NCBI GenBank assembly: GCA_965277405.1
Contig: OZ255726.1
Span: forward strand, 1,088,001 to 1,152,000
From: Gammaproteobacteria bacterium
Lineage (GTDB): Bacteria > Pseudomonadota > Gammaproteobacteria > G965277405
Direction of reading: 5' to 3'
Length of the DNA stretch: 64,000 nucleotides
The notes under the pieces are model-generated. The model saw nothing but the letters and a program-made list of their open reading frames with translations. It was not told where the DNA came from and searched no databases. The translations under genes were made by a program, and so were the position numbers. Numbering within the stretch: position 1 is the stretch's first letter; the number at the start of each line of letters is the position of its first letter. Below are positions 1 to 64,000 of this stretch, piece by piece.

Positions 1-4
1 TGCA

Positions 5-769
5 GTGATTTGGCTGTTCTCACTGCTATCGAGCATAATCTATCTACCGCTTGCTGCTGTTGTGTTTTTGCAACAACAAGCTGCATTTAACGCTACGCAA
101 CTAATTTTTATTGCTGGCAGTGCGGTATCCCACATGGCTTATTTTTTATTGCTGCAAAGAGGGTATAGGAAAGGTGATTTGTCCCTAGTATATCCAACTG
201 CAAGGGCCTGTGGTCCGCTGCTAGCAACATTGTTCGCGGTCACGATGTTGGGTGAAGCAATATCATGGCAAATCGGTATTGGGATGCTCGTCATTATTGT
301 CGGTGTGCTGATGCTAACGGGTGGTTTTTTGCACCGTAGCGTAAGCCAGCGGGCGTCGATTATATTTGGTTTTGCGATAGGTTTGCTGATTGGCGGTTAT
401 ACCACATGGGATGCCTACGCCGTCACAGCGCTGGTGATACCGCCAATATTGCTTGACTATTGCAACAATATTTTTTGCGTATGTTGGCTTGCTCCGCATG
501 CCTGCAGGCATCGACAAACCGTACAGGCTCAGTGGCGTGAGCATAAACGCACGATTGTATGGATTGCGCTGCTCAATCCGTTGGCGTACATCTTGGTGCT
601 GTATGCGCTGACGTTTACTCCAGTGGTATACGTTGCACCGACCAGAGAAATCAGCGTGTTGCTCACCGTGTTGCTGGGCACATGGTTGCTGGGTGAGGGG
701 TACTGGAAGGTGCGGCTGGCATGGTCTGCGGTTATTTTGTTGGGGGTGACGTTGTTGGCAACAGCGTAG
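5..769 (+). CDS. EamA/DMT-family transporter (probably 5'-truncated by window edge)
   Basis: Many TM helices; GDLSLVYP and YVAPTREISVL motifs typical of EamA repeats. Confidence 0.8.
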   Translation: MIWLFSLLSSIIYLPLAAVVFLQQQAAFNATQLIFIAGSAVSHMAYFLLLQRGYRKGDLSLVYPTARACGPLLATLFAVTMLGEAISWQIGIGMLVIIVGVLMLTGGFLHRSVSQRASIIFGFAIGLLIGGYTTWDAYAVTALVIPPILLDYCNNIFCVCWLAPHACRHRQTVQAQWREHKRTIVWIALLNPLAYILVLYALTFTPVVYVAPTREISVLLTVLLGTWLLGEGYWKVRLAWSAVILLGVTLLATA

Positions 770-903
770 GTCGCTGTGGTTGACAACCGGTGTTGCCAGC
801 TAGCGCATTATGCTGCAAGAAAGACCCTTGCATGCTAGCAACGTTGTTGCAATGCGCGTTGAGTGTATTATTATTCATTTAATGAAAATAAATCGAATTT
901 ACC

Positions 904-1941
904 GTGCAGCCACATAACTTAGACACCATTGCCTCACGGGTTGCTTGGATGTATTACGTTGCTGATATGACGCAGGGTGCTATTGCGGCTGAATTAGAAA
1001 TACCCCAAGCAAAAGTCCATCGATTACTGGTGCGCGCCAAAAAAATGGGGGTTGTGCAGATTACCATTGACCCAATCGTCAAAGAATGTATCGAACTTGA
1101 GCAAACCATTCAACACACCTTTGGGTTGACGATGGTGTGTGTTGCTCCAGCGTTGCCAGCGTCAGCTATAGAGCATGGATTGTTTGATGCGCTAGGGCGC
1201 CGACCATCAGTCGACAACCCCTCTCGCTGCGCTATAGAGCATGGATTGTTTGATGCGCTAGGGCGCATGGGAGCATTGTTTCTGCAAAATCAGTTGAAAA
1301 AAAACAGTTACACAACTGTAGGTTTTGGTCATGGACGAACGATGTCTGCGTTGGTAGTTCACTATATCCATACCAGTACAACCAATACAAGGTTCGTCTC
1401 GTTACTGGGTGGGTTGACGCAAAAATTTGCCGCAAACCCATACGATGTTATCCATAAATTTGCAGAAAAAACCAATGCTGATGCTTTTTTGATTCCTGCG
1501 CCGTTGTTTGCCGACACCGAGGAAGATAAGAATTTGATGATGCAGCAAAGCATGATAAAAAAAGTTGATGAGATTATCGCTGATGTTGGTCTGGCACTAT
1601 TTGGCATCGGTTGTATTGATGATACCAGCGCGGCATACATCGATAAAAGTAGCGCAGATTTGGGCGCGATTGTGCAAACGTTTGCAGAGCAACACGTGTG
1701 CGCAGAATTGCTCGGGTGTTTTTTTGATGTTGACGGTAACCGCGTCCATACAGCGCTAGATGGACGGTTGATGGGTGCCAATATCAACACGTTACATAGC
1801 GCTAAAAAAATCGCTATTGCCGGAGGAGTCAACAAGCGTGGTGCGATTGTTGCAGCGCTGCGGACGGGGTTATTAAACGGACTGATTACCGATGAAGATA
1901 CCGCGCGACATCTTGTGCTCCACGCGGATACTGGTAAATAA
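904..1941 (+). CDS. SorC/LsrR/EryD-family sugar-binding transcriptional regulator
   Basis: N-terminal HTH (VAWMYYVADMTQGAIAAEL); GFGHGRT and C-terminal IAIAGG..K..AI.AALRTG...LITDE. Confidence 0.88.
   Translation: MQPHNLDTIASRVAWMYYVADMTQGAIAAELEIPQAKVHRLLVRAKKMGVVQITIDPIVKECIELEQTIQHTFGLTMVCVAPALPASAIEHGLFDALGRRPSVDNPSRCAIEHGLFDALGRMGALFLQNQLKKNSYTTVGFGHGRTMSALVVHYIHTSTTNTRFVSLLGGLTQKFAANPYDVIHKFAEKTNADAFLIPAPLFADTEEDKNLMMQQSMIKKVDEIIADVGLALFGIGCIDDTSAAYIDKSSADLGAIVQTFAEQHVCAELLGCFFDVDGNRVHTALDGRLMGANINTLHSAKKIAIAGGVNKRGAIVAALRTGLLNGLITDEDTARHLVLHADTGK
1165..1266 (+). repeat. Perfect 36-bp direct repeat separated by a 30-bp unique insert, in frame within the regulator
   Basis: GCTATAGAGCATGGATTGTTTGATGCGCTAGGGCGC at 1165-1200 and 1231-1266. 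Confidence 0.95.
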
Positions 1942-1946
1942 CCAAT

Positions 1947-3443
1947 ATGACTGCGTACGACGTCTGCGTGATTGGAGGTGGGATCAACGGAGTGGGGATT
2001 GCCCGCGATGCTGCCGGGCGTGGGCTATCAGTAATATTGTGTGAAAAAGGTGACCTTGGCGAAGGAACATCGTCAAAATCGAGTAAATACATCCACGGTG
2101 GGTTGCGATACTTGGAATACTATCAATTTCGCTTGGTGCGTGAAGCGTTGGGTGAACGTGAAGTTATTATGGGAATTGCCCCGCATATTTCACACCCACT
2201 GCGGTTGCATCTTATCCATAGTAAAGAGCAGCGCCCGCGTTGGTTGATTCGACTAGGGTTGTTTTTGTATGATAATCTTAGTAAGCGTAAACAGTTGCCT
2301 GCAAGCACTGCTGTCGATTTTTCAAAGATTCCGCATCAGGGTGTCTTAAAGACTGAATATAAACGCGGCTTTAGCTATTCTGATGGCTGGGTCGACGATG
2401 CTAGATTGGTGGTACTGAATGCAGTAGATGCGCACCAACGTGGGGCAGAGATTGCGGTGCGGACAGCGTTTACTGGTGCAAAAAAAACTGCAGCAGGTTG
2501 GGAAGTAACGTTGGTAAGCGCAGCAATAGGCGAATATACAGTACAAGCTAAATCACTCGTTAACGCAGCTGGGCCATGGGTCGAAAACACTATTCGCAAT
2601 ATTGAACACATAAAAAAAAGCCGCAACATCCGTTTGGTAAAGGGCAGCCACATCATCACCAAACGCTGGTGGCAGGGAGATCATGGCTATGTGTTGCAAA
2701 ATCACGACAAACGTATCGTGTTTGTAAGCCCATATTTTGCTGACCTTGCGTTGATAGGTACGACAGATACACCATATGTAGGAGCTGTCGAAGATGTCGC
2801 TATAGATGATCAAGAACTCAGCTATTTATTATCCGTGTGCAACCGTTATTTCACCCATCAGCTGCGTGCAGATGACGTGCTTACTACGTATTCTGGAGTA
2901 CGCCCATTATTCGACGATGACGCGGCAAAAAATGCATCGGCTGTCAGCCGAGATTATCTACTTGATTTTGATAGAGACACAGCAATGCTGAATGTTTTCG
3001 GTGGTAAACTCACCACATACCGCAAGTTAGCATTTGCTGCGGTGAATACCTTACAGCCACTGTTTCCTAATATAAGTATGGCAGACTGGACTGGTGGTCA
3101 ATCGCTCCCTGGAGGTGAATACCGCAGCAAGGATCTGGAAAAAGTGCGCAATGGCTTTGTTGCGGCACATGCGTGGTTAGATGAGTCACTAGCGCTGCTA
3201 TATTTTAGTTACTATGGCAAGCGCGCTGAGTCAATGTTGGCAGGCAAGCAGAGTATGGGCGACCTTGGGAAACATTTTGGCGGTCAACTTTTCGAAGCTG
3301 AGGTGCGTTGGCTGCAGCAGCACGAATGGGCACACAGCGCTGCTGATATTATTTGGCGGCGCACTAAACACGGATTATGGCTGAGCAAACCGCAAATCAA
3401 AGCCCTTGCTACGTGGCTCGAAGAGAATCCTATATCCGCGTAA
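1947..3443 (+). CDS. glpD: FAD-dependent glycerol-3-phosphate dehydrogenase (GlpD/EryB family)
   Basis: GGGINGVGIARDAAGRG, TSSKSSKYIHGGLRYLE, GGKLTTYR. Confidence 0.85.
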   Translation: MTAYDVCVIGGGINGVGIARDAAGRGLSVILCEKGDLGEGTSSKSSKYIHGGLRYLEYYQFRLVREALGEREVIMGIAPHISHPLRLHLIHSKEQRPRWLIRLGLFLYDNLSKRKQLPASTAVDFSKIPHQGVLKTEYKRGFSYSDGWVDDARLVVLNAVDAHQRGAEIAVRTAFTGAKKTAAGWEVTLVSAAIGEYTVQAKSLVNAAGPWVENTIRNIEHIKKSRNIRLVKGSHIITKRWWQGDHGYVLQNHDKRIVFVSPYFADLALIGTTDTPYVGAVEDVAIDDQELSYLLSVCNRYFTHQLRADDVLTTYSGVRPLFDDDAAKNASAVSRDYLLDFDRDTAMLNVFGGKLTTYRKLAFAAVNTLQPLFPNISMADWTGGQSLPGGEYRSKDLEKVRNGFVAAHAWLDESLALLYFSYYGKRAESMLAGKQSMGDLGKHFGGQLFEAEVRWLQQHEWAHSAADIIWRRTKHGLWLSKPQIKALATWLEENPISA

Positions 3444-3461
3444 ATTGGTCAATATGTTACG

Positions 3462-4211
3462 ATGATTGTTGACTGGCAATTTTATGCGTTCGCAATTCCT
3501 GCGGTAGTATTATTCGGGATGGGCAAGGGCGGTCTCGGAGGGGTATTCACATTAGCTGCTGTACCGCTTATTACCTTAGGCACAAACACCGTAACAGCGG
3601 TTGCTGTACTCCTGCCAATTCTTTGCGTCATGGATATTATCGTCGTCCACAAATACTGGAAATATTGGGATTACCATACCTGCAAACCTATTTTTGCGGG
3701 AATAGTCGTCGGCAGTATTTTTGGTTTTTGGTTTTGGGGTTCGGTCGATGAACAATTGCTACTACTGGTCATCGGCAGTATTGCCATTGTCTTTGCTACT
3801 AATTTTTTAATCGGTGTCGAACCACAACTACCGCGGCGGTATAATCATATTTTTGGCGTTATTTGTTCAACTATAGCCGGGTTTGCCAGCTTTATTATCC
3901 ATGCTGGGGCTGCGCCGCTTACCATCTATTTGAACACCCTCAAATTATCTCCAATCAAATTTATGGCGACGTTTACCATGGCGTTTGCCTTGAGCAATTA
4001 CGGCAAGTTGATTCCCTACTACATGCTAGATATGTTGAGCACTAAATACCTGCTCACCGCATTGGTATTAATGCCGCTGGCACCAATTGGTGTAGGATTG
4101 GGTTTTTATTTTCTCAAGAAATTCAATGTCAAAATATTCCAAACCTACATTGCGGTAACGCTGCTGATTATTGGCGCGAAGCTCGTATATGATGGATGTA
4201 TTGGCTGGTAA
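3462..4211 (+). CDS. TauE/SafE-family sulfite exporter
   Basis: ~250 aa polytopic membrane protein, GMGKGGLGG and SFIIHAG motifs. Confidence 0.8.
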   Translation: MIVDWQFYAFAIPAVVLFGMGKGGLGGVFTLAAVPLITLGTNTVTAVAVLLPILCVMDIIVVHKYWKYWDYHTCKPIFAGIVVGSIFGFWFWGSVDEQLLLLVIGSIAIVFATNFLIGVEPQLPRRYNHIFGVICSTIAGFASFIIHAGAAPLTIYLNTLKLSPIKFMATFTMAFALSNYGKLIPYYMLDMLSTKYLLTALVLMPLAPIGVGLGFYFLKKFNVKIFQTYIAVTLLIIGAKLVYDGCIGW

Positions 4212-4243
4212 CAGTATATGTTGTTGTATGTCAGATTCACCAT

Positions 4244-4268
4244 CATCATGGACTTAATCAGAGGTTCC
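4244..4268 (-). mobile_element. Solo MITE left-end fragment (reverse orientation)
   Basis: CATCATGGACTTAATCAGAGGTTCC followed by TTAT matches the reverse complement of the MITE left end. Confidence 0.7.
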
Positions 4269-4457
4269 TTATATATCTGTTGTTATGATGTCAAGCACTG
4301 ACGCAGTCATCAAGCCGCAACATGGTACAAACCAGTCATGACAGGGTTGTCCAGATTGTGATGTGCTCCGATATGATTTATGCTGAATATGTAGATGAGC
4401 GCTGGCCATAGGCTAGCAGATGTTCGTCATTCTAGATATTTCGCGCGGGTATAACTG

Positions 4458-5765
4458 ATGAAGAAGTGGTTGAGTGTTGAGGAAATACAGCGATTTCGCC
4501 AGCAACATCCGCAGGTGACAGAAGTAGATGTATTGCTGGCAGATATCAATGGGATTTTACGTGGTAAACGGATGAGGCTAGACAAGATTGACAGCTATGC
4601 CGCAGCTGGACTAGCAGTAATGCCGTTGTCGATGGGGTTGCAATCTATTGCAGGAAATGCTCCACCAGTGTCTACTTTTGTGGCAGATATTGCGTTTGGC
4701 GACCCCGATTATCATTGTCGTGGGCAAGCCAAGACACTCCGAGTTAATCATAGTGACCGCGGGGTGTTGGGGATTGGTGCGACAAGTGATGATGGACTGC
4801 GCTGGCATCAATATGATCCGCGCCGAGTGCTTGATGATATTTGCGAGCGGATTGCCCCGCATGACATTTTATGCACGATTGAACTCGAATTTTATTTGTT
4901 CGGAGCGTCTGCACTTGGCGAAAAAAAGCATGGACAATGTTATGGCATTGAAGAGTTAACGCAGATCGATACTTTTTTGCAGTACGTTACCAACCGTGCA
5001 GCTGCCATTGGTTTGGCATTGGAAAGTATTTCTAAAGAATACGGTTCAGAGCAGTTTGAAATTACGACATTACCAACAACACCACAACAGGCATGCTGGG
5101 ATGTAGTCATGCTACGCTGGTTGGTCCGTCAAGTTGCTCAAGAATGTAACATGGAAGCGACATTCATGGCGAAACCGTATGCGCATCAGGTTGGCAATGG
5201 CATGCATGTCAACGTCAGCCTGTGGCAAGGGCGGGACAATATATTTTTCGATAAGGTACAACAAGGCCCAAGTCAACAATGCATGCACGCCATTGCGGGG
5301 CTGCAACAGCTATTTTTAGAAACGGTGTTGGTGTGCGCACCGCATGTAAATTCGTACAAGCGCTTTGCGGTAGGCAACTATGCTCCGATCAATGCCAGTT
5401 GGGCGGTCAATAGCAGGCATGTTGCGCTGCGCTTGCCGCTTAGTAATGAACAATCGATGCGGCTTGAGCACCGAGTAGCGGGGGCAGACGCCAATCCGTA
5501 CTTAGTGCTTGCCGCAGTACTTGCAGGTATTGATGCAGGGATGCAATGCAAAAAAATGCCATTGGCCGCAGGCAAATATAAACATTCATGCCACGGCATA
5601 GGGTTTGAAACAGCGTTGCTATATTACCGCCGCGGCAAAACTCTCAAGCAGTATTGGCAGCATGGATTTCACAATCTTTTTGCTAAGTTGCGCCAATGGG
5701 AATGGCAGCAATATTCAAGCCAAGTGAGCAGTACAGAGCGCAACTGGTATAGCAGCGTGTTATAA
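4458..5765 (+). CDS. Glutamine synthetase-like gamma-glutamyl ligase (PuuA-like)
   Basis: DINGILRGKR, ELEFY, FMAKP, GNGMH, NSYKRF, RLEHRVAGADANPYL. Confidence 0.85.
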   Translation: MKKWLSVEEIQRFRQQHPQVTEVDVLLADINGILRGKRMRLDKIDSYAAAGLAVMPLSMGLQSIAGNAPPVSTFVADIAFGDPDYHCRGQAKTLRVNHSDRGVLGIGATSDDGLRWHQYDPRRVLDDICERIAPHDILCTIELEFYLFGASALGEKKHGQCYGIEELTQIDTFLQYVTNRAAAIGLALESISKEYGSEQFEITTLPTTPQQACWDVVMLRWLVRQVAQECNMEATFMAKPYAHQVGNGMHVNVSLWQGRDNIFFDKVQQGPSQQCMHAIAGLQQLFLETVLVCAPHVNSYKRFAVGNYAPINASWAVNSRHVALRLPLSNEQSMRLEHRVAGADANPYLVLAAVLAGIDAGMQCKKMPLAAGKYKHSCHGIGFETALLYYRRGKTLKQYWQHGFHNLFAKLRQWEWQQYSSQVSSTERNWYSSVL

Positions 5766-7010
5766 GCGCTGGCTGGCGGCGGTATGTTGCAAATGCGCAA
5801 TAGCGGGCAGATCAAACACATCCATTGCTTTGCCAGCGAGGAGAAACGAACCAAATATAAGCAATGGTTGTTGTTGCGCAAGCAGCCATTGCTCGATGTC
5901 CTGCCAATCAATAACTGCTGCATTGCCATCGAATACAGCATTCAGCCTTGCAAGCGGCATTGCCCGAGTGCTTGGTGGCTGAGTGATGAACCAATGCTCA
6001 ACGGTTGGGAATTGCTGATAAAACGGTTGCAGTACTTTGTCGGACATTGCCGTGAAGATTGCCGCCCTGGCGGGAAACTGGCGTTTGGCAAGTGCGTGAA
6101 TGCTTGCTTGATTGTGGGCGCAGTCGATATACACGGTGCTATTGCCGATACGATATCTGCTTTGCCGCGCTGGAAAGGCTAGAGTGGCTAACACCGTATC
6201 GACGCTGGAGGACAGTATTTTTATTTGTGCAGCTTCGCAGGCAGCAAGCGTTAAGGCAATATTTACTGGTTGAAAGTGTGCAGGCATTGGCACTTGTATG
6301 ATGTTATTGCCAACATAGCGACCAGCGGCACTCAAGCTAAAATCTTGGTTGAAAACGCGTAATTCTGCCTGTTGCTGGTGCGCTGCTGTGCGAATAGCCT
6401 GGTGCGCTGCGGCACTACAAATTATTGCATTCTTGGCAATAATTCCTGCCTTTTCATGAGCAATTTTAGCAATCGTACCCCCGAGCCATTGTTGGTGGTC
6501 AAGGTCAATGGTGGTGATGACGGCAATCGGTGCCGGGAATGCTGCGACTGCATCATATCTGCCGCCAAGCCCAACTTCACTGATAATAATATCAAGGCTG
6601 TGTTGTTGAAACACCCAGAATGCCAGCAGCGTGTTGTATTCAAAAAAAGTAAGTTGTAAATCAGCACATTGTGTATGAATTGCCTGCAGCCCTTTGGCAA
6701 GTATTTTGTCTGCAATAGCTAGCCCGTCAATACGAATACGTTCGCTAAAGCTGCGCAAATGTGGCGATGTCAACGTGCCAACACGTAGGTTATGGGCAAT
6801 GGCGCAGTGTTCAATCAACGTTGTCACAGTGCCTTTCCCATTGGTACCAGCAACAGATATATGGGTGGGACGCACTGAAATTGCCAGACGTTGCCGTGCT
6901 GCTTGGACGCGGTCTAACGTCAGATCAATAATGGCACTGGGGGCGGTATGCTCAAGCCAAGCTAACCAGCACGGAAGATTGGCGGAGTTGCGCGGACTAG
7001 CTGGTTGCAA
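5760..7010 (-). CDS. folC: Bifunctional folylpolyglutamate/dihydrofolate synthase (start uncertain)
   Basis: VAGTNGKG, TSPHL..F.ERIR, EVGLGGRYDA, DCAHN; follows accD. Confidence 0.92.
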   Translation of the reverse strand: MQPASPRNSANLPCWLAWLEHTAPSAIIDLTLDRVQAARQRLAISVRPTHISVAGTNGKGTVTTLIEHCAIAHNLRVGTLTSPHLRSFSERIRIDGLAIADKILAKGLQAIHTQCADLQLTFFEYNTLLAFWVFQQHSLDIIISEVGLGGRYDAVAAFPAPIAVITTIDLDHQQWLGGTIAKIAHEKAGIIAKNAIICSAAAHQAIRTAAHQQQAELRVFNQDFSLSAAGRYVGNNIIQVPMPAHFQPVNIALTLAACEAAQIKILSSSVDTVLATLAFPARQSRYRIGNSTVYIDCAHNQASIHALAKRQFPARAAIFTAMSDKVLQPFYQQFPTVEHWFITQPPSTRAMPLARLNAVFDGNAAVIDWQDIEQWLLAQQQPLLIFGSFLLAGKAMDVFDLPAIAHLQHTAASQRL

Positions 7011-7018
7011 GTGTTGGA

Positions 7019-7885
7019 CTATTTGCTGTTAACATTTGCAGTTAACATTTGTAATAGATGGGCAATTGTTGATCGCATCATTGTTCTGGTGACAATCATA
7101 TCTACAGCACCGTGCTCAAGCAAAAATTTACTGGTTTGAAATCCTTCAGGGAGTGTTTCGCGCACTGTTTGTTGAATAACCCGAGGTCCGGCAAATCCTA
7201 CTGCAGCATCGGCTTCTGCAATAATAACATCACCAAGCATCGCTAAACTGGCGGTTACCCCTCCATATGTTGGGTCGGTGAGCACAGATATAAAAGGAAT
7301 ATTGTGTTGTTTCAGTTTGGCGATTGCCGCGCTAGTTTTCCCCATTTGCATCAGCGACATCAGCCCTTCTTGCATGCGTGCGCCGCCGCTTGATGAAAAG
7401 CAAATAAAAGGATGTTTATTGACAATGGCCAGATCACAACATTGGCGAAAAATTTCACCAATTCCCGAACTCATTGATCCACCAAGAAAGGCGAAGTCAA
7501 ATGCCATAATAACGACGGGCTGTTTCATTAACGTCCCTGAATATGCGAGTGCAGCTTCTTGATTTCCAGTTTTCTTTTGCGCATCAGCAATACGATCTAC
7601 ATAGCGTTTTGAATCTTTGAACTTGAGCCAATCGTAAGGTTTGATATTTTCACAAATAGCAACACGACCTTCGCCGTCAAGAAAAATATCAATGCGCCGT
7701 TTGGCAGAAATTCTGTGGTGGTGTTGACAATGGGGACAAATAGATAGTTTTTTTTCTAAATCAGGAATGTAGAGAGCTTTATCGCAACGAGAACACTTTT
7801 CCCATAGCCCTTTCGGTATTTGATGTTGTCCACTTTGCGCAATGTCGCTTGATAGTCCAGCAACAATCCTATTGAACCAATTCAT
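7019..7885 (-). CDS. accD: Acetyl-CoA carboxylase carboxyltransferase beta subunit
   Basis: GLWEKC..C zinc finger, SGGARMQEG, GFAGPRVI; start re-set to MNWF at 7885. Confidence 0.95.
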   Translation of the reverse strand: MNWFNRIVAGLSSDIAQSGQHQIPKGLWEKCSRCDKALYIPDLEKKLSICPHCQHHHRISAKRRIDIFLDGEGRVAICENIKPYDWLKFKDSKRYVDRIADAQKKTGNQEAALAYSGTLMKQPVVIMAFDFAFLGGSMSSGIGEIFRQCCDLAIVNKHPFICFSSSGGARMQEGLMSLMQMGKTSAAIAKLKQHNIPFISVLTDPTYGGVTASLAMLGDVIIAEADAAVGFAGPRVIQQTVRETLPEGFQTSKFLLEHGAVDMIVTRTMMRSTIAHLLQMLTANVNSK

Positions 7886-7960
7886 TACATATATTGTGTG
7901 AAAAAGGCAGTTTGCATCAAAATTGATATTTTGTAAATGCTTAGGGAAGCTCTGATTAAG

Positions 7961-8116
7961 ACTCGCATATACTCCAAGAACTCGCATATACTCCAAAAAA
8001 GTAATAGCAATAATTTTCAATGGTCAATATTTGATCATTTCGCTGATCTTCGTGTTGCTGTTTTACTGTTTTTTTACTGTTTTTTACTGTTTTTCTTGTT
8101 TTTTACTGTTTTTCTT
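7961..8116 (+). repeat. Short tandem repeats in the IS5 non-coding arm
   Basis: 19-bp duplication ACTCGCATATACTCCAA(G/A)A at 7961-7998; degenerate TTTTTACTGT-type repeats at ~8056-8116. Confidence 0.8.
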
Positions 8117-8131
8117 GAATTTTGGGCGGTT

Positions 8132-9078
8132 CTATCCTGTTAGTCGTCCTCGCAGCATGTATAAGTTCGTCAATGCAAGCAAAGAAAATACTTGTACTCG
8201 ATTCTTTTCTAGTCCTTTGTAGCGAGCTTTCTTATAACCAAACTGACATTTGATTACCCGAAAACAGTGCTCAATCCGGGCGCGCACCTTAGAGTTCTGT
8301 CTATTGCGTTTGCGCTGCGAGCCGCTCATTTGCTGCTTTGGTTTACGTTTATCATTCACGCGCCAATCTATCCCAAGGTGACGCGAGCCGCGTTTATAAC
8401 TGTCGCTCGTATATCCTGCATCGGCAAAGATAACCTTATCTGTTTCACGCAGCAATTTTGGGAGTTCATTGATGTCAGCTTCATTCGCGGCTGTCACTGT
8501 CGCGCTATGAATCATATTGCTATTAGCGTCAGTTCCTATATGAATCTTCATGCCAAAATACCACTGATTGCCTTTCCTTGTTTGATGCATTTCAGGATCA
8601 CGGGCTTTCTCTTTATTCTTCGTAGATGATGGTGCATGGATGATCGTGGCATCAACCATCGACCCTTGTGAGATTGTTATATTATTTTCCATACAATACT
8701 CATTCACCACAGCAAGTATCTTGACGCTGAGTTGATGTTTTTCTATGATCCTGCGGAAGTTCAAGATGGTAGTTTCATCAGGGATGGCATCGTCTATCAG
8801 CTCTATATGGGCAAAACGCCGCATGCTTTCCATGTCATATAGTGCTTCTTCTACCCCTGGGTCTGATAAGTTGTACCATTGCTGTAACAATAAACGCGTA
8901 ACATGGTCTGCATATTAATTGGTGGGCGGCCATTCCCTTTCTTGGGATAATGCGGTTCTATTAACGCTAACAACCGTTGCCATGGAGCTAATTTGTCCAT
9001 CGACTGCAAGAATTTTTCACGTTTTGTTGTTACTTTCTTGTGGTCGTATGCAGCACTGGCAAAAGTTGTTTGTTTCAT
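8132..9078 (-). pseudogene. IS5-family DDE transposase split by a 1-nt frameshift near 8890
   Basis: ORF 8851-9078 (MKQTTF...MLRVY) and ORF 8132-8890 (LQQWYNLSD, VDATII, FGMKIH, ADAGY, RARIEH.F) join into one transposase if one base is restored. Confidence 0.88.
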
Positions 9079-9176
9079 AAGATTATCCGCTTATTCAAAT
9101 ATTCAAATAGATTCACCATTGTATATCTTTCTAGCTGATATTGCTGTTGTTTGGGACTTAATCAGAGCTTCCTTAA

Positions 9177-9213
9177 GAAACCTCTGATTAACTCGATGGT
9201 GGGCGCGACGCGG
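9177..9213 (+). mobile_element. Degenerate MITE-like end abutting the IS5 end
   Basis: GAAACCTCTGATTAACTCGATGGTGGGCGCGACGCGG directly after the TTAA flank. Confidence 0.6.
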
Positions 9214-9326
9214 TTTGGCGCGATGCAGGGCGCGGCGGCTTGTGCAAAACCACCGTATAAATTTTGCCTGCCGATTTATGCAATATCACGCTGCCAAGTC
9301 GATGAAAATATTCTATGCTTAATTAG

Positions 9327-9613
9327 GAAAGCTCTGATTAATTCCATGATGGGCGAGACGGAGAAAAAACGCTGATGATAACTAGACGCAGTACGCAGAT
9401 AATACTGGTGGTATTATCAAGTGCTGCAACGACGTTAGCGCAGCGTTTTTTCCCGTCCTTCTGTTGAATATACTTTGGGTTTGATGGTAGCGGTACTTGC
9501 TGTGTTGCATCCCTTGGCGTATATGCTACAGCATGCGCTTAGCGGTTTTGCGCCTTGCAATCATCAGCAATTGCCATCAAACTCGCTCCATCAGCGACTT
9601 AATCAGAGGTTCC
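9327..9613 (+). mobile_element. MITE copy 1 (287 bp, IS5-type ends)
   Basis: GAAAGCTCTGATTAAT...CTTAATCAGAGGTTCC, flanks TTAG/TCAG, conserved body. Confidence 0.9.
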
Positions 9614-9687
9614 TCAGAGATTCATTGCATCTTGGTGTTGTATCAACAACGTCAAGCATTTTATTCACATTCTAATTGGTTAGCATT

Positions 9688-10857
9688 ATGATAGCTTCAA
9701 CCCGCGTGCAGGCGATACAACCTTCCGCAACTATTGCTGTAACGACCAAAGCGCGTCAATTACGGGCGCAAGGGCTGGATATTATCGGCTTAGGCGCAGG
9801 TGAGCCTGACTTCCCAACCCCAAAGCATATCAGCCAAGCTGGGATTGATGCAATCAACGATAATCAAACCAAATACACCGCAGTTGATGGCACACCTGAA
9901 CTCAAGCAGGCGATTGTTGATAAATTCAAACGTGACAATGCGCTGGTATATCAAACCAAGCAAGTATTGGTTTCGTGTGGCGCCAAGCAAAGTATTTTTA
10001 ACTTGGCTTTGGCTATTCTTGATGCAGGAGATGAAGTCATTATTCCTGCTCCATATTGGGTGTCGTATCCAGACATTGTGTTGATTGCTGCAGCTAGGCC
10101 TGTTGTTGTTCGTTGTTCAGTTGCAGATTCTTTCAAATTAACTCCCGCGGCGCTTGCGGCAGCAATCACCAACAAAACGAAGGTATTGATTCTTAACAGC
10201 CCGTCTAATCCAACCGGTGTGGCATATACGCGGGCAGAACTCCAAGCGCTCGGTGCGGTGTTGCGAGATCATCCGCATGTGCTGATTGCAACAGACGATA
10301 TTTATGAATTAATTTGGTGGTCTGATGAGCCATTTAGCAATATTGTGATGGCGTGTCCTGATTTGTATGCAAGAACAATCGTCCTCAACGGCGCATCCAA
10401 GGCGTATTCAATGACAGGTTGGCGGATTGGCTATGCAGCTGGCGACCCAACAATTATCAACAACATGGCAAAAATCCAGTCACAATCCACCTCCAATCCC
10501 TGTTCTATTTCGCAAGCAGCAGTTACTGTCGCATTAAACGGCGACCACGCCCCAGTGGCTGCAATGGTCGTCGCGTTTAAGCGGCGCCATGACTATGTTG
10601 TGCAACATCTTAATGCTATTGATGGCGTTTCATGTTTGCCGTCACAAGGGGCGTTTTATGCGTTTGCCGATATGCGTGAATTGATGAAAAGCCGTGGTAT
10701 AAGTGATGATATCGTGCTTGCCCAAGAGTTATTGGAAAAGGCGCACATTGCCGTTGTTCCAGGAAGTGCGTTTGGCATGGATGGTTTTATCCGTATTTCA
10801 TACGCAACGAGCGATGCCAATATCAGCAAGGCGTTACAACGATTACAAGCATATTAA
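9688..10857 (+). CDS. aspC: Aspartate aminotransferase, class I PLP enzyme
   Basis: GAGEPDF, NSPSNPTG, DDIY, SKAYSMTGWRIG. Confidence 0.88.
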   Translation: MIASTRVQAIQPSATIAVTTKARQLRAQGLDIIGLGAGEPDFPTPKHISQAGIDAINDNQTKYTAVDGTPELKQAIVDKFKRDNALVYQTKQVLVSCGAKQSIFNLALAILDAGDEVIIPAPYWVSYPDIVLIAAARPVVVRCSVADSFKLTPAALAAAITNKTKVLILNSPSNPTGVAYTRAELQALGAVLRDHPHVLIATDDIYELIWWSDEPFSNIVMACPDLYARTIVLNGASKAYSMTGWRIGYAAGDPTIINNMAKIQSQSTSNPCSISQAAVTVALNGDHAPVAAMVVAFKRRHDYVVQHLNAIDGVSCLPSQGAFYAFADMRELMKSRGISDDIVLAQELLEKAHIAVVPGSAFGMDGFIRISYATSDANISKALQRLQAY

Positions 10858-10918
10858 TAATCAGCCTATTCCACATACCGCAACCACATACCGCAATATA
10901 CATGATGACAACGGAGCA

Positions 10919-11668
10919 ATGGATATGAACTTGGAACTGTTCGCTGGGCAGTTGCTGGACTGGGTAGCGCTGATAAATTTTTGCATTGTTTGGTTTGGCT
11001 ATTATTTTTTTAGCGAGTCGTATTCCAAACAAGCGCACCCTTCATTGTCGCTAGCGATGAATGAATATCGCAGAAATTGGGTGGCAAAGTCATTAACCAA
11101 TGGCAATCAAATTGCGGACGTGCAAATGATTAGCGTCCATGAGCGCAATTGCGTTTTTTTAGCATCGAGTTGTTTGTTGGTGTTGGCGTCGGTGGTGTCG
11201 TTGTTGTGGAATATCGACAGTATCTTGGATTTTAGTAACCTGATGGCGGCGGACGTGATTATTTTCGATAACAGCAGTACTAGTGTGTATTTAGGAAAAT
11301 TATTACTGCTGTGCGCGGTGCTGGCACATGGTTTTTTTTCATTTACTTGGTCATTACGGCAATTCAATATGTTTGGTTTGATGTTGGTATCGGCACCAGA
11401 TATCAATACATTTCCAACACCAGCACGCGAGCAATTTATTGATCAAATTGCAGCGCTGCAAATACGAGCCGGGATTGCATACGCGCATGGTTTTAGGTCG
11501 ATGTATTTTTCATTGGCACTACTGTCTTGGTTGGTGGGTTCAATCGTGTTGATTGTAACAACGTACATCGTGTTATATGTGTTGTTTCGGCGTGAGTTTC
11601 GCTCGAAGGCGTTAAAAAGTCTCCATGGCGGCAGTGTTGCGTTGCAAGCGAGGATGGATTCACAATAG
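10919..11668 (+). CDS. DUF599-family membrane protein
   Basis: MNEYRRNW, FFSFTWSLRQFN, GFRSMYF, LFRREFRS; GGAG RBS before ATG 10919. Confidence 0.75.
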   Translation: MDMNLELFAGQLLDWVALINFCIVWFGYYFFSESYSKQAHPSLSLAMNEYRRNWVAKSLTNGNQIADVQMISVHERNCVFLASSCLLVLASVVSLLWNIDSILDFSNLMAADVIIFDNSSTSVYLGKLLLLCAVLAHGFFSFTWSLRQFNMFGLMLVSAPDINTFPTPAREQFIDQIAALQIRAGIAYAHGFRSMYFSLALLSWLVGSIVLIVTTYIVLYVLFRREFRSKALKSLHGGSVALQARMDSQ

Positions 11669-11669
11669 T

Positions 11670-12185
11670 ATGCCGCACTCATTGCGACAAACCCAAAAAA
11701 TCGGCAAAGGCATGTGGGTGGTCATGTGGGTGGTATTGCTGGTGATGGCAACCTGGTGGTTTGGCTGGCGTGAAGAACAACAACACAACCCCAACCAAAT
11801 GGTTAGTAGCAGCGAACAGCAAGTATACTTGCAACGCAACAGCTATGGCCACTATGTGTTTAACGGGCAAGTCAACGGCAACACAGTGACATTTCTTGTT
11901 GACACGGGCGCCACAGATGTAGTGATTGCCGGTCCAACGGCGCAACAGCTACGACTACAGCGAGGACAGCGGCAATATGTGAATACTGCCAATGGGACGG
12001 TTGCGGTATACCGTACGCATATCGATACGCTGGAAATCGGCGGGATTATATTCCACGATATCGCCGCGGTGATCAATCCAGCCATGACTAATGATTCACT
12101 GCTAGGAATGAATGCCTTGCGGCAAGTTGATTTCCGTCAACAAGGCGACATGTTAATACTCGAGCACAACGATAACACATACTGA
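11670..12185 (+). CDS. Clan AA (retropepsin-like) aspartic protease, TIGR02281 type
   Basis: N-terminal TM, GHY...G.VNG, FLVDTGAT, TANG, SLLGMNAL. Confidence 0.88.
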   Translation: MPHSLRQTQKIGKGMWVVMWVVLLVMATWWFGWREEQQHNPNQMVSSSEQQVYLQRNSYGHYVFNGQVNGNTVTFLVDTGATDVVIAGPTAQQLRLQRGQRQYVNTANGTVAVYRTHIDTLEIGGIIFHDIAAVINPAMTNDSLLGMNALRQVDFRQQGDMLILEHNDNTY

Positions 12186-12189
12186 TAAT

Positions 12190-14940
12190 ATGACGATTTC
12201 AACAACGTACGACCCAGCAGCAATTGAACGGCATTGGTATGCGTTTTGGGAGAATAACAACTACTTTGCTCCTCGAGGAGACGGCGAGCCGTATACGATT
12301 ATGATTCCCCCGCCAAATGTGACTGGGCGGCTACATATGGGGCATGCTTTTCAGCAAACATTGATGGATGTGCTGATTCGCTACCAGCGCATGCAAGGGC
12401 GTAAAACGTTGTGGCAGGTCGGTGTTGACCATGCTGGGATTGCGACGCAGATGGTTGTTGAGCGCAAATTAAAACAGCAAGGTACGGATCGTTGGGAGCT
12501 CGGTCGTGATAAATTTATTGAACGTACATGGCAATGGAAAGCCGAGTCAGGCGGATTTATCACCCAGCAATTACGGCGGATTGGCGGCTCTGTTGATTGG
12601 AAAAATGAGCGTTTTACCATGGATGATGGCTATGCGGCAGCAGTCCAAAAAGTGTTCATCGACTTATACAACGAAAAGCTCATTTATCGTGGTAAACGCT
12701 TGGTGAATTGGGATCCGGTATTATTGACTGCAATTTCTGATTTAGAAGTTGTCAAAGAAGAGGAACAGGGGAAAATGTACACGGTTCGCTATCCAATTGT
12801 AGATGAAGATAGCTTTGTTGAGATTGCCACGACGCGTCCTGAAACAATTCTCGCTGATGGTGCGATTGCGGTGCACCCAAGTGACGCTAGGTTTCAACAG
12901 CTGTGGGGTAAATTCGTCCAAGTACCACTGACAACTCGAATCATTCCAGTGATTGCTGATAGCTATGTTGATCCAGAATTTGGCACAGGCTGCGTCAAAA
13001 TCACTCCTGCGCATGACTTCAATGATTATCGTGTGGGACAACGGCACGATATGGAAGTAATAAACCTCTTCCACCCCAATGCAACCATGAACGACAATGC
13101 TCCAACTGCATATGTTGGCTTAGATCGTTTTGACGCACGCGATAAAATAGTCGTGGATCTAGAACACGCTGGCCTGTTGGTAAAGGTTGCCGACCACATA
13201 TTCAAACGGCCACGTGGCGATAGGAGCGGTGCGGTGATTGAACCATATTTGACCGATCAATGGTATGTGGCGATGGAGCCACTCGCGGAAAAGGCCTTGA
13301 ACGTTGTTCGTGATGGCAGTATAGAGTTTATTCCAAAACAATGGCAGAACACCTTCTACCGATGGTTAGAAAATATTGAAGACTGGTGTATTTCGCGACA
13401 ATTATGGTGGGGTCATCTAATACCAGCGTGGTATGACAGCGCTGACAATATTTACGTAGGCAATGATGAAGCCGCGGTGAGAGCGCAACACAACCTTAGC
13501 GATAATGTGGTGTTGCAGCGCGATGCAGACGTGCTGGACACGTGGTTTTCTTCGGCATTATGGACGTTTGTAACGCTTGGCTGGCCTGAAAAAACGCAAC
13601 GGCTGAAGGATTTTCATCCTACCAGCGTGTTGATTACTGGTTTTGATATTATTTTCTTTTGGGTTGCGCGCATGATTATGATGACGACCCATACCCTCGG
13701 CACAATTCCTTTTGCCAAGACATATATTCATGGCTTGATTCGTGATGCTGAAGGGCAGAAGATGTCAAAAACCAAAGGAAATGTCATCGACCCAATCGAC
13801 TTGATCGATGGAATCACCTTAGAAAAACTCGTCGAAAAGCGCACAGCAGAATTGCTACTTCAACCTAAAAAAGTAGCTACGATAACGGCGCAAACTAACA
13901 AGCAGTTTCCACAAGGGATAAACGCATACGGCGCTGATGCGTTACGCTTGACGTATTGTTCCTTGGCGTCGACTGGTCGTGATATTCGTTTTGATGTTGG
14001 CCGCATTGGTGGGTATCGCAATTTCTGCAATAAGCTGTGGAACGCCGCGCGGTATGTGTTGTTGCAATGTGGCGATGCACCACGAGCAATGCCCGCAACA
14101 GCTGGTCATTTGCATAACCAATGGATTGTTTCGCGCTTGCATCATTGCGTTGTCAATGTTGATACTGCCCTGCAAACGTATCGATTTGATATTGCTACGC
14201 AACATCTTCAATCTTTCTTTTGGCATGAATATTGCGACTGGTATTTGGAATTAACCAAGCCATTTATCAGTCAAAACAATGAAAAAAATGAAGAAACGTA
14301 TGCGGTGTTGAGCAATGTACTCGAAGTGTTGTTACGGCTGCTCCATCCTCTCGCACCATTTATTACTGAAGAAATATGGCAGAAAATACCCACAGCTAAC
14401 AAAGGCGCAACGATTATGCTGGCTGCATACCCGCGCGCTGATGCATACCCTAACAACGCAGCAGCAGAACAACAAATGCAATTGCTGCAAGATACGATTA
14501 CTGCGGTGCGAACTGTGCGCAGCCAATACACTATTTCTCCAGCGGTACAACTCGATGTGAACATTTGTGCCAGTGAAGGCGACACAGCAATGTTTACTGA
14601 AAATATAGCCACACTCACCACCCTCGCACGGCTTGGGAGGGTCGATTTTAATCAATCGATTGCTAAACACGCGCAAATGCAAGTGGTGGGTGATGCACAA
14701 ATTCATGTGTATTTAGCAGGTGTCATTGACGTCAACAGCGAATTAACCAGGTTAGATGTTGAGTTAGCCAAAGTTACGGGAGAGATTAGTCGGATTCAGA
14801 AAAAACTCGATAATACTGGCTTTGTTGCCCAAGCACCTGCGGCTGTTGTTGCCAAAGAACAGGAAAAAATTGCAGACTACCTGCGTAAGCGCAGCCAACT
14901 TGAAGGACAAAAGATGAGCTTTGCGCAGATGGGACAGTAA
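12190..14940 (+). CDS. valS: Valine--tRNA ligase
   Basis: PPPNVTG.LHMGH, DWCISRQLWWGH, KMSKT, C-terminal coiled coil. Confidence 0.97.
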   Translation: MTISTTYDPAAIERHWYAFWENNNYFAPRGDGEPYTIMIPPPNVTGRLHMGHAFQQTLMDVLIRYQRMQGRKTLWQVGVDHAGIATQMVVERKLKQQGTDRWELGRDKFIERTWQWKAESGGFITQQLRRIGGSVDWKNERFTMDDGYAAAVQKVFIDLYNEKLIYRGKRLVNWDPVLLTAISDLEVVKEEEQGKMYTVRYPIVDEDSFVEIATTRPETILADGAIAVHPSDARFQQLWGKFVQVPLTTRIIPVIADSYVDPEFGTGCVKITPAHDFNDYRVGQRHDMEVINLFHPNATMNDNAPTAYVGLDRFDARDKIVVDLEHAGLLVKVADHIFKRPRGDRSGAVIEPYLTDQWYVAMEPLAEKALNVVRDGSIEFIPKQWQNTFYRWLENIEDWCISRQLWWGHLIPAWYDSADNIYVGNDEAAVRAQHNLSDNVVLQRDADVLDTWFSSALWTFVTLGWPEKTQRLKDFHPTSVLITGFDIIFFWVARMIMMTTHTLGTIPFAKTYIHGLIRDAEGQKMSKTKGNVIDPIDLIDGITLEKLVEKRTAELLLQPKKVATITAQTNKQFPQGINAYGADALRLTYCSLASTGRDIRFDVGRIGGYRNFCNKLWNAARYVLLQCGDAPRAMPATAGHLHNQWIVSRLHHCVVNVDTALQTYRFDIATQHLQSFFWHEYCDWYLELTKPFISQNNEKNEETYAVLSNVLEVLLRLLHPLAPFITEEIWQKIPTANKGATIMLAAYPRADAYPNNAAAEQQMQLLQDTITAVRTVRSQYTISPAVQLDVNICASEGDTAMFTENIATLTTLARLGRVDFNQSIAKHAQMQVVGDAQIHVYLAGVIDVNSELTRLDVELAKVTGEISRIQKKLDNTGFVAQAPAAVVAKEQEKIADYLRKRSQLEGQKMSFAQMGQ

Positions 14941-15095
14941 GCACTGCTCACTATATGAATGGAGCAGACTTTTTTATTATAGCCGCACGCATGCTGCGAG
15001 CATGCCGATAGTTTTCGTCTTTATCAGTAGCTGCATGCACGCTGTGAGCAAGGCGATAGTTTTTGAACATGGGGTTTTCGGCTTTTCAAGGAATA

Positions 15096-15148
15096 ATCAG
15101 CAGCGTTTTTTCTCCGTCTCGCCCATCATGGAATTAATCAGAGCTTCC
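15096..15148 (-). mobile_element. Truncated MITE (left end only, reverse orientation)
   Basis: CAGCGTTTTTTCTCCGTCTCGCCCATCATGGAATTAATCAGAGCTTCC is the reverse complement of the MITE left end. Confidence 0.85.
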
Positions 15149-15219
15149 TTCGGTTTATTGACGATGCGTAAGCTGTGTAGCCAGCGGTCTTATTGTTGTA
15201 AGTCGCTATGCTTGGATTA

Positions 15220-17604
15220 CTACGGGATCATCAACCCGTATAGTTTTGGCAGATATTTTTGTTTGTCAATTTGAGTAAGCCCGCCTTTGGTAAGCGTGGC
15301 CAAACGTGCTTTAAGGGTGCTTTTCTGTTTGTCAAATTTAATGTTTGATTTTTGTATTGCCTGCGGCTGTTCGGCGATGAGTTCGTCAAGTTGACTTTGG
15401 CTGCTTACTTTGTGTATGCGCGCTTTATATCTTGCAATGATGGCTGATTCTGCGTTTTTTCGCGCGGCATCAAGCGTAAAGTATTGTTTTGCCACCTTGT
15501 TAAAATAACGGGTTTCACTTGTGTTGTTTGCCACGAACTCAAAAAACGGCTGCCTTTGTATTAGTTTCAGCAATACGTTGGCTCCAAACGCACGGTTTTT
15601 CAAGGATTGCTGGTAAATCAGTTTGCTAACGAGTTGATTGAGCGATAACACAAACACACTGTCTGTATTTAAGACTGCAGGTTGTGCTTGGATTACATTG
15701 GTGTCGATACGAATGGCAGATAACTGCTTGACGCTGGTTAGTTTGTTGCGGACCGCTGCATAACGAAACATTAGCGTTAGTTGCTGCCAGAATAGCTCCT
15801 CGTCCTTGGTCTGCAGCGCCAACTGATACAGCCACTTAATGTTGGGGATGTTATAAACATTGATGCGTTGGAAGGCTCGAGCTTCACGAATCGCGCCTTG
15901 ATAGTCGCCTTTGGCATATAATGCCTTTGAATATTTATACCCCACGTTGCGATACTGTGGAATGATTTCTTTGATTAGGTTGACCGTATCAATGGCTTGA
16001 TCAATCCGCTGATGATTGAGCTGAATACTCAACAGTATGTCTTTTAGATATGGGTTTTCTCCTTGAAGAATAAGTTTTTCAGCCTTTTCGATGGTTGCAA
16101 CAGGGCTGTCGTTACTGATTTGGAGTTCGGTGAATTGATAGAAGGTGCTGGCAATTGATGTGGCGATAACAACCCCTGCAATACTGACCAGCGCGCAGCT
16201 ACCTCGCCAAAAAAAACGCAGATTTGTGTTGTTGGCTAACACTCCGCTGAATGAAATTCTGCTCAACAAAAAGCCGCGACCGTGAATTTGCACATTATGT
16301 TGATAGATAACATAGCAGCCAATTGCCAGTAGCGTGTATAGCGGCAAGTTAGCAACAATCATGCGTTGTGCAACTGAAAATTGACCATGGAAATAAAAGT
16401 TAAAAATACCAGCAATAACGCCTAACGCCACCAGCTTGTGCAGCATTGGCGCGGCTGGGTGGCGAAAAACCGCAAATAGCTTGATTGAAATAACCGTATA
16501 TATGCTGAGCAGGGTTAACAGAATTAGAGCTCCGCCATCTTCAGCAAGCTCTAATGTTTCGTTATGCACGTGGTTATAGCTGTTATTGTCGATGTACAAC
16601 AGTGCATCAGGGTTCATATAAATAAAATTGACATTGTACGAACTCCCAAGCCCATAGCCAATAATTGGGCTTGCTATGATTGCCCGCCACGCGGTTTCGA
16701 ATGGCTTTAAACGCGTATACCATGCGTCGATAGAGAATAGTTGACCGTAGCGTGGAAATAATTCAGCGGCGCTGGCTGGGTGTAATACAAAATAAATAAT
16801 GCCCGCGCCGAGTAACATGCAGATACATCCGATGGCAATAAATGACAAAACACGAAGGCGTGTTGACAGCATATGCAAGGAAAAAACCCCGAATGCGAGG
16901 ATACAACCAGTCCAAGTTGCAGCATTCGCAGCACGAGTTTTCGTCAATAGCATGGCGACTGCGGCAAGAATAAATGCCAGTAAGAACAACAAACCGCCAA
17001 GCGTAAATTTGCGGCGGCATTCGATTAGATATCCGATCGTGAGCAAAAACAATAACGGGATTATGGTGGTTAGGTAGCCAGCAAAGTAGTTGATATTGCC
17101 AAACGTTGCCTTAGGTCGTGCAACAGCAACGCCGTTATCGGTAAGTGGGCTTAGCCCAAGGCGTTCAAGGACTGCCAAAACACATACATATATACACGTC
17201 AACGCAATCCATTTAAGCAAGCCGTTCAGGTCATTGCTGTTTTGTAGGCGACGAAATACATATCCAGCCCAGGCGACGAGGATCAAGTCACTGCTAAGCT
17301 CGTAATAAAAACCATAATCGGCAGGGGTTGTGAATACACCAGGGAGGGTGCTGATGGCAGGAAGCAGTAGGATAACTACCAACAACCACGTCTGTTTCTG
17401 CTTGTTATCTGCAAGCTCGCGCTGCCCACCAAAGCAATCATCAATAACAAACAAAATAGCAACAGATGCTGCAAGCATGAGCATTTTAAACGTATTTACA
17501 TGATAGAACTGGTAGGTTGTATATGCATTAATAGCGAAAAATAAGATGCCTAGGATAGCAATGCGACTGCGCAGCAGGTCACGAAACACCAAGTCGTTAT
17601 TCAT
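15220..17604 (-). CDS. O-antigen ligase / PglL-like oligosaccharyltransferase with C-terminal TPR-like extension
   Basis: Many TM helices; TFGNINYFAGYL, PIIGYGLGS, HVHNETLE (Wzy_C-type). Confidence 0.75.
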   Translation of the reverse strand: MNNDLVFRDLLRSRIAILGILFFAINAYTTYQFYHVNTFKMLMLAASVAILFVIDDCFGGQRELADNKQKQTWLLVVILLLPAISTLPGVFTTPADYGFYYELSSDLILVAWAGYVFRRLQNSNDLNGLLKWIALTCIYVCVLAVLERLGLSPLTDNGVAVARPKATFGNINYFAGYLTTIIPLLFLLTIGYLIECRRKFTLGGLLFLLAFILAAVAMLLTKTRAANAATWTGCILAFGVFSLHMLSTRLRVLSFIAIGCICMLLGAGIIYFVLHPASAAELFPRYGQLFSIDAWYTRLKPFETAWRAIIASPIIGYGLGSSYNVNFIYMNPDALLYIDNNSYNHVHNETLELAEDGGALILLTLLSIYTVISIKLFAVFRHPAAPMLHKLVALGVIAGIFNFYFHGQFSVAQRMIVANLPLYTLLAIGCYVIYQHNVQIHGRGFLLSRISFSGVLANNTNLRFFWRGSCALVSIAGVVIATSIASTFYQFTELQISNDSPVATIEKAEKLILQGENPYLKDILLSIQLNHQRIDQAIDTVNLIKEIIPQYRNVGYKYSKALYAKGDYQGAIREARAFQRINVYNIPNIKWLYQLALQTKDEELFWQQLTLMFRYAAVRNKLTSVKQLSAIRIDTNVIQAQPAVLNTDSVFVLSLNQLVSKLIYQQSLKNRAFGANVLLKLIQRQPFFEFVANNTSETRYFNKVAKQYFTLDAARKNAESAIIARYKARIHKVSSQSQLDELIAEQPQAIQKSNIKFDKQKSTLKARLATLTKGGLTQIDKQKYLPKLYGLMIP

Positions 17605-17788
17605 TAGTACGTATTTTTTGCATAGCAGAAGTTATAGCGGGATAGGCGGTGAATGGTGTTGGTAACAATACAGGAAGTTCTGATTGAGCAATTGCCGCAA
17701 ACAGTTGTATATATAATTATTTGAGTTACTCCCATTTTATTTTAAAATTGCCGCATACTTTAATCCATAACTCGATAATGGAGCAAAG

Positions 17789-20700
17789 ATGATAGCTACT
17801 GTGAATGACAAACGTCAACGCATTGCGCAGTATTTGGCAAATAAAGAGGAATTGGATGAAAACTATTTAACTGCTGTTTATGAATACTTTAAGGATGTAG
17901 ATGAAACGGATTTACAGCAATTATCTAGTGCTGATTGGGCTGGAGTATTTATCTCGCATTTACATTTGGGCTATAAACGCCAACCTAATGAACTCAATAT
18001 CCGCACGTATAACCCGAATTTTGACGATAATAAATGGGCTGCGCCGCACACAGCTATAGAAATAACAAGCGATGATTGTGCGTTTTTAGTGGATACAGCC
18101 GTTGTTGCAATAAATCGCCTCGGATATGGCATTCATCAAATTATTCATCCAATCCTGTTGACCCAACGCGATGCAGCTACTGGAAAAATTAAACAATTTG
18201 GGAATAGTGCTAAAAAAAATACCATTGTTGAATCGTGGATACATCTGCAAATAGACCGCATTTCTTGCTCGGATAAACTCACAGAGGTAACTAAGCAATT
18301 AACAACTGTGTTTGAACAGCTGCAAATGTGCGTCGCGGATGTTGATGAGATGCGGGCAAAGTCTGCAGCGGCAGAACAAGTAATCAATGGTCATAACGAC
18401 GGCGGGATGTATGCTGAATACCTCCAATGGCTGCGCGATGATAATTTTATATTTTTAGGTTATCAGTATATACATGCATCTCGCAGCACTACGGTTGCCA
18501 CCACACAGTCACTTGGTTTTTTTCGACACGCAGCCAGCAGCAGTACTGAGTTCGTTGCTCAAGCAGGACAATTTTCCGACGTTGAGTTACAGCAACCAGT
18601 AGTATTGGTTAAATCAACCGAACGTTCGTCAATTCATCGTGATGAATATTTTGACTGTGTTGTCGTCAAGGATTTTGTAGGTGGGAAAGTTATTGGTGAG
18701 CACCAGTTTATCGGTTTATATACAGCCAAGGCATTTAACACCTCGCCACGGCTGATCCCAATAATTCGTGAAAAAATTCAGCGGGTTATTGTCAACTCTA
18801 ACGTTGGGTTAGATTCGCATATCGGCAAGTCGTTGCGCCAAGTGTTTGAAACCTATCCACGAGACGAATTGCGGGAAAGCAGTGACAGCGATTTGCTTAG
18901 AAACGGCGTTGGTATTGCCAAAATGCAAGAGCGTAGACTCGTTAGAGTATTTACGCGTATTGATGGTATGCACCGTTATATTTCATTTTTGGTATACCTG
19001 CCGCGTGACAATGTTAGCACCGATGTGCGCGAGCGGATACGCAACTATTTGGAGCAAACGTTTGCGGCAACCCACAGTGAATTTGAGGTTAGCCTCGGGC
19101 GCGCAGTGTTGGCGAGGATTCACTTTGTTGTATATATTTCAAGCCCTGCTGTTGTTAATAACCTCGATAGTGTTGCGTTACAAGAGCATATCAGTGAAGT
19201 CGCGCGGAGCTGGACTGATGATTTGCGTTTAAATTTGGTCAACCAACTTGGCGAGGAAGTAGGGCTGAGTCTCTTTAATAAATACTCAAAGAGCTTACCT
19301 GCAGACTACAAAGCTGCTTATAACATCCGCACAGCAGTCAGCGATATCGTCAAATGCGAAAAAATGCTGGCAAACGGTGACGTGACCTTAAAGTTGACGG
19401 AAGATAGTCTTGCTGATGGAACACAGTTTCGCCTAAAGATATTATATGGTAAGCCAATTCCACTGAGTCATGGTCTGCCTGTTTTAGAGAATATGGGGGT
19501 TCATGTGAGTGAAGAATACCCGTTTTCATTAGAGTTTGATGATGGTGGGACTGCTTGGATATCAGATATTGCTATTCAACTGCCTAGTGAAGGATTGTTT
19601 GATGGCAAGCACGCCAAGGAAGTGTTTCAGCAAGGTTTTGCCGCGGTGTATACTGGCAAGTGCGAAAACGACGTGCTAAATGCGTTGATATTGCATGCAG
19701 ACATGTCTTGGTGCAGTGTTGCGTTATTGCGATGTTATTCCAAATATATGCGGCAAATTGGATTAACGTATAGCGAGCGGTTATTCGCAGACACATTGAT
19801 ACGTTACAAACACACCGCACTTGATTTGTTGGCGTTATTTGACGCGCAACATAATCCAAAGGCACAATCAACAAATATTGATGCAATTATTGCACGCATT
19901 GCAGATGCGATTACTGCCACGACCAGCATTGATGACGAAACTATTTTACATGGTTTGCTCGAGTGCATGCAAGCAACGTTACGCACCAATTATTTTCAAA
20001 GCACAACCAGTACCGCAATCAGCATCAAATTGGCACCGCAGCAAGTAGCTCGTGTCCCAGAACCAAAACCGCTGTATGAGATTTTTGTATACGCCCCAAC
20101 GTTTGAAGGAATACATTTGCGTTTCGGCAAAGTTGCTCGCGGCGGGCTGCGGTGGTCAGACCGCCGTGAAGACTTTCGCACCGAAGTGCTAGGTCTTGTT
20201 AAAGCGCAGCAAGTAAAAAACACAGTGATTGTGCCAGTTGGTTCAAAGGGCGGCTTTGTTGTCAAGCAGCCAGCAGCAGATCGTGATGCATATATTGAGC
20301 AAGGCAAACACTGCTATACGCAGTTTGTGTGTGGCTTGCTTGATCTAACCGATAATGTTGTCAATGGCAAAGTTGTACATCCAAAAAACACCATATGTTT
20401 AGACGAAGCTGATCCGTATTTAGTTGTTGCCGCAGATAAAGGAACTGCGACGTTTTCTGATCTTGCGAATTCTGTTGCTCAACAGTATGGGTTTTGGCTC
20501 GACGATGCATTTGCCTCGGGCGGATCAGTTGGCTATGACCACAAAAAAATGGGGATTACCGCAAGAGGTGTGTGGGAATCGGTCAAACGACATTTTCGTG
20601 AACGCGGTATAAATATCCAAACGACACCATTCAGCGTAATCGCTATTGGCGACATGATGGGTGACGTGTTTGGTAACGGTATGTTGCAAAGCGAGCATAT

Positions 20701-22504
20701 TAAATTGATTGCGGCGTTTAACCATCAGCATATTTTTATTGACCCAAGTCCAGACATTGCGGTGAGTTTTGCCGAACGCAAACGCATATTTGCATTACCA
20801 CGATCTTCATGGGACGACTATGATACAGCGTTGCTCTCAACAGGCGGAGGTGTGTACAAGCGTGGCTTGAAATCGATTAGTCTTGCGAAAGAAGCACGAA
20901 TAGCACTTGGAATTAGCAAAACCAAGCTCACTCCAAACCAACTGATTCACCTCATTTTGCAAGCGCCTGTTGACTTGTTGTATAACGGAGGAATTGGCAC
21001 ATATTTTAAAGCTTCGTATGAAAATCAAGCAGATGCAAACGATCGCAGCAATGATATGGTGCGGGTAAATGCAAATGAAATTGGTGCGAAGGTAATCGGT
21101 GAAGGCGGCAACCTTGGACTCACCCAGTTAGCGCGCATTGAATACGCGCAAAATGGCGGCAGTATTTATACTGATGCCATCGATAATTCTGCAGGAGTCG
21201 ACTGTTCAGACCACGAAGTGAATTATAAAATATTGCTCAATAGTGTTGTCGCTCAAGGCGAAATGACAAATAAGCAACGCAATCGCTTACTTGCAGAATT
21301 AACCAATGATGTTGCGGTGCACGTCCTCCGCGATAACTATCAACAGACTGCAGCGTTGAGTTTAGAAAACTGGCATTCCCAATCGCTACTCAGTGTGCAT
21401 AAGCGCTTCATACAACATTTAGAAAACGCTGGCTTGTTGAATCGTGCAATTGAGTTTTTGCCAAGCAATATTGAAATAAACGCGCGCAGCCAACGTGGCC
21501 TTGCGCTGACATCGCCTGAGCTTGCTGTCGTGCTGGCGTATGCAAAATTACAACTATACCAACAACTATTAGCAGCAGCAGACATTGAGCCCAAGCAATG
21601 GCATACGGTGTTGATTAAATATTTTCCTGCGACTATCCGCAAAAGATTTGCAACTGCAATTATTGATCACCCATTGCATCGCGAAATAATTGTGACACAG
21701 CTGTCAAATATCTGTATCAACCGCATGGGAACCACGTTTGTATTTCGACTTGCAGAAGAGATGAAAACCACGCCAATGCAAGTTGTAAATGCATGGTATA
21801 TGGCCAGCGAATTAATTTCTGCTATTGAACTATGGCACCAGCTTAAGCAGTTGGATAATGTTATTGATACAGAGCATCAATACGCATTGATGCTCGACTT
21901 GCGTCGTACGTTAGAGTGGGTTGTTCGTTGGTTGTTAAAGAGCACTAGGATCTCTAATACGAGTGATGCAATGTTTGCTGATTTTGCCAAAGATTTTAGC
22001 GCGTTATTGCCTAAATTATACGCGTTGCAGGTTAAGGAATTAATGAAAAACACTAAATATCAACGCTTTCGAGCATTGGATATAGACGAGCAATTATTGT
22101 ATAGAATTTGCTTTCCTAACAATGTCTTAGGTGCGTTGCAGATGATCCAAATAGCTCAGAAAACAAACAAGAAAGTGGAGGCAATTGCCCAAACATATTT
22201 TGCGATAGAAAACGTGTTATGCCTTGGGAAGTTGAGTCTTATGGTCAATGCATTACCGCGCACTAACCGCTGGGAAACTGTTGCTCGTCTGGCATTTCGC
22301 GATGAGATACGCCGCGCACATTCAGCCGTTATCACTGCAGTGGTGGCAGATAAAAGCGCCAATGCCTTGGAAAACTGGCAAGGCAAACATGCCACATCCA
22401 TTAGAAATTATCTTGAAATAGTGGAAGAAATATCAAGCAGCGAGCAAAGTATTGCAATGGTAATAGTAGCAATCGGTGAGTTGAAAAATCTAGTTGCGCC
22501 ATAG
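17789..22504 (+). CDS. gdhB: Large NAD-specific glutamate dehydrogenase
   Basis: 1571 aa; [51 protein letters not shown]. Confidence 0.95.
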   Translation: [1571 protein letters not shown]

Positions 22505-22705
22505 CTGTAGATATGGGCAAACACCCAGCAGCAACAACGCCACGTTATTTTTGCATATTTTCAATTTCGTGATCGGTGCCAGCTGTTTAAAGGTTTTCAG
22601 TGCCGCTGATTGGGCTGATTGCTGTGTGGCTTTGCGTTGCTTCTCTGGCTTATACCCGACCCGATCAAGCAACGGCAGAACAGCAGGGTTTTTGGGGGTT
22701 TTGCG

Positions 22706-23002
22706 GGAAGCTCTGATCAAGTCCATGATGGGCGAGACGGAGAAAAAACGCTGATGATAACTAAACGCAGTGCGCAGATAACACTGGTGGTCTTGTGGGT
22801 GTTGCCAAGTGCTGCAACGACGTTAGCGCAGCGGTTTTTCCCGACCTTCTTTTGAATATACAACGGTTTGCTGCAATTGCTTATGCTTGCTGTGTTGCAT
22901 CCCTTGGCGTATATGCTACGGCATGCGCTTAGCGGTTTGTGCCTTGCAATCATCAGCAATTGCAGGCAAACTCGCTTCATCAGCGACTTAATCAGAGGTT
23001 TG
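22706..23002 (+). mobile_element. MITE copy 2 (297 bp)
   Basis: GGAAGCTCTGATCAAG...CTTAATCAGAGGTTTG then TTAG. Confidence 0.9.
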
Positions 23003-23142
23003 TTAGAGATGCCCTAGCGGTTTTCCCATTGTTGCGCGCAAGCATAACTGGTCGTTTTATAATGCGTACAGCATATGGTGCATAAAATGCTCCTAATTTT
23101 ATTAAATAACAAGGTGGTAACTGACGCTTTGTACTATCATCT

Positions 23143-24225
23143 TTGCGCTATTCTATTTCGCCCGTGTTGATGAATCGAGTTGTAACATCCTCTTTACGTA
23201 TTACGTATTTGCTGTTTGCAGTATTCGTCTGCGTATCGCTCGTTATGTTTGCGCTGCAGCTATTTAATAAGGAAGATTCGACGAACGGCAAAGCACCTTA
23301 TTTTGTGCCAACATTCCGTGCTGCCGTTGCCAAGGCAGCACCTTCGGTTGTCAATATCTTTACAACGCAGCAAGGTAAGCAACAGGACTACTTTTATGAT
23401 ACTTTTTTTGGTCCAGAACAACAGCTCGGCAGCCAAAACAATTTAGGCTCTGGTGTGATATACCATGGGGATGGCTACATCATGACCAACCACCACGTCA
23501 TTAAGGGTGCTGACAGCATTCTGGTTGCGCTCAGTAACGGTTATAAATATCCAGCAGAGATTGTTGGTACAGACCCCGACACAGATTTAGCACTGCTATT
23601 TATTGAGGCTGACAATTTAATTGCCATCGAAAAAGCCGACATGACGGCGGCAGCTGTTGGCGATGTTGTCTTGGCGATTGGCAATCCATTTGGAATTGGA
23701 CAAAGTATTTCGATGGGAATAATCTCTGCATTAGGACGTTCAAGTGTTGGTATCAGTGTGTTTGAGAGTTTTATTCAAACAGATGCAGCGATCAATCCTG
23801 GTAATTCAGGGGGAGCGTTGGTGAATTATAACGGGGAGTTAATCGGGGTAAACACAGCTATATATTCTCGCGCTAGCGGTAATCAAGGAATTGGTTTTTC
23901 AATTCCTGTCAACCTCGTTCAGCAAGTATTTGACGCAATTATCCTTGATGGCAAAGTCATGCGTGGCTGGCTGGGAGTATTATTGGCTAAGAATAAAGCT
24001 AACGTGCAAATTAGTGGCGTGACCAGTAATGGACCAGCAGAGCGAGCTGGCCTCTTAACAGGAGATGTTGTGACAGCAATCGATGCTCAAGCCGTCAAGG
24101 ATGTAGGTGATATATTGAATTATGTGAGTGCGCACGATCCTGGTGAGGTCGTAACGTTGCAGATACAACGCAGCGGCAAAACAATATTGATCGCAGTAAC
24201 ACTTAGTGCCAGACCTATCCCTTGA
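23143..24225 (+). CDS. degS: HtrA-family serine protease with a single PDZ domain (start uncertain)
   Basis: N-terminal TM, TNHHVI, TDLA, TDAAINPGNSGG, one PDZ. Confidence 0.85.
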   Translation: MRYSISPVLMNRVVTSSLRITYLLFAVFVCVSLVMFALQLFNKEDSTNGKAPYFVPTFRAAVAKAAPSVVNIFTTQQGKQQDYFYDTFFGPEQQLGSQNNLGSGVIYHGDGYIMTNHHVIKGADSILVALSNGYKYPAEIVGTDPDTDLALLFIEADNLIAIEKADMTAAAVGDVVLAIGNPFGIGQSISMGIISALGRSSVGISVFESFIQTDAAINPGNSGGALVNYNGELIGVNTAIYSRASGNQGIGFSIPVNLVQQVFDAIILDGKVMRGWLGVLLAKNKANVQISGVTSNGPAERAGLLTGDVVTAIDAQAVKDVGDILNYVSAHDPGEVVTLQIQRSGKTILIAVTLSARPIP

Positions 24226-24232
24226 GAAAACA

Positions 24233-25510
24233 ATGATTAAATCAGTGCGTGGCATGCATGACATCCTGCCTGCTACGAGTAAGCATTGGAGCACGCTTGA
24301 GCAGATTCTAGCAACCCTTGCTGCAAATTATAATTGTCAGCAAATTCGTACGCCAATTGTTGAATCACTCGATTTATTCGTGCACTCGTTAGGTGATACC
24401 ACTGATATTGTAGCAAAAGAAATGTATCAGTTTGCTGATGGCGAGCATTTATTAGCGTTGCGCCCAGAGAACACTGCGGGTTGCGTGCGCAGTGCCATTG
24501 AGCACAATCTGGTCAATCGTGGGCAAACACAGCGGTTGTGGTATTTAGGACCAATGTTTCGCCGCGAACGGCCGCAAGCAGGACGGTATCGGCAATTCCA
24601 TCAATTTGGTGTAGAAGTGTTTGGCTATCCACAGCCTGTCGTTGATGCTGAAGTGATAGCGCTATCTGCTCAACTTTGGCAATTGCTGGGTCTCCAGCCG
24701 CGGCTTGAATTAAATTCCATAGGCAATGCTGATACGCGGGTTAGGTATCGGCAAGCATTGATAGATTTTTTAGCACCGAAAGCGCAGGCATTGCTGCCAC
24801 ACCAACGCGCGCGGTTGCAAGATAATCCACTGCGCATTTTAGATGCCAAAGACGAGCAAAGCAAACAGGCGCTTATTGGTGCGCCGGAATTGGCAGATTT
24901 TTTAGACGCAAACGATGCAGCTCACTTTGCGCAAGTCTGTGAATGCCTTGATCAGTTGGGGATTGCTTATACGTTAAATCAAAATTTGGTGCGTGGGCTG
25001 GATTATTATAACCGCACAGTATTTGAGTGGGTAAGTGATGATCTTGGTGCACAGGCTACGATTTGCGCAGGCGGTCGCTATGATGGGCTTGTTTCGCAGT
25101 TTGGCGGGGAGCATGTTCCAGGGATTGGCTTTGCTTTAGGGCTTGAGCGCTTGTTATTGCTGTTGCAACAACAAGGCTGGCAAGCAGATATCTGTGATAA
25201 AAGTGACGTATATATAATCAGCAGTTGCAGTGACCAGATAACACTGCAGATAACCACGCAGGTACGCGCAATACTCGCTGAAAAAAAGGTATCTGTGGAT
25301 TGGGGCGCAAGAAATTGGAATAAACAGTTTAAAAAGGCTAATGCAAGCGGTGCGACTCTTGCAATTATCCTTGGGGACGACGAGTATCAACAAGGAGTAG
25401 TCGCTGTCAAACCTCTTCGAGCTGCAGTTGGGCAGAAAACGATTGCTCTCAATGCATTACACGATGAATTGCCTAGGCTATTCGCAGAGTTATTATCCTT
25501 AAATTTATAA
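24233..25510 (+). CDS. hisS: Histidine--tRNA ligase
   Basis: RGMHD, LRPENTA, FRRERPQAGRYRQF, LVRGLDYY, GGRYDGL. Confidence 0.97.
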   Translation: MIKSVRGMHDILPATSKHWSTLEQILATLAANYNCQQIRTPIVESLDLFVHSLGDTTDIVAKEMYQFADGEHLLALRPENTAGCVRSAIEHNLVNRGQTQRLWYLGPMFRRERPQAGRYRQFHQFGVEVFGYPQPVVDAEVIALSAQLWQLLGLQPRLELNSIGNADTRVRYRQALIDFLAPKAQALLPHQRARLQDNPLRILDAKDEQSKQALIGAPELADFLDANDAAHFAQVCECLDQLGIAYTLNQNLVRGLDYYNRTVFEWVSDDLGAQATICAGGRYDGLVSQFGGEHVPGIGFALGLERLLLLLQQQGWQADICDKSDVYIISSCSDQITLQITTQVRAILAEKKVSVDWGARNWNKQFKKANASGATLAIILGDDEYQQGVVAVKPLRAAVGQKTIALNALHDELPRLFAELLSLNL

Positions 25511-25513
25511 AAT

Positions 25514-26146
25514 ATGTTTAACACAGATTTAACCGAAGCAGAACAAATTATTATTTTTCGCACATGGATGCGCAGATACTTACCATGGATTCTTGGAACA
25601 TTGGCGCTAGTTATTATAGGCATTCTTGCAAATCAGTTGTTAAAAAACAACTCTGAGAAAAGAAGTTTGGCTGAGTCAGCATTGTATTTTGAATTAACCA
25701 AAGCGGTATCCGTCGCTCAAAGTATAGATATAGATACTGCCACTACAGCGTTTGAGAAGTTGAAATCCACATATCCAGATAGCGGGTATGCCACATTGGC
25801 AAGCTTGCTATATGCCAAGGCGTTGATGCAACAAGATAACTTGCAGGATGCAAAGTCCACATTACTCGCAGCGTTAACAACTACAACAGATGCTGATATT
25901 CTTCCAATAATTGCATATCGTGCGGCATTGCTGCAATGGCAGTTGGATGAGCAAGATGATGCCCTAGGGTTGCTGGAGCAATACCGAGATACAGCGTATA
26001 GCAGCATGTATGATGAACTCAAAGGAGACATACAGTTTGATGCAGGCGACGGCGGCGCAGCAAAAACAACGTGGGAGTCTATTGAGCCAGTTTCAGCAAC
26101 CGACTCCCAACGAATACAAGCAAAGATTGATAACATTGTAGAATGA
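25514..26146 (+). CDS. yfgM: YfgM-family TPR membrane protein
   Basis: N-terminal TM, YPDSGYA, ELKGDI; position between hisS and bamB. Confidence 0.85.
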   Translation: MFNTDLTEAEQIIIFRTWMRRYLPWILGTLALVIIGILANQLLKNNSEKRSLAESALYFELTKAVSVAQSIDIDTATTAFEKLKSTYPDSGYATLASLLYAKALMQQDNLQDAKSTLLAALTTTTDADILPIIAYRAALLQWQLDEQDDALGLLEQYRDTAYSSMYDELKGDIQFDAGDGGAAKTTWESIEPVSATDSQRIQAKIDNIVE

Positions 26147-27273
26147 AATACTTATATGCAGTTATTTTGCTATTGGCGCTTGGAGGATGCAGTAAAACTG
26201 TAGAAATTAAGCCTACAGCATTAGATAATTTTAAGGAACAACACCAATTTAGCGAACAGTGGCAAGCATTTGTCGGCTTAGGTACGGCCTATTATGATTT
26301 AAATTTTGCTCCAGCAATTATCGAAAATAAAATATACATATTAAGTAAAAATGGACGGCTATATACCATTGATACCACAGATGGCTCTCGCAAGGATGTC
26401 ATAGACTTAGAGATGAATATTCGCTCTGGAATTACCGTGATTCTTGACAAGTTATTATTTAGTAATGACAAGGGCGAAGTGATTGCCTTTGACCTGCAAC
26501 AAAATGAAATCAAGTGGCGTACCCAATTGTTTGGGCTGGTCCTCCACCCGCCAGTAAGTGATGGAAATATAGTTGTTGTTAAAACCAATAACGATAAATT
26601 GCTGGCATTAAATTTGCGTACAGGAAATATCCAATGGGAGAGCTTGACAGAGAGCGGTCCGTTAACATATCGCGGCACCAGCCAACCAATGATATTGCAG
26701 GACATTGTTGTCAGTGGTCATAACAATGGCAAGGTGTTATTAACCCACGTTGGCAATGGTCAACGCTTGGGCGAGTTTGTCATAAGTGATCCAATAGGAA
26801 AAAATGAGTTTACCCAAATTAATGACGTTGATGGAGCGTTGACCATCGCCGCCAATAAGTTGATAGTCGGCGGTGTAAATGGTGAGCTGATGGCGATTGA
26901 TCTCAACACTATAACGAGGGTGTGGAACAGAAAGTTTTCTACGCTGCATGGCGTTGCAAGCAATGGCAAAGGTCAGTTTTTTGCAGTAGATGAGCATAGC
27001 AACATCTTTGGGTTTAACGTAGCAGATGGCAGCCAATTATGGAGCAACGAGGCGCTTGCATTTCGCAAAATAATACAACCAGTTATTGTTAACGACATAG
27101 TGGTTGTTGCAGATGGCTATGGCTATGTTCACGGACTAAATATGGAAACAGGTGAAATTATTGCGCGTAACCGCCTGTCGCCATATCGGATTCAAAGCAC
27201 CCCAACCGTTGTGGACGGCACTGCGTACATATTGGATATTGGGGGTTTTCTAACTGCATTGAGGGTTGAGTGA
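26143..27273 (+). CDS. bamB: Outer-membrane assembly lipoprotein BamB
   Basis: Lipobox LGGC, PQQ-type beta-propeller repeats, synteny. Confidence 0.88.
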   Translation: MKYLYAVILLLALGGCSKTVEIKPTALDNFKEQHQFSEQWQAFVGLGTAYYDLNFAPAIIENKIYILSKNGRLYTIDTTDGSRKDVIDLEMNIRSGITVILDKLLFSNDKGEVIAFDLQQNEIKWRTQLFGLVLHPPVSDGNIVVVKTNNDKLLALNLRTGNIQWESLTESGPLTYRGTSQPMILQDIVVSGHNNGKVLLTHVGNGQRLGEFVISDPIGKNEFTQINDVDGALTIAANKLIVGGVNGELMAIDLNTITRVWNRKFSTLHGVASNGKGQFFAVDEHSNIFGFNVADGSQLWSNEALAFRKIIQPVIVNDIVVVADGYGYVHGLNMETGEIIARNRLSPYRIQSTPTVVDGTAYILDIGGFLTALRVE

Positions 27274-28652
27274 GTATTCCTGTTATTGCGCTTGTCGGTC
27301 GTCCGAATGTTGGTAAATCAACATTATTTAACCGCATAACTAAAACTCGCGATGCGCTGGTTGCTGATTTCTCAGGGCTGACGCGTGACCGTAAATATGG
27401 CGAAGTGCATCATGGCAAGAAACATTTTATCTGCATTGATACGGGTGGTATTTTAAGCCAATGTACAGCGATAGAAGCGCAGACAACGCAGCAAGCACGA
27501 GCAGCAATTGAAGAAGCTGATATAGCGGCTGTGCTGGTGAGTGCGCGTGATGGATTGGTTGCCGAAGATCAACATATTCTGCGTTTGGCACGCAAAGCAA
27601 ATGTTCCCATAATGCTGTTGGTGAATAAGGCAGACGGTGCTGATCACAATTTTATACTCTCCGAGTTTGCAAGCACAGGCTTGCCGCCTTTTTTAATGAC
27701 TGCAACCCATGGTCGCGGTGTGTTTCAGTGGCTTGATGTTGCCACAAAGACGTTTAGTGATGAACTACCAGTCGAGCAACCTGATGGTATTGCTGTTGCA
27801 GTTATCGGTCGACCTAATGTTGGTAAATCAACATTAATTAATAGAATTTTAGGCGATGAGCGGTTAGTTGTTTCACCAGTGAGTGGCACGACACGTGACA
27901 GCGTTGATGTTGCAATCACCCGCAATGGCAATCAATATTGTTTTATCGATACTGCGGGTATTCGCAAGCGAAAATATGTGAGTTCCGTTATCGAAAAATT
28001 CTCGATTGTCAAAAGCCTGCAGTCTATTCGTCGCTGCGAAATAGCAGTCGTACTTGCAGATGCATCTGCAGGGTTGGTCGAACAAGACATGCATTTGCTT
28101 GATCAAGTGCTGCAATCTAAAAAACCTTTAATTATGGCGTTGAATAAGTGGGATGGTATCGGCAATGAACAGCGACAATCAATCAAAAGTGAAATAAACA
28201 GACGGTTATCGTTTATCGATGATGCCCCACTCATGCCAATTTCAGGCTTACACGGGAGCGGGCTTGGTGAGTTATTTGAAGCGATTGACGCGCTGCATGC
28301 AACGTGTAAAATTCGTTGGCCAACCAGTCAATTAACCGACGTATTACAACATGCTCAAACCCATCACCAGCCGCCAATCCAAGGACGTTTTCGCATTAAA
28401 ATGCGCCTTGCCACCCAAGCGAAACAACAACCACCAACAATCATTGTTCATGGCAGCAACGTTGAGGCATTATCTCCAAGCTATCTACGTTTTTTACAGC
28501 ATTTTTTTGCAAAAGAACTCAACGTTCGCGGTATCGCCTTAAACTTTATTTTGCGCAATAATGCTAATCCTTATAAAGGAAAAAGGCAGCAACTCACCCC
28601 AAGACAAATCCAACGTAAACGCCGGTTAATGGCATACGTAAAACGCAAATGA
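27270..28652 (+). CDS. der: Ribosome biogenesis GTPase Der
   Basis: Two GRPNVGKS G-domains, DTGG/DTAG, NKAD/NKWD. Confidence 0.96.
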   Translation: MSIPVIALVGRPNVGKSTLFNRITKTRDALVADFSGLTRDRKYGEVHHGKKHFICIDTGGILSQCTAIEAQTTQQARAAIEEADIAAVLVSARDGLVAEDQHILRLARKANVPIMLLVNKADGADHNFILSEFASTGLPPFLMTATHGRGVFQWLDVATKTFSDELPVEQPDGIAVAVIGRPNVGKSTLINRILGDERLVVSPVSGTTRDSVDVAITRNGNQYCFIDTAGIRKRKYVSSVIEKFSIVKSLQSIRRCEIAVVLADASAGLVEQDMHLLDQVLQSKKPLIMALNKWDGIGNEQRQSIKSEINRRLSFIDDAPLMPISGLHGSGLGELFEAIDALHATCKIRWPTSQLTDVLQHAQTHHQPPIQGRFRIKMRLATQAKQQPPTIIVHGSNVEALSPSYLRFLQHFFAKELNVRGIALNFILRNNANPYKGKRQQLTPRQIQRKRRLMAYVKRK

Positions 28653-29308
28653 CTATGAAGATAATACAACACGCATTATTATTATTATTCACAATAACTA
28701 CAGTATTGAGCTGCGCCACAGGTGGTAGTAGCAGAACAGTAGCATTCGACCCTGAAGGAGAACATGCATTAATAATAGGGAGCTTTACAGTTACGCAAAA
28801 AGGTGGCAGCAGAGACTTGCTTGAACAAATCAACATCGTCCGCGTATTATTTCAATATACCGCAGGGCTGAGCTTGTTTAGCCCGCTAGAACTCACGGCA
28901 TTTCCGAGTGGCTGGTTAGATGGACAATGGGATTTTGATGCAGGTGATAGCAAGACATTTGTATTTGCTAAAACAACTAAGCCCGAGCCGCTGGCAATGG
29001 TGGGAATGAGTTATGCAAAAGCTGGTAAAACTTATGATGCTACATATAGTTTTGCGAGAGAAATAGATGTGCATGCGGGTGAAATACTCTATGTCGGTGA
29101 GATACAAGTGGAGATTGTGTTTGACGTAGATAATAGTCCTATGATTACAGCGGCAAACATCGAAGTCAGCAATCAACTATCTCGTGATTTGCCAAAATTG
29201 AGCAGCGTATATAAAGAGATTGATTTAACCACAATGCAAACGCGTATTTTTCCAGACAGGCCGGTGCGAGTGAAGCAATTCACCATGCGCATGCAGTTAA
29301 ACGACTAA
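28649..29308 (+). CDS. Hypothetical lipoprotein
   Basis: Signal peptide with VLSC lipobox; beta-rich; GEILYVGEI motif. Confidence 0.65.
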   Translation: MTMKIIQHALLLLFTITTVLSCATGGSSRTVAFDPEGEHALIIGSFTVTQKGGSRDLLEQINIVRVLFQYTAGLSLFSPLELTAFPSGWLDGQWDFDAGDSKTFVFAKTTKPEPLAMVGMSYAKAGKTYDATYSFAREIDVHAGEILYVGEIQVEIVFDVDNSPMITAANIEVSNQLSRDLPKLSSVYKEIDLTTMQTRIFPDRPVRVKQFTMRMQLND

Positions 29309-29310
29309 CT

Positions 29311-30690
29311 GTGCGCACGCGGTTTGCCCCAAGCCCAACAGGCACACTCCACTTAGGTGGCGCAAGGACTGCTTTATTTTGTTATTTACTCGCGCGCCAT
29401 AACCACGGATCGTACCTGCTGCGTATTGAAGACACAGATAGCCAACGCTCAACTGATGCGCATATCCAAACAATATTAGCAAGCCTGGATTGGCTTGGCA
29501 TACACAGTGACGAAGCTGTAGTATATCAGTCACAGAATAAAGCCAAGCACTTAGCACATGCGCATCAACTATTGGCAGATGGCGCGGCATATTATTGCGA
29601 TTGCAGCAGCGAACGCCTGGATGCGTTGCGCGTTGAGCAAATGGCGAATAAACAAAAGCCGCGGTATGACGGCAAATGCCGTGCGCGTAATCTTGCGGTA
29701 AAGCCGAATACTGTTATTCGTTTTGCCACGCCACAGACTGGCTCAATAACGTTTGTCGACGGTGTTGCAGGCGAGACTAGCTATAACAATGCCGAGCTTG
29801 ACGATTTGGTAATTGTGCGCAGCGATGGGCAGCCAACCTACAACTTATCAGTGGTGCTTGACGACCACGCAATGGCGATTACCGATGTCATTCGCGGCAG
29901 TGATCACATCAACAACACACCACGCCAGCTGCATATTTATCGAGCGTTTGGCTATGCAATCCCGCGCTTTACCCACCTGCCACTCATCAATGATGAGAAT
30001 GGAAAAAAACTATCGAAACGCCAGGGAGCGCAGAATGTACTGGAATATCGAGATAAAGGGTATTTACCAGCGGCAATGAATAATTTTCTGGCGCGGCTAG
30101 GTTGGTCGTATGGCGATCAAGAAATTTTTCAGATGGACGAATTGATTGCGCTGTTTGGCAAAGGCAAGTTGAACCGTGCTGCGGCAGCATTTTCAACGAG
30201 CAAGTTGGATTGGGTGAACAGGCAGCACTTATTATCGTTACAACATAGCGCCATTGCCGCGCAGTTGTCAGCGCAATACTCAAATGTAACCCAGGCGACC
30301 CTTGCGGCTAACCTGCCACCGTATTTAGAGCGAGCAAATACATTGAATGATATTGCAGAGGGCATCCGCCCGCTATATCACCCCGTAACGCAATACAATG
30401 CCGCTGCGCTAAAACATATGACATTGACAAACAGACCAGTGTTGTTGCACCTGCATACACAGCTACAGCAACTAACATCATGGGATGCTGCGAGTATTAA
30501 AGCGACAATGCAGACAACAATGGAAGCGCTCAATTGTAACATGGGAAAAGTTGGCATGCCGCTGCGCGCTGCATTGACAGGTAGAGCACAATCACCAGCA
30601 GTCGACTGGGTGGCAGCAACATTAGGACAACAACATACATTACAGCGACTGCAAGCAGCAATTGAATTTATTGACAAAAATTCCGTCTAG
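29311..30690 (+). CDS. gltX: Glutamate--tRNA ligase
   Basis: RFAPSPTG.LHLGG, LRIEDTD, KLSKR. Confidence 0.96.
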   Translation: MRTRFAPSPTGTLHLGGARTALFCYLLARHNHGSYLLRIEDTDSQRSTDAHIQTILASLDWLGIHSDEAVVYQSQNKAKHLAHAHQLLADGAAYYCDCSSERLDALRVEQMANKQKPRYDGKCRARNLAVKPNTVIRFATPQTGSITFVDGVAGETSYNNAELDDLVIVRSDGQPTYNLSVVLDDHAMAITDVIRGSDHINNTPRQLHIYRAFGYAIPRFTHLPLINDENGKKLSKRQGAQNVLEYRDKGYLPAAMNNFLARLGWSYGDQEIFQMDELIALFGKGKLNRAAAAFSTSKLDWVNRQHLLSLQHSAIAAQLSAQYSNVTQATLAANLPPYLERANTLNDIAEGIRPLYHPVTQYNAAALKHMTLTNRPVLLHLHTQLQQLTSWDAASIKATMQTTMEALNCNMGKVGMPLRAALTGRAQSPAVDWVAATLGQQHTLQRLQAAIEFIDKNSV

Positions 30691-30742
30691 GCGTGTTATA
30701 CATTTAATCAATTATTAGTATATCAAACCTTGATATTTGTAT

Positions 30743-30818
30743 GGGGCTATAGCTCAGCTGGGAGAGCGCTTGCGTGGCACGCAAGAGGTCGGCGGTTCGA
30801 TCCCGCCTAGCTCCACCA
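30743..30818 (+). tRNA. tRNA-Ala(GGC)
   Basis: GGGGCTATAGCTCAGCTGGGAGAGCG...GGC anticodon...GGTTCGATCC...CTCCACCA, 76 nt. Confidence 0.97.
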
Positions 30819-30892
30819 ATGTTTATATAGGTTTTCTAATAAAAATTGACTTATTATTCATGGGTTAAAGCGCTTATTGCCAGCATATGGCA

Positions 30893-30986
30893 GCTTTTCT
30901 TGTCTTTGTCCAAAGAAACAAAGGCGCACATTCAATCTGCTTTTCTTGTCTTTGTCCAAAGAAACAAAGGCGCACATTCAATCTGC
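30893..30986 (+). repeat. Perfect 46-bp tandem duplication
   Basis: GCTTTTCTTGTCTTTGTCCAAAGAAACAAAGGCGCACATTCAATCT twice. Confidence 0.95.
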
Positions 30987-31047
30987 ATCAATTGCAGGTC
31001 TATTGTTTAACAAGATGATAAACACCTCTTTAACAACAGATAAACAT

Positions 31048-31544
31048 ATGAAAAAGATTGTTTTAACGGCAGAAAATGCCAAACACCTACGGTTGCAAAT
31101 GGCATTTTCTCAATCACAGGTATCACAGAAAACGGGCGTCAATCGTTCATATTTATGGCATTTTGAAAAGGCACGAGCAACCTTAGAGAACCTCTGATTA
31201 ATTCCATGATGGGCGAGACGGAGAAAAAACGCTGATGATAAATAGGCGCAGTGCGCAGATAATACTGGTGGTATTATCAAGTGCTGCAACGACGTTAGCG
31301 CAGCGTTTTTTCCCGTCCTTCTGTTGAATATACTTTGGGTTTGCTGCAATTGCTGCGCTTGCTGTGTTGCATCCCTTGGCGTATATGCTACGGCATACGC
31401 CTGCGGAATGCACCTTGCAATCATCAGCAATTGCAGGCAAACTCGCTCCATCAGCGAGTTAATCAGATGTTCCTTAGAGATGCCAAAACAGCCAAACTAG
31501 CACAACTGTATGAATCACAGCCAGAACTGCCAAAGAGACCCTGA
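31048..31544 (+). pseudogene. XRE-family HTH protein interrupted by MITE copy 3
   Basis: LRLQMAFSQSQVSQKTGVNRSYLWHFEK before the insertion; helix-like DAKTAKLAQLY after it in another frame. Confidence 0.65.
31187..31473 (+). mobile_element. MITE copy 3 (287 bp) with perfect TTAG target duplication
   Basis: TTAG|AGAACCTCTGATTAAT...GTTAATCAGATGTTCC|TTAG. Confidence 0.93.
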
Positions 31545-31581
31545 TCAAACTCGCTCCAGCAGCGAATTAATCAGAGGTGCC
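31534..31581 (+). mobile_element. ~48-bp internally deleted mini-MITE
   Basis: Degenerate left IR fused to the right subterminal AAACTCGCTCCAGCAGCGAATTAATCAGAGGTGCC. Confidence 0.65.
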
Positions 31582-31888
31582 CTTACCAACCTCGTGCGCA
31601 GTCACAAGTATTTGCCGCAACCACAAGGTTAGTGCGTCCAAACAACGGTAAATTCAGCAAAACGGATGAAAAACAAGCAATAATTAACAAAAACTGAAAA
31701 TCAGCTTTTTAGTTTATTGTGCTTGGGGATTGCTGCGGCTAGAAAATTAAATAGTGGTGAATTATTCAGAGGCGCCCAAGTGTAAGTAAAGATATATTCC
31801 AATGTTTTGGACTGGATAGATAATAAACCTGAAAACAAAGAGCTACAATTGCATATAAAGCTATAAATGAACTTACGGAGGAAGGTTG

Positions 31889-32954
31889 ATGGAATTATCA
31901 GATAAAATTACGGACATTGCTAGAAATATTAATAAGCATAAAACACTTGTAGCAACCGAAGAAGCGACGAAAAACGCTTTTGTCATGCCATTCATTAGTG
32001 CGCTTGGTTATAATGTGTTTGACCCATCTGAAGTTGTCCCAGAGTTCACCGCTGATGTAGGCACTAAAAAAGGTGAAAAAGTTGATTATGCAATAATATG
32101 TAATGGTGAATTGCGGATTTTGATTGAGTGTAAGAGTGCCAATAGCGTATTAACAAAAGATCACGCATCACAGCTTTTCAGATATTATGGGACAACTAAT
32201 GTGCGTTTTGCGATACTCACTAACGGAATTATCTACAAGTTTTACACTGATTCAGAAGAAAAGAATAAAATGGACGACGCGCCATTTTTTACATTTGATC
32301 TTATTGGCTATCAAGCAAGTGATGTCGCGGAACTTAAAAAGTTTGCCAAAGACGATTTTTCTGTAGATAACATCATCGCTACAGCCAGCACACTTAAGTA
32401 TGCTGGTGCCGTGAAGCGTGTTTTGGCAGCAGAGCTGCTTGAGCCATCGGAAGCATTTGTACGCTTTTTTATCGGACAAATTTATGACGGACGCGTTACT
32501 CAATCAGTATTAGATGAATTTACGCAAATCGTTAAAAGTGCAAGAGCGCAATTTATTAACGAACAAGCGAATGTGAGATTAAAGAAAGCGATGTCAAATG
32601 TTGAAACTATAGATGATAATGAAAATACAGAAACGACGAATCCAGATAATCCAGATATTGAAACGACTGTTGAAGAAATTGAAGGGTTTCATATAGTCAA
32701 AGCTATTTTGAGAGAGAAGGTGAATTGTTGACAGAATTAGCATGCGCGACACAAAAAGCTACTGTGGAATCCTACTGGATAATAACAATCGTAAGCCTCT
32801 TTGTAGACTACACTTTAATCGAACCATCAAGTATTTAGAGATAATCGAAAACGTAGATAGTGGTGTGCAAGGCAATCGAATGCCAATAGCAGCACTGAAT
32901 GACATTTTTAAGTTTGCACCTCAATTGATAAAAACCCTACTTTTCTATCAATAA
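31889..32954 (+). pseudogene. HSDR_N / type I restriction-R N-terminal-like nuclease protein, frameshifted near 32725
   Basis: TEEATKNAFVMPFI..LGY.VF, EKVDYAI, IECK, ILTNG; the C-terminal MRDTKSYCGILLDNNNRKPLCRL is in the +1 frame. Confidence 0.8.
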
Positions 32955-33346
32955 TCACATCATAACACAACCACGTACGGCGATTTAAGCGCAATCCTCC
33001 TATAGCCGCTCTGAAATTATTACAACCATATAGTAATGTTTGCGGCAATGATGCCATATTGCCGTGTAGCCTTGCGAACGCGTTCGCCATACCATCAAAC
33101 CATCCGTAGCCTCTCTAATATTTGCAGAGCTACATGCAAACATCATATCAACTCAGCCGCCGCAGCCGTGCACGCCTTGCTGGCGTGCATACGCAACTCT
33201 GTGCAGTTGTTGAACGGGGAGATACACACCACTCCAGCAGCATACATGCAACCACCAGCGTGGTCGGCAATACTAGAGACGGCAGATGTAGAGGAATGTT
33301 TCTTACAACAGTTTGGTACAGATATCCAACGTGCTCCCGTATTTCA

Positions 33347-33654
33347 GGGACCTCTGATTAATTCCATGATTGGCGAGACGGAGATAAACGCTGATGATAA
33401 CTAGACGCAGTGCGCAGCTAACACTGGTGGTCTTGTGGGGGTTGCCAAGTACTGCAACGACGTTGGCACAGCATTTTTTACTGTCCGTCTGTTGAATATA
33501 CTTTGGGTTTGCGGCAATTGCTTACGCTTGCTGTGTTGCCGCCATTGGCGTATATACTACGGCATGCGCTCTGCGGTTTGCGTGCGGTTTGCGCCTTGCA
33601 ATCATCAGGAATTGCAGGCAGACTAGCTCCATCAGCGAGTTAATCAGTGCTTTC
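33347..33654 (+). mobile_element. MITE copy 4 (308 bp)
   Basis: GGGACCTCTGATTAAT...GTTAATCAGTGCTTTC then TTAG. Confidence 0.9.
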
Positions 33655-33666
33655 TTAGGAATATCC

Positions 33667-34896
33667 ATGAGCAACACACCAAACGCACCGTACCTTGAGC
33701 AAATTATCGCTGTAAAAAAAGCCTTACGCGCAACAGGCAACTATCAACTACGCTTTGCCGCTATTCAAGCGATTATTGCGCCGCAAGTAGCCGAAGTACG
33801 CAAGCTTGGGCAAACTGCTATTCCAGCAATTGAATACACAGATTTAGCAATTGTTTCTTCACAGCAACAACAACAAATCCGCAAACGTGGCTGCGTAATT
33901 ATCCGCAATGTGTTTGAGCGGTCGCGTGTAGACAATTGGAATGCCATGATAGACACCTACTTACACAGCAATGACTACACAGGAAAATCAGCATCAAAAC
34001 AAGGTCTTGATAAATACTTCAGCAATTTAGCTAGCTCAAAGCCGCAAATTTATAGCGTATATTGGTCGAAACCGCAAATTCAAGCACGTCAATCACAAGA
34101 GCTTGCGCAAACTCGCCAATGGCTAAATCACCTCTGGCAATACCAATATGATGGGCGCAATGTATTTAATCCAGATCAAGAGTGTAGCTACGCTGACCGC
34201 ATCCGCCAACGTGAACCAGGTGATGCAACATTAGGGCTATCGCCACATATCGACGGAGGAACAATTGAACGCTGGATTGATACTGGCTATCGCCAGGTAT
34301 ATCGTCATGTGTTTGATGGCGACATTCATGAGCACAACCCATTTGCTGCCGCTTATCGCACCCAAACAACAGAAATACCATCACCCGCAGTCTGTAGCAT
34401 GTTCCGTACATTTCAAGGCTGGACTGCGCTCAGCAGCCAAGGTCCTGGTGAAGGAACCCTTAATCTTGTTCCAATTGCTGATGCAATGAGCTGGGTGTTA
34501 TTACGCGCATTGCAGGATGATGTTGGTGAAAATGATTTGTGCGGCTTTCAAGCTGGTCGGGCAATGACAATGGTCCCGCAATACCACCAACTGCTCCTCG
34601 ATGCATATGTGCCAATTCCGCGTGTTAACGCTGGCGATACTGTGTGGTGGCATCCAGATGTTATCCATGGTGTTGAAAACCAACACAACGGCGATGGCTA
34701 CAGCAACGTGATGTATATTGGCGCCGCGCCAGATTGTCAGAAAAACAAAGACTTTTTAACCTTACAAAGTCCAGCGTTTGAATCTGGTAAATCCTGTCCA
34801 GACTTTGCCCCAGAACACTACGAAGTTGACTTTGCCAACCGCGCTACAACTATCGATTTAACCGATATCGGACGCAAACAAATGGGTTATGCCTAG
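33667..34896 (+). CDS. ybiU: YbiU/DUF1479-family oxygenase-fold protein
   Basis: YWSKPQ, YADRIRQR.PG, LSPHIDGG, FRTFQGWTAL, GDTVWWHPDVIH; start at ATG 33667 after AGGA. Confidence 0.85.
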   Translation: MSNTPNAPYLEQIIAVKKALRATGNYQLRFAAIQAIIAPQVAEVRKLGQTAIPAIEYTDLAIVSSQQQQQIRKRGCVIIRNVFERSRVDNWNAMIDTYLHSNDYTGKSASKQGLDKYFSNLASSKPQIYSVYWSKPQIQARQSQELAQTRQWLNHLWQYQYDGRNVFNPDQECSYADRIRQREPGDATLGLSPHIDGGTIERWIDTGYRQVYRHVFDGDIHEHNPFAAAYRTQTTEIPSPAVCSMFRTFQGWTALSSQGPGEGTLNLVPIADAMSWVLLRALQDDVGENDLCGFQAGRAMTMVPQYHQLLLDAYVPIPRVNAGDTVWWHPDVIHGVENQHNGDGYSNVMYIGAAPDCQKNKDFLTLQSPAFESGKSCPDFAPEHYEVDFANRATTIDLTDIGRKQMGYA

Positions 34897-35396
34897 CCAA
34901 CGTAATGGGAAAATTTATACGTTATTATAGCAAATATTCACCAGCCTTGGGATATTGATACTTGGGTAATAGTCGCTGGATGTCGCTGTAATAACACTCC
35001 CCCTCTGCAAACGTCATTTGCTTGATATCAATTTTCAAAATAATATCCTGAATATTATGGCAGGTCGTCTTGGTTTTGGTGGGTTTGCAGAGGTTCTCAA
35101 GGCCAGTGTATAGCCGAACATATAGACTGAAATGCAACGGTGACTCCCGACCAATGGAATGGAGTGGATATGCTCCGTTGCTGCAAGCACATAGCAATAT
35201 GAAACGCATACCATCAGGTAGCAATGGAGGCGTTTTCTGCACCAGCACGAGTCATTATGATGTTCAAGGCATAGCTCAGGGGCATACCATAACGCATACC
35301 AATTTACATGACTAGCTGGATGTACTACTATTGCTTGAATCGAATCTTCTTAAAAGAGCAAGTATTCGCCAACATCATGGCCATGATGGTTACGAT

Positions 35397-35474
35397 ACTA
35401 AACACTAAACACTAAACACTAAACACTAAACACTAAACACTAAACACTAAACACTAAACACTAAACACTAAACA
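35397..35474 (+). repeat. Perfect heptanucleotide microsatellite (ACTAAAC)11
   Basis: 78 bp of uninterrupted ACTAAAC units, intergenic. Confidence 0.97.
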
Positions 35475-35602
35475 TTTCGCTGCATAATCATGAGGTGTCG
35501 CGCTAGCGATTGAGATCCTCTGGCAATATACCCAATATAAGATTATGTGCCCCCTGCTTACAACAGACCTAAAATCAGCTGCTCCCCCATTGTGCCATTA
35601 TC

Positions 35603-36271
35603 CGCATTGGACACGCGCAAGGCGAATTCCTGGCTTTTCTGGATGTCGATGACTGGTGGTTGCCAGAAAAGCTCGAACGCCAGATCAACCTTTTTGACGA
35701 TCCGCAAGTCGGTATGACGTGCAGCAACTATACCATCAAACATGAGGGCAAGGGTGGCCGCGAATGGACAGCGCTCGCAATACCTCTGACAACAGCATGC
35801 AACCTCGATAGCCTGCTGAAGGACTACCCAGTGGGTTTATTAACACTCATGGTACGCACATCAGCACTGGTTTCTGTCGTGCAGCCGTTTGATCCGCGCT
35901 ACCATATTATCGGTGACTTCGATCTTGTGATTCGCCTCGCAACCAGATGGAAACTTGGATATCTGGATGAGCCGGTCGCGGTTTACCGCCTGCATGCCGA
36001 CAATGAAACCGCCAGGCACCGCATGCGTCAAGTTGATGAGTTGCAGCTCTGGCAAAAGGACATGGAACACAAACCAGCCGTGTCCTCCAGTCCAAGTTTT
36101 CACTGGGTCGAGTTCAGAACCGACTACATCGCTGCGATGCACTATCTGCTTGAGGGCGACAAGTTTGCCGCATTCTCGGTCATTCGGCGCATGCCCGTCA
36201 ACCGGCGGTCCCTGCGTTTGTGGATCGGGCTGTTTGCGCCGACCTCGCTGGTCCGCCACTTCAAGAACTAA
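35603..36271 (+). pseudogene. GT2 glycosyltransferase lacking its N-terminus
   Basis: Frame reads IGHAQGEFLAFLDVDDWWLPEKLERQ (DxD motif); the N-terminal GT-A segment and a credible start are absent. Confidence 0.78.
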
Positions 36272-36392
36272 TTCCGTTGCTGAACTGACGAGCGGTTTCA
36301 ATACTAATTTAGCGCAAGTTGTCCTGTTTTGGCGTTTTATGTCTGCTAACCTTTACTGAAATAATGATCTGGTCCTGCTGGGACGCCAACTG

Positions 36393-37460
36393 GTGACGAA
36401 AATCGTGCTCTATGTGAACGCCGCAAACATACATACTGGGGGAGGGCGTTGGCTGCTGACTGCCCTGATGGAGGAGATAGCCAGCTTCGAAGAGGTCGTT
36501 GTCTATCTGGATGAGCGGTTTCCCCACCTAACGGAAACGCCGAAAAGCCTTCAGGTGCGCAAGGTTCACTGCAACCTGCTATCCCGCGTCAAGGCTGATA
36601 TCGAATTATCTAGCAATTTGAACACTGGGGACATAGCCCTTTATTTCGGTAATCTTCCACCTATACGAAAATCGGCCGGCAAGACCGCTGTATTCATCCA
36701 GAATCGGTATCTGGTTGACTATGTAAGCCTTTCGGGGTTCTCATTTCATGCACAGATCCGCATTTGGCTCGAACGAGCCTGGCTACGCCTTTTCCACCGG
36801 AACGCCGATCTGTTAGTGGTTCAGACAGCCTCCATGCAGGCAGCCCTTTCACAAACATGCGGCATTCCGCGCACGCGCATCTTGGTTGCGCCTTTTGTCG
36901 GGCAAAGCACTTCCGGTAAGGAAAGCGAAACCCCGGCAAAGGTCGGACGCAAGAGCGGGAAACAAATCGATTTCATTTACCCAGCGAGCGGCGAGCCACA
37001 CAAGAATCATGACCTGCTCGTCGCAGCATGGCACCTGCTGGCGGCCGAGGGCATCCACCCACGATTGCTCCTCACCCTCGGTGATGCTCATTTCAAATCA
37101 CTCAAGGATCGTCGCACCGAGACTGCGGAGCACAGCAACATTGCGCTCGTAAATTTGGGAGCTCTACCCCGCGAAAAGCTTATGTCTAGGCTGAAGCAGG
37201 TGGATGCACTGATCTTTCCATCGCTGCTTGAGTCGTTTGGCCTTCCATTGATCGAGGCGTACCAAGCCGGTCTGCCGATTGTTGCAGGGGAGCTTGATTA
37301 TGTGCGCGATGTTGTGATGCCGGACGAGGTCTTCAACCCTTGTTCGGCTCTCTCGATCGCCCGTGCGGTAAAAAGGTTCATGGGACTGGATACCGGCACC
37401 GTGCCTGTACTCAAGGGGCGCCAGTTCATGGCTGCAATTACAAAGGAGCTCACCCGCTAG
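36393..37460 (+). CDS. GT4 glycosyltransferase
   Basis: YPASGEPHKNH, FPSLLESFGLPLIEA. Confidence 0.88.
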   Translation: MTKIVLYVNAANIHTGGGRWLLTALMEEIASFEEVVVYLDERFPHLTETPKSLQVRKVHCNLLSRVKADIELSSNLNTGDIALYFGNLPPIRKSAGKTAVFIQNRYLVDYVSLSGFSFHAQIRIWLERAWLRLFHRNADLLVVQTASMQAALSQTCGIPRTRILVAPFVGQSTSGKESETPAKVGRKSGKQIDFIYPASGEPHKNHDLLVAAWHLLAAEGIHPRLLLTLGDAHFKSLKDRRTETAEHSNIALVNLGALPREKLMSRLKQVDALIFPSLLESFGLPLIEAYQAGLPIVAGELDYVRDVVMPDEVFNPCSALSIARAVKRFMGLDTGTVPVLKGRQFMAAITKELTR

Positions 37461-38686
37461 TGCATGTGCTCGTAATCAGCCAGTATTTCTGGCCAGAAGA
37501 TTTTAGAATCAATGACGTGGTTGAGGGTCTGATGAGCCGGGGGCATCAGGTTACCGTGCTCACCGGCCGTCCGAACTATCCGGGCGGCAAACTGTTTCCG
37601 GGTTATGGCTGGTTCAACAAGCGTACCGAGACCTTCAAGGGCGCAAGGGTTGTGCGCGTGCCGATTATCACCCGCGGACAGAATTCAGGGTTCAGGCAGG
37701 CTCTAAACTACATTTCCTTTGCGCTTTCCGCCGCTCTGTTCGGACCATTCCGGTGTTTGGGCAAATACGAAGCCATTCTTGTTTACGAGCCATCACCGGT
37801 TACCGTAGGTATACCCGCCAGGCTCTTGAGGGTACTCAAGCGCCTTCCTATCCTATTCTGGGTTCAGGATCTCTGGCCTGAGAGCCTTGAGGCTACGGGG
37901 GCGGTGAAGTCTCCGCTTATTCTTGGTGCCGTCAGGCGACTGGTGGGCTGGACATATCATGGCTGTACCCGCATCCTCGTACAGTCCGAGGCCTTTGTAG
38001 AATCCATCATGCAGTTCGGCATCTCAGCTGAAAAAATTGGCTATTTGCCCAACAGTGCCGAAGCCTTTTACAGACCAGTGGAAAACGCGGAAGTGCCGGG
38101 TATAGCTTCCTTGCCCGCAGGCTTTCGCGTTATGTTTGCGGGAAATATTGGCGCAGCACAGTCTTTTGAAACAATCCTTTCGGCGGCAGAAACTCTTATA
38201 ATGGAAAAGAACATCCACTGGGTTATTCTCGGCGATGGGCGGCAGGCAAACTGGGTTCGCAAGGAAGTTGCCCGCCGCAAGCTCGACGGCTGCTTTCACT
38301 TGATGGGGCGGTTCCCCGCCTATACCATGCCCGCTTGGTTTGGGCATGCGGACGCCATGTTGGTCACACTCAAACGCAGCCCGATATTCGCAATGACAAT
38401 TCCCTCCAAGGTGCAATCATACCTTGCATGTGCCAAACCGGTTGTCGCTGCCATCGACGGAGAGGGCGCCCGCATTTTGGAGCTTTCCGGTGCCGGGCTT
38501 AGTGCACCGGCGGAAGACGCGTGCGCATTGGCCGATGCTGTTCTTCGGCTTTATAGAATGTCCAAGGAGGAAAGACTGGCAATGGGGCAGAATGGACAGG
38601 CATATTTTGATGCAAATTTTGCACGGGAGCTGCTGCTCGACCGGCTTGAGCACTGGCTTCTGGAATTGGCTAGGATGGAAAAATGA
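37460..38686 (+). CDS. wbuB: WbuB-like GT4 (L-FucNAc/L-QuiNAc transferase type)
   Basis: SQYFWPE, TGRPNYPGG, WVQDLWPES, FAGNIG.AQ, PSKVQSY; GTG start overlapping upstream stop. Confidence 0.8.
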   Translation: MHVLVISQYFWPEDFRINDVVEGLMSRGHQVTVLTGRPNYPGGKLFPGYGWFNKRTETFKGARVVRVPIITRGQNSGFRQALNYISFALSAALFGPFRCLGKYEAILVYEPSPVTVGIPARLLRVLKRLPILFWVQDLWPESLEATGAVKSPLILGAVRRLVGWTYHGCTRILVQSEAFVESIMQFGISAEKIGYLPNSAEAFYRPVENAEVPGIASLPAGFRVMFAGNIGAAQSFETILSAAETLIMEKNIHWVILGDGRQANWVRKEVARRKLDGCFHLMGRFPAYTMPAWFGHADAMLVTLKRSPIFAMTIPSKVQSYLACAKPVVAAIDGEGARILELSGAGLSAPAEDACALADAVLRLYRMSKEERLAMGQNGQAYFDANFARELLLDRLEHWLLELARMEK

Positions 38687-39540
38687 CAAAAATTCTAGTG
38701 CTGGGTTGCAGCGGCATGCTCGGAAATGCCGTAACCCGTGTGATGGCCGAGAGCCGAGATCTTGACGTCTGGTGCACAGCGCGTGCCCGAGGCGTAGAGA
38801 AATTCCTGCCTAAAGAGATTGCCGACAATATCCGCTGCGGTGTAGACGTTCTTAACTCGGACGCCCTAGCAGCGTTGCTCGCCGAAATAAAACCTGATGT
38901 ATTGATAAATTGCGTCGGGCTGGTCAAGCAACTGAGCAATGCCAACGATCCACTTGAGGCGCTGCCCATCAATGCCATCCTGCCCCATCGCCTCGCGCGG
39001 CTCTGCGCACTTGGCGGTGCACGGCTGATTCACCTCAGTACTGATTGCGTCTTCAGTGGCACCAAAGGTAACTATGCAGAAACCGACGACGCCGATGCGC
39101 AAGACCTGTATGGCCGCTCGAAATTTCTCGGTGAGGTCGACTATCCCGATGCCATTACGCTGCGCACATCAATTATCGGGCACGAACTGTCAAGCGCGCA
39201 CGGGCTTGTTGGATGGTTTCTTGCACAGAGCGGTCAGGTGAAGGGTTTTACCAAGGCCGTATTTTCCGGCCTGCCTACGGTTGAGCTGGCGCGAGTCATA
39301 CGCGACGAGGTGCTGCCCAGGCCGAATTTGCACGGTGTTTATCACGTCGCCGCTGCGCCGATCAGCAAATATGACCTGTTGCAACTCGTCAGTTTAGTCT
39401 ACAATAAGCCAATACAAATCATACCCGACGACAAGATCACCATCGACCGTTCGCTGAACGCAGAACGTTTTGAAAAAGCCACAGGATACGTTGCGCCGAC
39501 GTGGCTTGACCTGATCAAACGCATGCATGAATTCCAGTAA
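38683..39540 (+). CDS. RmlD-like NDP-4-keto sugar reductase (QnlA/WbvR type)
   Basis: LGCSGMLG, HLSTDCVFSG, YGRSK. Confidence 0.82.
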   Translation: MTKILVLGCSGMLGNAVTRVMAESRDLDVWCTARARGVEKFLPKEIADNIRCGVDVLNSDALAALLAEIKPDVLINCVGLVKQLSNANDPLEALPINAILPHRLARLCALGGARLIHLSTDCVFSGTKGNYAETDDADAQDLYGRSKFLGEVDYPDAITLRTSIIGHELSSAHGLVGWFLAQSGQVKGFTKAVFSGLPTVELARVIRDEVLPRPNLHGVYHVAAAPISKYDLLQLVSLVYNKPIQIIPDDKITIDRSLNAERFEKATGYVAPTWLDLIKRMHEFQ

Positions 39541-39549
39541 GGTTCCCAG

Positions 39550-40560
39550 ATGTTCTCAGACCGCACATTGATGATTACCGGAGGTACAGGCTCATTCGGC
39601 AACGCCGTAGTGAGCAAGTTTCTTGAAACCGAAATCCGGGAAATACGCATCTTCAGCCGGGATGAGAAGAAGCAGGAGGATATGCGCCTTGCGCTGAACC
39701 ATCCAAAGCTGAAATTCCACATTGGTGATGTTCGCGATTATTCGAGCGTGTTTGATGCCATGCGTGGCGTGGATTTTGTGTTTCACGCCGCAGCGCTGAA
39801 ACAGGTGCCCTCGTGCGAATTTTATCCCATGGAAGCTTTGCGCACCAATGTTCACGGTACGGAAAATGTCATCAATGCCACTATAGCACAGGGTGCTAAA
39901 CGCTTCGTGCTACTGAGCACGGACAAAGCAGTTTACCCCATCAACGCGATGGGCATTTCGAAGGCGATGGCCGAGAAGGTCATGGTCGCGAAATCACGGT
40001 TTCTATCCAATGGTGAAACAGTTCTTTGTGCCACGCGATACGGCAATGTGATGGCTTCCCGTGGGTCGGTCATTCCTCTGTTCGTTGCACAGATCAAGCA
40101 GGGCCTGCCACTGACGATCACCGATCCCGATATGACGAGGTTCCTGATGTCGCTCGATGATTCGGTTGATCTGGTTCTGCACGCGTTTAACAACGCCTCG
40201 CAGGGAGACATTTTCGTCCAGAAAGCACCTGCCTCCACCATCGGTGTACTCGCACAGGCTCTACTAGAGATTTTCGACAGCACTTCGGCACTTGTGGTGA
40301 TCGGTACGCGCCACGGCGAAAAGCTCTATGAATCTCTTTTGTCACGGGAGGAGCTGGTTCGGGCAGACGAGATGGATCGGTATTACAGAGCGCCAATGGA
40401 TGCCCGCGATCTCAACTATAACAAATACTTTGTCGAGGGTGAGCCGAGGCTCTCGGGGTCGGAAGACTATACTTCGCATAACGCGCAGCGGCTGAACCTT
40501 GAGCAGGTCAAGGCGCTCTTGCTGGATCTCGATTACATTCAGGATGCACTTAATGCCTAA
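39550..40560 (+). CDS. fnlA: UDP-GlcNAc 4,6-dehydratase/5-epimerase (FnlA/WbjB/CapE)
   Basis: TGGTGSFG, FSRDEKKQ, HAAALKQVPSCEF, TRYGNVMASRGSVIP, GTRHGEK. Confidence 0.9.
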   Translation: MFSDRTLMITGGTGSFGNAVVSKFLETEIREIRIFSRDEKKQEDMRLALNHPKLKFHIGDVRDYSSVFDAMRGVDFVFHAAALKQVPSCEFYPMEALRTNVHGTENVINATIAQGAKRFVLLSTDKAVYPINAMGISKAMAEKVMVAKSRFLSNGETVLCATRYGNVMASRGSVIPLFVAQIKQGLPLTITDPDMTRFLMSLDDSVDLVLHAFNNASQGDIFVQKAPASTIGVLAQALLEIFDSTSALVVIGTRHGEKLYESLLSREELVRADEMDRYYRAPMDARDLNYNKYFVEGEPRLSGSEDYTSHNAQRLNLEQVKALLLDLDYIQDALNA

Positions 40561-41680
40561 GGTTTTGACCATTGTGGGTACACGCCCTGAGCTGATCAAG
40601 ATGAGCCGGGTGATTGCCGAGCTCGACCGGCAGGTGGATCACGTGCTGGTACATTCTGGGCAGAACTATGACTACGAACTGAATCAAGTATTCTTTGATG
40701 ATTTGAAGATTCGCAAGCCTGACCATTTTCTGAATGTCGCGGCAGAAACTGCCTCGAAGACTATCGCCGATGTTATTGCGAAAACTGATGATATTCTGGC
40801 TCAGGAAAGGCCGGACGCGGTTCTGCTGTACGGTGACACTAATACCTGCCTGGCGGTAATACCAGCGAAGCGGCACAAGATACCGGTATTTCATATGGAA
40901 GCGGGCAACCGCTGCTTTGATCAACGTGTTCCCGAGGAATTGAACCGCAAGGTGGTAGACCATCTCAGCGACATCAATATGGTGCTGACAGAGCATGCGC
41001 GACGCTATCTGATTGCCGAAGGTATCCGGCCAGAGACCATCATCAAGACTGGCTCGCATATGCGGGAAGTGCTCGACTTCTACATGCCGGACATCGATAA
41101 ATCGGATGTGCTCAAGCGTGAAGGGCTGGCTGCAGGAAAATTCTTCGTTGCCAGCATGCACCGCGAAGAAAATGTCGATCCCCTAGATTCGCTGCGCAGC
41201 ATTGTGGCGACCCTCAATATGCTTGCGGGCAGATATGGGTATCCCATTATGATTTCCACACACCCTCGGACCCGCAAGCGGCTGGAGGAAACCGGCCTTC
41301 AATCCAACAATACGCTGCTGCGGTTCATGAAGCCCTTCGGGTTCCTAGACTATGTGAAACTGCAGCTGAACGCCTTGTGCATTCTGTCCGACAGCGGCTC
41401 GATCACGGAGGAGGCATCTATCCTCAATCTTCCAGCAGTGACCCTACGTAACGTGCATGAGCGACCGGAAGGTATGGATGTCGGCACACTGGTCATGTCG
41501 GGGCTTGACACCCAGTCGGTGCTTGACGCTGTCAAACTTGTGATCTCGCAGCATGACAGCAAGAACCGGGTATTCCAGGTTGTCCCAGATTATCTGGCGG
41601 CAGCTGTTTCCAAGCAGGTTGTGAGGCTAGTTCTGAGCTATATTGGTTATGTAAACCGAACCGTGTGGCATGAGCAGTAA
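40553..41680 (+). CDS. UDP-2-acetamido-2,6-dideoxy sugar 2-epimerase (QnlB/FnlC/WbjD type)
   Basis: VGTRPE, GQNYDYEL, HMEAGNRCFD..VPEE.NR, SDSG. Confidence 0.88.
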   Translation: MPKVLTIVGTRPELIKMSRVIAELDRQVDHVLVHSGQNYDYELNQVFFDDLKIRKPDHFLNVAAETASKTIADVIAKTDDILAQERPDAVLLYGDTNTCLAVIPAKRHKIPVFHMEAGNRCFDQRVPEELNRKVVDHLSDINMVLTEHARRYLIAEGIRPETIIKTGSHMREVLDFYMPDIDKSDVLKREGLAAGKFFVASMHREENVDPLDSLRSIVATLNMLAGRYGYPIMISTHPRTRKRLEETGLQSNNTLLRFMKPFGFLDYVKLQLNALCILSDSGSITEEASILNLPAVTLRNVHERPEGMDVGTLVMSGLDTQSVLDAVKLVISQHDSKNRVFQVVPDYLAAAVSKQVVRLVLSYIGYVNRTVWHEQ

Positions 41681-41774
41681 CCGCCCCATGCGCGTGCTTG
41701 TTACCGGAGCCAACGGATTTGTCGGCAAGGCGCTTGCCGACGCGACGGCGAGGTTTTGGTCAGAGCTTCCTTAG
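41670..41774 (+). pseudogene. NAD-dependent epimerase truncated after ~27 codons
   Basis: MRVLVTGANGFVGKAL Rossmann start, then an IS5-like IR and a stop. Confidence 0.8.
41755..41770 (+). mobile_element. Solo IS5/MITE-type right inverted repeat
   Basis: TTTGGTCAGAGCTTCC followed by TTAG; last 11 nt identical to the IS5 IR. Confidence 0.7.
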
Positions 41775-41970
41775 ATCAACGGCGAAAGCTACAGGCTCAA
41801 ACACAGCCGTAAAACCGACTATAACCAGAACAGCTGGACTAACGGCCAGTAGGCGCTTTGGCATGCGTTAGCTATATGGAAAGCACCCACACCAAAGCGT
41901 CGCCTAACCTCAAAACTCAGTGGCTCCTTGTTACGCCGCGATCTGGACCTCTTTTAAGCCAAGATTGACA
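41775..41970 (+). mobile_element. IS21-family right-end remnant (istB 3' end plus IRR)
   Basis: Reads INGESYRLKHSRK (IstB C-terminal GESYR motif); then two TGG-led subterminal repeats ending ...TTGACA. Confidence 0.7.
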
Positions 41971-41992
41971 GCTAGGAACAATACGGTAGAAT
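41965..41992 (+). promoter_or_regulatory. Putative sigma70 promoter for the ABC operon
   Basis: TTGACA-N16-TAGAAT upstream of RBS AGAGGAG and ATG 42024. Confidence 0.6.
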
Positions 41993-42023
41993 CCTGATAA
42001 GCCAATTTAAAAGAGGAGTAAAT

Positions 42024-43046
42024 ATGACTGACTAAAACAAAAACCCGAAGAAACCTGCAAGGCGCGACTTCCTGAAGACCGTAGCGCTAGGATCTGTGGT
42101 GCTGGGTGCCGGAACGTTAGCACCAGAACTCGTGTCAAAAACCGCCAGCGTGGCATATGCCCAAGGTGGTGATAAGTTGAAGATGGCTTTTATCCAGTAT
42201 ATACCGCACACCGTGCCGGCTGCCTGGAGCAAGGGCATTGAAGATGTCCTGAATTCTCAGCCGACGATCGAGTATCAGTTGCTCGACGGTCAGGCTAAAG
42301 CCGAGGTTCAGGCGAGTTTGATGGATTCACTCATTATTAACGGTACCAACGTGATCTTTCTGCAGCCCGTTGATAGCGTGGCTCTGGGTCCGTCAATCGC
42401 TAAGGCGCGGCGCGCGGGAATTCCAGTGATCACACTCAACATTGATGCGCCTGAACTCCATGCTGCGCATGTGGAGATGAGTCACTATCTAGGAGCCAAG
42501 GACATTGCTAAATCGACGGGTGCGGCAATGGGTGGTACTGGTAAGGTGGCAATCCTGAATGCGCCTCCTGGACTGATTATCCGTGATCAGCGTGAAAATG
42601 GCTTTGTCGATGGCATGGTCGAACATCATCCCAGCATACAGATTGTAGCCAATCAGGTTGCCGACTGGTCGCGCAAGAAGGCGCAGGATGTATTCACCAC
42701 GATCCTGGCGGCAAATCCTGATGTGACAGGTGTTTATGGTATCAACGATTCCATGGCCCTTGGTGCCGTAGATGTTGCCAAGCAAAAGGGAATTCTTGAT
42801 AAAATTACCGTCTACGGCAACGATGGTGAGAAAGATGCACTGCAGTCGATTGAAAATGGCGAGCTCACCGGAACACAATATACTGACGTGTATCAGCAAG
42901 GCCGGTATGCAGCAGCCGCTGCCACGGTGCTTGCCAGTGGCGGTGTTTCGGCGCGTGATATCGGTAGACAGGGAGCCCTTTTGATGCCGTACATCATTGC
43001 GACGCTGGATACGGTAGGCCAGATCGGTCCAGCGCAACGCTGGTAG
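42024..43046 (+). pseudogene. Sugar ABC periplasmic binding protein (RbsB-like, Tat signal) with a nonsense codon at codon 4
   Basis: ATG ACT GAC TAA then in frame NKNPKKPARRDFLK continuing into the RbsB-like ORF (ADWSRKKA, GINDSMALGA, GNDG). Confidence 0.8.
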
Positions 43047-43075
43047 GTGTTCAGGTTGTTGTAATGTTACGAACG

Positions 43076-43107
43076 CGGGGCGTGTTTTACCGATAAATCA
43101 CGCCTCG
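43076..43107 (+). terminator. Stem-loop after the binding-protein gene
   Basis: CGGGGCGTG...CACGCCTCG. Confidence 0.45.
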
Positions 43108-43127
43108 GGCTTTGCAGGTTTGGCGCA

Positions 43128-44060
43128 ATGCACTTGATAAACAAAATACCCAACAAGGAACTCCTGTTCCTCTTAGTTGCCGCCGTTGTGATATTTTCGA
43201 TATTTGCAAATCGATTTTTGACGCCCTCGAACTTTGAGAACATTCTTACGGGTTATTCGTTTCTGGCAATTCTTGCCATCGGCCAGGGTCTGACCATCAT
43301 GGTTAGAGGAATTGATCTCAGCATCGGGTCGAACGTTGCTTTGGGGGCGATGGTGCTTTTCGATTTGACGATGATCCTGCAACTTCCAGGATATCAGGCA
43401 ATACCGCTTGCGACCTTGGCTGCCTATCGCGGAGCAGTTTATGCCATTTCGGGGCGGCAACTTTTCCCCGAACTGTCTTCAAAACCCATAACCGACCCAT
43501 GGATTCGTTATCTGGGTGATTTTATCGACCTAGGCGGTCTATTGCGGCTCGACGGTGTTGTGCAACTTCCCTGGATACCAGTTTCCTTTGTTGTGCTTCT
43601 TATCTTTGCCGCTGTCGTCCAGTTTGCGGTGTTTAGCACGCGCTGGGGGCTAAACCTGAGGACACTTGGGGGCAACGCGGAAGCCGCGCATCTTGCCGGT
43701 CTAAACACCAGCCTTCTGGAAATTTCAGCCTATGTTATTTGCGGCCTAGCGGCCGGGCTTGCAGCCGTCATCCTAGTTGGACGCTTCACGACCGCGACGG
43801 AGGCGCTTGGCAGCGGCATGGAACTAACCTCGATTGCTGCGGCCGTGATTGGCGGAACCAGGTTGCACGGTGGTGTAGGCGGGGTGTTCGGCCCGCTAAT
43901 TGGCGCCTTCCTGCTTGGTGTTATTTTGATCGGGTTGACGTTGATGGGCGTTTCGCAATTTATCCAGCAGATTTTGACGGGTACAATACTAATTGCAGCA
44001 GTTTCATATGATCGATTCCTCATTCATCGTTCGAAAAAGCGTGCTGGGGTGACAACATGA
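43128..44060 (+). CDS. Sugar ABC permease (RbsC-like), apparently with an internal in-frame deletion
   Basis: GIDLSIG, GGNAEAAHLAG, ELTSIAAAVIGG; G...G..NG segment missing. Confidence 0.8.
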   Translation: MHLINKIPNKELLFLLVAAVVIFSIFANRFLTPSNFENILTGYSFLAILAIGQGLTIMVRGIDLSIGSNVALGAMVLFDLTMILQLPGYQAIPLATLAAYRGAVYAISGRQLFPELSSKPITDPWIRYLGDFIDLGGLLRLDGVVQLPWIPVSFVVLLIFAAVVQFAVFSTRWGLNLRTLGGNAEAAHLAGLNTSLLEISAYVICGLAAGLAAVILVGRFTTATEALGSGMELTSIAAAVIGGTRLHGGVGGVFGPLIGAFLLGVILIGLTLMGVSQFIQQILTGTILIAAVSYDRFLIHRSKKRAGVTT

Positions 44061-45571
44061 TACCCTTTGCCCTGCAAGCGCTTGCGGTATCGAAGAAATT
44101 TGGCACTTTTGCAGCTCTGCAGCCGCTAGATTTTTCGATTGAGGTGGGGGAGGTGCGCGGACTGGTTGGCAGTAACGGTGCGGGAAAGACCACCTTCATC
44201 AAGGTGCTAACGGGTGCACACCGCCCGACAACTGGCACGATTTTGGTGGACGGGCACGAACTGCCGGACAATTCGACCGCTGCGCATCTGCACGCTGGTA
44301 TCGCATGCATCTATCAGCATTCCAGTCTGGCACCAAATCTGACAGTTCTTGACAACCTGTATTTAGGACGTCATCCATGCGGTATCCTTGGCATAATCAA
44401 TAGACAAAAATTGCGAGCGGATGGCCTTGCGCTTCTTACCGGTCATGGAGTGGATGTTGAGCCCGACGTGCTCGTTGAGACCTTGCCCACGGTCAAACAG
44501 AAACAAATCGAAATCCTCAAGGCCTTGGCACAAAATGCCAAAATAATCCTGATGGACGAACCGACAGCGTGGCTGTCACATGCGGAGGTAAAGCGGCTCC
44601 ACGAAACTATTGCCAGACTGCAAGCGCGCGGCATCGCTATTGTCTATATTTCCCATATGATAAACGAAATTTTTCAGGTCTGTGACAGTGTGTCGGTCCT
44701 GCGCGATGGAACACATGTTTGGACCGGCGCGGTCTCTAGTACGGATCGCCCTGAGTTGATACAGCATATGCTTGGTGAATCAGCTAGCAAACTCACCGGT
44801 CATTCCAGACCTCAGGACAGGGCAAAGCGTAACTCCGGTGCGGTGAAATTGTCCAGCAAGGGGCTTTGCCGTGCCGGGTATTTTTTTGATGTCAACTTCG
44901 ATCTGCATGCTGGTGAAATTTTGTGTGTTACCGGACTGATCGGAGCCAAGCGCACCGAACTTGTGCGTTGTCTATTCGGCGCAGACCGACCGGACAAGGG
45001 AACAATCGAGATCGACGGTGCACCGGTGCAAATCAGTTCACCCAGACAGGCAATGAACCTGGGCATCGGTTTCGTTCCCGAGGATCGTCACCGAGATGGC
45101 CTTTTTTTGACGCATTCAATCCGCGAAAACCTGGTTCTTGCCGCGCTTTCCAAGCTCAGCGATGGGCTGTTGATGAGGAGCCGTGTGTTTCGTGATGTAG
45201 CTGCACGCCAGGTCAAAAAGCTAAACATCGTACCGACCGATCCAGAACGGGTGGTCGGCTGGCTCAGTGGTGGCAACCAGCAGAAAATCCTGCTCGGCAA
45301 ATGGCTTGAAACCAATCCGTCGATCATCATTCTTGATGAGCCGACGGTCGGCGTCGATGTCGGCGCCAAGGCTGAAATCTACGCAATTCTTGATGAATTG
45401 AAGCGCCGTGGCGCGGCTGTTTTGGTTGTTTCGTCGGACATTGAGGAAGTTCAAGCGATTGCCGACAGAATTGCGGTGATGGCGGATGGGTGTCTTGGCA
45501 AGTGCTTTGAGGCATCGAGTGTTACACATGCGGAATTGATAGGCTTGATCAGCGGAAATGCGACCGCATGA
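44057..45571 (+). CDS. Sugar ABC ATP-binding protein (RbsA-like, two NBDs)
   Basis: GSNGAGKT, MDEPT, VPEDR, LSGGNQQK, LDEPT.GVDVGAK. Confidence 0.92.
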   Translation: MIPFALQALAVSKKFGTFAALQPLDFSIEVGEVRGLVGSNGAGKTTFIKVLTGAHRPTTGTILVDGHELPDNSTAAHLHAGIACIYQHSSLAPNLTVLDNLYLGRHPCGILGIINRQKLRADGLALLTGHGVDVEPDVLVETLPTVKQKQIEILKALAQNAKIILMDEPTAWLSHAEVKRLHETIARLQARGIAIVYISHMINEIFQVCDSVSVLRDGTHVWTGAVSSTDRPELIQHMLGESASKLTGHSRPQDRAKRNSGAVKLSSKGLCRAGYFFDVNFDLHAGEILCVTGLIGAKRTELVRCLFGADRPDKGTIEIDGAPVQISSPRQAMNLGIGFVPEDRHRDGLFLTHSIRENLVLAALSKLSDGLLMRSRVFRDVAARQVKKLNIVPTDPERVVGWLSGGNQQKILLGKWLETNPSIIILDEPTVGVDVGAKAEIYAILDELKRRGAAVLVVSSDIEEVQAIADRIAVMADGCLGKCFEASSVTHAELIGLISGNATA

Positions 45572-46497
45572 GCACTTTTGCGGACAAATTTTCCAGCCTT
45601 GCATTGCCTATTGCGGTTGTAGTAACCGCTCTTGTGTTTGGACTGGTTGAGCCAGCCTTTTTGTCGTCGGGAAACCTGACGGGCATCGTGCATCGTATGG
45701 CGACCATTGGCATTATGGCAGTTGGCATGACGTTTGTGATCATGACAGGCGGCATTGACCTTGCGGTCGGTCCTGTTATGGCGCTCGCCGGGCTTGCGTC
45801 GTATTTCTCACTTCAGGTCGGCATTCCCCTGCCATTGTCAATCGTGGTCGGCGTGTTGAGCGGTGCGGTTGTCGGTGCAATCAATGGCACAGCAATAGCG
45901 TTTTTCAGGTTGCCTGCGATAATTGTGACCCTTGGCATGTTGTCGATCGTGCGTGGCGTGGCGCTGACGATCGGCGGACCGACCCTCCACCAGATCAGCG
46001 ACCAACCTGCGTACACATTCATAGGTACAGGGTCGTTTTGCGGCCTTCCGGTTTCGGTGTTGATTTTTGCATTGCTGGCTTTGATTGCAGTGCTGGTCCA
46101 GAAATACACCATCTACGGCCTTCAGATTTCGACCCTTGGTGACAATGAAAGAGCGTCGGAACTGTCCGGTCGCCCCACCCGATTGCTGAAATTGTCAACA
46201 TATGTTGTGTGTGGAGTGACTGCAGCAATTGCGGGTATTATCGAGAGCTCACAAGTTTACACCGCGTCGGCGAACTTTGGTGAGTTTGGCACTGAACTCG
46301 ATGTGATTTCAGCCGTCATACTTGGCGGGGCAAGCATGTTTGGCGGAAAGGAGTATGTATGGAACACAGTGCTGGGTGTCCTATTTCTGGGTGTGATCAA
46401 TAGCGGGCTGAACATTTTGAACATTCCCGTGGATGTTCAGCTAATGGTCAAGGGCGCTATAATTGTTTTGGCGATCAGCGTTTCTTTGCATAAGTAA
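45568..46497 (+). CDS. Sugar ABC permease (RbsC-like)
   Basis: GGIDLAVG, GAINGTAI, IIVTLG, ELDVISAVILGG. Confidence 0.9.
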   Translation: MSTFADKFSSLALPIAVVVTALVFGLVEPAFLSSGNLTGIVHRMATIGIMAVGMTFVIMTGGIDLAVGPVMALAGLASYFSLQVGIPLPLSIVVGVLSGAVVGAINGTAIAFFRLPAIIVTLGMLSIVRGVALTIGGPTLHQISDQPAYTFIGTGSFCGLPVSVLIFALLALIAVLVQKYTIYGLQISTLGDNERASELSGRPTRLLKLSTYVVCGVTAAIAGIIESSQVYTASANFGEFGTELDVISAVILGGASMFGGKEYVWNTVLGVLFLGVINSGLNILNIPVDVQLMVKGAIIVLAISVSLHK

Positions 46498-46739
46498 CGG
46501 GAGGCTAGCATAGTGAGGTCCTGTCGATATAGTGCAGCCCTCAAATGTTCTGGCATTGTGGGTTATGCAACACTCAAATCTTCGAGGTGATACCAATGCA
46601 GAATTCCGACAGTTGTCTGGCTTGGAAAAAGATGCAAGACCATCGCATTAACATATTTTTTCATAGAAAATATCTGCATTCCTCATTACTCAGAAAATCA
46701 TCGTATGCGGAGTATCAGCAGGTCACAATCTTAGTTTTA

Positions 46740-46968
46740 GTGATGCTTTGTGAGGAAATTCCCGCTTGTGAACTCGATTGTTTGGCAGACCTCATACATT
46801 GGCAAGACCTGCGCCAACACCTGCGCATTGTGCCTAGAGACAATATCAGTATGGTTACAATATTTATTACCAACATGGTACAACTTAGCGGATGAAGCAG
46901 TGAGCCATGCAGTTGCTCGCGCTTTAGTTTGCATGAAGTTTGGTAATTTTACTCTTGCAGGCAGCTAA
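46740..46968 (+). pseudogene. Degenerate IS5/IS1182-type transposase N-terminal remnant
   Basis: Fragments ELDCLADLIHWQDLR and LET...QYLLPTWYNLADEAVSHAV resemble LQQWYNLSD of the IS5 transposase. Confidence 0.55.
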
Positions 46969-47045
46969 TGCGACAATGTGTGTCCGCTTGCGGAACAAGG
47001 TAAACACATAATCTTTTCAAAGCCCTCCTTAGCATTTACACTTAG

Positions 47046-47337
47046 GGAATCTCTGATTAAGTCCATAATGGGCAAGATTGAGAAAAACGCTTATGATAAC
47101 TAGACGCAGTGCATAGATAATGCTGGTGGTCTTGTGGGTGTTGCCACGCGCTGCTACGACGTTAGCACCGCTTTTTTCCCGTCGTTGTGTTGAATATACT
47201 TTGGGTTTGCTGTAGCGGTACTTGCTGTGTTGCATCCCTTGGCGTATATGCTACGGCATACGCTCAGCGGTTTGCGTCTTGCAATCATCAGCAATTACCA
47301 TCAAATTCGCTTCATCAGCGACTTAATCAGAGGTGTC
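47046..47337 (+). mobile_element. MITE copy 5 (~292 bp)
   Basis: TTAG|GGAATCTCTGATTAAG...CTTAATCAGAGGTGTC. Confidence 0.9.
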
Positions 47338-47695
47338 CTTTAAGGTATACAATGGAGCGGTGCGATAAGCTCCTATATCTTGTCTTCCTGCGCTAATACC
47401 TTGAATACCTTGCGACATTAGCAGACGGTTGTTTTGTCATGTTCTCTTCTGCCAAGACTCAGACAGCAAAAGCGCATGGGGGCAGGCCAGTCGCGATCTT
47501 GTTAGCTAAATTTTATCATCCACAAGGTTGTAGCGCAAGCTGAACACAGGTGACTTGAACATCAACACGCTGTCTATCGGCTTGCGTCCAATACGCGAAT
47601 TACGTTACTTATCGCCAGCTCTATCTAGCACAGGTCATAATTCATCTAGTAGCAACAGTTTGATTTAGACCTGTGGGTCTTTTTCTTGGATTGTA

Positions 47696-48262
47696 TTAGT
47701 AAATTAAATTCGCTCTGCGATTTAACTTCCACGCACCTTCATTATCAGCACTATCAACTGGTCGTAACTCACCATAACTGATTACATTAATATTTTTTTG
47801 CCGTACGCCACGAATACGTAAATACCTAGCTACAGCTTCACCGCGACGATTACCTAATGCGTTATTATATTCAATCGTGCCACGATCATCAGCATGACCT
47901 TCGATAGTTACTTCTAATTCCGGCTGTGCAAGCAAACGAGATAAAATCACTTCTGCATGCGCATCTAACGCTTCAAACGCAATTCCCTTGAGTTCATCTT
48001 GATCATAGTCAAAGTAATATGTTTTAACATCTAAAAGTTCAGCCGTTCTTCGTGATTCTTCACTTGCTTCACTTGCTTCACTTGCTTCAGTGGCAGCAGT
48101 TGCTTGTTCGGTTGGTGTTTCTTGCTGTAGTGTGGCTTCTTGCTCTACAGTTTCAGCAACACTACCACTATCTTCGGTGTCACTACTTTTTACTTGATTT
48201 TGCGCGCAAGCACTAATTCCAGCTAAAAACACAAAAAACAAAATGGTTTGCAGTATTTTCAT
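47696..48262 (-). CDS. pal: Peptidoglycan-associated lipoprotein (OmpA-like domain)
   Basis: Lipobox ISAC, YFDYD, EGHADDRGT.EYN.ALG.RR, SYGE.RP, NRRA. Confidence 0.85.
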   Translation of the reverse strand: MKILQTILFFVFLAGISACAQNQVKSSDTEDSGSVAETVEQEATLQQETPTEQATAATEASEASEASEESRRTAELLDVKTYYFDYDQDELKGIAFEALDAHAEVILSRLLAQPELEVTIEGHADDRGTIEYNNALGNRRGEAVARYLRIRGVRQKNINVISYGELRPVDSADNEGAWKLNRRANLIY

Positions 48263-48276
48263 TATATTTTTCCTAG

Positions 48277-48843
48277 TTAATATTTTAATTCAACTCGTCT
48301 ATTTTGCATCCAAGCAGTTTCGTCATTCCCTTTGACTGCTGGGACCTCTTCACCATAGCTTACAACACGTACTGCTGTTTTGGGAACACCTCGATGAACT
48401 AAATACGTACTTACAGCAGCAGCCCGTCTTTCTGCTAAGGCAATATTATAGCCTTTAGAGCCACGATCGTCTGTATGTCCTTCAACTATAACAACAAGAT
48501 TCGGGTTACTCAATAACGCATGTGTCATATTTTGCACATGAGCATCTAAAGTAGCGAATGCTTGTGGGCGTATTTGACTACTGTTCGTAGTAAATAAGAA
48601 TACACGCTGTTGTAAGTTTGAGTCTGAGCCGAGTAATTCTAGGGATTGTGTAATCAAATAATCTGTTGGACGGAGTTCATCATCAAAACCAAACTCAGAA
48701 CCTTGTGTAATGTCTTGTTCGGGAAAGTTTTGATCAGAAAAAAAGCTGTTGTTAGTATTGTCATCAACTGGAATAACAACTGCGCAACTCCCAATGGACG
48801 TCATCATAACAAAAAAAGCCAGTCGAATACTGGTGTCAATCAT
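48277..48843 (-). CDS. Second Pal-like OmpA-domain lipoprotein
   Basis: Lipobox IGSC, EGHTDDRGS..YN.ALAERRA, SYGEE.P, NRRVEL; start re-set to MIDT. Confidence 0.82.
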   Translation of the reverse strand: MIDTSIRLAFFVMMTSIGSCAVVIPVDDNTNNSFFSDQNFPEQDITQGSEFGFDDELRPTDYLITQSLELLGSDSNLQQRVFLFTTNSSQIRPQAFATLDAHVQNMTHALLSNPNLVVIVEGHTDDRGSKGYNIALAERRAAAVSTYLVHRGVPKTAVRVVSYGEEVPAVKGNDETAWMQNRRVELKY

Positions 48844-49062
48844 AACTATACTGCCATTGGCTTTGTGAACGAGAATATATTTTAACAAGATGCTTAAGTG
48901 TTCTGTAGTAAGAAAGCTGATTTCCTATACAAATTATAATTGTCAGGTAGGTTATTAGCATATTATTGTGTGAAACTCTAGGGAAAATGTAAATATCAAA
49001 ATCTGATAATCTCTTGGCAATAATAGTAGAAAGTTTACAAACTCTTGGCACTATACTAACAG

Positions 49063-49146
49063 GCCCGGATGGTGGAATTGGTAGACACTCAAGACTTAAA
49101 ATCTTGTGGACGTAAGTCCGTGCCGGTTCGAGTCCGGCTCTGGGTA
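49063..49146 (+). tRNA. tRNA-Leu(TAA)
   Basis: GCCCGGATGGTGGAATTGGTAGACAC, anticodon arm CAAGA-CTTAAAA-TCTTG, long variable arm, GGTTCGAGTCC; followed by TCA. Confidence 0.95.
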
Positions 49147-49355
49147 TCATTTTTTGTTGCAATAGTATGGGGTGCATCCAGATTAGTATGTAGTATTTTG
49201 CACAAAGGTTACAATTTTGAGCGTGTAGTTTGTGTGTAATCATTTATGAAAAAACACAGGCCCGCTTGTTGTGATGCGTTTAGAGCCGCTTTTTTTTATA
49301 AGCTTTAGCATTATGTGTGGTTTGTTTGTGTTGGCGCGGTTCAGTCGTCGGTTAA

Positions 49356-49634
49356 GAAACCTTTGATTAAGCCCATGATGGGCGAGACGGAGAAAAAAAC
49401 GCTGATAAAACTTAAGCGAAGTGCGCGCTAACGCTTGGTGGGTCTTGCCAAGTGCTGCAACGAGGCAGCGCAGCGTTTTTTCCCGTTGTTGTGTTGAATA
49501 TACTTTCGGTTTGCGGCAGCGGCACTTGCTGTGTTGCATCCCATGGCGTATATGCTATGCCATGCGCTTAGCGCCTTGCAATCCTCAGCAAATGCAGGCA
49601 AACTCGCGCCATAAGCGAGTTAATCAAAGATTAC
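49356..49634 (+). mobile_element. MITE copy 6 (279 bp)
   Basis: TTAA|GAAACCTTTGATTAAG...GTTAATCAAAGATTAC|ATAG. Confidence 0.88.
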
Positions 49635-49711
49635 ATAGGGCAGCGGTAATGCCTTGTAATCAACGCCAGTTCGATACAAACTTGGCGTATTTGCAATTAT
49701 TAATATATTAT

Positions 49712-50698
49712 ATGCAATACCCTCAAACTAGAATGCGCCGGCTACGCTCTGACGTATGGATACGGAAACTGGTACAACAAACATCGTTAAGCGTGCATGA
49801 CTTTATCTACCCTGTATTCGTCCACTATGACCCAAACCATCGTCAGCCGATTGCCGCGCTGCCTGGGATTGAGCGGATGGGTAATACAGTGTTGCTGCGT
49901 CATTTGCAGCCATTGGTACGGCAAGGGTTGCTGGCGATTGCAATATTTCCTGTTATTGATGCTAACAAAAAATCAGCAGATGCTGCTGAGGCTTGGAACC
50001 CTAACGGATTGGTGCAACAAGCAGTCGTTAGTGTTAAAAAGCACTTTCCTCAACTTGGGGTGATTACTGATGTTGCCTTGGATCCGTATACCAGCCACGG
50101 TCAAGATGGGCTCATGGATGCGCATGGATATATCGTCAATGACAGCAGTTGCGATGTGTTAGTGAAACAGGCGTTGTCGCATGCAGATGCAGGTGCTGAT
50201 ATAGTTGCACCGTCTGATATGATGGATGGGCGGATTGGGTTAATTCGCACTGCTTTGGAGGAACATGCGTATCCATTAGTTAAAATATTGGCATATAGTG
50301 CGAAATATGCATCAGCATATTATGGACCGTTTCGCGCAGCGGTTGGTTCAGTACAAAGCCTTGCTGGTGCTAATAAATCAACGTACCAAATGGATATCGC
50401 CAACAGTGCCGAAGCGCTAAAGGAAATTCAATTAGATATCGATGAAGGCGCTGATATTGTTATGGTAAAACCGGCGCTACCGTATCTGGATATCATTCAG
50501 TCGGCACATAACATATTTAAAACAACACCTGTGTTTGCATATCAAGTGAGTGGTGAGTATGCGCAACTCCAAGCTGCAATAGCCAATGGCTGGCTTGATG
50601 ATGCGGCTATTGTCGAAGCATGTATGGCGATAAAGCGTGCGGGGGCGAGTGCAATGTTGAGTTACTTTACTCCGAAAATTTTTTCATTGCTGGCGTGA
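49712..50698 (+). CDS. hemB: Porphobilinogen synthase
   Basis: RMRRLR, DVALDPYTSHGQDG, APSDMMDGR, MVKPA, AYQVSGEY; start re-set to MQYP. Confidence 0.96.
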   Translation: MQYPQTRMRRLRSDVWIRKLVQQTSLSVHDFIYPVFVHYDPNHRQPIAALPGIERMGNTVLLRHLQPLVRQGLLAIAIFPVIDANKKSADAAEAWNPNGLVQQAVVSVKKHFPQLGVITDVALDPYTSHGQDGLMDAHGYIVNDSSCDVLVKQALSHADAGADIVAPSDMMDGRIGLIRTALEEHAYPLVKILAYSAKYASAYYGPFRAAVGSVQSLAGANKSTYQMDIANSAEALKEIQLDIDEGADIVMVKPALPYLDIIQSAHNIFKTTPVFAYQVSGEYAQLQAAIANGWLDDAAIVEACMAIKRAGASAMLSYFTPKIFSLLA

Positions 50699-51726
50699 GT
50701 AGTTTGCATGCGCTAAATGACGTTATTATTTCTCAACAGAACACTCTGGCTGTTCCAGCAATAGCAGATGCGCTTGTGGTTGTGAGCCACTTGCAAGATG
50801 TCCAACAATTGCCAGCCTTACAAGAGCGTCTGCAGTTGCCAATACTGCTGCTCGGTAGTGGGAGTAACGTGGTATTACCACAACGGTTGCATCGGCTAGT
50901 TGTTAAGTTGGCTGTTGGCAAAATGAGTGTTCACGCAGAAGATGATGCGTCGATCATCATTGATGTGGCAGCGGGCTATAACTGGCATCAACTCGTCTAC
51001 ACGGCGACACAACGCGGCTGGTTTGGTTTAGAGAAGTTAGCGCTTATTCCAGGGACTGTTGGTGCAGCTCCTTTGCAAAATATAGGCGCATATGGCGCAT
51101 CATTTAGTGATTGTTGTGTGGCGGTAGAATATTATGATTTGCAGCAGCAAACGTGGTGTTGGCGTGCTAGTGAGCGTTGTGAATTTGGATATAGAACGAG
51201 TTGGTTTGCCCACCAACGTCAGTTGATAGTTACTCAAGTCAGGTTGCGATTAGCTAAATTTGCAGCTGCTATTCAGCCTGAATATCAGCAGTTGCGAGAT
51301 AGGTGTGGTGACCAGCTTGCGCCGATGGATGTGTTGCATGCGGTCATTGCCTTGCGTACAAGAAAACTTCATGACCCGCAGCGCACCCCAAATGCTGGGA
51401 GTTTTTTTCACAATCCTGTTGTCGATGTGGCGATTGCAGAGAATATTTGCACTAGGTTTCCACAAATCAAATCACATGTTCGTCAACAACAAGTTGTTAT
51501 CCCTGCAGCTGCACTTATTGAACACGCTGGTCTCAAAGGTTTTTGCGATAGTGTGTACAATGGTGCTGCAGTGTCGGGGCGACACGCGCTGTGTCTTATC
51601 AATTGTGGCCATGCAACAGGGAATGATTTTTTGCGACTTGCCAAGCACATCCAGCGCACAGTATTGGCGCAATTTGGGGTATTGTTGACGATAGAACCGC
51701 AGGTAATTCAGCCCGTCCAACAATGA
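50695..51726 (+). CDS. murB: UDP-N-acetylenolpyruvoylglucosamine reductase
   Basis: GSGSNV, IPGTVGAAP.QNIGAYG, FGYRTS, NAGSFF.NP; GTG start overlapping hemB stop. Confidence 0.93.
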   Translation: MSSLHALNDVIISQQNTLAVPAIADALVVVSHLQDVQQLPALQERLQLPILLLGSGSNVVLPQRLHRLVVKLAVGKMSVHAEDDASIIIDVAAGYNWHQLVYTATQRGWFGLEKLALIPGTVGAAPLQNIGAYGASFSDCCVAVEYYDLQQQTWCWRASERCEFGYRTSWFAHQRQLIVTQVRLRLAKFAAAIQPEYQQLRDRCGDQLAPMDVLHAVIALRTRKLHDPQRTPNAGSFFHNPVVDVAIAENICTRFPQIKSHVRQQQVVIPAAALIEHAGLKGFCDSVYNGAAVSGRHALCLINCGHATGNDFLRLAKHIQRTVLAQFGVLLTIEPQVIQPVQQ

Positions 51727-51754
51727 TGTAATCATAGGAGTAGCAGCAGATAAT

Positions 51755-52933
51755 ATGGCAGTATCGATACCAGCTTTTCCAGAGTTCTACACACATGAGT
51801 TTCGTACAGTTGTGGCAGCAACGCATGTGCGGTATGCCAATCGTGACGATATGGTTATGATTGAATTACCCGATACTGCAACGATTGCTGGGGTATTTAC
51901 GCTTAACGCATTTGCCGCGGCACCTGTTAAGATATGTCGCAATCATATGCAGCGAGCAACAGCAAAATACCTCATCGTCAACTCTGGTAATGCGAATGCT
52001 GCCACAGGCGCCCAAGGGCTTGTCGCTGCGCAGGAGATTTTACAGCACTATGCCATTATGCTTGGATGTCATATTGAGCAAATCCTGCCGTTCTCTACAG
52101 GTGTGATTGGTGAGCAGTTGCCTATTGAGAAACTCAAACGTGGGTTTTCGTTGCCTATCGATTGGCGGCATAATGCTTGGCTACGCGCGACGCAGGCGAT
52201 GATGACGACTGATACCCAAGCCAAAGCCGTATATTTACGCGATGGTGGTGTATATATTGCGGGAATTATAAAAGGGTCTGGCATGATTGAGCCACATATG
52301 GCAACCATGTTGGGGTTTTTATTTACAAATATGACCGTAAATCAAGCAGATCTGCAGCAATTGCTGACGGAGGTTGTCGATGTTACTTTTCATTGTTTGA
52401 CAATAGACAGTGATACATCAACAAATGATAGTGTGATGCTTAGTGCAAGCAATACACAGCACATCAGTATGTCAAGGTTTTCCGTATTGCTCGAGCGTGC
52501 TTGTAGTCAATTGGCACAAATGGTGGCGCGAGATGGCGAAGGCGCGAGCAAGTTTATAACTGTGCAAGTATACGGTGAGGCACACCAGCAAGCTCGCAGT
52601 ATTGGCAAAGCAGTGGCGAATTCACCATTAGTAAAAACTGCGCTGTTTGCTAGCGACCCGAATTGGGGAAGAATTATTATGGCCGTTGGCAAAGCTGGTG
52701 TGAATATCGACCAACGCTTGGTAGATATTTGGATAAATAATGCCTGTGTTGTCACAGCTGGCATGCAGGCAGCAAGCTATAGTGAAGCTATCGGTCAAAA
52801 GTTGTTACAGCAAGAAGACATTACCATTGATATTTATATGCGAGGCAAAGGAACCCAGCCCCCGAGCGCGCGTATTTGGACATGCGATTTGTCTCATGAA
52901 TACGTACGGATAAATGCTGAGTACCGCAGCTAG
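51755..52933 (+). CDS. argJ: Ornithine acetyltransferase / N-acetylglutamate synthase
   Basis: NSGNANA.TG, KGSGMIEP.MATML, DSDTSTND, RDGEGA, DPNWGR. Confidence 0.95.
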   Translation: MAVSIPAFPEFYTHEFRTVVAATHVRYANRDDMVMIELPDTATIAGVFTLNAFAAAPVKICRNHMQRATAKYLIVNSGNANAATGAQGLVAAQEILQHYAIMLGCHIEQILPFSTGVIGEQLPIEKLKRGFSLPIDWRHNAWLRATQAMMTTDTQAKAVYLRDGGVYIAGIIKGSGMIEPHMATMLGFLFTNMTVNQADLQQLLTEVVDVTFHCLTIDSDTSTNDSVMLSASNTQHISMSRFSVLLERACSQLAQMVARDGEGASKFITVQVYGEAHQQARSIGKAVANSPLVKTALFASDPNWGRIIMAVGKAGVNIDQRLVDIWINNACVVTAGMQAASYSEAIGQKLLQQEDITIDIYMRGKGTQPPSARIWTCDLSHEYVRINAEYRS

Positions 52934-52966
52934 TATGTTGCATAGCCTCAAGCGTGTTCTTTTCCC

Positions 52967-55543
52967 ATGAGCACATTCTCGCTGAGCAATCATACGCCGA
53001 TGATGCAGCAGTATTTGTCGATAAAAGCCGCGCACCCCGATACGCTGTTGTTGTATCGCATGGGCGATTTCTACGAGCTATTCTTTGAAGATGCACAACG
53101 TGCCGCTGATTTGCTTGGGATTACCTTAACCCATCGCGGCAAATCGAATGGCAAACCTATTCCGATGGCTGGCGTTCCGTTTCATGCTATCGATCGATAT
53201 TTAAGCACCCTAGTAAAACTCGGTGAAACAGTGGCAATTTGCGAGCAAATTGGTAGTCCTGGCAACAGCAAAGGCCCTGTTGAGCGTAAGGTTGTGCGCA
53301 TAATTACTCCAGGAACCTTGACTGACGAGAGTTTGTTAGAAGCGCACCAACGCAATGTTTTGGTTGCAATATATCCGTATGGTGACACGCAATCTGCTTG
53401 GGGTTTGGCGAGTATTGCGTTGAGTGAAGGGGTTATTTTTGTGATGCATACCAGTGATCTTGTCAATGAACTGGCACGTATTAAGCCTGTCGAAATCTTG
53501 TATCCAGAAGAAGCGAAAATTGATAGCAATTGGTACGCTGCATCATGGAAAAAACTGCACCAGTGGCATTTTGATGGAAATCAAGCCGTTGCTGAGCTAA
53601 GCAAACATTTCGGGGTTGCCGACTTGCATTCATTTGGGTGCTTGGAGGTGCCACAAGCATTGGTTGCATGCGGTGCGCTGTGGTTTTATATTGTTGATAC
53701 ACAACGCCACGAAATATCCCATATCCACGATATTGTTGTCGAACAAACTAATGCGTATGTTTTGCTCGATGCAGCAACGCGGCGTAACTTAGAAATTGAC
53801 GTGAATTTGCGCGGTGGCAGTGCAGCAACCTTGGTCGGCGTCGTTGATAAAACTGTAACAGGAATGGGTGCACGGCTATTACGCCAATGGCTGCACCAAC
53901 CATTACGAGATCAACAACAAGTAACTGCAAGACATCAGGCTGTAGGCGCATTGATAGCCCAACAATGGTCTGGAGATGTTCGTGCAGAAATGCGAAAATG
54001 TGGCGATATCGAGCGGATTTGTGCACGCCTTGCGTTGGCAACCATCCGTCCGCGTGACTTTTTAAAACTCGCTGAGTCGTTGGCTGTTTTACCCGAGTTG
54101 ATCGCAGTATTCGATGCATCACCTCCAGGCTTATTGGGCGATGTCATCAACCAAATTGATGTTTTGGAAAAATTAACGGTATTACTGCATTCAGCAATAG
54201 ATACGCATACACCAATGTTGTTGCGTGATGGTGGCGTGATCGCCACCGGGTATGACCGGGATTTGGACGGGTTGCGTAATCTGAGCGCAAATACCAATGA
54301 ATACCTTGCCAAATATGAATTGCGCGAAAAGCAGCGGACCGGCATCCAAACATTGAAGGTGGGCTATAATTCTGTGCATGGGTATTATATTGAAATTGGT
54401 AAGGCACAACAAGCAGCAATCCCAGATGATTATCGCCGGCGGCAGACACTAAAAAATTATGAGCGATACATCACTCCAGAGCTTAAGGAATATGAAGATA
54501 AGATTGTAGGTGCGAGTCAACGGGCGTTGCAACGCGAAAAAGAGCTGTATACCCAGCTGATTGAGCGCAGTTTATCAGATTTAACTGCGCTACAGAGCAA
54601 TGCGCGGGTGATCGCGGTGCTCGATGTTCTAGCAAGTTTTGCTGTATGTGCTGAAGAGAAACAATGGGCATGTCCAGAAATGACGGTTGCTGGACAGGTT
54701 ACTATTCGTCAAGGGCGCCACCCTGTAGTTGAAGCACAACTTGGCAAAACATTTGTAGCCAATGATTGCGTGTTACACCAGAAAGAAAAAATGTGGTTGA
54801 TTACTGGTCCCAATATGGGAGGAAAATCAACATTTATGCGGCAAGTGGCAGTGACTGTGCTGTTGGCATATTGTGGTTGTTGGGTTCCTGCTAGTTCAGC
54901 AACAATTGGTCCGATCGATAGAATCTTCACGCGGATAGGTGCGGCTGATGATTTGGCTGGTGGGCGTTCTACGTTCATGGTGGAAATGATTGAGTCAGCA
55001 GAGATTTTGCGTCATGCTACCCGCGATAGTTTAGTGTTGCTCGATGAAATTGGCCGCGGCACGAGTACCTTTGACGGGCTCGCGTTGGCATGGTCCATTG
55101 CTAGCCACATTGCCAACTCTATACAGGCGTATGCCTTATTTGCGACCCATTATTTTGAATTGACGCAATTGCCAACTATTGCCCCAACTGTAGTAAACAT
55201 GCACGTAGCGGCTAAAGAGCATAAAGATCAAATTATCTTTTTGTATCAATTACGCCAAGGACCAGCTGGGCAAAGTTACGGGCTGCAAGTCGCAAAACTG
55301 GCTGGTATTCCAGCCGTTGTCGTCAAAGAAGCCAAGCAGTACTTGCAAGTTTTGCAACAATCACAGCCAGCAAATGAAACGATGTCTACTGTAGATTATG
55401 TTGATGATACAGTAGCTGAACCGGCGGCAATTGCTGCGTTGATTGCTGAGCTGGCATTGACAAGTCCAGATACATTGACTCCAAAACAAGCACATGATTT
55501 GCTGTACACATTGCAACAGCGAGCACTGCGTTGTATTGAGTAA
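52967..55543 (+). CDS. mutS: DNA mismatch repair protein MutS
   Basis: [35 protein letters not shown]. Confidence 0.97.
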
Positions 55544-55552
55544 AACTGTTAT

Positions 55553-55858
55553 GAACCCTCTGATTAATTCCATGATGGCCGAGACGAAAAAAAACGCTGA
55601 TGACACTTAAGCGCAGCACTTGATAATACTGGTGGTCTTGTGGGTGTTGTCAAGTACTGCAACGACGTTGGCGCAGCGTTTTTTCCCGGAGTTGTGTTGA
55701 ATATACTTTGGGTTTGCGGCAATTGCTTACGCTTGCTGTGTTGCATCCATTGGCGGATATGCTACAGCATGCGCCTGCGGAATGCTCGCGGTTTGCGCCT
55801 TGCGATCATCAGCAATTGCAGGCAAACTCGTTCCATCAGCGAGTTAACCAGAGCTCCC
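55553..55858 (+). mobile_element. MITE copy 7 (306 bp) with perfect TTAT target duplication
   Basis: TTAT|GAACCCTCTGATTAAT...GTTAACCAGAGCTCCC|TTAT. Confidence 0.93.
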
Positions 55859-57190
55859 TTATGCTCCTATAGTAAAACCATGAATCAGTATTGAACCTGT
55901 ATGGATGGAGCTACGAGTGTCGATATCATTACCATGTGCTTGGATGCCCGCAAAGATATCAATCAAATTTGCAGCCAAGGTGATCTCTTCGACAGCATGC
56001 GTGATTTTCCCTGCGGAAATCCATTTGCCACTCGCGCCAAAAGAAATATCACCAGTGAGCGTGTTGGCACCTTGACCCATGATATCCGTACATAAAAAAC
56101 CTGTGTGACATTGCTCCACGAGGGCGTCGAAGTTTGTTATGTGGTCACTTTCAATTGAAATAACACCAATATAACCGCCGTTACCAGTTGGTTTGGTGTT
56201 GCATTTGCGTGCATACACGATGTTAAATAAAAACTGTTTGAGGATGCCGTTTTCAATAATAGTTTTGTCTTGCGTGGCGATGCCATCTTGATCGTACCAT
56301 GCGCTCCCGCTGATGCCACGCTGGTGGCATTGTTCGTGAACCTGTAGCCATGGTGGAAATATTTGTTTGCCAATTTTATCGATTAAAAAACTAGATTGTT
56401 TGAATAGATGTTTGCCATGACAGGCGCTCAGTAGTTGCCGCCAAACCATCTGTGCTACATCAGCATGCAGCAGCACAGGGTATGTGCCAGATGTTATTGT
56501 ATGCGGTTGCAGTTTATCTAGCGCCTTATGCGCCGCATTGGTTGCGATAGCACTGCTGAATGGCATTTTAGTAACGTCGTGGTGCGTCACATAGTCGTAG
56601 GCAATTTGCTTTTTACCCGCGCTTGCAGCAATAACTGCACAAGAGGCTGAATATTGTGTTTGTTGCGTTTGTTGTGCCCAGCCGTGGCTGTTAAAAATCA
56701 TTGTGGACTCGTTAGACTGGCTAAATGTACATTGCTCAACGCTAATACGATTATCGACGTTTGTAGCTGTACGTTCTAGTTGATTGCAGTAATCAATAGC
56801 TTGTGATGTAGACAAAGACGCAGGGTGATACAAGTCAAAGGAATTGTTGTGTATATCACGTTGTTTGGCTAAATACGTAAGTTCAGGTAACGCATAGTGG
56901 TGGTCTGCTTGGTTAAGTTCGGCTTGGCGGATGGTTTGCAGCAACAACGAATGCAGCGTATCAGCATCAATTTGATTGCTGTGTGAAACACTATGTCGAC
57001 CATCACTAATAACCGTAACCGCAACAGCATATTCGTCAAAATCTTCCAGCTGTTCCAGTTGCAGATTTCTGGTTTCAATGTTTGTTCCACATTCATGGGA
57101 AATCACGATTTGGCATTGAACACCATGTTCATTGGCAAGAGCGATAGTTTTCTCTGAGTTACTAATGATAGTTGCAATAGTATGATGCAT
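55859..57190 (-). CDS. pmbA: PmbA/TldE metalloprotease subunit
   Basis: SSFL...G..IFP, D.DG, TGNGG, MGQG.N..TGD.S.GA.G, EITLA.NL. Confidence 0.88.
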   Translation of the reverse strand: MHHTIATIISNSEKTIALANEHGVQCQIVISHECGTNIETRNLQLEQLEDFDEYAVAVTVISDGRHSVSHSNQIDADTLHSLLLQTIRQAELNQADHHYALPELTYLAKQRDIHNNSFDLYHPASLSTSQAIDYCNQLERTATNVDNRISVEQCTFSQSNESTMIFNSHGWAQQTQQTQYSASCAVIAASAGKKQIAYDYVTHHDVTKMPFSSAIATNAAHKALDKLQPHTITSGTYPVLLHADVAQMVWRQLLSACHGKHLFKQSSFLIDKIGKQIFPPWLQVHEQCHQRGISGSAWYDQDGIATQDKTIIENGILKQFLFNIVYARKCNTKPTGNGGYIGVISIESDHITNFDALVEQCHTGFLCTDIMGQGANTLTGDISFGASGKWISAGKITHAVEEITLAANLIDIFAGIQAHGNDIDTRSSIHTGSILIHGFTIGA

Positions 57191-57522
57191 GGTGATTTGC
57201 GAAGTCTAGTGGGGAAATAAGTTTGCGGATAAATTGTACTGATTGTAAGGTGAATTCACAAGCAGGTATTGGGCTGCGTTGTTTGCAACTAAACAACCTT
57301 CACGTTTACTACTCCTAACAACCGCTGTAACCCATTGTAATTTATTTATAAATAGGATATAAAAGAGAGTAAGAGTTGCGCTATGGACGAATTGGCAATT
57401 ATATGTTACTCAGCAACTGCCAATAAATAACATAATAATGTAACTATCGCATTACTAAATATAACAAGACGATAACTATATATACGACCATCGCATTTTA
57501 GGACCACTACGAATCTTGTTTC

Positions 57523-58227
57523 ATGCGACTAAACTATAAATTTCAACATGCCGTGCTGCATGGCATAGCTGATAAATTACGTAATGTTCGACTGTTTGCT
57601 ATAATAAGCGCAGGTTTTTTGGGATTGGTTTCAGGTTGTTCATTGCTTGGTCTTGCTGATGGTGCGGAAAATACGACGCCTGCTGACTCGTTGGCTCAAT
57701 TATTAGGTAATCAGCTCGGCCAACAAAAAACCAATCAACGGGTTTCAGCTGCTTCTATATATGGTGAGAAAGGCATTATTTTATATGATCCTTTAGGGAA
57801 TGGTACGGATTTCGTGTTGGACCCATCTGGGCGGATTGTGAAATCTGATTTAGACGCGGCAGAAACAGGATTAGAAATTAACGATTTGGAACGACGTTTT
57901 TTTCGTTCCAACAAGCATCTGATTGATGCCGAAAGTTTATTTTATTCTGGTTTGTACGAAGAAGCACTCAACGAAACAAAAGCATCAATTGAGCTTACTC
58001 CGCGTTCAGCAAAAGCTTATGCAATAAAAGGTTCATTGGAATATAAGCTTGGGCGGCTAGAGCGTGCTAGAGCAGCTTGGATGGTTGCATTAAAGCTTGA
58101 CCCAAAGATGAAAAGCGTGTCACGCGCCCTCTATTTAACTTCTATTCCTGATGCAAATCAAAGAATAGCTGCAACAAGTGGCAGCACGGATAGCGCAGTA
58201 GTAGTTGGTGGGGGCACAGAACAGTAA
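57523..58227 (+). CDS. TPR-repeat lipoprotein
   Basis: Lipobox VSGC; TPR pairs AESLFYSGLYEEAL...LTP / AYAIKGSLEYKLG...ALKLDP. Confidence 0.75.
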   Translation: MRLNYKFQHAVLHGIADKLRNVRLFAIISAGFLGLVSGCSLLGLADGAENTTPADSLAQLLGNQLGQQKTNQRVSAASIYGEKGIILYDPLGNGTDFVLDPSGRIVKSDLDAAETGLEINDLERRFFRSNKHLIDAESLFYSGLYEEALNETKASIELTPRSAKAYAIKGSLEYKLGRLERARAAWMVALKLDPKMKSVSRALYLTSIPDANQRIAATSGSTDSAVVVGGGTEQ

Positions 58228-58332
58228 TAATAATGAAAAATAATATTGCAGAGCATCCGTACATCTTATTCGGAAAGAGTCCGTGAATCTCATGCTTGAT
58301 CAACTCCGTTTTTTATTATGGGCTGTAATATA

Positions 58333-60330
58333 ATGCCTCAAAATATACTGGCAATATTCATTGGCGTAGTGGTAATGCTCTCAGGTCAAGCATGGGCTGT
58401 AATTATTGATGTGGAAAATCCAGCTGTTGACGAGGTGTTTTTTGAAAAAGAAATGGAAAGCAGGCTTTCTCGTGATATTCAAGCATATCTTGGACATGAT
58501 AGGTTTATTTTAGGTATTGATTTTAAGCTTTCTTCGTTTGCAGGCTTCGGGAGGCAAGGTAGCGATGCTGGTGATAGCGATGCTGGTGATAGAGTGGTTG
58601 TTCGTGAAATAACAACGTCATTGCCTGGTTTACCTGGTGCAGAAGTAAAATTTCAAAAAGAATTAACGGGTGAAGATATTAATAATTTGCGGGAAAATCT
58701 GCGCTTAGATGAAAGCTCGCTGGGGTCTAGAAGTCCGCTAAGCTCTGTGCTACAGCCAAGCACACAAAGTGCTAATGCGCTTGCAGGAACTGGAACTGAA
58801 GTGTTTCTTGTGTTAGATACTACGGTGACAACGGCGCAGGAAAACTTTATCCGCGATGTAATGTCTAGAAAGTTGAGTATAGATCTAAACAAAGGTGATA
58901 GTATTCAAATCGTTCGATCTACTTTTGAACGTGAAAGTAATAGTTCAAATACGAGCAATCAACAGCCTAATCAATTTGGAGAAAATCCTGCGCAGCAACC
59001 GCCATTATCTGGAAATCAAGTCCCCGTTGCAGGTGCAGGCGCACCAACTACTGACTCGGGAAATGTAAGTGATTCAGTAACTGATCCAACTTTGTTGCAA
59101 AAAATCAATGAACTTGAACAGGGGTTGAAGAAAGATTTTATTGAGAAAAATTTAGTTTGGATTTTACTCGGTGGCTTTGGTTTTTTATTGTTTTTTAGTC
59201 TGATATTGTTTTTGGCATCACGCAAACCGGCGCAATCAATGATGCCAGCGTATCCGCCGATGGCGCCGCCGCAAAGTCCTAGAACAGGCGCTAGTAATGC
59301 CGAAAAAAATAATGTTGATCAAATTGAGATTGAGGGAATGCGTCATCGTGCGGTAGTGGCAGAAACTAAACGTGAGATTGCAGCGATAGGTTTAGCATCG
59401 CCCAATATTGTAAAACAAGAAATGAACAATCTGTGGGCACAAAACCGCATGGATACGATTGCTGCTGTATATACTGGTCTTGGAAATTCAATTTATGAGT
59501 CATTGTTTGGTGGACTGTCTGCATCTCAATCTTCAGAAATTAGTGCGTATTTATCAGAACGTGAAATCACATCGACACAATTAGAGGCACAAGTTAAAGA
59601 TTTTTATTCTCGATCATTACGTGCTGCGAACGACCCTGATGGTAAGCATAAGTCGCATTCATTTGCATTCTTAAATAAAATGAGAATAGGGTCGCTGCAA
59701 TTCTTGTTAAAAAATGAAAAACCACGGGTCAAAGCCTTGGTTATTTCACAGCTTGAAAATGAAAAGGCAACGACTGTATTAAATAGTTTTGAGGATAAAG
59801 ATCGAAGTAAAGTTGTTCATGAATTAGCTCAATTTGAAGACTTTCCGTATGAGACATTTAATGAAGTTGCGCAATTATTGGTTAGAAAAGCTAAAAAAAT
59901 TCCTGCTGTTAATAATGTTGGGGCAAATGGTATAAATATTTTAATTAATTTATTGGATAATATGGATAGCAGTGATGAAAGTCGCTTAATTGAAGAATTG
60001 CAAAATATGGATCCTGAGTTACACGATAAGCTTAAAACATTGTATTTTACTTTTAATGATCTAAGTAAAGCGCCGCTGCGTGTTATGGGTGAAGCGCTAC
60101 TAGAAGTTGATAAAAGCACTATCGCTATAGCGTTAATGCAAGCATCTGATGTTATTAGAAAACGTGTTTTAAGCAGTATGCCTAAGCGTGTTTCCCAGAC
60201 TATTGAGGTTGAAATAAAAGAAATACAAGACACTATTAAAAACGAACAGATTCAGTCTGCTCGAAAAGTGTTGTTACGCAGTATGCGTGCTTTAGTACGC
60301 AATGGTAAAATTGATATGAGTAAAATCTAA
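58333..60330 (+). CDS. FliF-like ring domain-TM-FliG(M/C) fusion protein
   Basis: Signal peptide (AWA), KGDSIQIVRSTF (FliF C-terminal ring motif), TM at ~59152-59217, EKPR (EHPQ-like), YFTFNDL (MFxF-like), FliG torque helix SMPKRVSQTIEVEI. Confidence 0.8.
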   Translation: MPQNILAIFIGVVVMLSGQAWAVIIDVENPAVDEVFFEKEMESRLSRDIQAYLGHDRFILGIDFKLSSFAGFGRQGSDAGDSDAGDRVVVREITTSLPGLPGAEVKFQKELTGEDINNLRENLRLDESSLGSRSPLSSVLQPSTQSANALAGTGTEVFLVLDTTVTTAQENFIRDVMSRKLSIDLNKGDSIQIVRSTFERESNSSNTSNQQPNQFGENPAQQPPLSGNQVPVAGAGAPTTDSGNVSDSVTDPTLLQKINELEQGLKKDFIEKNLVWILLGGFGFLLFFSLILFLASRKPAQSMMPAYPPMAPPQSPRTGASNAEKNNVDQIEIEGMRHRAVVAETKREIAAIGLASPNIVKQEMNNLWAQNRMDTIAAVYTGLGNSIYESLFGGLSASQSSEISAYLSEREITSTQLEAQVKDFYSRSLRAANDPDGKHKSHSFAFLNKMRIGSLQFLLKNEKPRVKALVISQLENEKATTVLNSFEDKDRSKVVHELAQFEDFPYETFNEVAQLLVRKAKKIPAVNNVGANGINILINLLDNMDSSDESRLIEELQNMDPELHDKLKTLYFTFNDLSKAPLRVMGEALLEVDKSTIAIALMQASDVIRKRVLSSMPKRVSQTIEVEIKEIQDTIKNEQIQSARKVLLRSMRALVRNGKIDMSKI

Positions 60331-60341
60331 GACTATTTTGC

Positions 60342-61133
60342 ATGCCATCCTTCGGAACAATTGGTGGCTTTATAGCAGGGATTGTACTGTTCACAACTGC
60401 TGTTAGCCAAGCCACTGATGATTATATTATATTCCTAAGCGTCCCCAGCGTACTTTTAGTCGTTGGCGGTACGATTTCCGCAACATTTTTAAGTTTTGAG
60501 GTTAGGGATATTTTTAGTGCGTTTTTTGGTATGTTTTTTTTGTTTTTTAAGAAAAATAATGAGAAAGGTTTTAGAAAAGATATAAAGATGCTATTAGATT
60601 TTGCTAAAATACAACGAACAGAAGGAATGCTGCAAATTGAAATGCAACTTACAAGAACGCAACGTAAAGATGTTTTTATTAGCTTTGCTGTTGATTTACT
60701 ATTGAGTAATTATCGTCCGGCTGAGATACGGTCAATGTTAACGGATATGGTATTAGCAAATTTTGATAAAGGTAACCTCAAGGCCTCTGTCATGCGTACA
60801 ATGGGTGCGTATTCGCCTGCTTTTGGAATGATAGGTACGTTAATTGGTCTTATTATTATTCTCAGTGGATTCGGTGGAGATATATCACAACTAGGCGCTG
60901 GGCTTTCACTGGCGCTTATTTCCACCTTATATGGCGTTTTATTAGCCAATTTCACGTATTATCCTGCCGCAGAAAAATTCGCTAGAAATACTGATTTGCA
61001 ACATTTTCGTGAAAAAATTTTATTAGAAGGCTTTGTGTTGATTGCTGCAAGAAAAGGAGCGTTGGCTATACAGGATAAATTAAATAGCTTGTTAACGCCT
61101 GAATTACGCTACAAAATTAACAGTAGTCAATAA
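60342..61133 (+). CDS. motA: MotA/PomA-family stator A subunit
   Basis: PS.L.V.GGT, QRTEGMLQIE, PAFGMIGTLIGL, ALISTLYGVLLAN...P. Confidence 0.9.
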   Translation: MPSFGTIGGFIAGIVLFTTAVSQATDDYIIFLSVPSVLLVVGGTISATFLSFEVRDIFSAFFGMFFLFFKKNNEKGFRKDIKMLLDFAKIQRTEGMLQIEMQLTRTQRKDVFISFAVDLLLSNYRPAEIRSMLTDMVLANFDKGNLKASVMRTMGAYSPAFGMIGTLIGLIIILSGFGGDISQLGAGLSLALISTLYGVLLANFTYYPAAEKFARNTDLQHFREKILLEGFVLIAARKGALAIQDKLNSLLTPELRYKINSSQ

Positions 61134-61136
61134 GTC

Positions 61137-61835
61137 ATGGATGTGTATCCAGAAGGGGGGGTAGCTACAAGACTACAATCAAACAGCAGTGGAAAAGATG
61201 CTAGGAGGAATGAGCCTTGGCTGTTAACGTATTCAGACACGATTACTTTGCTTTTTACTTTTGTGCTGATAATTTTAAAAATTTCTTCTATTGATGTGAA
61301 TAAGGCAGAAGAATTACGTGAAGGTTTATCTCAAACATTTTTAAAAAAAGATATTTCAACTGCATTTCAATCATTTTCAAAAGAAATTGAGCAAGTAACA
61401 AACATTAATCATGATTTACAGGTTGATATCACCAGTAGATACGTGACTATAGAGTTGACAAACTCAAGTATATACGATGTTGGTAGCGCTGATATTGTGA
61501 ATAAAGAGATTAAAACTATACAGTCAGTAGTTGATATTCTAATACAAGACCCATACGCAAGGTATACATTAGAAGTTGAAGGACATACTGATGATGTTCC
61601 AATTAAAAACTTGGAGTTTCAGTCCAATTGGGAACTTTCAACTGCTCGAGCAACAAACATTGTTAGATATTTAGAAGAAAATGGTGTAAGTAGAGAACGG
61701 ATGAAAGCAATTGGATACGCAGATTCTAAACCATTGCCTGAGACCTTGGATATTAATGGCAATATTGTTCCTGAAAAAAGACCGTTAAATCGTAGAATTT
61801 CAATCCGTATTTCACGCTATAAAATTAATGACTAA
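61137..61835 (+). CDS. motB: MotB/PomB-family stator B subunit
   Basis: WLLTYSDTITLL with conserved Asp; OmpA domain EGHTDDVPI, SNWELSTARA, GYADSKP, NRR. Confidence 0.9.
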   Translation: MDVYPEGGVATRLQSNSSGKDARRNEPWLLTYSDTITLLFTFVLIILKISSIDVNKAEELREGLSQTFLKKDISTAFQSFSKEIEQVTNINHDLQVDITSRYVTIELTNSSIYDVGSADIVNKEIKTIQSVVDILIQDPYARYTLEVEGHTDDVPIKNLEFQSNWELSTARATNIVRYLEENGVSRERMKAIGYADSKPLPETLDINGNIVPEKRPLNRRISIRISRYKIND

Positions 61836-62784
61836 AAGAGTTCATCATCAACAAATACAATCACTACTAAACGCTTTACAAAATAATATTGTTGGACAAA
61901 AAAAACTATTAGAAAGATTGATCATTGGATTATTATCTGATGGACATATATTAGTTGAAGGCGCGCCAGGGTTAGCAAAATCGCTAACTGTTGCAACATT
62001 AGCAAAGCTTATAAACTGTGATTTTCAGCGTATTCAATTTACTCCAGATTTACTCCCCAGCGATATTACAGGGAGTGAAATCTACAAGCCGCAAACTCAA
62101 GCATTTAGCTACCAAAAAGGGCCAATATTTAGTAATTTAGTGTTAGCTGATGAAATTAATAGAGCACCAGCAAAGGTTCAATCAGCCCTGCTTGAAGCAA
62201 TGTCTGAACGCCAAGTAACCATCGGCAATACAACGTATACGTTACCAGCTTTATTTCAGGTCATGGCAACTCAAAATCCCATTGAACACGAAGGTACGTT
62301 CCAACTGCCAGAAGCACAGCTTGATAGGTTTATTATGTATGTGGCAATTGATTATCCTTCTATAGATGAAGAGTTAATGATTATGCGACTTAATCAAAAA
62401 AAGGCGGTTGAGATCACACCAGTTATTGACATTACAACTATTTTGCAAGCACGTGAGGAAGTCCGTGAGATGTATATTCACGAAAGATTATTAATGTATA
62501 TTGCAGAAGTTGTCCATGCTACGCGTACCCAAAAAAACAGAACAAGTGGCAATCAAGGCTATATAGAAATAGGTGCAGGACCAAGAGCAAGTATTGCGTT
62601 AGCAACACTGTCACGTTCTCTTGCATATCTAAGAGGTCAAGACGAGGTCACTCCAGATATTATCCAAGAGCTGTGTTATGACGTGCTCGCCCATCGAATC
62701 ATTTTAAATTTTAGCTCAGAAAACACAGTTCAACAAAAATACCAAATAATTGACGAGGTACTGAGTAGCGTGAAAATTGTATAG
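61828..62784 (+). CDS. moxR: MoxR-family AAA+ ATPase
   Basis: GAPGLAKS, RIQFTPDLLPSD, LADEINRAPAKVQSALLEAM, ATQNPIE.EGT..LPEAQLDRF. Confidence 0.95.
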   Translation: MTKRVHHQQIQSLLNALQNNIVGQKKLLERLIIGLLSDGHILVEGAPGLAKSLTVATLAKLINCDFQRIQFTPDLLPSDITGSEIYKPQTQAFSYQKGPIFSNLVLADEINRAPAKVQSALLEAMSERQVTIGNTTYTLPALFQVMATQNPIEHEGTFQLPEAQLDRFIMYVAIDYPSIDEELMIMRLNQKKAVEITPVIDITTILQAREEVREMYIHERLLMYIAEVVHATRTQKNRTSGNQGYIEIGAGPRASIALATLSRSLAYLRGQDEVTPDIIQELCYDVLAHRIILNFSSENTVQQKYQIIDEVLSSVKIV

Positions 62785-63582
62785 ATGTTTCAAGTTTTAG
62801 AAAAGCTGTCAACAGGGTGGTTAATAAATTCCGAATATATCCAAGCAGCGTATGCGTATCAGCGCAAGGTCAGTAAAAGTAGGCTACATCATACTTATGG
62901 TGCCAGCAGATTAACAAAAAAAGGAAAAGGTTCTGATTTTGATCATTTAAGGGAGTTCACTAGCAGTGATGATATTCGACATATTGCATGGAAAGCTTCG
63001 TTACGATCACAAAAAACATATACAAAAGTATTTTCTGATGAGATTGAAGATAAGATAAAAATTTATGTGATGTTGAATGCCGAGTTGTCATTTGCTATAA
63101 AAAAAAGATCTGCAGCATTTGCTTTATATATAGCACTCCACAGCGCTGTAGAAACATGTTATAAAAAAAATATGCAATGTGAAATTTTGCTTATTCATGG
63201 CAACAATGTCATCGAGAGAGCCAAAATACGTATGCAGAAAGAAATTATCAGAACACTTAGTAGCCTTGCTAAGAAAATCAACGCTGCAATGTGTAAGTAT
63301 AAAACTGGTGATTTATTTAAAATGGATGATATAAAGATTACTCCGCATTCAATTGTTCTTACAGGTGCGCGTAATATACAGCATTACGGATTAGATAGCA
63401 GCACCCTACTGGGCAGCACACTACTGGTAGTAGATGAAGAACCATTGCAACGAATAAGAATTATTGCCCAAACAAATTCTGGTGTGAAACAGGTTAATGT
63501 CGGCGCAAATGCCATAGACTGCGCCATCGTTGCAGATGACACTGTCGAAGATATCTATGCAAAAGTGCAAAGCTGTATATGA
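62785..63582 (+). CDS. DUF58-family protein (divergent)
   Basis: G.GSDFDHLREF..SDDIRHIAWKAS; follows moxR. Confidence 0.82.
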   Translation: MFQVLEKLSTGWLINSEYIQAAYAYQRKVSKSRLHHTYGASRLTKKGKGSDFDHLREFTSSDDIRHIAWKASLRSQKTYTKVFSDEIEDKIKIYVMLNAELSFAIKKRSAAFALYIALHSAVETCYKKNMQCEILLIHGNNVIERAKIRMQKEIIRTLSSLAKKINAAMCKYKTGDLFKMDDIKITPHSIVLTGARNIQHYGLDSSTLLGSTLLVVDEEPLQRIRIIAQTNSGVKQVNVGANAIDCAIVADDTVEDIYAKVQSCI

Positions 63583-63992
63583 AAGATGTTCATCAACCAT
63601 ATAATTTATATCTTTATTTAAATATTACTTGGATTGCTATTGCAATTGTTTTCATGGTATTTCTTATAATAAGTTATATATATTTACAACGATATCTAGC
63701 AAATAGAAAAATACAGCAAACTATACGTAGGTTGCAAGATATAGAGAGCGATGAGGTTTTTGCATTAAACATTGTGCAAGCCATCAAGCATTCAATGGAT
63801 GAACATGGGATACAAAGCAATATGCTCCATGGCGAACGCTTGTATAAAACCTTGCTTAAACATTACAAATACAAGGCAACCATCACATTAAGAGACTTTT
63901 TAATATCAACATACAAAGAACAAAAAATGATTCAGAGACATTTAGTTCTAAAAGAAATTGAGTTACTAATAAAAAGCAATGTTAGCAATTGA
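63579..63992 (+). CDS. Small single-TM protein (DUF4381-like slot of MoxR/Bat operons)
   Basis: MKDVHQP start, one TM, LHGE motif; position after DUF58. Confidence 0.55.
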   Translation: MKDVHQPYNLYLYLNITWIAIAIVFMVFLIISYIYLQRYLANRKIQQTIRRLQDIESDEVFALNIVQAIKHSMDEHGIQSNMLHGERLYKTLLKHYKYKATITLRDFLISTYKEQKMIQRHLVLKEIELLIKSNVSN

Positions 63993-64000
63993 TTGGCCGC

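Follow-up and report, generated by a model that had tools for sequence, protein, structure and literature searches.

A flagellar-type motor operon without other flagellar genes

Four plus-strand genes at positions 57523 to 61835 of the window (the whole 64-kb stretch of DNA analyzed here) encode a TPR lipoprotein, a FliF-FliG fusion, MotA, and MotB, as identified from their ORFs and Pfam matches (Table 1). Sequence comparisons and structural models indicate that this locus is probably a rotor-stator module independent of flagella. The presence of an intact flagellar-type motor operon in a bacterium without flagellum genes points to an undescribed envelope machine made from flagellar motor parts. 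An earlier note on this DNA had described four co-directional, AT-rich ORFs, and its coordinates proved exact: the intergenic gaps along the set are 90, 11, and 3 bp, and the GC content of the four genes is 37.9%, against 44.8% for the genome. The note also called the set minimal and self-contained, which is not quite right: the operon holds five more genes, and in relatives an outer-membrane barrel gene accompanies the module.

The operon runs beyond position 61835 into genes for MoxR, DUF58, DUF4381, and VWA proteins and a type IV pilin, the start of moxR overlapping motB by 8 bp. The genes of this block abut or overlap, all nine ORFs are intact, and they are single copy in the genome at E<1e-4, except for one weak second VWA match. 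The GC content of the block (37.3%) lies within the lowest 2.4% of genome windows of the same size and may reflect recent transfer.

Table 1. Features of the rotor-stator operon (window positions unless prefixed with L002)
Feature	Position	Strand	Evidence
TPR lipoprotein, 234 aa, lipobox Cys39, TPR ~130-200	57523..58227	+	ORF; Pfam TPR_2, TPR_11
FliF(RBM3 to C-terminus)-FliG fusion, 670 aa	58318..60330	+	ORF; Pfam; PDB phmmer; Foldseek; VIA; hhalign; AF2 model
Putative Sec signal peptide, hydrophobic, ends A-W-A	58318..58398	+	Sequence, by eye
Periplasmic RBM3/beta-collar-like domain	58399..58932	+	AF2; Foldseek; VIA; hhalign
Single TM helix, residues ~283-305	59164..59232	+	Hydrophobic run; modelled helix 257-300; single TM matched in relatives
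Cytoplasmic helices 331-437: FliF C-terminal-tail-like, then FliG_N-like	59308..59628	+	Model pLDDT 68-87; hhalign; Foldseek
FliG middle domain, EHPQ changed to EKPR	59695..59904	+	Pfam FliG_M 1.5e-13; Aquifex FliG alignment
FliG C-terminal domain, charged torque helix R624/E630/E632	59992..60315	+	Pfam FliG_C 2e-19; PDB alignments
MotA/PomA-type stator A subunit, 263 aa	60342..61133	+	Pfam MotA_ExbB; NCBIfam; PDB
MotB-type stator B subunit, 232 aa	61137..61835	+	Pfam MotB_plug, OmpA; PDB alignment
MoxR-type AAA+ ATPase	61828..62784	+	AAA_3 5.8e-63; AAA_lid_2; kept after motB in L035
DUF58 protein	62785..63582	+	Pfam DUF58 23.5 bits, cut-off 23.4
DUF4381 membrane protein	63579..63992	+	Pfam 26.2 bits, just below cut-off 27.2
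BatA-like VWA, 308 aa, beginning only in window	63979..64000	+	Full gene L002:7980-8906; kept in L035
Type IVa pilin gene, after VWA, then FtsH	L002:8887-9372 (beyond window)		Kept in L035

The genome consists of a single contig of 2,174,577 bp (98.3% complete), and none of the families FHIPEP, YscJ_FliF, Flagellin_N, Flg_bb_rod, FliM, and FliMN_C matched anywhere in it; every one of them was detected in four flagellated genomes used as a positive control. FliG_C matched once, in the fusion gene, which is the sole FliG. By these profiles, the host is without genes for the export gate, rod, hook, filament, and switch. The observation that no other flagellar genes accompany the operon, made originally for the 64 kb, thus extends to the whole genome. 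The earlier note had also raised the case of a flagellar system elsewhere lacking its own fliF, fliG, and motAB; the genome was searched and none exists. Outside the block, it encodes five further MotA_ExbB-family genes and two T2SSE ATPases.

The fusion protein joins half of FliF to FliG

Only the half of FliF from RBM3 to the C-terminus is present in the fusion. RBM1 and RBM2 are missing, and the corresponding Pfam region (YscJ_FliF) was matched neither in the protein nor in the genome. At its N-terminus, the protein has what resembles a cleavable signal peptide and not the first TM helix of FliF, and a similar hydrophobic N-terminus is found in most of the relatives listed. In the AF2 model, built from a 150-row alignment (core pLDDT >90), the periplasmic fold runs a1-b1, an inserted beta-hairpin, and b2-a2-b3, with LPGLP at the hairpin tip (residues 102-106) and a G193-D194 motif in the b2-a2-b3 part; L102, P103, G104, G193, and D194 are almost invariant in sets of 75 and 150 relatives. 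A long low-complexity linker follows (residues ~205-256).

The best 18 Foldseek matches of the periplasmic model were all FliF MS-ring structures (E of 7e-5 to 7.6e-4), with SpoIIIAG and PrgK ranking next. VIA gave Z scores of 11.7 (rmsd 3.8, 97 aligned), 11.2, and 10.6 against FliF, compared with 8.4 for the next fold relatives, PrgK and SpoIIIAG. Aligned with four canonical FliFs by hhalign, the 150-row family profile matched FliF columns 271-578 (97.4%, E 1.1e-11), a match that spans the TM helix and reaches the FliF C-terminus. Of 75 family members, 20 were matched by Pfam YscJ_FliF_C, at best with E 7.2e-8; this profile also matched the Bermanella fusion ORF above its cut-off, but not the window protein at E 0.01. 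Profiles and model together identify the periplasmic domain as a ring-building domain of the FliF RBM3/beta-collar type in a bitopic inner-membrane protein. Structure and profile searches thus recovered the FliF fold named in the earlier note, with the correction that only half of FliF is present.

In the FliG half, Pfam FliG_M matched residues 460-529 (51 bits) and FliG_C residues 559-666 (70 bits), while PDB phmmer aligned Aquifex FliG residues 119-327 (E 2.7e-21). With the cytoplasmic part, Foldseek returned 13 matches at E<=1e-3, all of them FliG, with 208-320 columns aligned (309-320 against full-length FliG chains of 310-331 residues), so the FliG fold was also recovered. The sequence and the model identify this part as the FliF C-terminal tail followed by FliG, of which the M and C domains and an N-like region are present. 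Across 19 cassettes, the torque helix keeps its basic residue and acidic pair, with Val at one of the two acidic positions in the window copy. The FliM-binding motif EHPQ is altered to EKPR; this change and the absence of FliM and FliN agree with the earlier description of the motor as switchless. The window proteins score below the equivalog thresholds of NCBIfam for FliG, MotA, and MotB.

Stator and TPR lipoprotein

NCBIfam assigned the third gene to MotP, PomA, and MotA (1e-37 to 1e-32), with a match to ExbB at E 1.2e-4 only, and 10 of its 10 PDB matches were flagellar MotA or PomA (nine at ~1e-24 to 1e-25, one at 3.7e-07). Its product has R92 and E100 on the cytoplasmic loop, and TM3 and TM4 each contain a proline. 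MotB has a plug (residues 21-68), the channel Asp34, and an OmpA-like peptidoglycan-binding domain, and it aligns with MotB/PomB structures, channel Asp included. Among the 19 cassettes, the MotA Arg was found in 18 and the Glu, both prolines, and the MotB Asp in all. These residues mark the stator as flagellar in type, retaining the channel Asp, prolines, plug, peptidoglycan-binding domain, and FliG-contacting R...E pair.

All 18 aligned homologs of the TPR lipoprotein keep its lipobox Cys39. Prediction of a complex between the lipoprotein and the rotor scored 0.51 (runs of 0.51, 0.57, and 0.00), compared with 0.01 for the best of three controls; the runs shared at least 4% of their contacts, and the partner pLDDT was 52 or higher. 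For such predictions, 58 of 80 solved complexes attained the mark, as did 2 of 110 mismatched pairs; with a score <=0.60, just 7 of the 80 did so, along with both passing mismatches. These counts hold only roughly here because custom alignments were used. This weakly suggests that the lipoprotein may contact the fusion rotor.

Distribution of the module

Of 18 genome loci, 17 carry the complete cassette TPR-fusion-MotA-MotB, and the other is truncated by a contig end. The TPR gene immediately precedes the fusion gene in 17 of the 18 and in a metagenome relative (L035). Over 100 representatives at the 50% identity level have the same architecture: signal peptide, periplasmic domain, one TM helix, and FliG. 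Among 401 genomes sampled from the class, 6 had long fusion ORFs; apart from the window genome, four of the five carriers had no FHIPEP or flagellin match. The cassette recurs in flagellated Bermanella-type bacteria, where true fliF and fliG coexist with the fusion and are not replaced by it: an ordinary FliG of 353-354 aa was present in all three flagellated carriers tested. This coexistence, and the occurrence in genomes without FlhA or flagellin matches, fit a module independent of flagella. In a tree with 33 canonical FliGs, a single branch (51% support) separated the fusion FliGs from the canonical ones; the module may be a derivative or a sister of the flagellar motor. Linkage to the stator is not universal: in one close carrier (G129), MotAB is located ~657 kb from the TPR and fusion genes, and in another (G375) MotA was not found with the query used.

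L035 keeps the entire nine-gene order, from TPR to pilin, at ~50% identity and with different flanks; its homologs scored 60.9 bits (DUF58) and 30.7 bits (DUF4381) in Pfam. The MoxR linkage was seen in two loci only, the window and L035, with neither MoxR nor pilin beside the cassette in 18 Bermanella-type loci and 5 class carriers. Our literature searches found no description of the fusion family.

Proposed mechanism and alternatives

The analysis supports the earlier reading of a switchless, ion-driven machine with a non-flagellar output, although its ring assembly, rotation, coupling ion, and output are inferred. The RBM3-like domain would mediate oligomerization of the fusion into a ring resembling the S-ring, with the FliG parts forming a second ring below, and peptidoglycan-anchored MotA5B2 units would turn this assembly by ion flow, in one direction only for want of a FliM/FliN switch. 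The conserved hairpin with its LPGLP tip would project into the periplasm and engage the outer-membrane-tethered TPR lipoprotein, so that torque might pass to an envelope partner and not to a rod. In the window lineage, the module would lack the outer-membrane barrel partner of its relatives and would be cotranscribed with the type IV pilin and with the MoxR AAA+/DUF58/DUF4381/VWA set, which most likely acts as a chaperone in assembling or remodeling an envelope complex. We favor a role in envelope remodeling or in driving a surface structure over one in swimming.

The same parts could work as a linear transducer of the Ton/Tol type, in which MotA5B2 acts on one or a few fusion copies without a closed ring, and ion flow pulls or twists the periplasmic domain and energizes the TPR lipoprotein or an outer-membrane partner, as in ExbBD-TonB and TolQR-TolA-Pal. 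The layout is indeed Tol-Pal-like (a 5:2 motor, a bitopic protein with a long periplasmic linker, and an outer-membrane TPR lipoprotein), and the five other MotA_ExbB-family genes indicate that such systems are common in the genome. We nevertheless regard this as unlikely: the closest solved relatives of the periplasmic domain (FliF, SpoIIIAG, PrgK, and SpoIIIAH) all build rings, the stator has the plug and FliG-contact charges of flagellar ones, and its cytoplasmic partner is a FliG, which works as a ring in solved motors.

An even more doubtful reading is that the rotor-stator is the basal platform of a lineage-specific pilin/VWA surface structure, driving or anchoring a pilin fiber with MoxR/DUF58/VWA as assembly factors. 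The order conserved in L035, the tight packing and near-complete single-copy status of the nine genes, and a pilin with a classic leader (G|FSLIEL) speak for it; against it, the linkage is confined to two loci, the block contains no gene for a pilus platform, secretin, or prepilin peptidase, and the pilin may be the PilA of the cell, working with the two T2SSE ATPases that lie outside the block. Finally, the locus could be what is left, in decay, of a lost flagellum, or a block acquired recently by transfer and without function in this host. This would agree with the absence of all other flagellar genes and the outlying GC content, but is very improbable given intact ORFs that retain functional residues. 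Moreover, the fusion layout defines a distinct, widespread family and not a broken fliF-fliG pair, it stands beside true fliF and fliG in flagellated carriers, and its FliG part is not nested among the sampled canonical FliGs.

Comparison with known systems

The preferred flagellum-independent module shares with the flagellar motor the RBM3/beta-collar, TM2, and C-terminal tail of FliF, FliG M and C with the charged torque helix, and MotA/MotB with plug, channel Asp, prolines, and R...E pair. It differs in having FliF and FliG as one polypeptide with a signal-peptide-like N-terminus and no RBM1/RBM2, in the unmatched FlhA, rod, flagellin, FliM, and FliN families and altered EHPQ, and in its partners, a TPR lipoprotein and MoxR/VWA genes.

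In the nonflagellated Chlamydiaceae, a truncated FliF has been reported to be naturally fused to FliG sequence (Bergeron 2016, PeerJ, PMC4768692). The fusion is described there as a protein of ~330 aa with two TM helices, RBM2 and one further RBM, no SpoIIIAG-like (RBM3) domain, a FliG-M-like region only, and injectisome gene neighbors. Compared with that description, the window fusion keeps RBM3 and a complete FliG and has a dedicated MotAB alongside. Engineered Salmonella and Vibrio FliF-FliG fusions, covalently 1:1, are reported still to form S-rings (PMC11481574, for Vibrio, with PDB chain 8z4d; bioRxiv 10.1101/2023.02.06.527414; PDB 8z4g), which shows that joining the two proteins does not prevent ring assembly. 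Those are laboratory constructs with full-length FliF in a complete flagellum, whereas the window fusion is natural and runs from RBM3 to the C-terminus only.

Other 5:2 ion-driven motors include ExbBD-TonB, TolQR-TolA-Pal, AglRQS, GldLM, and ZorAB, as listed in PMC12505986. They share with the window a MotA/ExbB-family pentamer, a MotB/ExbD-type dimer, and non-flagellar ion flow in the envelope, but the window stator groups with flagellar ones by sequence. To our knowledge, none of these five partners FliG or an RBM ring.

We found no paper linking a MoxR-DUF58-VWA operon to a rotor-stator cassette. The downstream genes follow the order of "Bat"-type operons (AAA_3 MoxR, DUF58, DUF4381, and a BatA-like VWA), but here a single VWA gene is present, BatB/BatD-type genes are absent from the block, and the set is joined in one operon with the rotor-stator cassette.

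A rotor-stator cassette inside a longer operon

The earlier note had described a minimal operon of four co-directional genes encoding a TPR lipoprotein, a FliF-FliG fusion, MotA, and MotB. Their open reading frames lie exactly where it had placed them, are separated by 90, 11, and 3 bp, and are as AT rich as it had said (37.9% GC versus 44.8% in the genome). All 18 aligned homologs share the lipobox cysteine of the first protein (Cys39), and the serine at +2 presumably points to sorting to the outer membrane. The set of four genes was thus confirmed, but not its end at motB: the start of a MoxR gene overlaps motB by 8 bp and the operon runs on through genes for DUF58 and DUF4381 proteins and, beyond the end of the window, through those for a BatA-like VWA protein and, after it, a type IVa pilin. 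An FtsH gene comes after the pilin gene, separated by a gap.

Coordinates of the cassette genes and of other features discussed in the text (window positions unless a locus or contig is named)
Feature	Position	Strand	Description
Gene 1, TPR lipoprotein	57523-58227	+	234 aa; TPR repeats (Pfam)
Gene 2, FliF-FliG fusion	58318-60330	+	670 aa; FliG_M (residues 460-529) and FliG_C (residues 559-666) (Pfam)
Gene 3, MotA	60342-61133	+	263 aa; MotA_ExbB (Pfam)
Gene 4, MotB	61137-61835	+	232 aa; MotB_plug and OmpA (Pfam)
Type IVa pilin gene	64886-65371 (L002:8887-9372)		Directly 3' of the VWA gene
Barrel-like gene, example from a Bermanella-type locus	L014:8196-9329		377 aa; upstream of the TPR gene
Locus L046 of a class carrier	G375:C3:1-16000		TPR-ORF-fusion-Sel1 protein; ORF of 430 aa, Sel1-repeat protein of 498 aa 3' of the fusion
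Short FliG_C ORF, example	G505:C141:6455-6757		Families f254 and f274; 144-183 aa
Probable acquired surface-polysaccharide island	36000-46500		About 10 kb, 52-54% GC

By their AAA_3, DUF58, and VWA domains, the additional genes match a MoxR-VWA (Bat-type) module, with 211 bits for AAA_3 in MoxR, 23.5 bits for DUF58 (Pfam cutoff of 23.4), and 65.5 bits for VWA. From general knowledge of the family and from the two loci in which we found the MoxR/VWA set, it is most simply read as an assembly or remodeling chaperone. The pilin carries a G|FSLIEL leader and a C-terminal pair of cysteines. No second pilin gene was found elsewhere in the genome by tblastn with this pilin, and two T2SSE ATPases are encoded elsewhere. 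All nine genes are single copy in their own genome at E < 1e-4, except for one weak second match to VWA. The Rfam scan of the window returned only two tRNAs and no match in the operon, and the scan for promoters and terminators gave fewer sites in the operon than in shuffled sequences and no clear boundaries.

The metagenome scan yielded a single locus (L035), which is the only close relative with a retrievable context. It is around 50% identical to the window block and carries all nine genes in unchanged order, including a pilin gene in the same place (48% identity), between flanking genes unrelated to those of the window. The GC content of this block equals that of its flanks (56%), whereas the nine-gene block of the window, with 37.3% GC, is 7 points under its genome and falls within the lowest 2.4% of equal-sized genome windows. 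This difference suggests that the window block moved into its present host from an AT-richer donor.

The fusion joins half of FliF to FliG

In the FliG part of the fusion, the Pfam scores of FliG_M and FliG_C (51.2 and 70.2 bits) are over the gathering scores (25 and 23.3), and the two domains are present in 75 and 74 of 75 relatives, respectively. In a phmmer search of PDB sequences, residues 458 to 667 aligned to positions 119 to 327 of the Aquifex FliG (E = 2.7e-21), followed by ten further FliG chains. Foldseek with a first AF2 model of the whole protein gave 13 matches at E <= 1e-3, every one of them FliG, and full-length FliG chains were aligned over 309 to 320 columns, which indicates that a region like FliG_N is also present. 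The equivalog model TIGR00207 of NCBIfam was not reached (86.8 bits, cutoff of 226.7). A mis-annotated protein with an MgtE N domain was rejected, since MgtE_N scored 19 bits, under its cutoff, versus 70 bits for FliG_C. Short ORFs of 144 to 183 aa, found in other genomes alongside a normal FliG, match nearly the entire FliG_C profile (E = 1e-23 to 1e-32) and look like stand-alone FliG_C-domain proteins.

The periplasmic part needed a deeper alignment. The first AF2 model, computed from 12 sequences, had a pLDDT below 50 over this part and only weak matches to FliF (E = 0.03 to 0.3); for the periplasmic domain it was superseded by a model of the domain alone built on an alignment of 150 rows. 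When 1.84 billion representatives were searched with a profile, 111 proteins were found at E <= 1e-30. The best 150 relatives are mostly 550 to 720 aa long and comprise a hydrophobic N terminus, a periplasmic domain of approximately 170 to 250 aa, one transmembrane helix, and the FliG part. In the window protein the clear transmembrane helix spans residues 283 to 305, and the hydrophobic stretch at the N terminus, which has AWA at its end, looks like a signal peptide when judged by eye. The model of residues 28 to 285 has a core with pLDDT above 90 and shows an a1-b1 unit, an inserted beta-hairpin with a helix, and a b2-a2-b3 unit. The tip of the hairpin in the model holds L102, P103, and G104, which, like G193-D194, are nearly invariant in the sets of 75 and 150 relatives.

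This domain has the RBM3/beta-collar fold of FliF. The best 18 Foldseek matches (E = 7e-5 to 7.6e-4) are without exception FliF chains of the MS-ring, mostly in the RBM3 or S-ring part, and SpoIIIAG and PrgK rank after them. The same order was obtained with VIA, a comparison independent of Foldseek, where FliF chains reached Z scores of 11.7 (rmsd of 3.8 over 97 residues), 11.2 (Salmonella residues 228 to 438), and 10.6, versus 8.4 for PrgK and SpoIIIAG and 7.7 for SpoIIIAH. The hhalign comparison of the family profile with four canonical FliFs (97.4% probability, E = 1.1e-11, 246 columns) covers FliF columns 271 to 578, i.e., RBM3, the collar, a common RGD turn, the second transmembrane helix, and the C-terminal FliG-binding tail. 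Of 75 family members, 20 match the Pfam family YscJ_FliF_C (PF08345), the strongest with E = 7.2e-8. The Bermanella fusion ORF also matches it, above the cutoff, and the window protein does not at E = 0.01. RBM1 and RBM2 are absent: PF01514 (YscJ_FliF) has no Pfam match in the protein or in the genome, and the hhalign match begins only at column 271. Hence, the protein is a true fusion, as had been claimed, but it includes the half of FliF from RBM3 to the C terminus and not the whole protein. The failure of structure searches to recover the two folds, which would have undone the reading of the earlier note, did not occur, since Foldseek and VIA recover FliF and Foldseek recovers FliG.

Stator genes and conserved contact residues

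The third and fourth genes encode a stator of the flagellar type. MotA carries a MotA_ExbB domain (67.7 bits), and its ten matches in PDB are all flagellar MotA or PomA chains, nine with E values around 1e-24 to 1e-25 and one with 3.7e-07; its ExbB match in NCBIfam is weak (E = 1.2e-4). MotB has MotB_plug (42.5 bits) and OmpA (57.2 bits) domains and aligns to the MotB of Clostridium and Bacillus and to PomB, including the transmembrane aspartate (D34). The nearest NCBIfam models are MotP, PomA, and MotA for the first protein and MotD, MotB, and MotS for the second (E = 1e-37 to 1e-26). The equivalog cutoffs were not reached (best scores of 128.6 bits versus 394 for the MotA type and 147.4 versus 283 for the MotB type).

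The residues at the interface with the rotor are conserved. In Escherichia coli, MotA R90 contacts FliG D288-D289 and MotA E98 contacts FliG R281, according to PMC12505986. R92 and E100 of the window MotA are also eight residues apart, within an aligned RxEGxLxxE stretch. On the rotor side, R624, E630, and E632 of the torque helix align with KR...DE of the Thermotoga FliG. One of the two acidic positions of this helix is a valine in the window copy, and the basic residue and the acidic pair are retained in the other 18 of 19 cassettes. Across the 19 cassettes, the MotA arginine is found in 18, and the MotA glutamate, both prolines of TM3 and TM4, and the MotB aspartate are found in all. To judge by these residues, the stator looks able to drive the FliG of the cassette.

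The genome encodes no flagellum

The genome is a single contig of 2,174,577 bp (98.3% complete), and we searched all of it in six frames with Pfam profiles. FliG_C had one match, the fusion gene itself. There were no matches to FHIPEP (FlhA, the type III export gate), YscJ_FliF, Flagellin_N, Flg_bb_rod, FliM, or FliMN_C, while every one of these families was detected in four flagellated genomes used as positive controls. The observation that no other flagellar genes accompany the cassette, made initially on the window, therefore extends to the whole genome. A complete flagellum encoded elsewhere and lacking its own fliF, fliG, and motAB, in which case the cassette would simply be its motor, was looked for in this search and is excluded by these zero counts together with the positive controls. 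Of the six MotA_ExbB-family matches in the genome, the cassette gene alone resembles MotA, and tblastn with the window MotA found no paralog in the genome at E < 1e-4.

The machine had also been called switchless, which fits the absence of FliM and FliN from the genome and an altered site in the fusion. The FliM-binding motif EHPQ(R) is present as EHPQ in the Aquifex FliG and reads EKPR in the window protein and HED(A/P/V)R, HEE(A/P)R, or SEKAR among its relatives. This alteration is in line with the absence of a switch.

Distribution and gene neighborhoods

The pattern scan, which covered one genome per species, revealed 18 loci in records of Bermanella, Oceaniserpentilla, Thalassolituus, and Saccharospirillaceae, plus one MAG labeled Crocinitomicaceae. 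The order TPR-fusion-MotA-MotB is kept in 17 of them, and the 18th is interrupted by a contig end. In 16 of the 18 loci, the TPR gene has a conserved barrel-like gene immediately upstream, and the other two end at contig ends. Its product is 67 to 77% identical among loci, has an aromatic C terminus, as in outer-membrane barrels, and shows a weak match to FlgO (E = 1.2e-3). Homologs were found within the cassettes of two class carriers (G070 and G301), and no credible match (E of 0.02 or worse) in the genome of the window or in the metagenome locus. The three Bermanella-type genomes tested each encode a normal FliG of 353 to 354 aa (E of approximately 1e-42) and a normal FliF in addition to the fusion.

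Among 401 genomes sampled evenly across the class, a long fusion ORF was found in 6, that of the window included. Four of the five other carriers (93 to 99% complete) lack any match to FHIPEP or flagellin, and the fifth matches both. Gene orders in these carriers vary: MotA-MotB-barrel-TPR-fusion, barrel-ORF-fusion-MotA-MotB, ORF-TPR-fusion-MotA-MotB, the arrangement with a Sel1-repeat protein listed in the table, and, in genome G129, TPR-fusion alone with MotAB around 657 kb away. No MotA was found in the genome with the Sel1-repeat protein (G375) with the window MotA as query. MoxR was considered as a general partner of the cassette and rejected, as it does not adjoin it in the 18 genome loci or the 5 class carriers, nor the separate MotAB locus of G129. 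The members of the family are named "hypothetical protein" or "FliG" in the source records, and look-alikes in ESM Atlas clusters of Balneolota, Bdellovibrionota, Bacteroidota, and Elusimicrobiota are leads only.

The closed 2.17-Mb genome of the window stands alone at the level of order and family among the species representatives compared. The nearest 40 genomes compared are all related to it at class level only, and none of them has the fusion.

Relation to the flagellar motor and a possible mechanism

The closest known system is the flagellar motor's core. The cassette genome differs from those encoding the bacterial flagellum in having no export gate (FlhA), rod or hook proteins, flagellin, or FliM/FliN. 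To our knowledge, neither FliG nor the MS-ring has been described outside flagella, apart from the odd chlamydial remnant, and the remaining 5:2 ion motors work with partners of quite another kind. The chlamydial FliF-FliG is the closest published natural fusion; as described in PMC4768692, it keeps another part of FliF (RBM2, in a short FliF) and only FliG-M, whereas the window fusion lacks RBM2 (PF01514) and has RBM3 and both the M and C domains of FliG. The relevant passages of a MotAB survey (PMC12505986) and of a flagellar-gene survey (PMC13277936) mention no such module, and full-text searches covering the main texts of published papers found no description of a FliF(RBM3)-FliG cassette family.

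The genome without a flagellum and the recovery of both folds support the earlier interpretation overall. We hold it very probable that the FliF(RBM3)-FliG and MotAB module is real, conserved, and independent of flagella, and with moderate confidence favor a rotating ring as its mode of action. In such a machine the RBM3-like domain would assemble into a ring, in the manner of FliF, SpoIIIAG, and PrgK, its relatives of solved structure, and MotA5B2 units anchored in the peptidoglycan would turn the ring of FliG. There would be no switch, and the collar of hairpins would hand the motion on to the TPR lipoprotein. According to PMC11481574 (PDB 8z4d), S-rings still form from engineered FliF-FliG fusions, so a fused layout can assemble. 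When the RBM domain and the mature TPR protein were predicted together as two chains, the score was 0.51 (runs of 0.51, 0.57, and 0.00), and the best of three controls scored 0.01. In the benchmark, whose counts hold only roughly for our custom alignments, 58 of 80 solved complexes and 2 of 110 mismatched pairs attained the mark; among those with scores of up to 0.60 were just 7 of these 80 complexes, along with both of the mismatched pairs that passed. The runs share at least 4% of contacts, and the partner pLDDT is at least 52. Overall, the prediction lends weak support to this contact.

The FliG phylogeny bears on whether the cassette is a sister or an old derivative of the flagellar motor. 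A maximum-likelihood tree of the M+C region, unrooted and with hand-picked rows (54 fusion proteins and 33 canonical FliGs, all from one phylum), places the two groups on opposite sides of a single branch with low support (SH-aLRT of 51%), so that the fusion FliGs are not nested within the sampled canonical ones. In the most far-reaching reading, the cassette is a rotary motor of the envelope that stands on its own and has no switch, and its lineage is an old sister to that of the flagellar motor rather than a recent cut-down copy. It would be an extant case of a rotor-stator core operating with no type III export apparatus, and its output would go to a periplasmic or outer-membrane partner, i.e., the TPR lipoprotein and, in this clade, perhaps a pilin-containing structure assembled by MoxR/VWA. 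We consider this full reading unlikely.

A conserved and widespread module of this kind, with a flagellar-type stator of its own, in flagellum-free genomes would mean that the torque-generating core is able to act as a machine in its own right. It would bear on the origin of the flagellar motor, namely on the order in which the rotor-stator and the secretion system arose, and would offer a much simpler system of torque generation, made of two to four proteins. The window adds an aflagellate genome that is closed and leaves no hiding place for a flagellar context, direct profile evidence that the fusion spans RBM3, the second transmembrane helix, and the FliG-binding tail of FliF, and a lineage-specific operon link between the cassette and the MoxR/VWA chaperone set.

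A probable polysaccharide island in the same window

Another region of the window departs from the base composition of the genome (45% GC), in this case toward a higher GC content. It encodes two GT4 glycosyltransferases and RmlD-like, Polysacc_synt_2, and UDP-GlcNAc 2-epimerase enzymes, followed by a sugar-type ABC transporter, and is probably an acquired surface-polysaccharide island.

Follow-up and report, generated by a model that had tools for sequence, protein, structure and literature searches.

The window, the 64,000-nucleotide stretch of gammaproteobacterial DNA analysed here, encodes a compact set of genes in which a protein combining parts of FliF and FliG lies between a TPR lipoprotein and a flagellar-type MotA/MotB stator pair (Table 1). 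From its N- to its C-terminus, the fusion ORF carries a signal-like start, an RBM3-type domain split by an insert, a single TM helix, a tail of the FliF type and then a whole FliG (N, M and C). The start used in the preliminary description, 58333, is Met6 of the 670-aa ORF, and the database copy P0001 is 665 aa. By homology, the protein is an end-to-end FliF(ΔTM1-RBM1-RBM2)::FliG fusion, and it is predicted to be a bitopic inner-membrane protein. The FliF part is the C-terminal three-fifths of FliF: the RBM3 S-ring domain, whose collar insert is shortened, followed by TM2 and the FliG-binding tail. A putative Sec-type signal sequence stands where FliF has TM1, RBM1 and RBM2. Spacing is tight: 11 nt separate the fusion from MotA and 3 nt separate MotA from MotB, and MotB overlaps the MoxR region by 8 nt. 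A scan for promoters and terminators did no better than chance: it gave 23 promoter-like sites (25.2 expected) and 4 terminator-like sites (4.7 expected).

Table 1. Features of the fusion gene and its neighbours (positions in the window; residues of the 670-aa ORF)
Feature	Position	Strand	Basis or remark
TPR lipoprotein, 234 aa, conserved upstream partner	57523..58227	+	TPR_2, TPR_11 matches; lipobox LVSG-C
FliF(RBM3-TM2-tail)::FliG fusion ORF	58318..60330	+	670 aa; alternative start 58333
Signal-peptide-like N-terminus, residues 1-27 (...SGQAWA)	58318..58398	+	12-residue h-region then A-x-A, read from sequence
RBM3a-like helix and strand, residues 35-72	58420..58533	+	helix 35-58, strand 63-70, pLDDT 92-96; hhalign onto E. 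coli FliF 237-267
Insertion at FliF beta-collar position, residues 73-156	58534..58785	+	near-invariant LPGLP at 102-106
RBM3b-like strand-helix-strand, residues 157-203, end KGDSIQIVRSTF	58786..58926	+	pLDDT 93-97
Low-complexity periplasmic linker and pre-membrane helix, residues 204-278	58927..59151	+	pLDDT <50 over 209-252
TM helix, residues 279-301, equivalent of FliF TM2	59152..59220	+	then SRK (positive-inside)
Pro-rich linker and FliF-type C-terminal tail, residues 302-374	59221..59439	+	model helices 330-360, 362-374
FliG_N-like domain, residues 375-445	59440..59652	+	hhalign from window residue 374 = FliG residue 3; pLDDT 87-98
FliG_M domain, EHPQ -> EKPR, residues 446-530	59653..59907	+	Pfam and FliG alignments
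FliG_C domain with torque helix, residues 538-666	59929..60315	+	Pfam, FliG alignments, Foldseek
MotA/PomA-type stator A subunit, 263 aa	60342..61133	+	MotA_ExbB 1.1e-18
MotB-type stator B subunit with plug and OmpA-like domain, 232 aa	61137..61835	+	MotB_plug 4.8e-11, OmpA 2.2e-15, both above cut-off
MoxR AAA+ / DUF58 / DUF4381 genes	61828..63992	+	overlap or abut stator genes

The fusion recurs outside the window. The same architecture is found at 18 genome loci and 26 metagenome loci, and of 148 additional representative proteins, 125 have the same layout (~125 more clusters at 50% identity). Leads from the Atlas place the architecture in Balneolota, Bdellovibrionota, Bacteroidota, Elusimicrobiota and Pseudomonadota. 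Uninterrupted fusion ORFs of 638-688 aa occur at 16 of the 17 homologous loci examined; at the remaining one (L013), the frame is open over 639 aa and starts with a codon other than ATG. Positions 57400-62000 of the window are spanned without differences by Logan contigs of two runs, both from one study and perhaps the window's own source, and the FliF/FliG junction is bridged by a 771-nt Logan contig of a third run. Among the sequencing runs listed as carrying the region, none is an RNA run. Purifying selection acts on the family: in the five closest pairs, the fusion has a pN/pS of 0.10-0.15 as a whole, with 0.01-0.12 for the RBM core and 0.02-0.06 for FliG_M/C.

A gene of this kind could be a functionless, decaying flagellar remnant, or an artefact of assembly or annotation that joins two genes. 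This explanation is very improbable, given the intact frames at the homologous loci, the low pN/pS, the shared layout of the further representatives and the junction covered by contigs of three runs without differences. What would fit it is that the fusion region, at 35-40% GC, has a higher AT content than most of the window and that the family is rare, with no member among 400 other genomes sampled from the phylum. The natural single-chain fusion of the preliminary description is thus real by recurrence and by contig coverage. Several other sequences were considered and set aside. Three frames of 883-975 aa (G013, G057 and G420) were rejected as full-length natural fusions because a stop codon separates the in-frame fliF and fliG. 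A weak match to the N-terminal alignment (G526) is an ordinary FliF-like gene, and a MAG titled Crocinitomicaceae (L008), rejected as a Bacteroidota sample, carries canonical FliF and a Bermanella-type locus.

The N-terminus of the fusion has an h-region, ILAIFIGVVVML, followed by SGQAWA (residues 11-27), and a hydrophobic segment of the signal kind begins all 17 homologues examined. The N-terminal translation carries EMESRLSRDIQAYLG, EVFLVLD and FIRDVMSRKLSIDLNKGDSIQIVRSTF, then an S/N/Q/P-rich linker whose periplasmic low-complexity part varies in length between homologues. The Pro-rich stretch after the TM helix is PAYPPMAPPQSPR, and the FliG part contains LKNEKPRVKALVISQL and YFTFNDL. All of the sequence elements listed earlier are present in the ORF translation, with the TM helix at 279-301.

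The relation of the N-terminal half to FliF was examined with a family profile of 74 members, the broad profile used for hhalign against FliF and FliG profiles, and with an N-terminal alignment built from homologue DNA references cut at the TM helix. The 74-member profile aligns to the FliF profile at 97.0% (E 9.1e-11, 250 columns), pairing window residues 41-374 with E. coli FliF 237-549; a narrow 14-row profile reached only 9.5% probability (E 0.0034). The alignment runs through the TM helix to residue 549 of the 552 in E. coli FliF, with the tail SPNIVKQEMNNLWA aligned to FliF DPRVVALVIRQWIN, and the RBM3b end is aligned to FliF RGDSLNVVNSPF. PF08345 (YscJ_FliF_C) is matched in 20 of the 74 family members (best E 7.1e-8), while 54 miss E <= 0.01, and a Bermanella R86531 paralogue scores above the cut-off with 26.2 bits. 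Plain tblastn of E. coli FliF 233-443 against one homologue (G541) gave 4.9e-5. From the single sequence, residues 1-450 of the window protein have no Pfam match.

Structure comparison points in the same direction. The AlphaFold full-length model has a mean pLDDT of 79.3, with the RBM core at 92-97. With the N-terminal model as query, the top three VIA-align matches are FliF: 8z5v_A at Z 11.3 (95 aligned, rmsd 3.2), 6scn_A at Z 10.8 and 8z4d at Z 10.2. These matches span Salmonella FliF 230-438, and the next are PrgK and EscJ at Z 8.8 and SpoIIIAG at Z 8.1. Foldseek superposes RBM3b on FliF RBM3 with an rmsd of 1.5-3.1 Å over 44-51 columns. The N-terminal model alone found nothing in Foldseek at E <= 0.001 (best 4.9e-3), and the full-length model matched FliG 8wiw_3 at 1.3e-11 and FliF 7bk0_B at 1.5e-3. 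Taken together, the fold matches, the hhalign result and the PF08345 hits bear out the earlier claim of an RBM-like domain, which is specifically FliF-RBM3-like. The domains for which the protein had seemed too short, FliF TM1, RBM1 and RBM2, are indeed missing: PF01514 (RBM1/RBM2, SctJ-like region) has no match on the fusion protein, and hhalign begins at FliF residue 237.

The collar of FliF is a beta-barrel that holds the rod, and FliF rings count about 33-34 subunits. The insert at the collar position is 84 residues long vs 111 in the Salmonella collar. It is modelled as a hairpin (E95-101 / E109-115) at pLDDT 56-67, with the remainder disordered and pLDDT 42-71 over the whole insert. Its LPGLPGA is aligned by hhalign to FliF GVPGALSNQ, and L102, P103 and G104 are at least 90% conserved in 74 sequences. 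According to the available text of PMC11739650, an RBM3 fragment of Salmonella FliF suffices for the S-ring and collar, with Ile252, Ile256 and Val390 as S-ring interface residues. A predicted complex of four RBM3 copies of the fusion (alignment residues 1-182) scored 0.22 against a mark of 0.42 without control runs, a value that carries no weight either way on ring assembly.

The C-terminal half is FliG. Pfam places FliG_M (PF14841) at residues 460-529 (1.5e-13, 51.2 bits, cut-off 25) and FliG_C (PF01706) at 559-666 (2e-19, 70.2 bits, cut-off 23.3), and both domains are present in 74 of 74 family members. MgtE_N, at 19.1 bits, falls below its own cut-off, and the FliG-M and FliG-C identities given earlier hold. 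Neither an assembly artefact, nor a non-RBM N-terminus, nor a C-terminus matching MgtE_N only, each raised by the preliminary description against its own reading, was found. Against a canonical FliG profile, the 74-member profile gave 99.7% (E 2.7e-26), with window residues 374-668 equal to FliG 3-324. In Foldseek, 313 columns align with the FliG chain 8wiw_3, which has 310 residues, and PDB FliG 3hjl_A is matched at 2.7e-21. Pfam FliG_N (PF14842) was placed on the window protein at residues 472-562, below the cut-off, and the FliG equivalog TIGR00207 was not reached (86.8 vs cut-off 226.7). FliG is nevertheless complete, because the region first described only as helical, although present, is more than a helical stretch and corresponds to the FliF C-terminal tail plus FliG_N.

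Canonical FliG rings are assembled together with FliM and FliN, and the lack of both here weighs against a ring. The EHPQR motif and R160 of FliG are FliM contacts. As had been noted from the sequence alone, EHPQ reads EKPR in alignments to E. coli, Aquifex and Thermotoga FliG. Of 13 family members, none retains the His of EHPQ and one retains R160 (Glu in the window); the FliM-binding motif is lost in the fusion. On the torque helix, the positions of the five classical charges, E. coli K264, R281, D288, D289 and R297, are M, R, V, E and K in the window. Among the 13 members, 12 have R or K at the R281 equivalent and 7, window included, have an acidic residue at the D289 equivalent; the K264 and R297 equivalents are not conserved. 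In the stator, all 6 family MotA sequences compared retain the equivalents of R90, E98, P173 and P222, and both family MotB sequences compared retain the D32 equivalent. The MotA-FliG contact pairs checked here are those in the available text of PMC7564593.

The TPR lipoprotein, fusion and flagellar-type MotA/MotB form a conserved module, present at 20 of 20 loci with enough flank. The gene context covers 45 loci, namely the window, its one close relative and the Bermanella group, which are related gammaproteobacterial lineages and not independent. Of the 18 genome loci, 17 have a homologue of the TPR lipoprotein directly upstream, as do 22 of the 26 metagenome loci; the exceptions are without upstream sequence. 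Among the 17 upstream ORFs whose N-terminus was recovered, 14 have the lipobox pattern and 3 have QGC or NAC by eye (L017 is truncated). The lipoprotein has no Asp at +2, so it is probably anchored in the outer membrane. An Atlas search with this protein returned generic small TPR clusters only. The best NCBIfam matches of stator A are MotP (128.6 vs cut-off 394) and PomA, and that of stator B to MotD is 147.4 vs cut-off 283; neither subunit reaches an equivalog cut-off.

Instead of a rotor, the fusion could be a static membrane scaffold whose FliG_C docks and activates MotA/MotB, with stator movement or ion flux passed to the TPR lipoprotein or to MoxR/DUF58/VWA proteins, as in a Tol-Pal/TonB-like energiser. 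In the window and its close relative (L020), the stator genes run into a MoxR-DUF58-DUF4381 operon, with a VWA gene next in L020, and such a link would suit a scaffold. However, the MoxR/DUF58/DUF4381 genes are common to these two loci only and lie at none of the 18 other loci compared, all of the Bermanella group; they may therefore lie outside the core module. The nearby genes encode no axial or output part that needs rotation, and of the five charges on the torque helix, just two remain. In addition, other 5:2 motors (ExbBD, TolQR) act on non-rotating partners, according to the available text of PMC12505986. Against these points stand the RBM3 core, which is the most constrained part of the protein (pN/pS 0.01-0.12), the retention of a complete FliG N-M-C together with the FliF tail, and a flagellar-type stator with plug, OmpA-like domain and R90/E98 equivalents. 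On balance, the scaffold is an unlikely explanation, though one that deserves some weight.

A profile search of the window genome (2.17 Mb, 98.3% complete) found no flagellum or type III export genes beyond the fusion: there were 0 matches to PF01514, FHIPEP (FlhA), FliMN_C and flagellin_N, and a single FliG_C match, which agrees with the earlier description of a protein without export apparatus or switch. The Bermanella group is different in this respect. All 5 Bermanella-group genomes searched have a canonical fliF-fliG pair as well as the fusion, and another genome (G442) also has a canonical fliF. In addition, the gene upstream of the module in the Bermanella group has a weak FlgO match (E 7.2e-4, below cut-off). 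These observations would suit an additional or accessory rotor belonging to a true flagellum, such as an assembly factor or an alternative basal body, kept in the window organism after loss of the flagellum. Yet searches for five flagellar families found no gene besides the fusion in the window genome, where the copy is intact, and purifying selection acts on the family. In one genome (G041) the module, at 3.085 Mb, is far from the flagellar genes, at 3.017 Mb. The module is always accompanied by its own stator and the FliM-binding motif is lost. A role as a second flagellar rotor is accordingly improbable.

The segment homologies, the module, the kept stator-rotor residues, the lost FliM motif, the purifying selection and the lack of other flagellar genes are best explained by a FliF-RBM3::FliG ring in a flagellum-free module, turned by its own MotA/MotB. 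We consider this explanation probable; ring formation, rotation and output are the steps that we infer. The exported RBM3 domains would self-assemble into an S-ring-like ring at the periplasmic face of the inner membrane, and this would be the ring that the preliminary description suggested from the sequence. Each subunit would carry one covalently joined FliG on the cytoplasmic face. Peptidoglycan-anchored MotA5B2, with ion flow via the conserved MotB Asp, would push the FliG_C torque helix. The ring would be turned in one direction, without a switch. There is no rod or export gate, and the work would therefore be delivered in the periplasm, where the conserved LPGLP hairpin of the insert most likely would pass it to the TPR lipoprotein. 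On a wider reading, which we put forward tentatively and hold to be possible, the module would be a rotary motor that stands alone and turns one way only, either derived from the flagellar motor core or its sister. Such a motor would have no export gate, rod, switch or filament, and its torque would be used in the periplasm or outer membrane via the TPR lipoprotein. It would then represent a new class of envelope machine.

To our knowledge, the textbook roles of FliF and FliG are all bound to the flagellum. FliF serves as the template for export gate and rod, and FliG works with FliM and FliN in the switch complex. The fusion gene, conserved and selected, keeps just the ring-building RBM3, the membrane crossing and the stator-meeting FliG, in an organism without flagellar genes. 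If the reading as a free-standing motor is true, the fusion is a natural 'minimal rotor', and the rotor-stator pair can exist apart from type III secretion. If the ring rotates, it would be a pmf-driven envelope machine of an undescribed kind and a simple object for torque studies, in which stators and a FliG ring work without switch, rod or export apparatus. Rotation would also bear on the order in which the rotor-stator and secretion modules joined in flagellar evolution. Carriers are in culture by record title (Bermanella sp. R86531 and Oceaniserpentilla sp. 4NH20-0058), so the question is directly testable.

A literature search, with subscription journals and supplementary files outside its scope, found no account of the architecture or the module and returned only a different, shorter chlamydial fusion. 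Neither is described in the available portions of PMC12505986, PMC13277936, PMC4768692 and PMC11739650. Compared with flagellar FliF of Salmonella, E. coli and Vibrio, the fusion shares the split alpha-beta...beta-alpha-beta RBM3 fold with an insert at the collar position, the R/KGD..v.v....F end with the TM helix next, and a C-terminal helix aligned with the FliG-binding tail. FliF has TM1, RBM1 and RBM2, parts that surround the export gate (PMC11739650, available text), whereas the fusion is without these, has a signal-like N-terminus and is joined to FliG. The insert of the fusion has LPGLP, and that of FliF has VPGALSNQP. With flagellar FliG, the fusion shares three domains, an MFxF-like YFTF motif, the R281 and D289 equivalents and an adjacent flagellar-type stator. 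Flagellar FliG keeps EHPQ/R160 and its FliM/FliN partners; the fusion does not, is anchored covalently to the membrane and scores far under the equivalog cut-off.

Fusions of FliF and FliG have precedents. Full-length laboratory fusions (Salmonella; Vibrio FliFG, PDB 8z4d/8z4g) assemble rings, according to the available text of PMC6079021 and PMC11481574. Like the window protein, these have FliF head-to-tail with FliG in one chain, and 8z4d is among both the sequence and the fold matches. They are products of engineering or selection that include FliF in full and operate as part of an entire flagellum, whereas the window fusion is natural, without RBM1/RBM2 and flagellum-free. The natural FliF-FliG fusion of Chlamydiaceae is ~330 aa, with an RBM2-like part, no SpoIIIAG-like RBM3 and a FliG_M-like region only (Bergeron 2016, PMC4768692, available text). 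The same portion of that paper discusses it with the injectisome and describes no dedicated MotA/MotB. The two fusions are alike in being natural, in a host not thought flagellated (for the chlamydial case) and in a shortened periplasmic region, but the composition is reversed in the window: RBM3 only, full FliG N-M-C, 670 aa and its own stator. ExbBD-TonB, TolQR-TolA, AglRQS, GldLM and ZorAB, as far as the available text of PMC12505986 describes them, share with the module a MotA/ExbB-family motor and a dedicated non-flagellar envelope partner. In contrast to ExbBD/TolQR-type motors, the window stator has a plug, an OmpA-like domain and the R90/E98 equivalents, and its partner is a FliG-bearing protein with a ring motif instead of a TonB/TolA-like rod.

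The fusion is encoded by a single open reading frame whose Met6 corresponds to the start at 58333 used in the preliminary description, and the database copy of the protein (P0001) has 665 aa. Every sequence element listed in that description is present in the translation. In Pfam, FliG_M is matched at residues 460-529 (1.5e-13) and FliG_C at residues 559-666 (2e-19), while MgtE_N, the alternative for the C-terminus, falls below its cut-off, upholding the FliG reading. Residues 1-450 of the window protein have no Pfam match. A PDB sequence search with the fusion found Aquifex FliG (3hjl_A, 2.7e-21, query 458-667 on chain 119-327); the further matches are other FliG chains, including the engineered Vibrio FliF-FliG fusion 8z4d. 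Contigs of two sequencing runs span 57400-62000 with 0 differences, though they come from one study and may be the window's source, and the contig of a third run bridges 58869-59639. A promoter and terminator scan of the window was at chance level.

Genes of the module and its downstream neighbors in the window
Feature	Position	Strand	Remarks
TPR protein with lipobox LVSG-C	ends 90 nt 5' of the fusion	+	234 aa
Fusion ORF	58318..60330	+	single ORF, 670 aa
MotA/PomA-type gene	starts 11 nt past the fusion stop	+	
MotB-type gene with plug and OmpA-like domain	3 nt after the MotA-type gene	+	
MoxR AAA+, DUF58 and DUF4381 genes	61828-63992	+	abutting or overlapping the stator genes (motB by 8 nt)

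The N-terminal half is related to FliF, as had been proposed from the sequence. An alignment of the window protein with 73 relatives, picked by eye as apparently full-length from among the listed matches, was compared by hhalign with a profile of E. coli FliF and five FliFs from carrier genomes. Window residues 41-374 aligned to E. coli FliF 237-549/552 (97.0% probability, E 9.1e-11, 250 columns). The order is a first helix and strand, an insert (LPGLPGA opposite GVPGALSNQ), a strand-helix-strand ending in KGDSIQIVRSTF against RGDSLNVVNSPF, the TM helix, and a tail with SPNIVKQEMNNLWA opposite DPRVVALVIRQWIN. The domain limits of Salmonella FliF are given as RBM3a 228-270, collar 271-381, RBM3b 382-438, and TM2 455-475 (PMC11739650); laid on the hhalign range, they indicate that the FliF-like stretch is FliF from RBM3 onward. 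Pfam finds FliG_C and FliG_M in 74/74 members of the alignment and YscJ_FliF_C in 20/74 (best E 7.1e-8), and PF08345 reaches 26.2 bits (cut-off 23.8) within the paralogue's 639-aa frame in the genome of Bermanella sp. R86531. Against this, a narrow 14-row alignment of the periplasmic part reached only 9.5% versus FliF (E 0.0034), with the second half alone aligned.

Structure prediction from this narrow alignment gave a mean pLDDT of 56.6, with an alpha-beta ... beta-alpha-beta core at 70-86. Foldseek returned nothing for this model at E <= 0.001, but 9 of its 10 best rows are FliF entries: eight ring structures (probability 0.96-1.00, rmsd 1.7-3.1 Å, 45-49 columns) and a FliF-YlxF integrative model (probability 0.84). 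VIA-align against 48,161 chains also placed FliF first, with 8z5v_A (Z 11.3, 95 aligned, rmsd 3.2, model 4-177), 6scn_A (Z 10.8, chain 230-438), and 8z4d (Z 10.2). These were followed by PrgK and EscJ (8.8), SpoIIIAG (8.1), PrgK domain 2 (8.0), and unrelated folds (<= 7.9); because the tool notes Z 7-8 as common background, the FliF rows alone are clearly above it. The full-length model from 74 rows (mean pLDDT 79.3) contains H35-58, E63-70, a hairpin E95-101/E109-115 (pLDDT 56-67), E159-167, H172-186, E195-201, a TM helix at 279-301, tail helices at 330-374, and a FliG part mostly above 90. Its Foldseek matches are full-length FliG 8wiw_3 (1.3e-11, 313 columns), the FliF rings 7bk0_B (1.5e-3) and 8z5v_A (5.9e-3), and SpoIIIAG (4.7e-2).

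Versus a canonical FliG profile, the family alignment places window residues 374-668 on E. coli FliG 3-324 (99.7%, E 2.7e-26). Since residue 374 is shared by both hhalign ranges, the FliF-like part stops exactly where the FliG-like part starts, and the FliG is complete. The stretch previously described only as a helical region is therefore the FliF tail plus FliG_N. Compared to E. coli FliG, EHPQ is EKPR and R160 is Glu in the window protein; among 13 family members, the His of EHPQ is kept in 0/13 and R160 in 1/13. The R281 equivalent is Arg or Lys in 12/13, and 7/13, window included, have an acidic residue at the D289 position. The D288 equivalent is Val in the window, and those of K264 and R297 lack conservation among the 13. 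The rotor-stator pairs are reported as R90-D289 and E98-R281 (PMC7564593). On the stator side, R90, E98, P173, and P222 are kept in 6/6 family MotA sequences and D32 in 2/2 MotB sequences. The main rival reading, which we judge unlikely, takes the fusion as a static scaffold whose sole part in a Tol/Ton-like task would be to dock the stator.

The module is conserved in relatives. Word-indexed searching recovered 12 proteins, the window copy among them, in two groups (44-50% identity over full length, and ~33%). A genome scan gave 18 loci with a fusion homologue, titled Bermanella, Oceaniserpentilla, Thalassolituus, and Saccharospirillaceae, with MAGs titled Gammaproteobacteria bacterium, Pseudomonadales bacterium, and Crocinitomicaceae. 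By tblastn with the window's proteins, MotA and MotB lie downstream in 18/18 and the TPR gene upstream in 17/18, the remaining locus beginning 180 nt before the match. The metagenome scan gave 26 loci, with the close group represented by L020 alone; MotA is found in 18/26 and TPR in 22/26, every miss being a contig that ends first. ORF clustering of 19 flanked loci and the window found four families in 20/20: TPR, fusion, MotA, and MotB. MoxR and DUF58 genes are common only to the window and L020 (10568-13876), where a DUF4381 gene comes next as in the window, and then a VWA gene. This run beside the stator genes is a Bat-like operon. Loci of the Bermanella group continue downstream with housekeeping genes, namely those for CTP synthase and enolase, a DivIC/septum-formation-initiator gene, and members of the IspD, YgbB, and TruD families. 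Directly 5' of the TPR gene, and co-oriented with it, this group carries a 379-aa gene (L005:8185-9324 and homologues), as does G541 (L095:7667-8665), a more divergent carrier with the same five genes. The product of this 379-aa gene matches FlgO only weakly (E 7.2e-4, 19.8 bits, below cut-off) and may be a fifth, outer-membrane component in the Bermanella-group clade; the Bermanella-group sequence found no match in the window genome.

The window genome (one contig, 2.17 Mb, 98.3% complete) has one FliG_C match, the fusion gene, and 0 matches to YscJ_FliF, FHIPEP, Flagellin_N, and FliMN_C, in agreement with the proposed lack of export apparatus and switch; each of these five models was matched in four flagellated control genomes. 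One of its six MotA_ExbB matches is the module's MotA, and the other five presumably belong to Tol and Exb systems. A canonical fliF-fliG pair accompanies the fusion in 5/5 Bermanella-group genomes. In three canonical flagellar loci of other genomes (L091-L093; G013, G057, G420), fliF and fliG share a reading frame, with one stop codon ending fliF and then 0-1 further codon to the fliG frame. Judging from this arrangement, a single change could be enough to join them.

When 1.84 billion representatives were searched exhaustively with a profile, 159 proteins were matched at E <= 1e-30. Architecture was checked in 148 of the 150 matches listed, leaving out the window copy and P0012. At least 500 aa are present in 129/148 (median 617), and in 125 of these 129 an internal hydrophobic segment begins at residue 90-360, preceded by [LIVM]PG[LIVMF] in 115; [RK]GD occurs in 108 and both motifs in 100. 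The only recorded names are 'hypothetical protein [Bacteroidota bacterium]' and 'flagellar motor switch protein FliG'. As leads only, Atlas look-alike clusters of 57-247 members come from Balneolota, Pseudomonadota, Bdellovibrionota, Bacteroidota, and Elusimicrobiota, with YscJ_FliF_C on 22-55% of members in two. The N-terminal profile had no match in 40 class-level relatives and 0 among 400 further genomes sampled from the phylum, where the full-length profile gave FliG-sized matches only (profile positions 297 onward), none spanning the N-terminal half. Because the order of another genome, G041, also has the fusion in only 3/151 genomes (G041 counted), the distribution is patchy. The five closest pairs have pN/pS values of 0.10-0.15 overall, with 0.01-0.12 for the RBM core and 0.02-0.06 for FliG_M/C; synonymous sites are near saturation.

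The GC content is 35-41% across the module and MoxR genes (56000-64000) versus 43-48% in most of the window. Taken with the patchy distribution, the lower GC may point to horizontal acquisition. Separately, a + strand block at 36000-46500 (GC 52-54%) encodes two glycosyltransferases, RmlD-like and CapD-like dehydratases/epimerases, and a UDP-GlcNAc 2-epimerase, followed by a sugar-type ABC transporter (binding protein, two permeases, and ATPase). The block resembles a surface-polysaccharide island of foreign composition. Rfam matches only two tRNA genes in the window (30743-30815 and 49063-49146), the second ~2.5 kb past this block.

We consider it probable that the fusion forms an RBM3 ring with covalent FliG, turned by MotA5B2, with no switch, rod, or export gate. 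The Salmonella RBM3 fragment alone is described to form the S-ring and collar, the RBM2 ring enclosing the export gate (PMC11739650), and ring assembly is reported for full-length FliF-FliG fusions (PMC6079021, PMC11481574). The exported RBM3 domains would likewise assemble with one FliG per subunit, and peptidoglycan-anchored MotA5B2 units would turn this ring. Without FliM/FliN the proposed rotor would not switch, and without RBM1/RBM2 and FlhA it would lack both rod and export gate. As for the output, the TPR lipoprotein is the sole conserved candidate, and Ser follows its lipid-modified Cys. In enterobacteria, the +2 rule sorts lipoproteins by the residue after this Cys, and Ser would thus direct it to the outer membrane.

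Among the openly accessible article texts searched, we found no description of the TPR/fusion/MotA/MotB module. In the text consulted, a survey of MotAB and their relatives outside the flagellum names FliG in no role but that of flagellar rotor (PMC12505986). The chance that the module represents a new type of envelope machine is substantial. Of the natural cases described, the FliF-FliG fusion of Chlamydiaceae comes closest; it is reported as ~330 aa with an RBM2-like part, no RBM3, and FliG_M only (PMC4768692), whereas the composition of the window protein is the reverse.
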